Shown here: piece by piece, positions 1 through 15,534 of the stretch
How the letters are laid out: the number at the start of each line of letters is the position of its first letter
How positions within the stretch are numbered: the stretch's first letter is position 1
From: Lachnospiraceae bacterium
GTDB lineage: Bacteria > Bacillota > Clostridia > Lachnospirales > Lachnospiraceae
Direction of reading: 5' to 3'
Assembly (NCBI GenBank): GCA_029068555.1
Contig: JAIECJ010000147.1
Location: forward strand, 9,410 to 24,943
DNA length: 15,534 bases
Position numbers and translations under genes: made by a program
Notes under the pieces: model-generated
What the model was told of the DNA's origin: nothing
The model's input: the letters and a program-made list of their open reading frames with translations, nothing else
The model's database searches: none

Positions 1-437
1 ATACCAGCCTGAAAACGGTCAGGGAAAGAAAACACCTTTGGGTCATCAAAAGAGCCGATAATTTCCTTACTGGTGGCAAGTCCGCAGGTCGGGGTGCCAT
101 GACATGTGGTATAATACCCTACACGGATATCGTCAGTATAGCAGCGTCGTGCTTCCTTGACAGGGGCCAGGTCAATCATTAGTCTGTCATATCGCGGGCG
201 GACAATCTTCATGGTTCCGCGTTTTCCTGAGGTAATCTTGATGCGCACAAGTCCGGCTTCCTCGAGTTTCCCTACGTGCATGGATATTGCACCATTGGTA
301 AGACCAAGCGCTTCAGCAAGGTCATTCATGCTAAGGGAGTCATTTTCATATATCATTTCCATAATTTTCACGCGCATAGGTGTGCTTAATGCTTTAAAGA
401 CATTTTCGGCTTCGCCGACAGAACGAAAGTACAGCAT
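1..437 (-). CDS. ArsR/SmtB-like winged-helix transcriptional regulator with an extra Cys-containing C-terminal region (N-terminus complete; 3' end runs off the window)
   Basis: Not in the supplied ORF track because it is open at the window edge. Minus-strand translation from ATG at 437 gives MLYFRSVGEAENVFKALSTPMRVKIMEMIYENDSLSMNDLAEALGLTNGAISMHVGKLEEAGLVRIKITSGKRGTMKIVRPRYDRLMIDLAPVKEARRCYTDDIRVGYYTTCHGTPTCGLATSKEIIGSFDDPKVFSFPDRFQAG... with no stop. The pattern ALSxPxRxxI...L(S/N)xLAxxLGL(T/S)xxxxSxHxxxLxxAGLV is the ArsR-family HTH signature. A purine-rich RBS (GGAGAAGGGGG, minus strand, 449-459) lies upstream. Confidence 0.8.
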   Translation of the reverse strand, partial: MLYFRSVGEAENVFKALSTPMRVKIMEMIYENDSLSMNDLAEALGLTNGAISMHVGKLEEAGLVRIKITSGKRGTMKIVRPRYDRLMIDLAPVKEARRCYTDDIRVGYYTTCHGTPTCGLATSKEIIGSFDDPKVFSFPDRFQAG

Positions 438-463
438 AAGACAATCTACCCCCTTCTCCGGTC

Positions 464-483
464 ATCAATTTATAATCATTGAT
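464..483. promoter_or_regulatory. Inverted repeat ATCAAT-N8-ATTGAT in the regulator 5' leader (candidate autoregulatory operator)
   Basis: Perfect 6 bp arms at 464-469 and 478-483. It lies between the predicted -10 (506-511) and the regulator start codon (437). Confidence 0.3.
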
Positions 484-505
484 TTATTTTTAATGTATTG
501 TATTT

Positions 506-534
506 ATTATAGTGAATACTAAAACAAAAGTCAA
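506..534 (-). promoter_or_regulatory. Near-consensus sigma-A type promoter for the regulator gene
   Basis: The minus strand reads TTGACT (534-529), a 17 nt spacer, then TATAAT (511-506). This sits ~70 nt upstream of the regulator ATG at 437. Confidence 0.5.
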
Positions 535-643
535 GGATTAAATTGACAGTCCGTTGCTAGAGCGTGTTTGAAAAATCATTCCTGTCATCTATACGCTTTA
601 TTATAATATCATCTGCTCTGTTTCAGGAAACATTAAAAATAAT

Positions 644-660
644 ACGTGATAAGTACACGT
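644..660. promoter_or_regulatory. Palindrome ACGTG-N7-CACGT in the divergent intergenic region (candidate operator)
   Basis: Arms at 644-648 and 656-660 are exact reverse complements. They stand out as a GC-containing island in otherwise AT-rich DNA. Confidence 0.25.
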
Positions 661-796
661 TATAAATGGATTGTATCTCAATATAGTGATTATTATTCAT
701 AAACATAACTAAAAGAGTACACTATTTGATAAAACATTTAATTGTCGCTAAAAATATATAATGTAATACGAATATTTGCGAAAAAGGCACAAATTG

Positions 797-826
797 TTGA
801 TAGTGCACAAAATAAACGGCTAAAAT
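797..826 (+). promoter_or_regulatory. Candidate operon promoter A (TTGATA-18 nt-TAAAAT)
   Basis: -35-like TTGATA at 797-802 and -10-like TAAAAT at 821-826. It is overlapped by a direct repeat GCACAAA (787-793 and 805-811). AT-rich DNA produces many promoter-like hexamers, so this is tentative. Confidence 0.25.
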
Positions 827-911
827 TCGTCAAATAACTCAAAAGTTCTTAAAACCTTATAAAATCAAGGAATTTGTATGTTCATAGTGCCAATGTAAAT
901 GAGAAATGATA

Positions 912-940
912 TTGACTTTTTTTCTAATATAGCGTAAGTT
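912..940 (+). promoter_or_regulatory. Candidate operon promoter B (TTGACT-17 nt-TAAGTT)
   Basis: TTGACT at 912-917, a 17 nt spacer containing a T7 run, then TAAGTT at 935-940. This is ~105 nt upstream of the first operon ATG (1047). Confidence 0.25.
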
Positions 941-1046
941 AATTATATAAAGCAAAACTAAAATAATTAACTCATGAATAAAACAAACAAAGTGAAACGA
1001 AACAAAAAGGTTCAAATTGTTATGTGATCAGAAAGGTCGGGTCGTC

Positions 1047-4046
1047 ATGAAAAGAGGAAATGCAAAGAGAGTCATGGCGCTTAGCATGGCAGTATGTATG
1101 GTCGCAGCCACGGCAGTGACATCGCTTCCGACAATGCAGCTAAGGGCACAGGAATCAGAACAGACAACTCAGGGGACGGAGACAGAAAATTATTCAAATG
1201 AGAGACTGGATAACGGTTACACAAAAATCAGTGCGGGGTACACGCTTTCCGCATACACTGGGGAGCCGGTTCGCTACAAAATGAGCAATGTGTACAAATC
1301 AGGGGATGCCAGTCTGACAAGAGAGTATGGGTATGTGGGAAACGGAGAGGATGATGGCGCACTTTCCATTCCGGAGAAAGGAAAGGTGGAGCTTGAAATC
1401 GACGTGCCGCAGTCAGCAGTTTACTATATGAACTTTGACTATCTGGCAAATAGTGAGTCCATTCTTCCGGTTGAGGCAGGTATCATGGTTAATGGTGCCT
1501 ATCCGTTTTATGAGATGCGTCAGCAGAAGCTTGAGAGTCAGTGGACGGCGAAAGACAAAAAAGTGTATGACAGCTACGGCAATGAAGTTGTCAGCATGCC
1601 GGATAAGGTGTACGACTGGCAGAATAAGTATGTGCAGGATTCCACATACCGATATACACAGCCGCTTGGCATTGAGCTTCAGCAGGGGAAAAATTCCATT
1701 TCTATTGAATTAAATGAAGGTACCCTTTTGCTGGGGGACATTTGCCTGACGGCAAAGCCGCAGATACCAGAATACACAGGAAGCGAGACGGCGCCGGGCG
1801 ATGGATTTATCGAGATACAGGCGGAGGACTTTTTGTATAGAAACGATTCGGCAATCCATGCGACTTGTGAGTATGATCCGGATTTGTATCCCTATCAGGC
1901 GGGAAACAGGGTTATGAATACTGTTGATGCGACGTCTTTCGGAAAAGGTGGTCAGGAAGTGACTTACATCTTTGATGCAGAGCAGACAGGAAATTACTAT
2001 GTCGCATTTCACTACAGTCAGGGCGATAAAGCGGACTTCCCAGTATTTATGAATGTGAAGATAGATGGCAGTATTCCGAATACAGCCTTTGAAAATCATG
2101 CGTTTGCATATGAGAAAAAATATGAAATGTACACAATGGTTGACGGGGACGGAAACAGAATCAGCGTGCCGCTTGAGGCAGGCAGACATACGATTTCCAT
2201 GCAGATTAGCATGGAGCCGGTCCGAGAGTCCCTTGAGACCATTGAGAAAATTATGGGAAAGGTCAATGACCTGTCACTTGAGGTCACAAAGGTTGCTGGC
2301 ACAAACAAAGACAAATTCAGGGACTTCTCCCTGGAGGAATATATTCCGGGAATCGGCGAAACCATGACAGGGTGGGCGGATGAGTTGAATCAGGTCATGG
2401 AAAACGCAAGGGTGTATAATCCAAAGAAAAACAAGATAGCAGCATATGCCTCTATCAAGATTGCGGAGAACCAGCTGCGGAGTCTGGCAAAGAAGCCAGA
2501 TGAACTGATTTACAGAATCGACGAGCTTGCAACAAGCACCTCCTCTGTAAACCAGCATCTTGCCAACCTTATAGACAGTCTTAACGGCAATGATTTCGCG
2601 CTTGACAGTATTTATCTGTATCAGGAAAATGCTGCAAAGCAGCTTCCGAAGAACAAGAATATATTTGTGAAGGTATGGCTTGGCATTGTGCGGTTTTTTA
2701 CTTCCTTTGGCGAGCAGGCATACTCCTCGACAAATACCAATCCGGAGCATTTGCAGGTTTCGGTAAACCGTTCCAGACAGCACCTTGAGATTATGCAGCT
2801 TCTGATTAATGAGCAGTTTACACCGCAGACGGGAATAGAGGTAGACCTTTCTCTGATGCCGGATCAGACAAAGCTGGTGCTTGCCAATGCGTCAGGGGAT
2901 TCGCCGGACGTGGCAACAGGGGTCAATTACTCCATTCCGTTTGAGCTTGGTATCAGGGGGGCGTTGAAAGATCTGACGGAATTTGATGATTTTGCAGAGA
3001 TTGCGGAGCGTTACAATGCAGGACTTATTATGCCATATGTTATTGGTGACCGAATCTATGCGCTTCCGGAGACAATGAATTTCCAGGTGATGTTTTACAG
3101 GAAAGATATCCTTGACAAACTAGGACTTGAGGTTCCGGATACACTCGAGGATGTGCAGGCAATGCTCCCTGACTTGCAGATGAGAGGACTGAATTTTTAC
3201 TACCCGACGGCAAGGACGGTGGGTATGAAGACGTTTCTCGACACGACGCCGATTTTGTTCCAGAGCGGAGGAAATCTGTATGATGGTACGGTTGACCAGG
3301 CGGTGTTAACCAGCGAGGAGAATGTGGAAGGCTTTACAACAATGACAAACTTGTTTACCATATACAATCTTCCAAAGGATGTGCCAAACTTCTACCAGCA
3401 TTTTAGAAACGGGGATTATCCGATTGGTATTTCTGACTTTGGAAATTACAACATGATTTCGAATGCGGCTCCTGAGATTGACGGTTCATGGGGGGTGGCG
3501 CTGATTCCGGGTGTAAAGGATGAAAACGGAGAAGTGATGCGTTATTCATCGGCGGGCGCTGAGTCGACATTTCTGTTTGAATCTACACCTGAGCGGGAAC
3601 AGCAGGCATGGGAGTTTGTGAAGTGGTGGTCAAGTGCACAAGTGCAGGCTGAATTCGGACAGCGGCTTCAGATTACATATGGTGATGAATACTATTGGAA
3701 TACTGCAAATGCGGAGGCGTTTGCACAGCTTCCGTGGGACAGCGACGACAAAGAAGTTATTTTGGAGCAGCTTGAGTGGACGCTGGAGGCTCCGAGAGCG
3801 TTGGCAAGCTATATGGTGGAGCGTGAGCTTTCCGACGCATACAATCTTGTGGTGCTTGGAGCAAAGAGCGCTTCTGTGCGTGAGTCGCTTGATGATGCGC
3901 AGAAGAGTGTGAAGCGTGAGACCCAGAGAAAGCTTGAGGAATTTGGCTATATTGAGAATGGTGTGATGGTTGAGGAATATGAAGTGCCGACTGTCGAGAA
4001 AGTGCGTGAGATTATAGCCAATTCAAAATCGAAGGGGGTGAAATAG
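1047..4046 (+). CDS. Giant (~999 aa) secreted solute-binding protein: signal peptide, two tandem CBM6/35-like beta-sandwich modules, a helical linker, and a family-1 ABC sugar SBP domain
   Basis: ORF 1017-4046. I prefer the ATG at 1047 (MKRGNAKRVMALSMAVCMVAATAVTSLPTMQLRAQE is a positive N-region plus hydrophobic core) with AAAGG ~11 nt upstream. Module 2 opens with the CBM6/35-like 'FIEIQAEDF' and contains 'GQEVTYIFDAEQTGNYYVAFHYSQG'. Module 1 has the analogous 'GKVELEIDVPQSAVYYMNFDY'. The C-terminal ~400 aa (PDVATGVNYSIPFELGIRGALKDL...YALPETMNFQVMFYRKDILDKLGLEVPDTLEDV...WEFVKWW) reads as an extracellular solute-binding protein. Its stop codon directly abuts the ATG of a permease gene. Confidence 0.8.
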   Translation: MKRGNAKRVMALSMAVCMVAATAVTSLPTMQLRAQESEQTTQGTETENYSNERLDNGYTKISAGYTLSAYTGEPVRYKMSNVYKSGDASLTREYGYVGNGEDDGALSIPEKGKVELEIDVPQSAVYYMNFDYLANSESILPVEAGIMVNGAYPFYEMRQQKLESQWTAKDKKVYDSYGNEVVSMPDKVYDWQNKYVQDSTYRYTQPLGIELQQGKNSISIELNEGTLLLGDICLTAKPQIPEYTGSETAPGDGFIEIQAEDFLYRNDSAIHATCEYDPDLYPYQAGNRVMNTVDATSFGKGGQEVTYIFDAEQTGNYYVAFHYSQGDKADFPVFMNVKIDGSIPNTAFENHAFAYEKKYEMYTMVDGDGNRISVPLEAGRHTISMQISMEPVRESLETIEKIMGKVNDLSLEVTKVAGTNKDKFRDFSLEEYIPGIGETMTGWADELNQVMENARVYNPKKNKIAAYASIKIAENQLRSLAKKPDELIYRIDELATSTSSVNQHLANLIDSLNGNDFALDSIYLYQENAAKQLPKNKNIFVKVWLGIVRFFTSFGEQAYSSTNTNPEHLQVSVNRSRQHLEIMQLLINEQFTPQTGIEVDLSLMPDQTKLVLANASGDSPDVATGVNYSIPFELGIRGALKDLTEFDDFAEIAERYNAGLIMPYVIGDRIYALPETMNFQVMFYRKDILDKLGLEVPDTLEDVQAMLPDLQMRGLNFYYPTARTVGMKTFLDTTPILFQSGGNLYDGTVDQAVLTSEENVEGFTTMTNLFTIYNLPKDVPNFYQHFRNGDYPIGISDFGNYNMISNAAPEIDGSWGVALIPGVKDENGEVMRYSSAGAESTFLFESTPEREQQAWEFVKWWSSAQVQAEFGQRLQITYGDEYYWNTANAEAFAQLPWDSDDKEVILEQLEWTLEAPRALASYMVERELSDAYNLVVLGAKSASVRESLDDAQKSVKRETQRKLEEFGYIENGVMVEEYEVPTVEKVREIIANSKSKGVK

Positions 4047-4958
4047 ATGGCAGTCAAAAAAACCAAGGCTGCTCAGCGCGAGCATGCCAACAAGGCGGCG
4101 TATGCGTTTCTGGCTCCGTATGTAATCCTGTTTACCATCTTTATCATTATTCCAATGATGGTGGCAATAGCGCTTTCCTTTACAAGCTATGACACGATAC
4201 AGGCGCCTACTTTCAAAGGGTTTCTGAACTACATAAACCTGCTGACGGCGGATGATATTTTCATGCAGAAGGTATTGCCGAACACAATTATCTATGCGGT
4301 GATTGTAGGGCCTGGCGGATATGTCTTGTCGTTTCTGGTTGCATGGCTTCTGGCGCAGCTAAGCTCGGTTCCGAGAACAATACTGACAGTCATCTTTTAT
4401 TCACCGAGTATGACTGGAGCGGTGTCTATGACGGTGCTCTGGAAGATTATTTTCTCCGGTGACCAGATGGGGTACCTGAACAGTTTTCTGATGCGCCTGG
4501 GCGTTATCGACGCGCCGATTATCTGGCTGGTGGACGCCAGATACCTGCTTCCGATTATTATTATCGTAGCGCTGTGGTCGAGCATGGGCGTTGGATTCCT
4601 TGCGATGCTTGCCGGCATTCTGAATGCGGACGAGGAAATCTATGAGGCGGCAGCGATTGACGGTGTGAAGAACCGTTTTCAGGAGATGATTTATATCACG
4701 ATACCAACCATGAAACCGCAGATGCTTTTCGGTGCAGTTATGGCTATCGTGGGCGCTTTCCAGAACGGTGCAATCGGTGTCCAGCTTGCAGGAACAAACC
4801 CGACGCCAAATTATGCGGGGCAGCTGATTGTCAACCATATTGAAGATTATGGTTTCCTGAGATACGAGATGGGTTATGCCGCTGCAGTTTCTGTTGTGCT
4901 GCTTCTGATGGTGTTTGCATTCTCGAAGTTCTTCGGGCGGCTGTTTCGAGAAGATTAA
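4047..4958 (+). CDS. Carbohydrate ABC transporter permease (MalF/CUT1-type), importer 1
   Basis: 303 aa with multiple hydrophobic spans. The N-terminal '[21 protein letters not shown]' is typical of sugar permeases. EAA loop: '[29 protein letters not shown]'. GGGGGTG RBS upstream, and the ATG immediately follows the upstream TAG. Confidence 0.9.
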
Positions 4959-4970
4959 GGGAGGTGCGAT

Positions 4971-5843
4971 ATGGCTGGATATAAAGGAAGTAATATCAAT
5001 CCCAAGAAGTTTGAGATTGGTCAGTTAAAAATAGTACTGGTACTTTTGCCGCTTGCGGTTTTTATGGGGATTCCCATTGTGTTCATTGTCTGCCATGCGT
5101 TTAAACCGATGGATGAGTTGTTTGCGTTCCCACCGCAGATTATCGTACACAGGCCGACACTCGACAATTTTGTTAAATTGTTTAAGGCTTCGGCAAACAG
5201 CAATATTCCCATGAGCCGTTATGTGTTTAATAGTCTGATTGTGACAGGCTGCGTTGTTCTGTTGTCAATCCTGTTTTCCACGATGGCGGGATTTGCGCTG
5301 TCAAAGCTCCGTTTCAAGGGAAAGTATGCATTGCTTGAGGTGAACAATACTGCGTTGATGTTTGTGTCGGTGGCGGTTATGATTCCGAGATATCTTGTAA
5401 TTGATGCGCTTGGTATGAAGGATACATATTTTGCACATATTCTGCCGCTTCTCGCCATGCCTGTAGGACTGTTTCTGGTAAAACAGTTCATCGACCAGAT
5501 ACCAGATGCGCTGCTTGATGCGGCGTACATGGATGGAGCGTCGGATTTCAAGATTTATCGTTCGATTATTCTGCCGCTTGTGAAGCCGGCAATAGCGACG
5601 ACGGCGATTCTTGCTTTCCAGCAGGTCTGGGTAAATGTTGAGAGCTCAAATTTTTATATTAATGACGAGAGTATGAAGACGCTGGCATTTTATCTGAATA
5701 CACTGGCGAACCAGAATAGCAATGTGGCAGGGCAGGGAATTCAGGCTGCCGGTATTCTGATACAGTTTATACCGAATCTTGCAATTTTCTTAATCCTCCG
5801 GAAGAGCTTTATGAACACAATGGCTCATTCAGGCATCAAATAG
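4971..5843 (+). CDS. Carbohydrate ABC transporter permease (MalG/CUT1-type), importer 1
   Basis: 290 aa with multiple TM spans. EAA loop: 'LLDAAYMDGASDFKIYRSIILPLVKPAI'. GGGAGGTG RBS lies 6 nt upstream of the ATG. Confidence 0.9.
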   Translation: MAGYKGSNINPKKFEIGQLKIVLVLLPLAVFMGIPIVFIVCHAFKPMDELFAFPPQIIVHRPTLDNFVKLFKASANSNIPMSRYVFNSLIVTGCVVLLSILFSTMAGFALSKLRFKGKYALLEVNNTALMFVSVAVMIPRYLVIDALGMKDTYFAHILPLLAMPVGLFLVKQFIDQIPDALLDAAYMDGASDFKIYRSIILPLVKPAIATTAILAFQQVWVNVESSNFYINDESMKTLAFYLNTLANQNSNVAGQGIQAAGILIQFIPNLAIFLILRKSFMNTMAHSGIK

Positions 5844-5860
5844 CGGAAAGGAGGTGCGAA

Positions 5861-7894
5861 ATGAGACAAAAAGTAAAAATGGTGATTTTGATGGTGTTGT
5901 GTCTAAGCATGATTGCCGGCTCCACAGCTATTGCTGAAACGCCTTATAGGACATATACGGTAGATGGTTACGGATACGTGCTGGAAACGCAGTCCGCATA
6001 CAATCCGGCGTCTGCCATCACAAAAGTCGGGGAGACCTCTTTTGTGACGCCGATGGATATGGCAATCGGAAATGATGGAAACCTGTATATTGCGGATGCG
6101 GGTGCTCATGTGGTTATGGTCAGCACAGTCGGAGGTGACGAAGTGCGCATGATTGGGGAGGGTACACTACAGTCGCCGACAGGTGTGTTTGTGTCGGATG
6201 ATGACAAGGTGTATGTCGCTGACAAGGATGCGAAAAAGGTATTTGTATATGACTTGGAAGGCACTCTTCTAAACGAGTATGGGAAGCCGGATTCACCGAT
6301 TTATGGGAACAGTATGGACTTCAAGCCAATCAAGGTTGTGGCAAACAACACAGGCACAATGTATGTGATTTGTGAGGGAAATATGAATGGTATTGTCCAG
6401 ATTAGCCCTGTGGACGGCGGTTCATTCCTTGGCTATTTTGGAACAAATTACACGTCGCTAAGCCCGTTTCAGATCCTGCAGCGGCTGATTCTGACGGACG
6501 CGCAGAGGGCGCAGATGCTGAGTAATATACCTTCGACACCGACCAATCTTCACATTGATGAGGACGGACTGATTTACACTGTGACACAGGGCGACAAGGA
6601 TATGGCACTGAAGAAGCTGAATATTGCGGGTAAAAACTTGCTGGATTCAGATCCATACTGGGCAGACCTGCCGGCGGCAGTGACGACAGGGCAGTATCAT
6701 AATATGCTGGTGGCAGACTCGGATGGATATATTTACGAGTACAATGAGGAGGGTGAGCTTCTGTTTATGTTTGGCGGACGGGATGACGGACGCCAGCGAA
6801 TCGGCCTGTGCAACAAGGTAGAGGCAGTGGCAGTAGATGCTTCTGACAGGATTTACCTGCTGGATTCGGACAAGAGGCAGGTACATATTTTTGAGCCGAC
6901 AGAGTTTACAAACCTTCTTCACGAAGCGCTGTATCTGTTTTCAAAAGGAAGGTATACAGAGAGCAAGGAGCCGCTTGAAAAAGTTTTGCAGATGAACAGT
7001 ATGTTTGACTATGCCAACCAGGCGATGGGGCATGCATATCTGCAGGAGGAGAATTATACAGAAGCGCTGCGGTATTTTAAGTTAGCCAAGTCAGCAGACG
7101 GTTATTCGGATGCGTTCTGGGAGGTCAGAAATATTTGGATTCGGAATTATCTGGTGGCGGCGGTTGCAGCGATTGTGGCAGCATCAGTGGCGCTCAGCCT
7201 TTATAAAAAGAGGCAGCGAATCAAGTACGGGGAGAATGGTGCACCTGCATATTTTTCACAGAGAGTACCGCTTCTGGGAACACTCAGGTACAGTCTGCAT
7301 TTTATGCGGCATCCGTTTGACGGCTGCTATGGCGTGAAACGTGAAGGCCGGGCGAGCATTGCCTGCGCGAATATTCTGCTTGCGGCATACATCCTTGTCT
7401 CGATTATTGAGAAGTACTTCAGCGGTTTTCTTGTAAAGACAGTCAGGGAAGGTCGGTATGACATTATTTCGGATATTGGCACAGTTCTTGTTATTTTTTT
7501 CGGATTGACGCTCTGCAATTATCTGGTTGTTACAATCAATGAGGGCGAGGCTTTTTTGAAAGAGCTGTACTGTGCTTATGCATACTGTCTGACTCCATTT
7601 ATCGTTATTAAACCATTTGTAGTGATTCTGTCAAATGTGCTGACGTACAATGAAGTTTTCCTGATTTCGTTTGCAAACATTATTGTATTGGTATGGATGC
7701 TGGTACTGTTATTGATATCTGTTAAGGAGATGAATAATTTTTCGGTAAAGGAGACGGCAAAAGCGCTGGCGCTGACTGCATTTACCGTTTTGATACTCTC
7801 CCTGCTGATTTGTATTATATATGTATTGTTCTCACAGGTTATCGACTTCATAAGTTCTGTATTGCGAGAGGTGGTGTATAGAATTGGAAGCTAA
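5861..7894 (+). CDS. Membrane fusion protein: signal peptide, six-bladed NHL-like beta-propeller, TPR-like helices, a TM helix, and a C-terminal 5-TM Yip1-like domain
   Basis: 677 aa with an AAGGAGGTG RBS. Signal peptide: MVILMVLCLSMIAGSTAIA/ET. There are six repeats of the NHL-type blade motif (GNLYIADAGAHVVMV; DKVYVADKDAKKVFVYD; GTMYVICEGNMNGIVQI; GLIYTVTQGDKDMALKKL; MLVADSDGYIYEYN; DRIYLLDSDKRQVHIFE). TPR-like segment: ALYLFSKGRYTESKEPLEKVLQMNSMFDYANQAMGHAYLQEENYTEALRYFKLAK. A TM helix (LVAAVAAIVAASVALSLY) is followed by KKRQRIK. About 5 further TM helices follow, in a region that reads like a Yip1-family domain. Confidence 0.75.
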   Translation: MRQKVKMVILMVLCLSMIAGSTAIAETPYRTYTVDGYGYVLETQSAYNPASAITKVGETSFVTPMDMAIGNDGNLYIADAGAHVVMVSTVGGDEVRMIGEGTLQSPTGVFVSDDDKVYVADKDAKKVFVYDLEGTLLNEYGKPDSPIYGNSMDFKPIKVVANNTGTMYVICEGNMNGIVQISPVDGGSFLGYFGTNYTSLSPFQILQRLILTDAQRAQMLSNIPSTPTNLHIDEDGLIYTVTQGDKDMALKKLNIAGKNLLDSDPYWADLPAAVTTGQYHNMLVADSDGYIYEYNEEGELLFMFGGRDDGRQRIGLCNKVEAVAVDASDRIYLLDSDKRQVHIFEPTEFTNLLHEALYLFSKGRYTESKEPLEKVLQMNSMFDYANQAMGHAYLQEENYTEALRYFKLAKSADGYSDAFWEVRNIWIRNYLVAAVAAIVAASVALSLYKKRQRIKYGENGAPAYFSQRVPLLGTLRYSLHFMRHPFDGCYGVKREGRASIACANILLAAYILVSIIEKYFSGFLVKTVREGRYDIISDIGTVLVIFFGLTLCNYLVVTINEGEAFLKELYCAYAYCLTPFIVIKPFVVILSNVLTYNEVFLISFANIIVLVWMLVLLLISVKEMNNFSVKETAKALALTAFTVLILSLLICIIYVLFSQVIDFISSVLREVVYRIGS

Positions 7895-7901
7895 AGTTGA
7901 T

Positions 7902-10217
7902 ATGAAGAAAACAGGCAAGGGCCTTATAAAATTTGGCATAGCTGTGCTGGCCATTATCGTTATTGTGGCAGTTGCAGTGGCGGCTTCCAAGTCCGGTGGG
8001 AAGGACAGCCTGAATGTCAGTGAGCTTCAAACGGCAGTGAATGCACCTGAGGCTGCACTGAGCGATGGCGCTGTGGATACGTCCAGACAGCTTGACGGAC
8101 ATCATCTGGTGGCGGCAAATGATACCTACGAGCTTTATCTGTATGAACCTGCACTTTCCATTATTGTTAAAAATATAAAGACAGGTGCGGTGATGGAGTC
8201 CACTGTCCGTGACGAGGAGCGTCTTGGAAATGTCAATGAGACATGGAAAGGATTTTTACAGTCGGGAATTGTTGTGGAGCTTCAGGAGGAGACCAACACT
8301 ATGCAGAAGAAGCTGGGACTAGAGGGAAGCGGTGCACAAGTCAATGTTGAACTGATTCCTGGCGGATTCCGTGCAAAGGTAGATTATCCGACGCAGGAGC
8401 TTGGGTTTGAAACCGAGGTGAAGCTCTATGACGACGGAAGTATCACAGCATGTATTCCTGAGCGTTCTATCTATGAGCACGCAGATAACAAAAAGATTGG
8501 TAACATTTATGTGTTTCCGCTTCTTGGAAACTCAAGGCTTGGTGAGAAAGACGGGTACATGTTTGTGCCGGATGGAAACGGCGCACTGATTTATCTGGAC
8601 GACAAGGAAGGACGGTTTGATTCTGGATATGTTCAGAAGGTGTATGGCTCTGACATTGGCGTCGGAGAGTCCTATGTGCTTTCTCTTTTGTGGGGGCGCT
8701 ACGAGACACACAATGATGCGGAGATGATTCTGGCGCCGGTTTACGGCATGGTTCACACAGGAGATGAGATGGGATATCTTGCCGTTATCGAGAGCGGTGA
8801 TGAGGAGGCTTCCATCTATGCGACACCCAACGGTGCATATTCCGATTACAACTGGATTACGGCAGCATTCCGGAAGTGCACGACCTATATCCAGCCGACA
8901 TCTAATTCAGGCGGTTCTGTTACAAAAGTAACTGACAGGATAAAATACGACATTAATGTCAGGTATATGTTTGTCGACGGTGAGGATGCAGACTACACAG
9001 GACTGGCAAAACGCTACAGGGAGTATCTCCTGGAAAAGGATGAGCTGGTCAGGGTGGAGGACAGTTTTAAGGTGCGGCTTGACTTCCTTGGGCTGGATGT
9101 CGAAAACTGGATGCTGTGGAAAAAGGATGTGCCGGTGACGACTGTAGACAATATCAGGGAAATGTATGCAGACTTGGAAAAAGAGGGTGTCACAGATATT
9201 CTTTCTTTGTACAAAGGATGGCAGGATGGCGGCATTTATGACTTGCCTGTGACCACATATGATGTGGCGGGCGGCATAGGCGGCGCAGGTGACTTGTCGA
9301 AGCTCATGGACGAATGTGAGCAGAAAAATATTGATTTTTACCTATTTACAGACGGTGTGCGTGCAAACACCGAGACTGGAAACACAACATTTGACACGGT
9401 TAAGAAGATGGATAAACGTCTCTACACACAGAATACATACCAGAATGTGTATCGTGAGTTTGTGTACTGGACACCGCAGAAAACACTTGAAAATTTAAAC
9501 ACACTTCAGAAGAATCTCGCAAAAAAGGGTGTCAATAAGATCGCATTGTCAGTAATTGGGAATACGCTGTTTACCTACACGATGGGTGATACGATGCAGA
9601 CCCGCGGCGTCTCAAAATACCTGTACGAAGAAGCGCTGAGACAGACAAGTGAGAATATGGATCTAATGCTGGAAGCGCCGGTTGAATGCTATTGGCAGTA
9701 TGCAAAAGCGATTGTGGATATGCCGATTGACGACTCCGATTATATTTACACAGACCAAAGCGTACCGTTTTTGTCGATTGTATTAAAGGGAATCCTTCCG
9801 ATGTATGGCGACTATGTGAATTTTGAGGCAAATGAGAGGGAGTATTTCTTAAAACTGGTGGAGACAGGAATCTATCCATCGTTTTATCTGACATATGAGA
9901 ATCCGTCTGAACTGATTTATACCAATTCAAGCCATGTGTATACTTCACAGTACACAGTGTACCGTGAACAGATACTGCGTTATTACAATGAGCTGCGGCA
10001 GATTAGTGAGCTTACGAAAAACAGTATGATTGATGAACATGAAATAACTGACACAGGTGTCATAATTGTAACCTATGATAATGGTGTAAAGCTGTATATC
10101 AATTATTCTGACGCAGAGCTGAAGGCAGATGACGTGACAGTTCCCGCACTTTCATATGTGGCTCGTGTAAATAATGAATTGACAGGCATAGCAGGAATGG
10201 GGGTGGATGAAGGATGA
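7902..10217 (+). CDS. N-terminally membrane-anchored extracytoplasmic protein, DUF5696-like; putative uncharacterised glycoside-hydrolase-like enzyme
   Basis: The ORF track opens at TTG 7884, which has GAGAGGTGG ~10 nt upstream and would overlap the upstream gene by 11 nt. The first ATG is at 7902 (MKKTGKGLIKFGIAVLAIIVIVAVAVAAS, a signal anchor), so the start is ambiguous between these two. The body shows beta-rich N-terminal and C-terminal parts flanking alternating beta/alpha segments (RLDFLGLD, ILSLYKGWQDGG, IDFYLFTDG, KIALSVIGN, LMLEAPVE, VDMPIDDSDY). The family name is from memory of similar ~800 aa proteins next to sugar ABC genes and needs an HMM check. Confidence 0.65.
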   Translation: MKKTGKGLIKFGIAVLAIIVIVAVAVAASKSGGKDSLNVSELQTAVNAPEAALSDGAVDTSRQLDGHHLVAANDTYELYLYEPALSIIVKNIKTGAVMESTVRDEERLGNVNETWKGFLQSGIVVELQEETNTMQKKLGLEGSGAQVNVELIPGGFRAKVDYPTQELGFETEVKLYDDGSITACIPERSIYEHADNKKIGNIYVFPLLGNSRLGEKDGYMFVPDGNGALIYLDDKEGRFDSGYVQKVYGSDIGVGESYVLSLLWGRYETHNDAEMILAPVYGMVHTGDEMGYLAVIESGDEEASIYATPNGAYSDYNWITAAFRKCTTYIQPTSNSGGSVTKVTDRIKYDINVRYMFVDGEDADYTGLAKRYREYLLEKDELVRVEDSFKVRLDFLGLDVENWMLWKKDVPVTTVDNIREMYADLEKEGVTDILSLYKGWQDGGIYDLPVTTYDVAGGIGGAGDLSKLMDECEQKNIDFYLFTDGVRANTETGNTTFDTVKKMDKRLYTQNTYQNVYREFVYWTPQKTLENLNTLQKNLAKKGVNKIALSVIGNTLFTYTMGDTMQTRGVSKYLYEEALRQTSENMDLMLEAPVECYWQYAKAIVDMPIDDSDYIYTDQSVPFLSIVLKGILPMYGDYVNFEANEREYFLKLVETGIYPSFYLTYENPSELIYTNSSHVYTSQYTVYREQILRYYNELRQISELTKNSMIDEHEITDTGVIIVTYDNGVKLYINYSDAELKADDVTVPALSYVARVNNELTGIAGMGVDEG

Positions 10218-11236
10218 AGGGCAGCAGAAAAATAAAACCCGGACAGCTTGAGCGCCGGGAGAATGCGATTGGTTATCTTTTCATATTGCCATGGCTTATC
10301 GGAATCCTGGTGCTGGTGCTGTGGCCGATGGTGCAGTCCTTTGGGTATTCGCTCAATAAGATAAGGCTCTTGCCGCAGGGTATGGCAAAGCTCTATGTCG
10401 GATTTGAGAATTATAGTCAGATATTCCTAAAGGATCCGGATTTCATTATGGGACTGGAATCGTATCTGCTGGAGACATTGATTGCCGTTCCGGTTATTGT
10501 GGCATTTTCACTGATTATAGCGATGCTGTTGAATCAGAAAATTTCCTGCAGAGGAATTTTTCGAATGGTATTCTTCCTTCCGATTATCATCGCCAGCGGA
10601 CCAGTCATGCAGCAGCTGGCCGACCAGGAGGCGGCGAGCATTCCAATGATGAATGTGACGATGATAGAGCAGCTTTTGGATGAGTATCTTCCGCATGTGC
10701 TGGCAGTGAGTCTCACAAGCGTATTTAGTAATATGATTACGCTGCTATGGTACTCCGGCGTACAGATTTTGATTTTCCTTGCGGCGTTGCAGAAGATTGA
10801 TACTTCGCTTTATGAGGCGGCAAAGATGGATGGCGGTTCCAAGTGGGAATGCTTCTGGAAGATTACACTGCCGACCGTCAAGCCGATGATTCTGCTGAAT
10901 GTTGTCTACACAGTAATCTTTATGTCAAATAATGAGCAGAATGCGTTGATTGTACTGATTTATGACACGATGCTTTCCGCCACGGGCGGTTACGGATATG
11001 CTTCCGCGATGGCATGGCTGTATTCTGTCATCGAGTCGGCAATTGTTATTTTCTTTGCGGTCCTGATTATGGGACGCAAGGACGTGTACGAGAGACGTGC
11101 AAAGAAGTACCAGCGTGAGCTGAGGAAACAAAAACGCCTTGAGAAGAAGATTAGAAAGAGGGGTGAGCGAAATGAGCGAAACTACGCAAAGCAAAAAGAG
11201 AAGCGGCAGCGAAAGCATTCTAAAAAGAGTGCTTAG
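10214..11236 (+). CDS. Carbohydrate ABC transporter permease (MalF-type), importer 2, with an unusual ~48 aa Lys/Arg-rich C-terminal tail
   Basis: 340 aa. The ATG overlaps the upstream TGA (ATGA at 10214-10217), with a GGGGGTGGATGAAGG RBS. N-terminus: 'IGYLFILPWLIGILVLVLWPM'. EAA loop: 'SLYEAAKMDGGSKWECFWKITLPTVKPMI'. Tail: YERRAKKYQRELRKQKRLEKKIRKRGERNERNYAKQKEKRQRKHSKKSA. Confidence 0.9.
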   Translation: MKGSRKIKPGQLERRENAIGYLFILPWLIGILVLVLWPMVQSFGYSLNKIRLLPQGMAKLYVGFENYSQIFLKDPDFIMGLESYLLETLIAVPVIVAFSLIIAMLLNQKISCRGIFRMVFFLPIIIASGPVMQQLADQEAASIPMMNVTMIEQLLDEYLPHVLAVSLTSVFSNMITLLWYSGVQILIFLAALQKIDTSLYEAAKMDGGSKWECFWKITLPTVKPMILLNVVYTVIFMSNNEQNALIVLIYDTMLSATGGYGYASAMAWLYSVIESAIVIFFAVLIMGRKDVYERRAKKYQRELRKQKRLEKKIRKRGERNERNYAKQKEKRQRKHSKKSA

Positions 11237-12197
11237 TTCCGAGGGCAGGGAACAGATAAAGTACAAGGTCAGAAAATTTATATTTGGTTCCAAGGATACA
11301 GAGGGTGCAGGTAAGCTTGCCGTAATCTATCTGCTGCTAATCAGCATTGGGTTTGTCTATCTCTATCCGGTTCTGTATATGATCAGCAAGAGCTTTATGA
11401 ACCTCAATGATTTGCTCGACACCTCGATTAACTGGATTCCAAGCCAGCTGTATCTTGAAAATTACAAACAGGCATTTCAGTCCATGGACTACTGGAAGAC
11501 GTTTCGCGATTCTGTCGTGATTGCGGGATTTCCGACATTGATAAACGTTGTTATTTGCGCCATTGTCGGATATGGATTTGCGCGCTATGAGTTCAAGGGG
11601 AAGAAGCTATGTATCGGACTGCTTCTGTTTTCTTTCATCCTGCCGCCGCAGGCAACAATGATGCCTACCTATGTGTTTTATACAGATATCGGATTAATCA
11701 ATTCGATTATGGCGTTTATCATCCCGGCGCTGCTTGGACAGGGACTGAAATCGCAGATATTTATCCTGATTTTCTTTAACTTTTTCCGTCAGATACCGAA
11801 GGTACTGATAGAGGCGGCAAAGATAGACGGGGCAGGACATTTTAAGATTTTCCGCAAAATTGCGCTGCCCTCCGCGGCTCCCGCGATTCTGGTTGTGTTC
11901 CTGTTCTCAATTGTATGGTACTGGAATGAGTCATATCTGACGCAGCTCTATGTCGTTGGCGCGTTTACAAGCAATGCGGACGCGTATCACTGGAGTTCGC
12001 TGATTGTATCGCTCAAGAATTTTGAAAATAGTTACAATACTGCAAGAAGTGTCGCCGGAAGCGGAATGGTTGACATTAACGAGTCGATTAAGATGGCTGG
12101 GACGATGCTCAGTATATTACCACTGCTGATTATGTATCTGGTACTTCAGAAGCAGTTTGTTGAGAGCGTGGACAGAACCGGAATCACCGGGGAATAA
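11172..12197 (+). CDS. Carbohydrate ABC transporter permease (MalG-type), importer 2
   Basis: The ORF is open from 11139. I prefer ATG 11172 (MSETTQSKKRSGS...), which has a GAGGGGTG RBS ~6 nt upstream. This gives a 65 nt overlap with the upstream gene. An alternative GTG at 11229 has no RBS. EAA loop: 'LIEAAKIDGAGHFKIFRKIALPSAAPAI'; multiple TM spans. Confidence 0.85.
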   Translation: MSETTQSKKRSGSESILKRVLSSEGREQIKYKVRKFIFGSKDTEGAGKLAVIYLLLISIGFVYLYPVLYMISKSFMNLNDLLDTSINWIPSQLYLENYKQAFQSMDYWKTFRDSVVIAGFPTLINVVICAIVGYGFARYEFKGKKLCIGLLLFSFILPPQATMMPTYVFYTDIGLINSIMAFIIPALLGQGLKSQIFILIFFNFFRQIPKVLIEAAKIDGAGHFKIFRKIALPSAAPAILVVFLFSIVWYWNESYLTQLYVVGAFTSNADAYHWSSLIVSLKNFENSYNTARSVAGSGMVDINESIKMAGTMLSILPLLIMYLVLQKQFVESVDRTGITGE

Positions 12198-12213
12198 AAA
12201 CGAACCGTTTTTT
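12196..12213 (+). other. Small hairpin AAAACG-AAC-CGTTTT followed by a T run, between permease and SBP genes (weak attenuator or mRNA-processing/stability element?)
   Basis: A 6 bp stem with a 3 nt loop, then TTTT, starting at the TAA of the permease gene. The stem is short and AT-rich, so it is probably leaky at best. Confidence 0.2.
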
Positions 12214-12258
12214 GGCAAGGTAATTTTTAAATTATATATTAATAAGGAGGAATGAAAC

Positions 12259-13869
12259 ATGAAAAAGAAAATGGTAAGCTTTATGATGACTGCGGCTTTG
12301 GCGGCTGGTCTGCTTAGTGGGTGCGGTGGAGGTTCCGGCTCGGCTCCGGCGACTGACAGCGCCAGCACTGGAACAAATGCAGGTGCGAATACGGATGCAA
12401 ATGCAAGTTCAGGGGATACGGCAGGTGACACGGCTGCGGCTGGGGAGCTTCCGGCGATGACTACGGATGAGATTACACTGACTTATATGCATTTTGACAA
12501 TGAGCAGCTTGTAAACAGGGTGGCGGAAGCATTTATGGATAAGTACCCGAATATCAAAGTGGAAGCACAGGCGTTTTCCACGGACGGATATAATGACACT
12601 CTTCTGAATCTTGTTCAGTCCGGTCAGACGCCTGACTGCTTTATGATTCTGGGTAACTGTGATTTCGCGCTCTCCAATGCGCTGCTTGGCGATATGACAC
12701 CGTACTGGGAGGCTGACCCTGAGAATCAGAATATCCTTCCTTCCATCAACAGTGCGAGGCTTGGTTATTATGGAACAGACAAGAAGCTTGCGACACCGAT
12801 TAAGTTTTTTCCGGATGCAATTTACTGTGATTTGAATGTGTTTGAGACCTTGAATATTGAAGCGCCATCTACAAACTGGACATGGGACGAGATGATCAAT
12901 ACGTTTAAGGCTGCGACCAATACGGACGCAGGAACCTATGGGTTTAACCAGTTCCACTCCGTTGTCACATATTATCCGATTTCCAACGGCAACAATCTGA
13001 TAGGAGAGTTTGGATGGGATGGCAAGGCATATCATATGGATCAGTGGGCAGCAGGTGTAAACCAGTGGGCGGAGCTTGTAAATGGAAAGTATCATGCACC
13101 GTATGGCGATACAGACGAGATGGAGGCATGGACAGGTGACAGAACGATGTGGGCGGCATACACAGGAAAACTTGGTTTCCAGATTGACGCGTGGTGGACT
13201 TATCTGAACCTGTTTGATACGCCGGACTATAGAAACCGCGGTATGGAATGGGTTCCTTACACAACACCGGCAAGCCAGAGCGGATATGTATTTGGCGTGC
13301 TTGACTTCGGCGGTATTTCTTCTTCTACAAAACATCCAAGAGAGGCGTATGAGCTTTTAAAGTGGATGGGCTGGGGCGCTGAAGGCTGGCAGACAAAGCT
13401 TGATGCTTATCAGGATGTCGAGACTTATGCGGATCTTCCGCTCTACAGACAGTCAATGCCTTGTCCGATTACGACAGATGCGGATATCTGGAAAGAGTTC
13501 CAGGAGTCCTTCTATCCGACAGCAGCCACAAGAACATTCCAGGCAGTAAATGACCCGGTAAACGGTGAAGCGCTTGTTACGGCAGACGAGGACACGAAGT
13601 ACGGCAAGTATTTTGATGATTTCTTCGCAAACTGCAAGAATCCGATACCATTTGGCGACTGTCAGATTCCGGGATTTGCTGACTTCCTTGATACATCTTA
13701 TCGTGCAGTGGGCGATACGCTGGGCGTGGAAGATCAGGTTCGCTTAGAGGGCAAAAATGCAAGTGACTTTGCGGCAGAGCTTGAACAGAAAGCTTACGAT
13801 GCAAATCAGGCAGCTTTGGCAGCAGCCAAGGAAGCATATCAGATGATTGGTATTGAACTGAATTATTAA
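12259..13869 (+). CDS. Lipoprotein extracellular solute-binding protein (family 1, large LplA-like sugar SBP), importer 2
   Basis: 536 aa with an AAGGAGG RBS at 12244-12250. Signal peptide with a canonical lipobox: MKKKMVSFMMTAALAAGLLSG/C. This is followed by a ~45 aa Gly/Ser/Thr/Ala/Asp low-complexity tether, then an SBP-like body (ITLTYMHFDNEQ...YPNIKVE...EAYELLKWMGWG). Confidence 0.85.
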   Translation: MKKKMVSFMMTAALAAGLLSGCGGGSGSAPATDSASTGTNAGANTDANASSGDTAGDTAAAGELPAMTTDEITLTYMHFDNEQLVNRVAEAFMDKYPNIKVEAQAFSTDGYNDTLLNLVQSGQTPDCFMILGNCDFALSNALLGDMTPYWEADPENQNILPSINSARLGYYGTDKKLATPIKFFPDAIYCDLNVFETLNIEAPSTNWTWDEMINTFKAATNTDAGTYGFNQFHSVVTYYPISNGNNLIGEFGWDGKAYHMDQWAAGVNQWAELVNGKYHAPYGDTDEMEAWTGDRTMWAAYTGKLGFQIDAWWTYLNLFDTPDYRNRGMEWVPYTTPASQSGYVFGVLDFGGISSSTKHPREAYELLKWMGWGAEGWQTKLDAYQDVETYADLPLYRQSMPCPITTDADIWKEFQESFYPTAATRTFQAVNDPVNGEALVTADEDTKYGKYFDDFFANCKNPIPFGDCQIPGFADFLDTSYRAVGDTLGVEDQVRLEGKNASDFAAELEQKAYDANQAALAAAKEAYQMIGIELNY

Positions 13870-13916
13870 TATGTGCATAATATAACAAAGCATTTTACCG
13901 GATAATAAAATAATGA

Positions 13917-13952
13917 AAAGGAGGGCATTATTTGAAATGCTCTCCTTTTTTC
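13917..13952 (+). terminator. Rho-independent terminator ending the eight-gene operon
   Basis: AAAGGAGGGCAT (13917-13928), loop TATTTGAA, then ATGCTCTCCTTT (13937-13948). This is a 12 bp stem with one G-U pair, followed by TTTT. It lies 48 nt after the SBP stop codon. Confidence 0.75.
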
Positions 13953-13978
13953 AAAACATCCATGCAGGAGGAATCAAC

Positions 13979-15534
13979 ATGATAAAAAAAGTAGCGGCAG
14001 GAATGCTTGTGACTGCCCTTTTGACGGGAATGCTCGGCGGCTGTGAAAACGGCAGGACAGATTCTGCAGGCAGTGAGGCGCCTGTGCAGGAAAGCACTGT
14101 GTCAGAAGTGCATACAGATGAAAGTAATGCAACGGGCGAGAATCATACACAAAATATGCAGCCAGACAAAACGGCGCAGGAAGAGGAGGAAACAGAAATG
14201 ACAGAAGTGTCATTTAATCGTGTGAGTGTGCATGACCCTTCAGTCCGATATGATAACGGAACCTACTACATTTTTGGTTCTCATATGGCTTGGGCGAAAA
14301 GCACAGATTTGAGAAACTGGGAAACCTTTCAGACGAACATCAATGCAGACTATGCAAGTCTGTTTGGAAAGGAGTGGGAGGCGTACTGCAGGACGGCAAC
14401 AAATCCAGACCTGAACGGAAACCTGTGGGCGCCGGATGTCATTTATAATCCGAACATGGATAAGTATTGTTTTTATATGAGCGTAAATGGCAATGACTGG
14501 AATTCGGTGATTGTTCTGCTCACTGCGGACAGCATAGAGGGACCATATGAGTACGCGGGACCAGTGGTGTACTCGGGTTTTAATACGGACTCGCATGATG
14601 TCAGGCTCACGGATGTATATCAGGTGCTCGGGGAAGATGCAGACCTTGCCAGATATCAGAATATCAAAAACACCAAGCTCAATGCAATCGATCCATGCGT
14701 CCTTTTCGACAGGGATGGATCGCTCTGGATGGTATTTGGCTCCTGGTTTGGCGGCTTGTACATGCTCAGGCTCGACGAGAACACAGGGCTTCGCGACTAT
14801 ACGACAACATATGAAACGATACCGAACGCGCAGGATGCGTATTATGGCTATAAGGTGCATGGCGGGTTTGGTGTGTCTGGGGAGGGACCTTATATTATAG
14901 AAAAAGACGGATACTATTATCTGTTTGTCTCTTACGGCGGACTTGTGGCGGACGGCGGCTATCAGATTCGCATATTCCGTTCGAAAAATATTATGGGACC
15001 TTACGTGGACGAGGCGGGAAACAGCGCAGTCTACACAAAGGAGTGCAATGATCTATTTGAAAAGGTAGGCGTCCGCATCATGGGTTCCTATGACTGGACA
15101 GGAAATCGTGAAATCCGTGTGGCGCAGGGACACAATTCTGCGTGTGTGACAGAGGACGGTGAAATTTTCATGATATACCACTCACGGTTTGCCGGCGGCA
15201 AAAATGGTGTTTCGGAGGCACATGAGGTACGCGTGCAGCAGCTCTTTGTCAATGAAGACGGCTGGCTTGTCGCAGCGCCTTACGAATACGCAGGTGAGAA
15301 AATCAGCAGGACAGGATATGCTGTCGAGGAGATGTGTGGTGATTACGAATGGATAGTGCATATGCCGACAACATATTATCAAAAAGCTGGAAGCAAGACG
15401 TTGGGAGTCATGCAGCCGTCAAAAATAACATTGAATGCGGATGGAACGGTTTCAGGCGAACTTACAGGAAAGTGGACGTATGAAGACGGAACGCCCAATA
15501 TGACAATCACAGTTGACGGTGTGACATATAAAGG
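13979..15534 (+). CDS. Glycoside hydrolase family 43 lipoprotein (arabinanase/arabinofuranosidase/xylosidase-type five-bladed propeller plus start of a C-terminal beta-sandwich); 3' end runs off the window
   Basis: Not in the ORF track because it is open at the window edge. The ATG at 13979 is preceded by AGGAGGA (13966-13972). The frame stays open to 15534. Signal and lipobox: MIKKVAAGMLVTALLTGMLGG/C. An acidic low-complexity tether follows. GH43 hallmark motifs are 'VHDPSVRYDNGTYYIFGSH' (catalytic base Asp), 'LWAPDVIYN', 'NAIDPCVLFDRDGSLWMVFGSW' (pKa-modulating Asp), 'GEGPYIIEKDGYYYLFVSYG' (catalytic acid Glu) and 'AQGHNS'. Confidence 0.85.
   Translation, partial: MIKKVAAGMLVTALLTGMLGGCENGRTDSAGSEAPVQESTVSEVHTDESNATGENHTQNMQPDKTAQEEEETEMTEVSFNRVSVHDPSVRYDNGTYYIFGSHMAWAKSTDLRNWETFQTNINADYASLFGKEWEAYCRTATNPDLNGNLWAPDVIYNPNMDKYCFYMSVNGNDWNSVIVLLTADSIEGPYEYAGPVVYSGFNTDSHDVRLTDVYQVLGEDADLARYQNIKNTKLNAIDPCVLFDRDGSLWMVFGSWFGGLYMLRLDENTGLRDYTTTYETIPNAQDAYYGYKVHGGFGVSGEGPYIIEKDGYYYLFVSYGGLVADGGYQIRIFRSKNIMGPYVDEAGNSAVYTKECNDLFEKVGVRIMGSYDWTGNREIRVAQGHNSACVTEDGEIFMIYHSRFAGGKNGVSEAHEVRVQQLFVNEDGWLVAAPYEYAGEKISRTGYAVEEMCGDYEWIVHMPTTYYQKAGSKTLGVMQPSKITLNADGTVSGELTGKWTYEDGTPNMTITVDGVTYK

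Follow-up and report, generated by a model that had tools for sequence, protein, structure and literature searches.

CUT1-type importers are known from Gram-positive loci such as those of B. subtilis, where AraNPQ works with the shared ATPase MsmX, and Geobacillus (AbnEFJ), and the sharing of MalK/MsmX/UgpC-type ATPases among importers is usual for this family in Firmicutes. Loci that bring together a polysaccharide-degrading enzyme, a transporter and a regulator have reportedly been defined as gpPULs. Bacterial Yip1-family membrane proteins have also been described in connection with ABC transporters: YknW, encoded with the four-component exporter YknWXYZ of Bacillus, is reported to modulate the assembly of the transporter complex (PMC4887032).

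The window analysed here, a stretch of 15,534 nt from a Lachnospiraceae bacterium, carries eight tightly joined + strand ORFs at 1047–13869 in the order S1, a1, a2, Y, D, b1, b2, S2, followed by a strong terminator and the gene for a GH43 lipoprotein. This cassette resembles the CUT1 importers in its MalE-like binding proteins, its MalF/MalG-type permease pairs and the lack of an ATPase gene in the locus, as well as in the co-located glycoside hydrolases (GH43; GH51 in relatives), the regulator and the arabinan/arabinose context. Unlike them, it always pairs two translocons. Its S1 measures ~1000 aa, lacks a lipid anchor and carries two beta-sandwiches plus a helical bundle ahead of the binding fold, two obligatory extra membrane proteins, Y and D, stand between the permease pairs, and the scaffold recurs with unrelated enzyme sets. 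The GH43 lipoprotein, two ABC systems and divergent ArsR-type regulator agree with the gpPUL definition given above. What it has in common with YknWXYZ is a membrane protein of the Yip1 family whose gene accompanies those of an ABC transporter. The transporters themselves differ: YknYZ, an exporter of the MacB type, works with a membrane-fusion protein and gives protection from a peptide toxin, whereas Y is partnered by type I sugar importers. For YknW, moreover, the source (PMC4887032) describes neither an NHL nor a TPR ectodomain such as that of Y. The likeness to Sus-like systems and outer-membrane utilisomes of Bacteroidota is a functional analogy only: there too, genes for surface glycan-binding proteins, a surface enzyme and a transporter lie together, and many glycans are served by a single scaffold through swapped enzymes and binding specificity, whereas the cassette belongs to the cytoplasmic membrane, is ATP-driven and is built of unrelated components. 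Pfam detected no SusC (TonB-dependent) or SusD domains in the ten window proteins. A description of the cassette was not found in the literature searched, in line with the earlier sequence-only reading, which knew of no experimental one.

Layout and conservation of the cassette

The ORF check agreed with the eight co-directional genes of the sequence-only reading, and all the junction sizes that it listed were re-found in the sequence. S1 and a1 abut (0 nt, 4046/4047), gaps of 12 and 17 nt separate a1 from a2 and a2 from Y, respectively, and D overlaps b1 by a 4-nt ATGA (10214–10217). Y and D are separated by 7 nt or, with a start at TTG 7884, overlap by 11 nt; this start corresponds to the 777-aa GenBank entry for D, and the same overlap occurs in gene calls of close relatives. 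For b2 two starts are possible, ATG 11172, which gives a 65-nt overlap with b1, and GTG 11229; relatives are called with an 8-nt overlap. Tight junctions are family-wide, with an overlap or a gap of ≤13 nt at both Y/D and D/b1, and overlapping or near-abutting junctions are kept across classes. The 61-nt gap between b2 and S2 contains a promoter-like TTGGCA-17-TATATT element (12212–12240), from which a second transcript covering S2 could possibly start. Hydropathy and lipobox checks were consistent with the four anchoring styles proposed for the encoded proteins.

Upstream of the cassette, an ArsR/MarR-type winged-helix regulator is encoded divergently (3–437, − strand; Pfam HTH_24/HTH_5; NCBIfam ArsR/SmtB subfamily). 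The window edge leaves its N-terminal 145 aa; the protein is 308–314 aa long in relatives, and the same divergent gene was present at 50 of 80 related loci. The AT-rich intergenic region (438–1046, GC ~36%) likely carries divergent promoters and contains promoter-like hexamers at 726–755 and 797–826; it matched no Rfam family, and a search for operator repeats within it yielded none that was convincing. Behind S2, the intrinsic terminator (13915–13952, + strand) consists of a 15-bp stem at 13915–13950 and a U run, and the surrounding 96 nt (13870–13965) folded at −23.7 kcal/mol (z = −3.9), bearing out the strong terminator reported earlier after the last gene. A simple terminator scan gave no match at 13915–13950, and its remaining + strand matches were weak intragenic hairpins. 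The gene that follows (13979–15534, + strand, cut by the window edge) encodes a GH43 + GH43_C lipoprotein with an MLGGC lipobox (LxGC type), which is AbnB-like (endo-arabinanase-like) at 283 bits against the NCBIfam AbnB model, under the equivalog cut-off of 750. A homologue lies beside 40 of the 80 related loci, and this lipoprotein is probably the extracellular depolymerase belonging to the cassette.

All eight genes were found in the same order in 65 of the 80 related GTDB loci; the other 15 were truncated by contig ends and consistent with that order, and none contradicted it. In a second set of more distant metagenome loci, with D 24–32% identical, the order S1-a1-a2-Y-D-b1-b2 was kept in all 52 loci with a complete core, and this core also appeared in four contexts of representatives at 26–28% identity. 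Annotated cassettes occurred in Paenibacillus cellulosilyticus (Bacilli) and Butyrivibrio fibrisolvens, while in a collection of 72,556 plasmids Y, D and the N-terminal part of S1 each matched the same two loci only. By these counts the arrangement far exceeds chance, and the cassette is a fixed-order unit present in hundreds of Firmicutes. Synteny of the central pair, which had been put forward for checking, was upheld: Y and D lie between the permease pairs wherever the contig allows, down to ~24% D identity, in Clostridia and a Paenibacillus. Because of this conserved position with respect to both permease pairs, the ordinary tandem of two sugar importers, which the sequence-only reading had offered as an alternative, is very unlikely.

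The mirror symmetry claimed for the operon was recovered in the orthologous clade (65 of 80 loci) but not as a property of the system: in 31 of the 52 complete distant loci S2 immediately precedes S1. The symmetry is clade-specific. S2 was undetected in 20 of these 52 loci, partly owing to contig edges and divergence. Strict adjacency of Y and D is not obligatory, as loci L128–L130 carry a GH31-dockerin gene between them, and half of the cassette can exist alone, as in locus L135, which has D-b1-b2 without S1-a1-a2-Y within 7 kb.

The neighbours in the window's own clade were GH43, GH51, AraA/B/D and the ArsR-type regulator, with a second GH43 in relatives, and those of distant cassettes were GH31, GH3, GH16, GH13, GH30, GH66, PF10091 (putative glucoamylase) and LacI. 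The Paenibacillus cassette was followed by LLM flavin oxidoreductase genes, with no glycosidase genes. Regulators varied by locus (ArsR-type, LacI, AraC, HK/RR). Enzyme cargo thus changes between clades and the cassette scaffold stays. The proposed link to glycan use was supported by the glycosidase neighbours, with arabinan indicated for the own clade by GH43, GH51 and araA/B/D, and the genes in the window are best read as an arabinan-linked copy of the cassette.

Permeases, binding proteins and the Yip1-type protein

The four permeases all contained BPD_transp_1 (Pfam) and matched NCBIfam models of CUT1 importer parts: UgpA/GlcT/MalF for a1 (4047–4958, + strand) and b1 (10214–11236, + strand), and UgpE/GlcU/MalG for a2 (4971–5843, + strand) and b2 (11172–12197, + strand, start uncertain). 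Median identity to distant cassettes was highest for a1 (62.5%, the most conserved component), followed by a2 (53%), b2 (43%) and b1 (39%). A Lys/Arg-rich C-terminal tail of 45 aa on b1 is kept in 79 of 81 orthologues and missing from distant cassettes. Identity between the two pairs was 26% for a1/b1 and 24.5% for a2/b2, and BLAST gave no match between S1 and S2, indicating that the two halves did not arise by recent duplication. No ATPase gene was present in the window or, in close relatives, within 10 kb; the Paenibacillus cassette has a ugpC-like ATPase gene immediately in front of it.

S1 (1047–4046, + strand, 999 aa) is a solute-binding protein in which SBP_bac_1/8 (PF01547/PF13416) is confined to residues ~580–870. 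Its N-terminus is a hydrophobic helix with no lipobox, followed in the AF2 model (pLDDT 74) by predicted beta-sandwiches at ~65–235 and ~250–388, a helical bundle at ~390–515 and a MalE-like binding fold at ~517–965. The top Foldseek matches of this model were oligosaccharide-binding proteins (TM about 0.8), and S1 also matched PDB entries by sequence. Of the earlier label CBM-SBP, the binding-protein part was confirmed by Pfam and the CBM part is weak: the second beta-sandwich is weakly CBM35-like, with 14.4 bits against Pfam CBM_35 (cut-off 28) in the window and sub-threshold matches of the same region in 9 of 10 orthologues, reaching 27.7 bits (E 3.7e-6), and one cluster representative has a precomputed PF16990 match. 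Median identity of S1 to distant cassettes was 34%, with 40% in the binding fold and 15% in the first beta-sandwich. S2 (12259–13869, + strand, 536 aa; Pfam SBP_bac_1) is a lipoprotein solute-binding protein with the lipobox LLSGC (LxGC type), a lipobox-like motif being present in 68 of 70 orthologues. It is the least conserved component (median 24%), and the gradient from a1 to S2 fits a conserved core with a specificity module.

Y (5861–7894, + strand), named 'YIP1 family protein' in GenBank, consists of a signal peptide, an NHL beta-propeller (~27–345), TPR (~346–422), one TM helix, a cytoplasmic loop and a Yip1-type domain (~497–677). NHL (PF01436) scored 37.3 bits against a cut-off of 20, the TPR match was weak, and Yip1 (PF04893) scored 37.7 bits against 28.6 over residues 507–649, in a polytopic membrane domain with hydrophobic segments between 497 and 669; in all, hydropathy gave six such segments in the C-terminal part of Y. 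Matches to NHL domains in the PDB (Thin, TRIM2/3, Brat, PknD sensor) had E values of 9e-13 to 5e-6. Median identity to distant cassettes was 32.5%, and in Butyrivibrio fibrisolvens Y is split into two genes (NHL, YIP1).

The DUF5696 protein and the proposed working of the cassette

For D (7884–10217, + strand), the earlier term DUF5696-like named the right family but was too weak: the protein covers profile positions 4–612 of 612 of PF18952 at 549.9 bits (E 1e-164, cut-off 25.6). It carries an N-terminal membrane anchor, and its median identity to distant cassettes was 27%. In the AF2 model (pLDDT 89.8) the ectodomain is formed by a beta-sandwich, a (beta/alpha)8 barrel and a second beta-sandwich; the top Foldseek matches were the GH129 entries 5opq/8rzk/5wzn (E 1e-25 to 9e-32, TM 0.62–0.72), and the predicted fold is GH129/GH101/GH31-like. 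A search with the single sequence found no relationship to GH129, and the family profile matched the PDB sequences of ZgGH129 (E 5e-7) and NagBb (E 2e-5), with an alignment confined to the edge of the N-terminal sandwich, the barrel's first half and the C-terminal sandwich. D shares with GH129 (NagBb alpha-N-acetylgalactosaminidase; ZgGH129 3,6-anhydro-D-galactosidase) the three-domain architecture with its central barrel and, in the aligned parts, a GW motif after barrel strand 2 and an Asp after strand 3. Unlike GH129, with which it is ~12% identical, it is membrane-anchored, has a second barrel half that is unalignable by sequence, and has its invariant acid in the N-terminal domain, with none conserved at the strand ends that should hold the catalytic pair. 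Asparagines 640 and 734 and R568 were present in 139, 138 and 134 of 139 D representatives, respectively.

We lean towards reading the cassette as a single multi-subunit glycan-uptake apparatus, here in an arabinan/arabino-oligosaccharide version, and consider this reading somewhat probable. The apparatus would comprise two complete CUT1-type translocons (a1a2 and b1b2), the binding proteins S1 and S2 and the obligatory accessory membrane proteins Y and D; we infer that these parts meet in one physical complex, what Y and D do and how the translocons share the work. The earlier picture of a co-translated surface machine that imports two product classes is, like the Sus analogy, likewise an inference. 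The GH43 lipoprotein would cut arabinan extracellularly, and S1, having no lipid anchor, would hold the polymer or long fragments through its variable N-terminal beta-sandwiches and use its MalE-like domain to serve a1a2, the highly conserved translocon. S2, the most variable part, would determine which oligosaccharides b1b2 accepts. D, whose gene is translationally coupled to b1, would be anchored beside b1b2, its GH129-like ectodomain binding glycan and possibly trimming it by a non-canonical mechanism. Through its Yip1 domain, Y could act as a subunit that assembles or bridges the translocons, for which YknW in YknWXYZ is a precedent, and S1, D or both would dock onto its NHL-TPR ectodomain. 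Both translocons would draw their power from a shared MsmX/UgpC-type ATPase whose gene lies elsewhere, and cytoplasmic GH51/GH43 with AraA/B/D, as seen in related loci, would finish the pathway.

A different reading, which takes up the earlier one and which we regard as unlikely, has S1 capture the polysaccharide and the two translocons import two different product classes; in between, D would be a catalytically active glycosidase outside the cell whose non-canonical catalytic residues serve to convert the captured chains. The fold of D is that of retaining glycosidases (GH129, GH101, GH31, GH36), its sequence profile points to a relationship with GH129, and the loci encode further glycan-degrading enzymes. 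In addition, position 224 is always D or E (D224), position 399 is acidic in 97%, and an aromatic platform persists at 440, the position that matches the Trp of the GW motif. The catalytic acid pair of a GH129-like fold is expected at the ends of the barrel strands. No acidic residue was conserved at the ends of predicted strands 4–6 among the 139 representatives, and D was for this reason not classed as CAZy GH129. An acid was present at 550 in 45% and at 591 in 25%, at both in 5%; this nearly exclusive pattern looks clade-specific (E591 in 36 of 42 sequences of the arabinan clade) and could reflect a migrating acid/base, but 48 of 139 (35%) have an acid at neither position, strands 4 and 6 end without a conserved one, and D224 lies in the N-terminal sandwich, outside the barrel. 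The D family moreover accompanies enzyme sets for alpha-L-arabinan, beta-glucan and alpha-glucan/xyloside, which is hard to square with one conserved catalytic centre, and its gene, unlike those of the exchangeable enzymes at these loci, sits among permease genes with which it is translationally coupled. The earlier statement that D processes glycan may hold in view of the glycosidase-like fold, although no acids are conserved where the catalytic pair would be expected.

Still less probable is that S1-a1a2 and Y form an ATP-driven device or sensor for a glycan-independent partner or signal, for example to position or activate D, with S2-b1b2 the only real oligosaccharide importer. The unusual conservation of a1 and a2 (62% and 53%) would suit this, as would an S1 binding fold that is 40% identical despite differing enzyme cargo (S2, 24%), the absence of a lipid anchor from S1 in all 47 sequences of the distant set and in 63 of the 71 orthologues, and the occurrence of D-b1-b2 alone in L135. 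Nevertheless, Pfam, NCBIfam and fold all mark a1, a2 and the C-terminal half of S1 as ordinary components of CUT1-type importers, the regulators differ among loci, so that no fixed signalling output is attached, and no type I importer is known to us to act as a mechanotransducer. That two independent sugar ABC importers simply lie in ordinary tandem, with two unrelated genes between them by chance, is close to refuted and highly improbable: each half has complete permeases and a binding protein, L135 has one half only, and Gram-positive polysaccharide loci with two ABC systems are listed in an earlier paper (PMC5320581), but one order is shared by all 65 complete orthologous loci and, for the core, by all 52 complete distant ones, S1, Y and D co-occur exclusively in the plasmid collection, the tight junctions persist across classes, and the paralogue pairs diverged anciently.

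Tentatively, and at less than even confidence, the glycan-uptake apparatus may be taken further, as an obligate supercomplex of the Firmicutes cytoplasmic membrane, a kind of 'utilisome' in which a Yip1-type subunit bridges two translocons that have a common, re-targetable extracellular platform. If so, the platform would combine a giant binding protein that has no anchor and bears a CBM with an ectodomain derived from GH129, possibly a pseudo-enzyme, and would be re-targeted to arabinan, beta-glucans or alpha-glucans through S2, the first sandwich of S1 and the neighbouring enzymes.

Composition of the cassette

Nine open reading frames lie on the plus strand of the window, comprising the eight genes of the cassette and a gene for a GH43 protein. 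The cassette opens with S1 (1047–4046), a giant solute-binding protein of 999 aa with Pfam SBP_bac_1/8 at residues 580–870, followed by the permease pair a1 (4047–4958) and a2 (4971–5843), the membrane protein Y (5861–7894; 677 aa; Pfam NHL, weak TPR, and Yip1 above its cut-off), the membrane-anchored protein D (7884 or 7902 to 10217), a second permease pair b1 (10214–11236) and b2 (11172–12197), and the solute-binding lipoprotein S2 (12259–13869; Pfam SBP_bac_1/8). All permeases matched Pfam BPD_transp_1, with a1 and b1 of the UgpA/MalF type and a2 and b2 of the UgpE/MalG type according to NCBIfam. The junction distances given by the sequence-only reading, an earlier note on this DNA, were all correct on re-measuring, and D, called DUF5696-like in that reading, gave a full-length Pfam match to DUF5696 (PF18952) of 550 bits. 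In the Lachnospiraceae metagenome-assembled genome matching the window, Y is named 'YIP1 family protein' and D is deposited as a hypothetical protein of 777 aa, a length that implies the TTG start at 7884.

A terminator, consisting of a 15-bp hairpin and a U run, was located 3' of S2 (−23.7 kcal/mol and z = −3.9 for the 96-nt stretch around it). The GH43 gene (13979 to the window end; Pfam GH43 and GH43_C) comes after it, and its nearest NCBIfam model was the endo-arabinanase AbnB, with a score below the AbnB equivalog cut-off. A divergent gene for an ArsR-type regulator (3–437, minus strand) is cut by the left window edge. No convincing operator repeat was found in the upstream region, nor were Rfam families or tRNAs in the window. 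The 61-nt gap 5' of S2 holds no hairpin of note but a promoter-like TTGGCA-17 nt-TATATT (12212–12240), which could be a source of extra S2 transcripts; extra transcripts are common for binding-protein genes. The C-terminus of b1 (11100–11236) forms a tail of ~45 aa rich in Lys and Arg (about 42% K+R), within whose coding region the 65-nt b1/b2 overlap falls. This tail is kept in 79 of 81 arabinan-clade orthologues and absent from a1 and from the b1 of distant cassettes. Inside S2, a 308-aa antisense ORF (12409–13335, minus strand) is most likely spurious: it is entirely contained in this well-supported gene and would encode a protein rich in Cys and Arg.

A widespread gene set of fixed order

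One genome per GTDB species was scanned with an alignment of 12 closer D sequences, a 46-sequence alignment being too diverse for this purpose. With a single peptide pattern, at least 300 related loci were found among the species representatives, and at least 528 were found on metagenome contigs, while DUF5696 comprised 4167 clusters at 50% identity. The best 80 of the at least 300 stretches (42–72% identical) were fetched with 10-kb flanks as the orthologous set. They came from Roseburia, Acetatifactor, Agathobacter, Butyrivibrio, Anaerocolumna, Anaerosporobacter, Falcatimonas, L. phytofermentans KNHs2131, Clostridium sp. KNHs205, and an Oscillospiraceae genome. Genes of fetched loci were taken as longest-ORF calls, compared with the window proteins in the orthologous set, and assigned to families by orthologue-derived HMMs. 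All eight genes stood in the window order in 65 of the 80 loci; the remaining 15 were cut by contig ends yet consistent, and none was contradictory. Four D representatives at 26–28% identity showed the same S1-a1-a2-Y-D-b1-b2 core where the contig permitted. A distant set of 80 further loci was obtained from a metagenome scan with a distant D alignment, and the core order was found in all 52 that had all seven core families. The synteny of the central pair, Y and D, with the transporters, whose absence would have refuted the proposal of the sequence-only reading, was borne out in both sets. Y/D and D/b1 junctions were overlaps or gaps of ≤13 nt in relatives, distant representatives, and plasmid copies. 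The gene arrangement is thus more than chance, and the cassette is a widespread, obligatory gene set.

Three parts are its signature: the giant S1, the NHL-TPR-Yip1 protein, and the DUF5696 protein. In a collection of 72,556 plasmids, D matched a megaplasmid of Paenibacillus cellulosilyticus, pNP243 of Butyrivibrio fibrisolvens, and no others, and separate searches with Y and with the N-terminal half of S1 returned the same two loci only. In the collections sampled, the signature proteins co-occur and are found nowhere else, but for one locus (L135) holding D-b1-b2 only, preceded by genes for an AraC regulator and a dockerin protein and followed by GH31 genes. Recent duplication was rejected as the origin of the apparent mirror, with identities of 26% for a1/b1 and 24.5% for a2/b2 and no BLAST match between S1 and S2. 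The cassette combines the three signature proteins with two CUT1 importers whose divergence is ancient.

The mirror symmetry described by the sequence-only reading stood in the 65 orthologous loci but not in the distant set: there S2 immediately preceded S1 in 31 of the 52 complete loci, directly followed b2 in none, and was undetected in 20, the last partly owing to contig ends and divergence. In three loci (L128–L130), a gene for a 1649-aa GH31 protein with F5/8-type-C and dockerin domains was inserted between Y and D (4983–9932 in L128). On pNP243 (9162–11257), NHL and Yip1 are encoded by two genes with a 22-nt overlap, and the ORF calls of one further locus (L142) split Y similarly; either split may be real or a frameshift. 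Directly 3' of S2, 44 of the 80 orthologous loci carry a gene for a 535–593-aa protein, whose cluster representative had no Pfam match; it is missing in the window, where the terminator stands instead. A protein in this position in L. phytofermentans KNHs2131 (16226–18004 of its locus), possibly a member of the same cluster, has a Laminin_G_3/ConA-like domain. In another relative (L016), a further giant binding protein of 1009 aa and then an a1-like permease begin a few kb downstream of S2 and are cut off by the end of the locus, possibly a second cassette in tandem. Two close relatives (L001 and L002) carry a Rep3-type plasmid replication initiator gene (21703–22292) ~4 kb downstream of GH43, after MoxR-AAA and DUF58 genes.

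Signature proteins and sequence divergence

The confident model of D, predicted with 46 diverse homologues (pLDDT 89.8), has a membrane helix followed by a (beta/alpha)8 barrel that is flanked by two beta-sandwiches. Foldseek ranked GH129 first (E 9e-32, TM 0.62–0.72), followed by GH101, GH31, and GH36, and the D family profile also found GH129 on sequence (E 5e-7). In both families, strand 2 is followed by a GW motif and strand 3 by an Asp; the sequence alignment does not extend into the barrel's catalytic half. Among 139 representatives, no conserved acid was found at the ends of strands 4–6, as placed by the predicted model. An acid is present at 550 or 591 (predicted strand ends; window ~9549 and ~9672), almost never at both, in a clade-wise manner: E591 occurs in 36 of 42 arabinan-clade sequences, and 35% of representatives have an acid at neither position. 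One possibility is that an acid serving catalysis or ligand binding has been relocated, and D may be an enzyme, a pseudo-enzyme, or a binding module. D224, within the N-terminal domain motif GYMFIPDGxGALI, is always acidic, and E192, D/E399, R326, R568, N640, and N734 are further conserved polar residues. Residue 326 (window 8877–8879; numbering from ATG 7902) is Arg in 93% of the family and Cys in the window protein and its closest relative, which have an Arg two residues upstream instead. D is not assigned to GH129. That it is a true non-canonical glycosidase, in line with the capture, processing, and import proposed by the sequence-only reading, would agree with the fold matches; given the strand ends, we regard it as unlikely, if the most serious of the alternatives.

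In the S1 model, of moderate confidence (pLDDT 74), two beta-sandwiches and a helical bundle accompany a MalE-like fold; the closest solved relatives of this fold are oligosaccharide binders. Foldseek with the whole model returned binding proteins only, with no solved CBM matched to the N-terminal domains; CBM_35 matches were consistent among orthologues and below threshold. Alignments for structure prediction consisted of database matches from profile searches. Median identity between window proteins and distant cassettes decreased from a1 (62.5%) and a2 (53%) through b2 (43%), b1 (39%), S1 (34%), Y (32.5%), and D (27%) to S2 (24%). Within S1, it was 40% for the binding fold, 28% for the second beta-sandwich, 23% for the helical region, and 15% for the first beta-sandwich. 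This gradient suggests a split in which specificity would be carried by S2-b1b2 and the first S1 domain, and a1a2 with the S1 binding fold would form a constrained core. It is distinctly improbable that the conserved half is something other than an importer.

For Y, Pfam, PDB NHL matches, and hydropathy predict an extracellular NHL propeller and TPR, tethered by a Yip1 domain that lies in the membrane. The only functional precedent for a bacterial Yip1 protein found in the literature searched was YknW, which modulates assembly of the YknXYZ ABC transporter (PMC4887032). Anchoring features were a signal peptide and a polytopic C-terminal domain for Y, an N-terminal anchor for D, and an N-terminal hydrophobic helix without a lipobox for S1; lipoboxes were present in S2 and GH43.

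Glycan context and a proposed membrane apparatus

Among the 80 orthologous loci, flanking genes encoded an ArsR-type regulator in 50, a 326-aa GH43 in 45, an AbnB-like GH43 with GH43_C in 40, a GH51 arabinofuranosidase in 38, AraA in 9, an FGGY kinase in 8, and a class II aldolase/AraD-type protein in 6. The GH43, GH51, AraA, kinase, and AraD-type genes mark the locus of the window's clade as a predicted arabinan/arabino-oligosaccharide locus. Neighbors of distant cassettes were GH31 (9 proteins), GH3 (8), GH16 (7), the putative glucoamylase PF10091 (6), and LacI (6), together with GH13, GH30, and GH66; one distant locus carries a GH94 gene. Linked to arabinan in this clade and to different glycans in others, the cassette is, judged from these neighbors, a scaffold that stays constant while its enzyme cargo is exchanged. 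In P. cellulosilyticus (L087, 3789–25412), a ugpC-type ATPase gene directly precedes the cassette, and four LLM-class flavin-dependent oxidoreductase genes, two further binding-protein genes, and an NADPH oxidoreductase gene come after it. These oxidoreductase genes in place of glycosidase genes hint at a non-glycan or modified-sugar substrate. Both annotated plasmid-collection copies sit on large non-mobilisable replicons, and the cassette may often reside on accessory replicons. In C. phytofermentans ISDg, no cassette was found beside Cphy1169, the strain's only GH51 gene, downstream of which lie hypothetical, chemotaxis, and microcompartment genes; the related locus L020 is from strain KNHs2131, not ISDg.

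We infer that the cassette products form one membrane apparatus, which Y would organize, with D and S1, itself without a lipid anchor, as the extracellular part. S2-b1b2 would set oligosaccharide specificity, and a shared ATPase encoded elsewhere would power both translocons. A mere tandem of importers is highly improbable, being nearly excluded by the synteny data. In the open-access papers and bioRxiv preprints searched, neither a mention of DUF5696/PF18952 nor a link between Yip1, NHL, and sugar ABC transporters was found. A gpPUL survey of Roseburia and E. rectale lists loci with two ABC systems, not this module (PMC5320581).

The cassette is conserved, common, and reused across glycans, and far more elaborate than the usual picture of Gram-positive glycan uptake in gut and soil, that of simple ABC importers beside enzymes. 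If its products form one machine, this would give a role to DUF5696 and bacterial Yip1 proteins, provide a marker set to predict glycan-use loci in Firmicutes genomes, and account for polymer capture by Lachnospiraceae, which lack an outer membrane.

Follow-up and report, generated by a model that had tools for sequence, protein, structure and literature searches.

The gpPULs are known from Roseburia and Eubacterium rectale (Sheridan et al. 2016, PMC5320581). In its text on arabinan, GH51 and gpPULs, that paper describes Firmicute loci without Sus homologues, also lists ArsR-type regulators and double ABC systems for gpPULs, and has no mention of a CBM-bearing solute-binding protein (SBP) with an NHL/Yip1 and DUF5696 core between permease pairs. 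The locus described here encodes a degrading enzyme (GH43, and a GH129-like DUF5696 protein), ABC sugar transport and a transcriptional regulator, and is thereby a gpPUL as that text defines the term. It was analysed as a stretch of 15,534 nt, the window in what follows (Table 1). Our literature searches found no paper that describes its eight-gene cassette, and no binding or transport data for members of the SBP family concerned.

The first gene of the cassette encodes a giant SBP. Like other CUT1 SBPs (the sophoro-oligosaccharide binder Lin1841 of Listeria, 5ysb; AbnE of Geobacillus, 6rjy; MalE-type proteins), it has a complete SBP_bac_1/SBP_bac_8 domain, and as in other CUT1 systems it is followed by MalF/MalG-type permeases. 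Unlike them it is twice the usual length, due to a structured N-terminal unit of 530 aa. We did not find an ATPase gene in the window; loci without an ATPase are common for the CUT1 systems of Firmicutes. In function only, the protein may be compared with SusD and SusE/F of Bacteroidota, in that a polysaccharide would be held on the outside of the cell, beside a membrane-bound enzyme, and oligosaccharides fed to the importer of the same locus. It is unrelated to these proteins in sequence and fold, the importer of the cassette is an ABC system whereas that of Sus is the TonB-dependent SusC, and capture and delivery would share one polypeptide in the giant SBP.

Gene order and neighbours of the cassette

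The cassette consists of the giant SBP, two permeases, an NHL/TPR/Yip1 protein, a DUF5696 protein, two further permeases and a second SBP. The order from the giant SBP to the fourth permease is kept in every related locus with enough DNA, down to approximately 45% identity, the exceptions being two apparently broken MAG contigs, L006 and L015. The NHL/Yip1 gene holds its position in every related locus, and the second SBP closes the cassette wherever the fetched DNA extends far enough. Permeases 3 and 4 are 26% and 25% identical to permeases 1 and 2, respectively. The second SBP matched 22hh (6e-18) and the arabino-oligosaccharide binder AbnE (6rjy, 3e-8) in the PDB.

Table 1. Features of the 15,534 nt window, with positions counted from its first nucleotide.
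Feature	Position	Strand	Remarks
HTH_5 (ArsR-type) regulator, N-terminal 145 aa of ~309	3..437	-	divergent; cut by window start
AT-rich divergent intergenic/promoter region	438..1046		GC 0.36
Giant solute-binding protein gene	1047..4046	+	999 aa, ATG start
Signal peptide, aa 1-35	1047..1151	+	n-region MKRGNAKR, ~20-aa h-region, c-region PTMQLRA/QE
CBM35/6-like beta-jelly-roll module 1, aa ~73-235	1263..1751	+	AF2, hhalign
CBM35/6-like module 2, main part, aa ~252-387	1800..2207	+	AF2, Foldseek, profile
Helical insertion, aa ~390-513	2214..2585	+	AF2 model, DSSP; four helices
Module 2 returning last beta strand, aa 517-525, FALDSIYLY	2595..2621	+	AF2, spliced alignment
Amphipathic linker helix, aa 539-555, IFVKVWLGIVRFFTSF	2661..2711	+	AF2; N-terminal unit to SBP domain
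CUT1-type solute-binding domain, aa ~568-999	2748..4046	+	Pfam and PDB matches
Permease 1, MalF/UgpA type	4047..4958	+	start codon abuts giant SBP stop codon
Permease 2, MalG/UgpE type	4971..5843	+	
NHL/TPR/Yip1 membrane protein, 677 aa	5861..7894	+	Pfam NHL, TPR, Yip1; hydrophobic segments
DUF5696 protein, 771 aa	7902..10217	+	Pfam DUF5696, 1e-164; N-terminal TM anchor
Permease 3, MalF/UgpA type	10214..11236	+	start overlaps DUF5696 stop
Permease 4, MalG/UgpE type	11229..12197	+	start GTG 11229 or ATG 11172
Second SBP, 536-aa lipoprotein, LSGC lipobox	12259..13869	+	Pfam SBP_bac_1
Terminator-like hairpin and U run, operon end	13915..13950	+	-20.1 kcal/mol, z = -5.3 (RNA fold)
GH43 endo-1,5-alpha-L-arabinanase-like lipoprotein with GH43_C	13979..15534	+	Pfam; cut by window end

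The 677-aa membrane protein consists of a signal peptide, an extracellular NHL beta-propeller, TPR, a TM helix and a 5-TM Yip1 domain. The AlphaFold (AF2) model of the DUF5696 protein (pLDDT 84, pTM 0.88) matched GH129 and GH101 enzymes over its whole length (E 1e-31 to 1e-26, TM 0.65-0.75). In brief, Foldseek gave ZgGH129 (5opq, E 1.4e-31, TM 0.65/0.72) and NagBb of Bifidobacterium (5wzn, TM 0.75), with GH101, including the pneumococcal enzyme, GH31 and GH36 as the next matches. The likeness is one of predicted fold alone; no sequence similarity to GH129 or GH101 was detectable, even with a 48-sequence profile, and the DUF5696 protein differs from these enzymes in being membrane-anchored. As modelled, it has a membrane-anchored, extracellular glycosidase fold of the GH129/GH101-like kind.

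The GH43 lipoprotein matched 4kca (4.5e-104) and also Abn2/YxiA and AbnA in the PDB. Of 66 loci, 32 carry GH43 and 15 carry GH51 upstream of the cassette; such neighbours are common but not universal. In Anaeromicropila populeti, three GH43 and two GH51 genes flank the cassette. A homologue of the regulator lies upstream in 43 of the 66 related loci with at least 3 kb of upstream DNA; that of locus L001 is 95% identical to the regulator of the window over aa 1-145 (tblastn). The region between the regulator and the giant SBP gene gave no Rfam family, and its promoter-like sites are consensus matches only. DNA-level conservation in close relatives covers positions 1-544 and 701-1100.

Architecture of the giant SBP

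The ORF starts at ATG 1047 with GAAAGG upstream, and its stop codon ends at 4046. The TTG at 1017 is merely the mechanical first start in the ORF list. An earlier reading of the sequence only had called the product a giant CUT1-type SBP, and this is borne out by the ORF itself, by a complete C-terminal SBP domain and by the MalF/MalG-type permease genes directly 3' of it. The giant SBP is a real, secreted protein of approximately 1000 residues that is widely conserved in gut Clostridia. We found 819 full-length homologues, and the N-terminal half as query gave 1323 clusters at 50% identity. In the best 150 of these 1323 clusters, complete proteins are approximately 920-1040 aa long, with no other fusion partner among the matches listed. 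The architecture occurs in at least 406 species genomes, mostly of Lachnospiraceae, and isolates with the ~1000-aa form include Anaerosporobacter mobilis DSM 15930 and Falcatimonas sp. MSJ-15. This architecture is old and fixed.

The SBP domain makes up only the last ~430 of the 999 aa, and the front ~530 aa are a separate structured unit. In a Pfam search with the whole protein, SBP_bac_1 and SBP_bac_8 matched aa 582-872 only (E ~5e-21), and 38 solved sugar SBPs matched aa ~575-960 only, Lin1841 being the top match (8e-13). The limits of these matches agree with the domain start that the sequence-only reading had placed. Conservation within the protein is highest in the SBP domain, with a mean identity of 44%, and lower in the faster-evolving N-terminal modules (26-31%).

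The giant SBP has a single hydrophobic segment, aa 9-27. Its MAVC motif, already noted as lacking a lipobox, has V at -1, and homologues carry S, G or A in place of the Cys. A lipobox-like motif occurs in only about 10 of 129 family representatives. What is kept among homologues is an A at -1 followed by an acidic or polar residue (LRA/QE, VYA/DE, SGA/EE), which fits signal peptidase I. Judged by these motifs, the giant SBP differs from the second SBP of the operon in not being a lipoprotein, and its signal is probably cleavable.

No Pfam family matched the front ~530 aa above threshold; the protein of the window scored 12.8-14.8 bits against CBM_35, where the cut-off is 28. The AF2 model of aa 36-580 (pLDDT 81, pTM 0.80) predicts that the N-terminal half is formed by two divergent, duplicated CBM35/6-like jelly rolls. 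The strands of module 1 are at model residues 40-200 (pLDDT mostly 84-96, 66-77 at 131-150), and this module has an insertion of approximately 23 aa relative to module 2. Module 2 starts with IEIQAEDF and includes GNYYVAFHYSQGDKADFPVF and LEAGRHTISMQ. An hhalign comparison of the two gave a probability of 99.1% (E 6e-19), so that, by their profiles, the modules are homologous and duplicated in tandem. The motifs G.Y...Y and G.H recur throughout the family.

The top structural matches to the N-terminal model were CBM35-bearing enzymes and lone CBM35/CBM6 modules; the described relatives are those of CITase (5x7g/3wnk), C. thermocellum (2w1w), CsxA (2vzp) and the agarase CBM6 2cdo. The modules of the giant SBP share the beta-jelly-roll fold with these relatives (TM values of 0.74 for 2w1w and 0.72 for 2vzp, both lone CBM35s) and are homologous to them at the level of sequence profiles (E 1e-7 to 1e-2). 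Searched against the PDB, a family profile of module 2 matched CBM35 sequences (E 1e-7 to 6e-4; 5x7g 1.1e-7, 2w1w 5e-5) in alignments that span the core strands only, and 9 of 40 diverse family members matched Pfam CBM_35 (best 6.4e-6). Two beta-sandwich modules of the CBM6/35 type had been proposed from the sequence, and the structural, PDB profile and Pfam matches agree with this. The translated protein contains IEIQAEDF, TGNYYVAFHYSQG and each of the helical stretches, and the module and helix coordinates proposed earlier are close to those of the model. It was the sequence-only reading that called TGNYYVAFHYSQG and IEIQAEDF CBM6/35-style. In contrast to the modules of enzymes, those of the giant SBP are attached to a transporter binding protein as a tandem duplicate, are sub-threshold in Pfam for the protein of the window, and include, in module 2, a 125-aa helical insertion.

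This insertion had been taken for a long, heptad-like helical spacer. It is instead modelled as a ~125-aa four-helix bundle followed by a strand. The helices are 28, 22, 18 and 23 residues long (DSSP; model residues 355-382, 401-422, 430-447 and 456-478, pLDDT ~66-92), and FALDSIYLY (model residues 482-490) is the sole strand past them. In a spliced alignment this strand falls opposite LLLGDICLT, the final strand of module 1, and CBM_6 profile alignments of spliced relatives cross it, reaching profile position 121-123 of 125. Based on these alignments, we place the bundle inside module 2 of the model, ahead of its last strand. There it occupies the canonical apical loop. In CBM6/35 modules this loop contributes to the usual binding site, which the bundle could remodel or block. 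The most conserved N-terminal motif, TKVAGTNKDKFRDF..YIPG, sits in the insertion, as do G418, D422, R425 and P434, which are outside the jelly rolls and nearly invariant among 40 diverse members. These residues fit a protein-protein interface as well as glycan binding. The linker helix (model residues 504-520, pLDDT 66-76) has a conserved RF..SF motif.

Possible roles in glycan capture, docking or sensing

We consider it somewhat probable that the giant SBP is the substrate-binding component of importer 1, one of two CUT1-type importers in a conserved gpPUL cassette, with a CBM-like arm for glycan capture or partner docking. A more doubtful possibility is that the N-terminal unit does not bind carbohydrate and is a structural or docking arm, with the SBP domain still a classical binding protein. 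The jelly rolls and bundle would then attach the unanchored SBP to the NHL/Yip1 protein, the DUF5696 protein or the permeases, or set its distance in the cell wall. A protein with a probably cleavable signal that lacks a lipid anchor needs some non-covalent means of staying at the cell, and the cassette always includes two extracellular proteins that are anchored in the membrane. The strongest N-terminal conservation falls in a loop of the insertion, the apical loop of module 2 is taken up by that insertion, and the sub-threshold CBM_35 score of the protein points the same way. Jelly rolls of the CBM6/35 kind are also known in non-lectin roles, and B. subtilis has an ABC transporter with a Yip1-domain protein, YknW, as its accessory. 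On the other hand, the nearest relatives of the modules by sequence and fold are true CBM35s of glycan-active enzymes, the CBM6/35-style EAE at the start of module 2 is the majority consensus in a 35-sequence family alignment, and the locus is devoted to glycan breakdown. We give the scaffold alternative of the sequence-only reading some probability.

The same reading had also suggested a sensor, in which glycan binding would be relayed to the regulator or a membrane protein and switch the locus on. SBPs that activate sensors exist (PMC11113362), the divergent neighbour, an HTH regulator with a C-terminal domain of ~200 aa, is conserved, and the cassette has a second, ordinary SBP. We regard this role as very improbable. 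All Pfam matches of the regulator are to cytoplasmic families of the HTH type, and we did not find a histidine kinase, chemoreceptor or anti-sigma factor in the conserved cassette across related loci. In every genome the giant SBP gene is translationally adjacent to permeases, in the window to its own pair, there are two complete permease pairs for the two SBPs, and the strongest constraint within the protein is on the SBP domain, the adjacent permeases being conserved similarly or more.

A mis-assembly or frameshift artefact, by which an ordinary SBP gene would have been joined to a CBM-containing gene upstream of it, as might be read from the contigs L006 (an 819-aa ORF, then unrelated genes) and L015 (the N-terminal half joined to the second SBP), is refuted by the conservation of the ~1000-aa architecture across the homologues, clusters and species genomes above, isolates included, and by the strand past the helices, since parts that complete one module cannot be separate genes.

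Proposed function

Under the reading of the giant SBP as the binding component of importer 1, the protein would be exported by Sec. Its N-terminal unit would hold a plant glycan chain at the cell surface, or dock onto membrane-anchored partners, for which we propose the GH129-like DUF5696 enzyme and the NHL-propeller/Yip1 protein. Released oligosaccharide would be bound by the SBP domain and handed to the adjacent permease pair. A shared ATPase of the MsmK/MsmX type, with its gene at another locus, would hydrolyse ATP, which is the usual arrangement among the CUT1 systems of Firmicutes. The flanking enzymes suggest that the substrates are likely arabinose-containing plant glycans, for example arabinan or related side chains of pectin or hemicellulose. 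That the modules bind glycan, the hand-off, the substrate and the assembly with partners are put forward here as a proposal. We speculate that polysaccharide capture and oligosaccharide hand-off, as suggested from the sequence, may be combined in one polypeptide.

The giant SBP and its C-terminal domain

The listing of open reading frames in the window gave a single long plus-strand ORF with its stop at 4046. The start is likely the ATG at 1047, preceded by GAAAGG, and the product is then a protein of 999 aa, here called the giant solute-binding protein (SBP). The sequence-only reading had described an oversized SBP of about 1000 aa with its SBP domain in the C-terminal part. All the peptide motifs it quoted were found in the translated ORF. 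Pfam SBP_bac_1 and SBP_bac_8 both scored above cut-off in the HMM scan it had proposed, with 76 bits against gathering cut-offs of 26-27. These matches cover almost the full profile (E ~5e-21) and are confined to aa 582-872. By sequence, 38 sugar-binding proteins in the PDB were matched, all within aa ~575-960, the best being the Listeria sophoro-oligosaccharide binder 5ysb (8e-13). The SBP Pfam profiles were also matched by 40 of 40 diverse family members.

Searches of the whole protein against Pfam, NCBIfam and PDB sequences, and of the N-terminal half (whole and in three pieces) against Pfam and NCBIfam, gave nothing above threshold for aa 1 to ~570. The sub-threshold profile matches of this half were weak for CBM_35, PPC, GH115_C and Golvesin_C, and at chance level for DpnI_C and Bromodomain. 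Since the SBP matches are C-terminal only and the first ~570 aa are unmatched, the size anomaly and the domain boundary had been read correctly.

The giant SBP gene is adjoined by genes for a MalF-type and a MalG-type permease, and the protein passes all the sequence and context tests for the CUT1 SBP family; what is absent is the usual lipoprotein anchor. The export signal of Gram-positive SBPs is usually of the lipoprotein type, with a lipobox Cys. As this anchor is usual and not defining, the missing lipobox leaves CUT1 membership intact. Sugar binding by the SBP domain and delivery to the permeases are its predicted role.

A Sec-type signal lacking a canonical lipobox had been noted, and comparison with homologues agrees. 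In brief, the N-terminus has a charged n-region, a single hydrophobic segment (aa 9-27) and the c-region PTMQLRA/QE; homologues retain the Ala at -1 with an acidic or polar residue after it. The candidate motif MAVC has V at -1, and homologues of 78-83% identity have S, G or A in place of its Cys. A lipobox-like motif was found in only ~10 of 129 full-length family representatives; many of the 129 have a signal-peptidase-I-type signal, or a long hydrophobic N-terminus with no obvious cleavage site. Based on the unconserved Cys, the V at -1 and the rarity of the motif, we rule out that the giant SBP is a lipoprotein. By contrast, a classical lipobox is present in the operon's second SBP.

Features of the giant SBP (residues of the full protein) and genes of the cassette (nucleotides of the window)
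Feature	Position	Strand	Basis
Beta-sandwich module 1	aa ~73-235	+	AF2 model
Beta-sandwich module 2	aa ~252-387	+	AF2 model
Four helices (28, 22, 18 and 23 residues)	between aa 390 and 513	+	AF2 model
Nine-residue beta strand FALDSIYLY	aa 517-525	+	AF2 model
Amphipathic helix	aa 539-555	+	AF2 model, lower confidence
Gene 1, giant SBP	1047-4046	+	Pfam SBP_bac_1/8
Gene 2, MalF-type permease	4047-4958	+	Profile scans
Gene 3, MalG-type permease	4971-5843	+	Profile scans
Gene 4, NHL/TPR/Yip1 protein, 677 aa: signal peptide, extracellular NHL beta-propeller, TPR, one TM, C-terminal 5-TM Yip1	5861-7894	+	
Gene 5, DUF5696 protein, N-terminal TM anchor	7902-10217	+	
Genes 6 and 7, second MalF-type, then second MalG-type permease	10214-12197	+	
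Gene 8, lipoprotein SBP (second SBP)	12259-13869	+	LSGC lipobox

N-terminal modules and the helical insertion

We modelled aa 36-580 with AF2, using an alignment of 38 sequences with homologues of 42-86% identity (mean pLDDT 81, pTM 0.80). Two beta-sandwich modules had been expected at the N-terminus, and the model contains both. Foldseek gave 97 PDB matches at E <= 0.001 for the model. The top matches, with probability 1.00, are the CBM35-carrying enzymes 5x7o, CITase (3wnp/3wnk), Xyn30D (4qaw) and PaMan26 (3zm8). Lone CBM35 modules (2w1w, TM 0.74; 2vzp, TM 0.72) and CBM6E (8j3x) are also among the matches; the predicted modules are thus jelly rolls that match CBM35 and CBM6 structures.

A profile of 35 module 2 sequences, searched against the PDB, matched the CBM35 of cycloisomaltooligosaccharide glucanotransferase (5x7g, 1.1e-7; 3wnl, 1e-6), the C. 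thermocellum CBM35 (2w1w, 5e-5), the CsxA CBM35 (2vzp, 6e-4) and an agarase CBM6 (0.013). The alignments to solved CBM35s span the core strands alone, profile positions 47-139. Against Pfam CBM_35 the giant SBP itself scored 12.8-14.8 bits (E 0.04-0.15), far below the cut-off of 28, and its module 2, spliced as described below, still 12.6 bits. The same profile was matched by 9 of the 40 diverse members, at best with 6.4e-6, and a single homologue, P0294, has a precomputed CBM_35 annotation. The suggestion that the modules are CBM-like, and the CBM scan proposed for it, therefore come out divided: the CBM35/6 fold and the homology at the level of family profiles are there, and the Pfam CBM_35 cut-off is missed by the giant SBP itself. 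It should be noted that CAZy takes demonstrated carbohydrate binding as the criterion for a CBM family member. Since the Pfam cut-off is missed and glycan binding is only predicted, we name the modules CBM35/6-like and not CBM35.

Modules 1 and 2 are homologous to each other in profile-profile comparison (probability 99.1%, E 6e-19), with an insertion of ~23 aa in module 1 relative to module 2. From this homology we infer that a divergent jelly roll of the CBM35/6 type was duplicated in tandem.

The helical segment had been described as a long, heptad-like spacer ahead of the SBP domain, and here the analysis leads to a different arrangement. The model has a sole strand after the helices, FALDSIYLY, and this returning strand must pair with a beta module because the model holds no other sheet. 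When the helices were removed and aa 248-388 joined to aa 511-532, module 1 aligned with module 2 across the junction (EGTLLLGDICLTAKP opposite GNDFALDSIYLYQEN), with an increase from 89 to 104 aligned columns and from 112 to 118 in score. For distant members, the alignment of the spliced module 2 with Pfam CBM_6 likewise crosses the splice, to position 121-123 of 125; the best spliced member reached 5.3e-6 and 27.2 bits, slightly below the cut-off of 28.9. Because the spliced alignments continue through, we conclude that the ~125-aa helical bundle is inserted in the last apical loop of module 2, ahead of that module's final strand. The packing of the helices and the pairing of the strand are as predicted from secondary-structure output and alignments. 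The four helices, each of 18-28 residues, and the strand after them that rejoins the beta module rule out a continuous coiled-coil spacer.

Conservation within the N-terminal half, compared over 40 members of 26-55% identity, is highest at G418, D422, R425 and P434 in the insertion and at D520 in the returning strand. The insertion loop has the sequence TKVAGTNKDKFRDF, and the loops connecting the helices are conserved and contain Gly and Pro. Mean identity to the giant SBP is 26-31% for the N-terminal modules and 44% for the SBP domain; the modules evolve faster and are nevertheless always kept.

The eight-gene cassette and its surroundings

The eight genes at 1047-13869, here called the cassette, are all on the plus strand with boundaries that abut or overlap, and the operon ends in a strong hairpin (-20.1 kcal/mol, z -5.3). 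Importer 1 would comprise the giant SBP and permeases 1 and 2; the second permease pair and the second SBP would form importer 2. Identity between the permease pairs is only 24-26%, and BLASTP gave no alignment of the two SBPs, so the importers are old and distinct, and a recent duplication of one transporter is ruled out. No ATPase gene is present in the window. CUT1 systems of Firmicutes usually lack an ATPase of their own and share one of the MsmK/MsmX type.

We compared 83 related loci by tblastn, as far as the fetched DNA reaches. The gene order is the same in every locus with enough DNA, apart from two, down to ~45% identity, and the NHL/TPR/Yip1 protein has a constant place after permeases 1 and 2 and ahead of DUF5696. 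The same cassette order was obtained from gene calls in three more contexts. The two broken loci both come from MAGs. In L006 (9893-12352) the giant-SBP ORF ends at 819 aa and is followed by unrelated genes. In L015 (35-2299) the N-terminal half joins the second SBP, a GH43 gene follows, and the middle of the cassette is missing. Either true deletions or chimeric assemblies may account for them.

Permease 3 has a long, highly basic tail rich in Lys and Arg (…RRAKKYQRELRKQKRLEKKIRKRGERNERNYAKQKEKRQRKHSKKSA), which overlaps the uncertain start of permease 4, for which ATG 11172 and GTG 11229 are candidates. On the minus strand, the first 437 bases of the window (3-437) encode the first 145 aa of a conserved, divergently transcribed HTH_5 (ArsR-type) regulator of ~309 aa. 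The plus-strand ORF at 157-522 is antisense to this regulator and therefore spurious. The divergent intergenic region contains an 18-nt direct repeat, AAAAAGG(C/T)(A/T)CAAATTGTT, at 781-798 and 1004-1021, the latter copy immediately upstream of the giant SBP start codon. It may serve the HTH regulator as an operator, or it may have arisen by chance. No Rfam families were found in the window.

The DUF5696 protein had no match in the PDB, either as a single sequence or as a profile of 48 sequences, and we found no literature on DUF5696 or PF18952. A model of aa 40-771, built with 48 sequences (pLDDT 84, pTM 0.88), matched GH129 over its full length (ZgGH129 5opq, E 1.4e-31, TM 0.65/0.72; NagBb 5wzn, TM 0.75), with GH101, GH31 and GH36 next. 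Four acidic residues are invariant: D185, D355, D445 and E615 in the numbering of the 732-aa construct. From the whole-length fold match and the N-terminal TM anchor, we predict that DUF5696 is an extracellular, glycosidase-like protein anchored in the membrane.

The gene past the terminator, at 13979-15534 on the plus strand and running off the window, encodes a lipoprotein GH43 with a GH43_C lipocalin-like domain. It is near endo-1,5-alpha-L-arabinanases (4kca, 4.5e-104; also Abn2/YxiA and AbnA). The first PDB match of the second SBP is an uncharacterised family-1 SBP (22hh, 6e-18), and the second is the arabino-oligosaccharide binder AbnE (3e-8). Of the related loci, 66 have 3 kb or more of upstream DNA; within 10 kb, GH43 was present in 32 of these and GH51 in 15, and the same HTH regulator was present in 43. 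In Anaeromicropila populeti the cassette lies between three GH43 genes, the regulator gene and two genes for GH51 arabinofuranosidases. Arabinose-containing plant glycans are our best guess for the substrate, the association with such neighbours being frequent and not universal. With a GH43 arabinanase homologue, two ABC systems and a divergent HTH regulator, the locus fits the Gram-positive PUL definition of PMC5320581.

Distribution and proposed role

In the 90%-clustered collection the giant SBP has 819 full-length homologues. The best 120 of these are 78-100% identical and mostly ~990-1010 aa long, the few shorter ones being likely fragments, and those that are named are all labelled Lachnospiraceae. 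With the N-terminal half alone as query, 1323 clusters at 50% identity were matched, and 172 of these had E <= 1e-30. In the best 150 clusters the complete proteins are ~920-1040 aa long and match at aa ~60-580, the shorter ones look like contig-end fragments, and no other fusion partner is apparent. The comparison of orthologues that had been called for thus found the module pair always retained. The labels of these proteins in the databases are just "extracellular solute-binding protein", "hypothetical" and "DUF5696".

A scan of one genome per species, queried with an alignment of closer homologues, found 406 relatives, of which 80 loci were kept. The genera among the 80 are Roseburia, Acetatifactor, Eisenbergiella, Fusicatenibacter, Anaerocolumna and Robinsoniella, and the set also holds Anaerosporobacter mobilis DSM 15930, Falcatimonas sp. 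MSJ-15 and MAGs of Oscillospiraceae and other Clostridia. Cultured carriers include the latter two named strains' species, Anaeromicropila populeti and Lachnospiraceae bacterium IMSAGC_011. One copy of the cassette, L059 (SHOH01000035.1), is on a contig binned as Anaerolineaceae. Because its gene order and neighbours (GH51, GH43, regulator) resemble those of Clostridiales MAG loci such as L046, mis-binning or horizontal transfer is suggested.

We suggest, with moderate confidence, that the giant SBP is the binding component of importer 1. Judging from domain identity and the fixed adjacency of the genes, the SBP domain would bind an oligosaccharide and dock on permeases 1 and 2. The tandem CBM35-like unit might hold a longer glycan near the membrane-anchored, GH129-like enzyme. 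Alternatively, the N-terminal unit might use the conserved helical insertion to attach the protein, which lacks an anchor, to its partners. In the main rival the SBP role stays, and the N-terminal unit acts solely in docking or as a scaffold; we regard this as possible but rather doubtful. That the giant SBP is a sensor, as the sequence-only reading had also considered, seems very unlikely to us. An assembly or fusion artefact behind the long ORF is contradicted by conservation across the 1323 clusters and by a module 2 split around the helices, and can be set aside.

CBMs are usually seen as parts of enzymes, and SBPs are thought to meet small oligosaccharides only. In the searchable literature we found neither an SBP with CBM-like modules nor the split module nor the cassette described; what appears new here is thus the tandem CBM35-like unit and the SBP in one chain, the split module 2 and the fixed eight-gene cassette. 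How Gram-positive gut bacteria hold glycans and hand them over to ABC importers is far less understood than the Sus systems of Bacteroidota. We tentatively propose, as a reading open to considerable doubt, that the cassette encodes an undescribed surface machine of Gram-positive gut bacteria, in which the giant SBP, DUF5696 and the NHL/TPR/Yip1 protein are arranged around two ABC translocators for the binding, cutting and channelling of glycan. A plant glycan would be bound, cut at the membrane and channelled into the cell as two product classes. Capture and delivery to the transporter would be fused in one polypeptide, with the helical insertion as docking element. In function such a machine would correspond to the Sus "utilisome" of Bacteroidota, with ABC transport as its basis.

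At least 406 species genomes, Lachnospiraceae and Oscillospiraceae among them, carry the family, always in a cassette with two uncharacterised partner proteins, one of which now has a predicted glycosidase fold. Its interest lies chiefly in being common in gut Firmicutes and in making the coupling of surface capture to ABC import directly testable. If the modules do not bind glycan, the family would still be an example of a CBM fold turned to docking, with an unusual insertion of the domain-in-loop kind. If they do, capture-coupled import in butyrate-producing Firmicutes would gain a concrete model that can be tested, and DUF5696 and the bacterial NHL-Yip1 proteins a first functional handle.

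Follow-up and report, generated by a model that had tools for sequence, protein, structure and literature searches.

The analyzed window is a stretch of 15,534 nucleotides from a Lachnospiraceae bacterium (contig JAIECJ010000147.1). It contains an intact ORF of 677 aa, preceded by a strong RBS (GGAGGTG) 6 nt upstream of ATG 5861 and closed by a stop codon at 7892-7894. The ORF, here named NHL-TPR-Yip1 after the parts of its product, is surrounded by genes for ABC permeases and solute-binding proteins (SBPs) and is followed by a gene for a DUF5696 protein (Table 1). Since 1,786 homologues were retrieved by a word-index search and 15,850 hits by an exhaustive HMMER search, we regard it from its sequence as a genuine conserved gene and not as a chance ORF.

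Within SBP1 the SBP domain covers residues 592-882 and is preceded by an N-terminal extension of approximately 560 aa. This extension gave only a faint CBM35 signal (CBM_35, E 0.047) and no match by sequence against the PDB. The size of SBP1 ranged from 914 to 1073 aa in all loci. Permease D overlaps permease C with either of its putative starts, and the same overlap was called in locus L001. No MFP or MacB-type gene was found within the window. A scan for promoters and terminators did not define the operon boundaries.

Table 1. Genes of the window and parts of the NHL-TPR-Yip1 protein, in order of position
Feature	Position	Strand	Evidence
Divergent winged-helix (ArsR/MarR-type) regulator, 3' part beyond window start	3..437	-	Pfam HTH_24/HTH_5
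Giant solute-binding protein SBP1, about 1000 aa, likely start ATG 1047	1017..4046	+	Pfam SBP_bac_1/8
ABC permease A (BPD_transp_1)	4047..4958	+	Pfam, synteny
ABC permease B (BPD_transp_1)	4971..5843	+	Pfam, synteny
NHL-TPR-Yip1 membrane protein gene, 677 aa	5861..7894	+	ORF, RBS, Pfam NHL and Yip1 over cut-off, AF2 pLDDT 91
Putative signal peptide, residues 1-25 (MRQKVK, hydrophobic core, AIA/ET)	5861..5935	+	Hydropathy peak 7-25; helix 2-18 in AF2 model
Extracellular six-bladed NHL beta-propeller, residues 26-346, helical insert 202-218	5936..6898	+	Pfam, PDB sequence matches, AF2, Foldseek
Two TPR-like helical hairpins, residues 347-411	6899..7093	+	AF2 helices 348-361, 365-378, 383-395, 399-409; TPR_2 of relatives; PDB
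Juxtamembrane helix, residues 412-429, motif GYSxAFWExRNxW	7094..7147	+	Conservation in 64 relatives
Tether helix TM1, residues 430-448, out to in	7148..7204	+	Hydropathy; continuous AF2 helix 412-456
Cytoplasmic linker, residues 449-497 (49 aa), opens with KKRQRIK	7205..7351	+	Charge, pLDDT, conservation
Yip1 domain, residues 498-677, five TM helices and C-terminal helix reaching outside	7352..7891	+	Pfam PF04893, hydropathy, AF2
DUF5696 protein, N-terminal TM anchor and GH129/GH101/GH31-like three-domain ectoprotein	7902..10217	+	PF18952, E 1e-164
ABC permease C (BPD_transp_1), Lys/Arg-rich C-terminal tail	10214..11236	+	Pfam, translation
ABC permease D (BPD_transp_1), start TTG 11139 or ATG 11172	11139..12197	+	Pfam, translation
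Second solute-binding lipoprotein SBP2, 536 aa, lipobox LSGC	12259..13869	+	Pfam SBP_bac_1
GH43 lipoprotein with GH43_C domain, extends past window end	13979..15534	+	Pfam Glyco_hydro_43, 2.4e-37

Domain layout and family of NHL-TPR-Yip1

The first-pass annotation of this DNA had read a signal peptide, six NHL blades, about two TPR-like hairpins, one TM helix followed by KKRQRIK and five further TM helices in the protein. All of these were recovered by hydropathy, Pfam and an AF2 model (pLDDT 91.0, pTM 0.80). The assignment of the N-terminal region to a propeller and of the C-terminal membrane region to Yip1 was likewise confirmed by Pfam and AF2, and for the propeller also by Foldseek. At the level of profiles, NHL and Yip1 scored over the cut-off, but TPR stayed under it in the protein itself.

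The signal peptide would be cleaved between AIA and ET. For the propeller, the Pfam NHL profile (PF01436) scored 37.3 bits against a cut-off of 20 and was matched in all 64 relatives. The nearest PDB chains by sequence were the NHL propellers of Thin, TRIM2/3/71, Brat and the PknD sensor. In the AF2 model residues 31-346 form six four-stranded blades of a closed propeller, mostly with a pLDDT above 90, and its best Foldseek matches were the six-bladed NHL domains of Thin, TRIM71, TRIM2 and Brat (E 7e-16, target-normalised TM-score 0.75-0.82).

In the following region the TPR_1, TPR_2 and TPR_8 profiles remained below their cut-offs (best TPR_1, 20.4 bits vs 27.8). TPR_2 was matched in 41 of the 64 relatives at E<=0.01 (best 4e-8), consensus-TPR chains of the PDB align to residues 360-420 (E 8.5e-5), and the model shows tandem antiparallel helix pairs with four helices across 348-409.

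No segment of the protein is better conserved than the juxtamembrane helix, in which S416 and R423 are invariant among the 64 relatives. The adjacent TM1 is very poorly conserved (mean identity 16% in a per-domain comparison). The linker contains 11 K/R versus 3 D/E; its pLDDT falls below 50 at 460-463, and a conserved HPxDxxYxxK motif (P485, Y490) follows. After the linker the hydropathy profile has five peaks and the AF2 model five helices, which place the TM helices of the Yip1 domain at approximately 498-520, 535-559, 566-591, 596-625 and 629-653. The Yip1 profile (PF04893) scored 37.7 bits against a cut-off of 28.6, covering residues 507-649 and profile positions 33-171 of 173, and was matched in 59 of 64 relatives. 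The mean identity of this part was 32%, with invariant motifs, and E670 in the C-terminal helix was invariant as well. A PDB sequence search with the Yip1 half gave no match.

Altogether, conservation peaks at the outer membrane interface, namely in the juxtamembrane motif 412-429, an LTxNE loop and E670, and TM1 varies freely. From the alignment this pattern appears interface-like. The ectodomain is predicted to lie outside, with the N-terminus of the Yip1 domain in the cytoplasm and its C-terminus outside, because the ectodomain is secreted and is followed by a single TM1 and a K/R-rich linker. The domain order and topology proposed in the first pass are thus supported by hydropathy, charge and the AF2 prediction.

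The view that the protein is an unusual fusion did not hold. The full-length family comprises 1,143 clusters at 50% identity (HMMER, E<=1e-30). Of the best 150 representatives, about 138 can be aligned over their entire length, with identities down to 28%. Judged by these searches, the architecture is common. It has been assigned no function in the literature that we searched: queries for DUF5696/PF18952 and for Yip1 together with NHL, ABC, SBP, glycoside hydrolase or the host genera returned no paper on the NHL-TPR-Yip1 family. The longer family members (728-853 aa) were searched for an added domain hinting at function, and none was identified.

In one Butyrivibrio strain the protein is divided over two genes, one for the propeller with TM1 and one for Yip1, the split falling exactly within the variable cytoplasmic linker. 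The two parts are modular and can be separately encoded. Three other deviations were rejected. A fusion of NHL-Yip1 with DUF5696 (locus L066) was judged an assembly frameshift, because the DUF5696 ectodomain would end up on the wrong side of the membrane. A split within the propeller (locus L060) was also judged an assembly frameshift, and "Yip1-only" ORFs upstream of DUF5696 on short contigs are contig-edge truncations and no separate architecture.

The double ABC cassette and its DUF5696 protein

In every locus examined, from Lachnospiraceae, Oscillospiraceae, Bacilli and Paenibacillus, the same order was held: giant SBP, two permeases, NHL-TPR-Yip1, DUF5696, two permeases and usually a second SBP. 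NHL-TPR-Yip1 was located between the two permease pairs each time, which bears out the tie to the surrounding ABC system that had been suggested initially. Among the genome loci of sufficient length, 39 of 39 were fully syntenic, and relatives with an identity of only 26-29% retained the cassette core. Paenibacillus copies, both chromosomal and plasmid-borne, encode their own MalK/UgpC-type ATPase.

NHL-TPR-Yip1 is always co-encoded with DUF5696, almost without an intergenic gap. Here, the ATG of DUF5696 is located 7 nt past the NHL-TPR-Yip1 stop and its RBS lies within the NHL-TPR-Yip1 gene. Starting from the DUF5696 side, a full-length NHL-TPR-Yip1 was present directly upstream in 103 of 103 loci with at least 2.2 kb of upstream sequence, some of these loci not being independent of one another. 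In the plasmid database either gene occurred in only two records, and both records contained the two genes together.

The surroundings of the cassette were variable. Flanking CAZymes differed by lineage (GH43/GH51/AbfB; GH35/GH144-like/GH94/GH3; GH13; none in Paenibacillus) and adjoining regulators by locus (ArsR-like, LacI, HK/RR, TetR). The identity of the ectodomain was 26-29%, whereas permeases A and B reached 55-61%. The ectodomain co-diverges with SBP1 and DUF5696, all of them faster than the permeases. The locus is a conserved double sugar-uptake cassette of gut and soil Firmicutes.

The first-pass annotation had missed DUF5696, the obligate downstream partner and the most informative part of the context. 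Its start is fixed at ATG 7902 by a 100%-identical database protein of 771 aa; TTG 7884 is an alternative start. The AF2 model (pLDDT 82.6, pTM 0.85) matched ZgGH129 (E 9e-32) and NagBb (1e-26) in Foldseek at a sequence identity of only 11-13%. By sequence, a profile-to-PDB comparison matched NagBb weakly (E 0.0065), and the single sequence gave no match against the PDB. The alignment was taken from a profile search, the initial homologue search having given only sequences at least 80% identical. According to the model, DUF5696 is a membrane-anchored ectoprotein of GH129/GH101/GH31-like fold. It shares the N-terminal beta domain, the (beta/alpha)8 barrel and the C-terminal beta sandwich with GH129 and GH101. 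It differs from these in its N-terminal membrane anchor, and the catalytic Asp/Glu pair could not be placed. A literature search did not find DUF5696 within any described GH family.

Putative role of NHL-TPR-Yip1

Our preferred, still tentative reading is that NHL-TPR-Yip1 is a dedicated, probably non-catalytic accessory or adaptor subunit of the double ABC sugar-import cassette. In analogy to YknW, which docks on YknXYZ, the Yip1 bundle would attach sideways to the membrane domains of the ABC transporters. Raised some nanometres from the membrane, the propeller-TPR ectodomain would serve as a binding platform, which may retain the DUF5696 ecto-glycosidase-like protein and/or the SBPs or their oligosaccharide at the transporter mouth. 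Capture, trimming and uptake of the glycan could thereby be coupled. This role would be generic and tied to no single substrate, because the same cassette adjoins different glycosidase sets in different lineages.

The YknW precedent had been rightly given in the first pass: this Yip1-family protein is reported to modulate the assembly of YknXYZ (PMC4887032). Compared by description, YknW and NHL-TPR-Yip1 share a five-helix Yip1 membrane domain, and each is encoded in the operon of an ABC transporter. However, YknW is a stand-alone Yip1 protein that lacks an ectodomain, whereas NHL-TPR-Yip1 bears an NHL-TPR ectodomain. The partners differ as well, YknW acting with a MacB-type exporter and a membrane-fusion protein in protection against the SDP toxin, in contrast to the MalF/G-type importer permeases (BPD_transp_1) and SBP_bac_1/8 binding proteins found here. 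That the precedent is an exporter of MacB type and not a binding-protein-dependent importer speaks against the adaptor reading.

It is rather unlikely, in our judgement, that the propeller is instead a lectin-like surface module which binds glycan and hands it to DUF5696 or the SBPs, with Yip1 mainly as a membrane anchor. Surface glycan-binding proteins of the SusE/F type offer an analogy. Such a module would agree with an extracellular, membrane-proximal propeller and with a context that is always carbohydrate. The co-divergence described above also belongs here, since the ectodomain changes at the pace of the parts that touch the substrate, a pattern no less compatible with direct glycan contact than with a purely protein-protein scaffold. 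However, no conserved aromatic platform was apparent among the conserved propeller residues, and no CBM or lectin family exceeded the Pfam threshold in the protein or the 64 relatives. A conserved five-helix bundle together with a separate tether would furthermore far exceed the needs of an anchor, considering its mean identity and invariant motifs.

An enzymatic propeller (a lactonase, lyase or esterase of the SMP-30/SGL, Vgb lyase, PAL or arylesterase type) modifying the substrate prior to uptake appears improbable. Weak matches to SGL, Arylesterase and the strictosidine-synthase N-terminal domain favor it, and those to SGL (lactonase-like), which were found at E<=0.01 in 41 of 64 relatives, also count against the adaptor reading. 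Nevertheless, all enzyme-family scores remained under the curated cut-offs (SGL PF08450, 14.4 bits vs 26.3; Arylesterase PF01731, 15.4 vs 21.3), each spanning approximately 50 residues or one to two blades. The structural comparison recommended in the first pass yielded the propeller fold that had been expected, but the closest matches were non-enzymatic NHL domains and Vgb lyase ranked lower (target-normalised TM-score 0.57). In the alignment of relatives, read along the sequence only, the conserved propeller residues were the Gly, Pro and Asp of the NHL repeat motif; a conserved or invariant His was absent, as was an invariant Glu/Asn cluster outside this motif. The alignment and the enzyme HMMs thus give no sign of a catalytic site in the propeller, although a small active or ligand site could be missed. 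Additionally, the glycan themes that accompany the cassette are chemically unrelated, which argues against one bond-specific activity.

We consider it quite improbable that the protein acts as a sensor or gate, the propeller detecting substrate and the Yip1 bundle switching the transporters allosterically or signaling to a regulator. The model would be PknD of Mycobacterium tuberculosis, whose sensor propeller was matched by sequence and which likewise presents a membrane-tethered extracellular NHL propeller in a bacterium; a homologue from Paenibacillus durus even carries the label "PknD" in UniProt. The conserved cytoplasmic HPxDxxYxxK motif and the two-component or HTH regulators near the cassette in several loci point in the same direction. 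Yet the PknD propeller is tethered to a Ser/Thr kinase, whereas here it is joined to a Yip1 bundle with no signaling domain, and the only cytoplasmic part is the 49-aa linker, which is mostly unconserved and lacks an output domain. The adjoining regulators moreover differ between loci, and tight linkage exists to DUF5696 and the permeases but to no regulator.

Finally, a passenger gene of unrelated function, placed beside the ABC genes by chance or hitch-hiking, is effectively refuted by synteny, its place between the permease pairs being invariant from 94% to about 26% identity, in Clostridia and Bacilli, on chromosomes and plasmids, and with minimal intergenic gaps.

Relation to known systems and significance

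With Brat, Thin and the TRIM-NHL proteins NHL-TPR-Yip1 shares the six-bladed propeller. TRIM-NHL domains are cytoplasmic and bind RNA or protein. The eukaryotic Yip1/YIPF proteins belong to the same Pfam family and agree in the five TM helices, the cytosolic N-terminus and a C-terminus across the membrane, but they have no large ectodomain. They act in ER-Golgi traffic with Rab GTPases, and we know of no bacterial equivalent of these partners.

At the level of the locus the cassette resembles the Gram-positive polysaccharide utilisation loci (gpPULs) and the Sus-like utilisomes of Bacteroidetes, in which SBPs, transporter, surface glycosidase-like proteins and a regulator are co-localised. As expected of a gpPUL, the window contained two SBPs, four permeases, a GH43 protein, a winged-helix regulator and the GH129-like DUF5696 protein. 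The proposed logic of capture, cut and import at one site would be similar, the complex being hypothetical here. To our knowledge, described gpPULs have a single ABC importer and lack membrane subunits of the Yip1 or DUF5696 type. In the present cassette, by contrast, two conserved accessory membrane proteins are enclosed by a permease pair on each side.

A further-reaching proposal, which we regard as doubtful, is that NHL-TPR-Yip1 and DUF5696 may form the organising core of an unrecognised Gram-positive "utilisome". In this membrane supercomplex the Yip1 bundle would physically couple two ABC importers, the giant SBP and a new GH129-like ecto-glycosidase family, so that capture, cleavage and import of glycans take place at a single site. 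More broadly, bacterial Yip1 domains would then act in general as lateral adaptors of ABC importers and exporters.

NHL-TPR-Yip1 proteins are already named "YIP1 family protein" in the databases; new here is the cassette context. The cassette is widespread, with more than 1,000 clusters at 50% identity, including abundant butyrate producers among the gut Lachnospiraceae (Roseburia, Agathobacter, Butyribacter and Butyrivibrio) and soil Paenibacillus. It has seven core genes, and for two of them, namely NHL-TPR-Yip1 and DUF5696, the literature search returned no assigned function. YknW is, as far as we know, the only documented case of a role for a bacterial Yip1 protein so far. Should the Yip1 protein prove to be an assembly adaptor, a general and testable role for the bacterial Yip1 domains would follow. 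The adaptor reading, if true, would also make clear how the processing of glycans outside the cell is linked to their uptake in Gram-positive bacteria, flag DUF5696 as a candidate new glycoside hydrolase family and refine how loci for dietary-fibre utilisation are annotated in gut metagenomes.

Architecture and spread of the NHL-TPR-Yip1 protein

The NHL-TPR-Yip1 gene comprises 677 codons, is preceded by a strong RBS 6 nt before the ATG and belongs to one long array of plus-strand genes. Its product scored 37.3 bits for Pfam NHL and 37.7 bits for Yip1 (residues 507-649), above the respective cut-offs of 20 and 28.6, and matches to TPR_1/2/8 were under the cut-offs. By the criteria applied it is a member of the NHL propeller and Yip1 families and carries TPR-like hairpins without reaching the TPR thresholds. 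A hydropathy scan revealed a signal-peptide-like segment (residues 7-25, predicted cleavage between AIA and ET), a single TM helix (430-448) followed by KKRQRIK and, after a linker of 49 residues with 11 K/R versus 3 D/E, five further TM segments. In a PDB sequence search residues 55-195 matched the NHL propellers of Thin, TRIM2/3/71, Brat and the PknD sensor, and residues 360-420 matched consensus TPR proteins.

The AF2 model, based on an alignment of 64 diverse relatives (pLDDT 91.0, pTM 0.80), contained six four-stranded blades (residues 31-346, helical insert at 202-218), four TPR-like helices (348-409) and a continuous helix from the juxtamembrane region through TM1 (412-456). Beyond the low-confidence cytoplasmic linker five long helices were modelled, the last reaching residue 676. 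Foldseek against the PDB ranked six-bladed NHL domains first (E 7e-16, target-normalised TM-score about 0.8). These results are in agreement with the first-pass annotation, which had read six NHL-type blades, about two TPR-like helical hairpins, one TM helix followed by KKRQRIK and a Yip1-like domain with five more TM helices.

Its description as an unusual fusion did not hold. A word-index search yielded 1,786 homologues, and both PF04893 and PF01436 were present in 120/120 of the matches listed. When 1.84 billion representatives were searched exhaustively with HMMER, there were 15,850 hits at E<=1e-3, 3,812 at E<=1e-10 and 1,143 at E<=1e-30. Of the top 150, about 138 aligned end to end (640-720 aa) down to 28% identity; in a set of 64 of these, Pfam recognised NHL (64/64), Yip1 (59/64) and TPR_2 (41/64). 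The fusion is real and old, yet not unusual. Homologues were labelled "YIP1 family protein", "hypothetical protein" or "TPR repeat protein" at source, and the one of Paenibacillus durus "PknD" in UniProt. The hosts include Lachnospiraceae of the mouse, human and ruminant gut (Roseburia, Agathobacter, Butyribacter, Eubacterium, Falcatimonas and Butyrivibrio) as well as Oscillospiraceae, unclassified Bacilli, a Candidatus Enterococcus and Paenibacillus. A literature search found no paper on the NHL-TPR-Yip1 fusion.

Conservation and modularity

Mean identity across 63 relatives was 54% in the juxtamembrane helix, 37% in the TPR, 35% in the propeller, 32% in Yip1, 21% in the cytoplasmic linker and 16% in TM1. 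Given this low value and the conservation elsewhere, TM1 behaves as a mere tether. The most conserved stretch was GYSxAFWExRNxW (412-429), where S416 and R423 are invariant. Near-invariant were P485 and Y490 (HPxDxxYxxK), G562, P579 as well as T595 and E598 (LTxNE, outer loop), and E670 in the C-terminal helix was invariant. R423 and E670, both predicted just outside the membrane, may be in mutual contact. The conserved propeller positions corresponded to Gly/Pro/Asp of the NHL repeat. In the alignment, constraint falls on the outer membrane interface, on the Yip1 bundle and on the fold of the ectodomain.

On plasmid pNP243 of Butyrivibrio fibrisolvens D1 (locus L125, 8923-11018) the protein was encoded by two genes with a 22-nt overlap, which may have split naturally or reflect a frameshift that is tolerated. 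The first, a 498-aa "NHL repeat-containing protein" (NHL-TPR-TM1), ends just past TM1, the second, a 206-aa "YIP1 family protein", starts just before the HPFDG motif, and both products carry RefSeq protein accessions. Since the split lies within the variable, low-pLDDT linker, the two modules seem separable; the propeller-TM1 and Yip1 modules presumably associate non-covalently.

The conserved transporter cassette

Features of the window in the order of the locus
Feature	Position	Strand	Remarks
Winged-helix regulator, ArsR/MarR-type	3-437	- (divergent)	Cys-rich C-terminal extension runs off the window
Intergenic region	438-1016		AT-rich, roughly 580 nt; between regulator and cassette
SBP1, giant binding protein	1017-4046	+	about 1000 aa; SBP domain only at residues 592-882
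Permeases A and B			between SBP1 and NHL-TPR-Yip1
NHL-TPR-Yip1	5861-7894	+	3' of permeases A/B, 5' of DUF5696
DUF5696 (PF18952)	7902-10217	+	E 1e-164
Permease C	10214-11236	+	long Lys/Arg-rich tail (ERRAKKYQRELRKQKRLEKKIRKRGERNERNYAKQKEKRQRKHSKKSA)
Permease D	11139-12197	+	frame overlaps permease C tail by 64-98 nt
SBP2, lipoprotein			3' of permeases C/D
GH43 lipoprotein			3' of SBP2

Gene order was identical to the window in 39/39 genome loci long enough to judge. The two distant cassettes L044 and L045, with members of only 26-29% identity, retained a core in which a giant SBP, two permeases, NHL-TPR-Yip1, DUF5696 and two more permeases follow one another. From the partner side, a metagenome scan with the DUF5696 profile gave 79 loci, which were pooled with the genome loci; a full-length NHL-TPR-Yip1 gene was located immediately upstream of DUF5696 in 103/103 loci whose sequence reached 2.2 kb or more beyond it on that side (not all independent). 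Within the plasmid collection either gene occurred in only two records, each with both genes. The synteny excludes a chance neighbour of ABC genes and upholds the link of the Yip1 protein with an ABC system that had been proposed.

The DUF5696 ATG, established from a database protein of 771 aa with 100% identity, is 7 nt past the stop of the upstream gene, which contains the DUF5696 RBS. Several deviating arrangements were rejected: "Yip1-only" ORFs upstream of DUF5696 are contig-edge truncations, and a propeller split across frames (metagenome locus L060) was judged an assembly frameshift. The same applied to a single 1462-aa NHL-Yip1 and DUF5696 ORF (metagenome locus L066), since a genuine fusion would invert the DUF5696 topology.

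The overlap of permeases C and D was likewise called in related loci (L001). SBP1-type proteins kept a size of 914-1073 aa in all cassettes; in the N-terminal extension of SBP1 (~560 aa, within residues 1-590) a helical region and a CBM35 signal that was no more than faint were seen, and a PDB search gave no relative. Another side observation is a TIR/SEFIR-domain protein encoded close behind the cassette in a single metagenome locus (L120, 15063-16265), which may be an unrelated defence gene.

No ATPase gene was present within the 15,534-nt window. In Paenibacillus cassettes the giant SBP was directly preceded by one MalK/UgpC-type ATPase (L126, 3131-4240; L128, 2981-4093), which supports the reading of the cassette as a complete ABC importer system; one ATPase would therefore serve two permease pairs. 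We infer that the Lachnospiraceae cassettes borrow a shared ATPase.

The flanking glycosidases differed. GH43, GH51 and AbfB were found in the wider clade of the window, GH13 in L127, a further homologous locus, and none next to the Paenibacillus cassettes. The neighbouring genes in L044 (1463-5045) and L045 (548-3853 and 15945-21495) encoded GH35, a GH144-like glycoamylase (PF10091), a GH94 1,2-beta-oligoglucan phosphorylase (SOGP-type) and GH3, which suggests beta-1,2-glucan use. With such neighbours the cassette may therefore serve substrates unlike the arabinan-type context of the window.

Putative roles of DUF5696 and the NHL-TPR-Yip1 protein

A single-sequence search found no PDB relative of DUF5696, and a profile search gave a marginal match to the GH129 NagBb (E 0.0065). 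The AF2 model (57 relatives; pLDDT 82.6, pTM 0.85) began with an N-terminal TM helix and a beta-rich N-domain, which were followed by a (beta/alpha)8-like barrel and, at the C-terminus, a beta sandwich. Foldseek ranked ZgGH129 (E 9e-32) and NagBb (E 1e-26) first, with a target-normalised TM-score of about 0.71, followed by GH101, GH31 and GH36. Conserved carboxylates of the barrel were D394, D484, E591, D606, D618, E642, E654 and E666; D224 in the N-domain was invariant. Since a catalytic pair could not be assigned, the term glycosidase is fold-based here, and DUF5696 is a candidate new glycoside hydrolase family. A literature search on DUF5696 found no paper.

For the NHL-TPR-Yip1 protein itself we tentatively favour a non-catalytic adaptor, because it has no catalytic signature, the cassette occurs generically with differing glycan themes, the conservation is of the interface type and the extra conserved Yip1 bundle exceeds the needs of a simple anchor. 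In this reading the Yip1 bundle would attach to the membrane domains of the ABC system, like YknW, and the propeller and TPR would form a platform close to the membrane that keeps DUF5696 and/or the binding proteins, or their oligosaccharide, near the transporter. Against this reading counts that the ectodomain has diverged as quickly as the proteins in contact with substrate: permeases A/B shared 55-61% identity with the most distant cassettes, and SBP1, NHL-TPR-Yip1 and DUF5696 dropped together to 23-33%. This also fits direct glycan binding by the ectodomain, which we nevertheless consider rather unlikely. Weak SGL-like matches speak for an enzymatic propeller, which is nevertheless improbable: the propeller has neither a His conserved among the relatives nor any evident catalytic cluster. 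A PknD-like sensor or gate is improbable too, since the protein carries no output domain. Of the original proposal the transporter link stands by synteny, and its three options for the propeller (enzyme, glycan binder or scaffold) are all possible.

YknW is reported to modulate the assembly of YknXYZ (PMC4887032). Like YknW, the protein described here is of the Yip1 type and encoded within an ABC operon. However, the partner of YknW is an exporter of the MacB type that has a membrane-fusion protein. Because the partners here are binding-protein-dependent importers, the protein is not a member of the YknW system, although it may work like YknW.

The whole locus qualifies as a Gram-positive polysaccharide utilisation locus. 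It differs by two accessory membrane proteins, both conserved, and by a permease set in duplicate, neither of which is, to our knowledge, part of those described. New would be that a Yip1-type accessory subunit of ABC transporters belongs to importers, carries a fused ectodomain and has a GH129-like ectoprotein as its partner. The fusion is ordinary in databases; the cassette around it, which is conserved, widespread and wholly uncharacterised, would reward experimental work.

Follow-up and report, generated by a model that had tools for sequence, protein, structure and literature searches.

A membrane-anchored DUF5696 protein with a predicted GH129-like fold and an asparagine at the aligned nucleophile position is encoded in a conserved dual-importer cassette

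What is the function of a membrane-anchored protein that has the layout of a glycosidase and is encoded between two pairs of ABC transporter permeases? This question is raised by a stretch of 15,534 nt from a Lachnospiraceae bacterium (contig JAIECJ010000147.1), which was analyzed as a whole and is called the window here; all features lie on its forward strand unless stated otherwise. A first-pass annotation had claimed an open reading frame at positions 7884-10217, and the list of open reading frames contains it on the forward strand. Gene callers and homologues agree on ATG 7902 as the start, which results in a protein of 771 aa (7902..10217), and one homologue of this length (P0001) is 100% identical to the window protein. 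The Shine-Dalgarno match of the TTG at 7884 (GAGAGGTGG) is better than that of ATG 7902, and a start there would add six residues, so that a form of 777 aa is possible. The motifs quoted earlier were all found in the translation, i.e., IKFGIAVLAIIVIVAVAVAAS (residues 9-29), FVPDGNGALIYLDD (221-234), RLDFLGLD (392-399), YKGWQDGG (437-444), FYLFTDG (479-485), LEAPVE (590-595), VDMPIDDSDY (605-614), VIIVTYDNGVKLYINYSD (720-737), and VTVPALSY (745-752).

The Pfam profile PF18952 matches the protein with 549.9 bits (E-value 9.9e-165, gathering cut-off 25.6 bits), and the match extends from residue 149 to 752, equivalent to positions 4-612 of the 612 profile positions. Judged by this match, the protein is a full-length member of the Pfam family DUF5696, and the earlier guess "DUF5696-like" was right. 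The further idea that it might be the founding member of a new family had to be dropped, because Pfam already catalogues DUF5696, which comprises about 4,167 clusters at 50% identity. Among 8,000 candidates that were scored, 717 homologues were found at E <= 1e-5; together with the Pfam E-value, this places the open reading frame far beyond chance. A length of 690-810 aa is shared by 134 of the 150 listed DUF5696 representatives, and the N-termini of the 40 members inspected are mostly hydrophobic or lipobox-like. The window protein conforms to this architecture, which typically comprises about 700-800 aa and begins with a signal peptide, anchor, or lipobox. No mention of DUF5696 or PF18952 was found in the literature searched, and the literature on Yip1/NHL/solute-binding protein clusters and on beta-1,2-glucan clusters yielded nothing concerning the window protein.

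The proposed arrangement of an N-terminal beta domain, a (beta/alpha)8 barrel, and a C-terminal beta domain agrees with an AF2 model of high confidence (pLDDT 92.8, pTM 0.91). Here, residues 391-704 form eight strands and eight helices in alternation, and all-beta regions flank them at residues 60-360 and 710-761. The single N-terminal anchor was recovered as the sole hydrophobic segment in a hydropathy scan (residues 8-26, 7923..7979; AF2 helix 7-31). It follows the basic sequence MKKTGKG, and therefore the remaining protein is located outside of the cell. The N-terminal beta-rich domain (residues ~60-360, 8079..8981), delimited by AF2, conservation, and an hhalign alignment to the DagB-like N-domain, carries the most conserved motifs of DUF5696, namely E192, GYMFxPDGxGA (218-228), YGxDxG (248-253), and PVxGxVH (279-285). 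A linker helix with the motif AdYxGMAxxYR (residues 365-378, 8994..9035), visible in the HMMER and hhalign alignments, leads to the barrel (residues ~389-704, 9066..10013), which is defined by AF2 DSSP and by Foldseek matches to GH129-like, GH129, and GH101 barrels. The search for a TIM barrel with AlphaFold and Foldseek thus had a positive outcome. Its eight strands comprise residues 391-396, 433-438, 478-484, 546-550, 587-591, 603-605, 634-638, and 658-664 (AF2 DSSP). The C-terminal beta-sandwich (residues 710-761, 10029..10184), supported by AF2 and by an alignment to the DagB C-domain, contains the invariant Asn734.

It had been remarked that no GH family motif is recognizable, and ordinary GH Pfam matches are indeed absent. 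A PDB search with the window protein as single sequence gave no match, and GH129-like proteins were reached only with the family profile (A1), which matched 8rzk, 5opq, and 5wzn with E-values of 1e-7 to 1e-5; the match to 5wzn (1.4e-5) covers 89 residues in barrel strands 1-3. Foldseek placed DagB (5opq, E 4e-32, TM 0.62/0.72) first and NagBb (5wzn, E 5.9e-27, TM 0.60/0.73) second, followed by GH101, GH36, and GH31. The hhalign probability for DagB is about 94.6% for an alignment of 432 columns, and an alignment of the N-domain (270 columns) reached 94.7%. DagB-like fragments have borderline scores on both PF18952 and PF11308, and their 14-27 bits on PF18952 compare with 550 bits for the window protein. 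According to these profile and predicted fold links, DUF5696 is a distant relative of DagB (GH129-like) and of the GH129 enzyme NagBb, with GH101, GH36, and GH31 as still more distant relatives, and therefore is not an orphan fold.

DagB (ZGAL_3152) of Zobellia galactanivorans is a "GH129-like" exo-alpha-1,3-(3,6-anhydro)-D-galactosidase (PDB 5OPQ, 8RZK), whose TIM barrel is preceded by a distorted beta-sandwich and followed by an Ig-like C-domain (PMC5698469). The window protein has the same three-domain plan with profile homology across all three domains, it shares the linker motif DYxxMAxxYR (DYVDMAKVYQ in DagB), and its R568 is aligned with R500 of DagB. However, the identity is only about 9-12%, and Asp486 of DagB corresponds to Asn554. 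In addition, DagB is a soluble periplasmic protein of a carrageenan PUL of Bacteroidetes, while the window protein is membrane-anchored, belongs to Firmicutes, and is fixed in an ABC importer cassette. NagBb, the alpha-N-acetylgalactosaminidase of Bifidobacterium bifidum, also has the overall three-domain fold with a central barrel. In contrast to NagBb, the window protein is not matched by PF11308, the Pfam model of GH129, even at E <= 10, the counterpart of the NagBb nucleophile Asp435 is not conserved, and the context of DUF5696 is plant and bacterial glycan loci instead of the use of mucin O-glycans. The N-beta/(beta/alpha)8/C-beta core is shared with GH101 (SpGH101 5A55, EngBF 2ZXQ), GH36, and GH31 (Foldseek E 1e-20 to 1e-13), and this core is the layout that had been recognized from the sequence. 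The claimed GH31/GH36-type likeness therefore holds as a fold similarity, but a weaker one, because DagB and NagBb rank ahead; TM values for GH101, GH36, and GH31 are 0.4-0.5 at an rmsd of 7-14 A, and there is no sequence-profile match. Membership in GH31 or GH36 was rejected, as no Pfam GH31 or GH36 match exists and the fold match is weaker (E 1e-16 to 1e-13, TM 0.4-0.5).

Is the window protein an enzyme of the known type? Its codon for Asn554 (9561..9563) is aligned with the nucleophiles of DagB (Asp486) and NagBb (Asp435). This Asn is present in 119 of 119 close relatives and in 82% of the subfamily, where about 10% of the sequences have Asp, and the position is variable across the whole of DUF5696. 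The fragments of DagB contain the wild-type nucleophile motif "ITD" and the GTE motif. The reading as a canonical GH129 enzyme was rejected, because the nucleophile is not conserved. It might be argued that Asn554 is an alignment artefact and that an ordinary retaining GH129-type alpha-glycosidase, with the strand-4 Asp and the Glu acid/base of NagBb/DagB, is encoded; the best fold and profile matches are GH129-like proteins, and the hhalign confidence around the nucleophile is low (1-4 out of 9). This is very unlikely, since HMMER and hhalign, two independent aligners, yielded an identical register, residues 544-567 between helices 3 and 4 contain a single acid (D563, Asp in 13% of the family), columns within +/-6 of position 554 are never more than 45% acidic, and the PF11308 match is missing. 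Throughout the family, strand 4 and the following loop lack a conserved acid, with acidic residues at position 550 in 45%, at 554 in 14%, and at 559 in 44% of the sequences.

The activity of DagB requires the strictly conserved trio Asp202, Asp486, and Glu517, and in addition Glu531 (PMC5698469). Glu517 is aligned by hhalign with Glu591 of the window protein (9672..9674), which is located at the end of strand 5, and Glu531 with Val605, which adjoins Asp606; Asp202 is aligned with low confidence to a loop near Asp251. From the catalytic set of DagB, Glu517 is thus kept as Glu591 and Asp486 is lost to Asn554. The acid/base Glu478 of NagBb is not conserved in DagB (PMC5698469), and the profile alignment to NagBb ends ahead of this residue. 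Column 591 is acidic (Glu or Asp) in 92% of the subfamily sequences and in only 24% of the sequences family-wide, and the beta-1,2-glucan-type subfamily has Tyr there. Acids at positions 394, 399, and 654 are universal in DUF5696, but Asp and Glu replace each other freely, which would be unusual for catalytic residues, and the strictly invariant columns P223, G227, N640, L650, and N734 look structural in the alignment. The hydrolase role proposed earlier should therefore be treated as a conjecture, given Asn554 in place of the GH129 nucleophile and the variation of the canonical catalytic positions across DUF5696.

Exactly this replacement has a precedent in DagB, as its D486N mutant, which is accompanied by a tetrasaccharide in 8rzk, yielded a substrate-bound Michaelis complex (PDB 8rzk title). 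The protein might thus be a non-catalytic pseudo-glycosidase that has lost its nucleophile and serves, tethered to the membrane, as a receptor or scaffold for glycans, which captures substrate and presents it to a giant solute-binding protein (SBP), an NHL-Yip1 protein, and the permeases. This is the strongest of the rival explanations, but less likely than not. The variability of the canonical catalytic positions across DUF5696 fits it, and the conservation of the putative pocket within subfamilies fits specific binding. However, D394, D484, E591, and D606 at the catalytic face of the barrel are strongly kept in the subfamily, Asp does occur at position 554 in the minority mentioned above, and an enzyme fold of about 750 aa in roughly 4,000 clusters would be costly for binding alone, given that small CBMs exist.

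The candidate pocket was delineated with 138 subfamily sequences and a cut-off of at least 95% conservation or an acidic residue in at least 90%; residue roles were derived from sequence alignment and secondary structure. For seven of the eight strands of the barrel, residues that pass the cut-off lie at the strand end or just past it, namely R392/D394 (strand 1), Y437/W440/Q441 (2), D484/N489 (3), E591/W598 (5), S612 (6), Y635/Y638/N640 (7), and S660/T664 (8). Two further residues, N554 (after strand 4) and D606 (after strand 6), reach 82% conservation each in these sequences. Every one of the eight barrel strands has conserved polar or aromatic residues at its C-terminal end.

The genomic context of the gene is highly conserved. 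The cassette has the order SBP, giant SBP, two permeases, NHL-TPR-Yip1 protein, DUF5696 protein, and two permeases, and it was found in the window, in 19 close loci, and in all nine informative distant contexts (26-43% identity), with a partial version in one locus (L027). The nine distant contexts are those with enough flanking DNA, while P0131 and P0266 are on short contigs. The giant SBP of the window (999 aa, 1047..4046; assigned by Pfam and PDB) carries its SBP domain at residues 582-872, and Pfam and PDB searches with the N-terminal 547 aa of its extension of about 580 aa yielded no match. A counterpart of 971-1000 aa is present in every cassette whose contig extends that far. The first permease pair (4047..5843, genes at 4047-4958 and 4971-5843; Pfam BPD_transp_1) is followed by the NHL-TPR-Yip1 gene (677 aa, 5861..7894), which is located directly upstream of DUF5696 in every context examined. 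According to Pfam, PDB profile matches, and a TM scan, its product has a signal peptide, an NHL beta-propeller, TPR, and then six TM segments including the Yip1 domain; the PDB profile matches are the PknD sensor propeller and NHL proteins. Downstream of DUF5696 follow the second permease pair (10214..12197, genes at 10214-11236 and 11139-12197; Pfam BPD_transp_1), a second solute-binding lipoprotein (536 aa, 12259..13869; Pfam SBP_bac_1, lipobox LLSGC), and a GH43 lipoprotein with a GH43_C domain, which is endo-1,5-alpha-L-arabinanase-like (Pfam; PDB 4kca, E 4.5e-104) and is cut by the window end (13979..15534). A divergent ArsR/MarR-type winged-helix regulator gene on the reverse strand (1..459) is cut by the window start; its full-length form in L001 has 310 aa, and counterparts are present in L022 and L023. 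A scan for terminators and promoters found no convincing internal terminator, which is weak evidence and is consistent with one operon.

The stop codon of DUF5696 and the start codon of the downstream permease gene overlap in an ATGA (10214..10217), as had been noticed before. In each of the 18 loci with a callable downstream start, the junction falls within -11 to +12 nt, which substantiates the coupling to the downstream importer, and it is an ATGA in nine of 19 loci examined. The conclusion of stoichiometric co-production that had been drawn goes too far, because an ATGA overlap suggests translational coupling and proves no stoichiometry. Similarly, the claim that the protein "feeds the importers" was correct with regard to the importer link and understated, as the gene is fixed in a cassette with the NHL-TPR-Yip1 protein and the giant SBP. 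CUT1-type oligosaccharide ABC importers of Gram-positive glycan-utilization loci include the arabinan systems of Geobacillus and Bacillus. The cassette resembles such importers, e.g., the sophoro-oligosaccharide system Lin1841 of Listeria (5YSB), in having an SBP and two BPD_transp_1 permeases in an operon without an ATPase gene, and such loci in having adjacent GH43 or GH94/GH3/GH144 enzymes. In contrast to CUT1 systems, a single fixed cassette here unites two importers and also includes an SBP of about 1000 aa, an NHL-TPR-Yip1 membrane protein, and DUF5696. No description of a comparable cassette was found in the literature searched.

The strict co-occurrence and the overlapping junctions with the NHL-Yip1 and permease genes might also indicate an accessory for transporter assembly or regulation without direct glycan contact, which could serve the NHL-Yip1 protein or the SBPs as a chaperone or docking site, for example. 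This seems improbable, because the sugar-binding face of the barrel keeps its polar and aromatic residues, and these differ between subfamilies in step with the glycan type of the locus, which would not be expected for a pure protein-protein adaptor. The cassette is unchanged between loci that are flanked by arabinan-type enzymes and loci that are flanked by beta-1,2-glucan-type enzymes, the latter including L024 and L026. The arabinan-type loci (the window, L022, and L023) have the combination S550-N554-Y559-E591-D618, whereas most beta-1,2-glucan-type loci have D550-x-D/S559-Y591, with the exception of P0248, which has Arg at position 550. In the alignment, the pocket residues thus co-vary with the locus glycan type. 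The constancy of the cassette despite this switch would also fit a generic non-catalytic role, and the invariant cassette with differing flanking catabolic enzymes and the tight junctions on either side of DUF5696 are further points in favor of the glycan receptor. On the other hand, the flanking GHs in L021 and L026 have no signal peptide, so that DUF5696 is the sole extracytoplasmic protein with a GH fold in these two loci, and a pure receptor would leave them without an extracellular depolymerase.

Taken together, the best explanation, although it falls just short of an even chance, is that the DUF5696 protein is a surface glycan-processing enzyme with non-canonical catalysis and a dedicated part of the import cassette. 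It is favored because Glu591 and Asp606 align with or adjoin Glu517 and Glu531, both of which DagB needs for activity, because the pocket residues co-vary with the locus type, and because no other extracytoplasmic GH-fold protein is present in L021 and L026. It is weakened by Asn554 at the nucleophile position with the D486N precedent, by the absence of a family-wide conserved acid in strand 4, and by the structural appearance of the invariant columns. In the window, the ectodomain would bind an arabinose-containing oligo- or polysaccharide in a pocket at the C-terminal face of the barrel, after the neighboring GH43 endo-arabinanase-like lipoprotein has released or exposed it. The DUF5696 protein would then cleave or remodel this substrate with a non-canonical set of acids, in which Glu591 might be the general acid and Asp484, Asp606, or the N-domain residues Asp224 or Asp251 might contribute the second carboxylate, with Asn554 in place of the classical strand-4 nucleophile. 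The products would be handed over to the two adjacent ABC importers.

More generally, it is tentatively proposed, with somewhat less than even confidence, that DUF5696, the NHL-TPR-Yip1 protein, the SBP of about 1000 aa, and the two permease pairs might form an undescribed modular machine of Firmicutes for the capture, processing, and import of glycans, in which DUF5696 is either a GH or transglycosylase family with a new mechanism or a "trapping mutant" receptor. If this is true, the machine would be a Gram-positive counterpart of the "utilisome", re-tuned to glycans such as arabinan and beta-1,2-glucan. The first option would mean that catalysis relies on residues outside of the GH129 positions; it would define either a new GH family or, within a known fold, a new mechanism, with dietary arabinan or bacterial beta-1,2-glucan as the substrate. 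The second option would make DUF5696 the natural glycan receptor of the machine and a widespread, transporter-associated pseudo-glycosidase. Either outcome would change the annotation of Gram-positive glycan-utilization loci. DUF5696 is made experimentally tractable by its relationship to the GH129/GH101 superfamily, by the missing canonical nucleophile, and by its constant position in the dual-importer cassette. Carriers that can be cultured include Aquibacillus salsiterrae, Amphibacillus sediminis, and Falcatimonas, and the cassette could be used as a genomic marker for new glycan-utilization loci. As a side observation, the clade of the window protein is frequently encountered in Lachnospiraceae and Roseburia genomes of gut origin.

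The protein under study is a member of the Pfam family DUF5696 (PF18952), which it matches over its full length (549.9 bits, E 1e-164). The guess of the first-pass annotation that it is DUF5696-like was thus correct, while its proposal of a founding member of an uncharacterised family had to be given up, because the Pfam family already exists; the fold, too, is known. No other Pfam family matched even at E <= 10, and an NCBIfam search yielded nothing meaningful. When 1.84 billion cluster representatives were searched exhaustively with HMMER, 4,167 relatives came out at E <= 1e-3, of which 1,559 passed E <= 1e-30. The length is 690-810 aa in 134 of the best 150 relatives, and a signal peptide, an anchor or a lipobox is present at the N-termini that were inspected. 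Where sources name these proteins at all, they are called "hypothetical" or "DUF5696 domain-containing", and within the literature collection searched, neither "DUF5696" nor "PF18952" occurs in any paper.

The open frame predicted at window 7884-10217 (+) was confirmed, with 777 codons opening with TTG. Translation from the ATG at 7902, the start used in an identical database protein (P0001) and in homologues, yields 771 aa. The ATG has the weaker Shine-Dalgarno match (GGAAG) and lies 7 nt past the upstream stop, while the TTG is preceded by a strong match (GAGAGGTGG) and overlaps that stop by 11 nt; therefore, the start is uncertain by six residues. Both candidate starts lie within window 7866-7904, and the DUF5696 start annotated in distant loci mostly falls 8-17 nt inside the upstream gene. 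The motifs quoted in the first-pass annotation were all found (residues 9-29, 221-234, 392-399, 437-444, 479-485, 590-595, 605-614, 720-737 and 745-752), as was the single N-terminal anchor, a hydrophobic segment (residues 8-26) that follows a run of basic residues. The protein is thus extracytoplasmic and membrane-anchored. The ATGA overlap of its stop with the start of the next gene was also verified, at 10214-10217. The junction between DUF5696 and permease genes is -11 to +12 nt in all 18 loci with a callable downstream start, and it has the ATGA form in nine of 19 loci examined.

DagB of Zobellia is a GH129-like 3,6-anhydro-D-galactosidase. A PDB search with the sequence alone gave no match, and a profile of 135 diverse DUF5696 members reached DagB (8rzk, 8rzg, 5opq; E ~1e-7), where the matching segments are spread over the three domains, and the GH129 enzyme NagBb (5wzn; E 1.4e-5 over 89 residues). 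The AlphaFold2 model based on the same alignment is confident (pLDDT 92.8, pTM 0.91) and consists of an N-terminal helix (aa 7-31), an all-beta region (aa ~60-360), a linker helix (aa 365-378), a barrel of eight strands alternating with eight helices (aa 391-704) and a beta-sandwich (aa 710-761). Foldseek ranking of this model against the PDB placed DagB first (E 4e-32, TM 0.62/0.72), followed by NagBb, a GH129 enzyme (E 6e-27, TM 0.60/0.73), SpGH101 and EngBF of GH101 (E ~1e-20, TM ~0.48), a Flavonifractor galactosaminidase, which we take to belong to GH36 (E ~1e-17 to 1e-18, TM ~0.5), and several GH31 enzymes (E 1e-16 to 1e-13, TM 0.4-0.5). Comparison of the profile with DagB-like fragments by hhalign gave 94.6% probability over 432 columns and 94.7% for the N-domain. 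The fold is therefore GH129-like, with remote homology; the previously suggested beta/barrel/beta layout holds, but GH129-like and GH101 enzymes are nearer kin than the GH31 and GH36 enzymes named at that time. The DagB-like fragments have borderline scores on both PF18952 and PF11308, which places DagB-type proteins between two Pfam families. In addition, these fragments (P0383-P0386) match Pfam DUF6259 (PF19773) below threshold in the region of the GTE acid/base motif, a hint that the superfamily may include a third uncharacterised family.

At the catalytic centre, DUF5696, a family without a characterised core member, departs from its relatives. The nucleophile Asp435 of NagBb (PDB 5WZN) corresponds to Asp486 of DagB, and the DagB-like fragments retain the wild-type motifs "LGLEADITD" and "GTE". 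HMMER and hhalign, in the same register, align DagB Asp486 with Asn554 and DagB Glu517 with Glu591; DagB Arg500 aligns with the conserved Arg568, and DagB Glu531 one residue ahead of Asp606. The alignment confidence is low around the nucleophile stretch, but the loss of the canonical nucleophile, as read from the sequences, holds whatever the exact register, because the only acid between helices 3 and 4 is D563, in an unconserved column, and no family column in this interval is more than 45% acidic. Across the family, column 554 is N33, S32, D12, T9, Y9 and others, and column 591 is Y59, E22, D11. Within the protein's own subfamily (138 sequences with about 30% identity or more), position 554 is Asn in 82% and Asp in 10%, position 591 is Glu in 79% and Asp in another 13%, and Asp484 and Asp606 are kept in 97% and 82%, respectively; none of the four residues varies in 119 close relatives. 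The acids kept family-wide are E192, D224, D/E394, D/E399 and D/E654; at the last three Asp and Glu exchange freely, and in the model E654 lies at the barrel end that is wrong for catalysis. Only Pro, Gly, Asn and Leu occupy columns that are strictly invariant. In the model, the C-terminal ends of all barrel strands carry conserved polar or aromatic residues (D394; W440/Q441; D484; N554; E591/W598; D606/S612; Y635/Y638/N640; T664), a pattern characteristic of a functional sugar-binding face. Judged by sequence, the protein is a homolog of GH129-type enzymes that fails their defining catalytic test; any catalysis by it would follow a different mechanism. The inverting and the retaining enzymes of GH97 differ in where the catalytic base or nucleophile sits, and thus offer a precedent for a relocated catalytic residue. 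A separate peculiarity is Cys326 (window 8877-8879), present in 119 of 119 close relatives, at a position that is Arg in 93% of the wider family; the change is specific to this clade and affects a polar position that ranks among the best conserved in the family.

The DUF5696 gene (7902-10217, +) is embedded in a gene order that is syntenic in 19 Lachnospiraceae/Roseburia genomes, nearly all metagenome-assembled (target identity 72-90%). A divergent ArsR/MarR-type regulator, truncated at the start of the window (1-459, -), is followed on the plus strand by a 999-aa solute-binding protein (SBP; 1047-4046, SBP domain at residues 582-872), two permeases (4047-5843), a 677-aa protein (5861-7894), DUF5696, two further permeases (10214-12197), a 536-aa SBP lipoprotein (12259-13869) and a GH43 + GH43_C lipoprotein cut by the window end (13979-15534), closest to endo-1,5-alpha-L-arabinanases (4kca, E 4.5e-104). 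A scan of the window for internal terminators gave none that was convincing. The 677-aa protein opens with a signal peptide and a six-bladed NHL propeller, continues with TPR repeats, and has six TM segments, one ahead of a cytoplasmic loop and five in the Yip1 domain that comes after it; the best PDB matches of its propeller are the extracellular sensor of PknD and NHL proteins.

Among the contexts recovered for homologues with 26-43% identity, nine were informative, the others being partial contigs, and all nine contained the same cassette: an SBP of ~455-500 aa, an SBP of 971-1000 aa, a permease pair, an NHL/(TPR)/Yip1 protein (665-709 aa), DUF5696 and a second permease pair. No ATPase gene lies within it, and no published description of it was found. 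The NHL-TPR-Yip1 gene is directly 5' of DUF5696 in all contexts examined, and the large SBP keeps its size wherever the contig extends there, down to 26% DUF5696 identity. DUF5696 thus occurs in obligatory linkage with a giant SBP and an NHL-Yip1 protein as well as a dual ABC importer. To a carbohydrate-enzyme specialist, the absent nucleophile and the invariant cassette will be surprising, and both are directly testable.

The enzymes flanking the cassette are of two types. Arabinan-type flanks (GH43 with AbfB, GH43 with GH43_C, GH51) occur in the window and in two distant loci (L022, L023), and beta-1,2-glucan-type flanks in five (L021, L024, L025, L026, L028), with a GH94-type 1,2-beta-oligoglucan phosphorylase, a GH144 endo-beta-1,2-glucanase homologue (E 3e-34 to 5gzh), GH3 and GH35-like enzymes. 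The DUF5696 pocket residues are subfamily-specific and track this glycan type: S550-N554-Y559-E591-D618 in arabinan-type loci, and D550-x-D/S559-Y591-T618 in most beta-1,2-glucan-type loci, a distant homologue (P0248) with Arg at 550 and 618 being the exception.

The protein may bind the glycan of its locus, in this case most probably arabinan or the arabino-oligosaccharides that the GH43 lipoprotein would produce, and would then either process it with a non-canonical set of acids or merely capture it for the importers. Capture by a pseudo-enzyme is very much alive, since the Asn at the nucleophile position matches the DagB mutant D486N, with which, according to the title of 8rzk, a Michaelis complex was obtained. 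Against it, several acids remain at the catalytic face, and in some loci no other candidate for an extracellular enzyme is encoded: the flanking glycosidases of L021 and L026 all lack a signal peptide, so that DUF5696 is the sole extracytoplasmic GH-fold protein there. For these two reasons catalysis is slightly favoured, with a chance that we put not far below even, and capture alone is a serious but less probable reading. A catalytic protein might pair Glu591 with Asp484, Asp606, or Asp224 or Asp251 of the N-domain.

Several further features of these loci were observed. The GH144-like gene beside the cassette has a lipoprotein signal in L024 (17670-18989) and no signal peptide in L025 (13475-15010) and L026 (14113-15351), and thus the site of depolymerisation may differ between otherwise similar loci. 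Neither Pfam nor the PDB gave a match for the ~580-aa N-terminal extension of the 999-aa SBP (aa 1-580), which on visual inspection resembles CBM-like beta-sandwiches with a helical region after them. The winged-helix ArsR/MarR-type regulator is full length in a related locus (L001, 1631-2563, -), with a C-terminal extension of ~165 aa; 300-aa counterparts are at the same position in L022 and L023, and a LacI-type regulator is present instead in L021 and L024. The third permease of the window ends in a ~45-aa Lys/Arg-rich tail, the DNA of which overlaps the 5' end of the fourth-permease ORF out of frame by up to ~98 nt (window 11139-11236), and similar overlaps are found in the related loci L001, L025 and L029.
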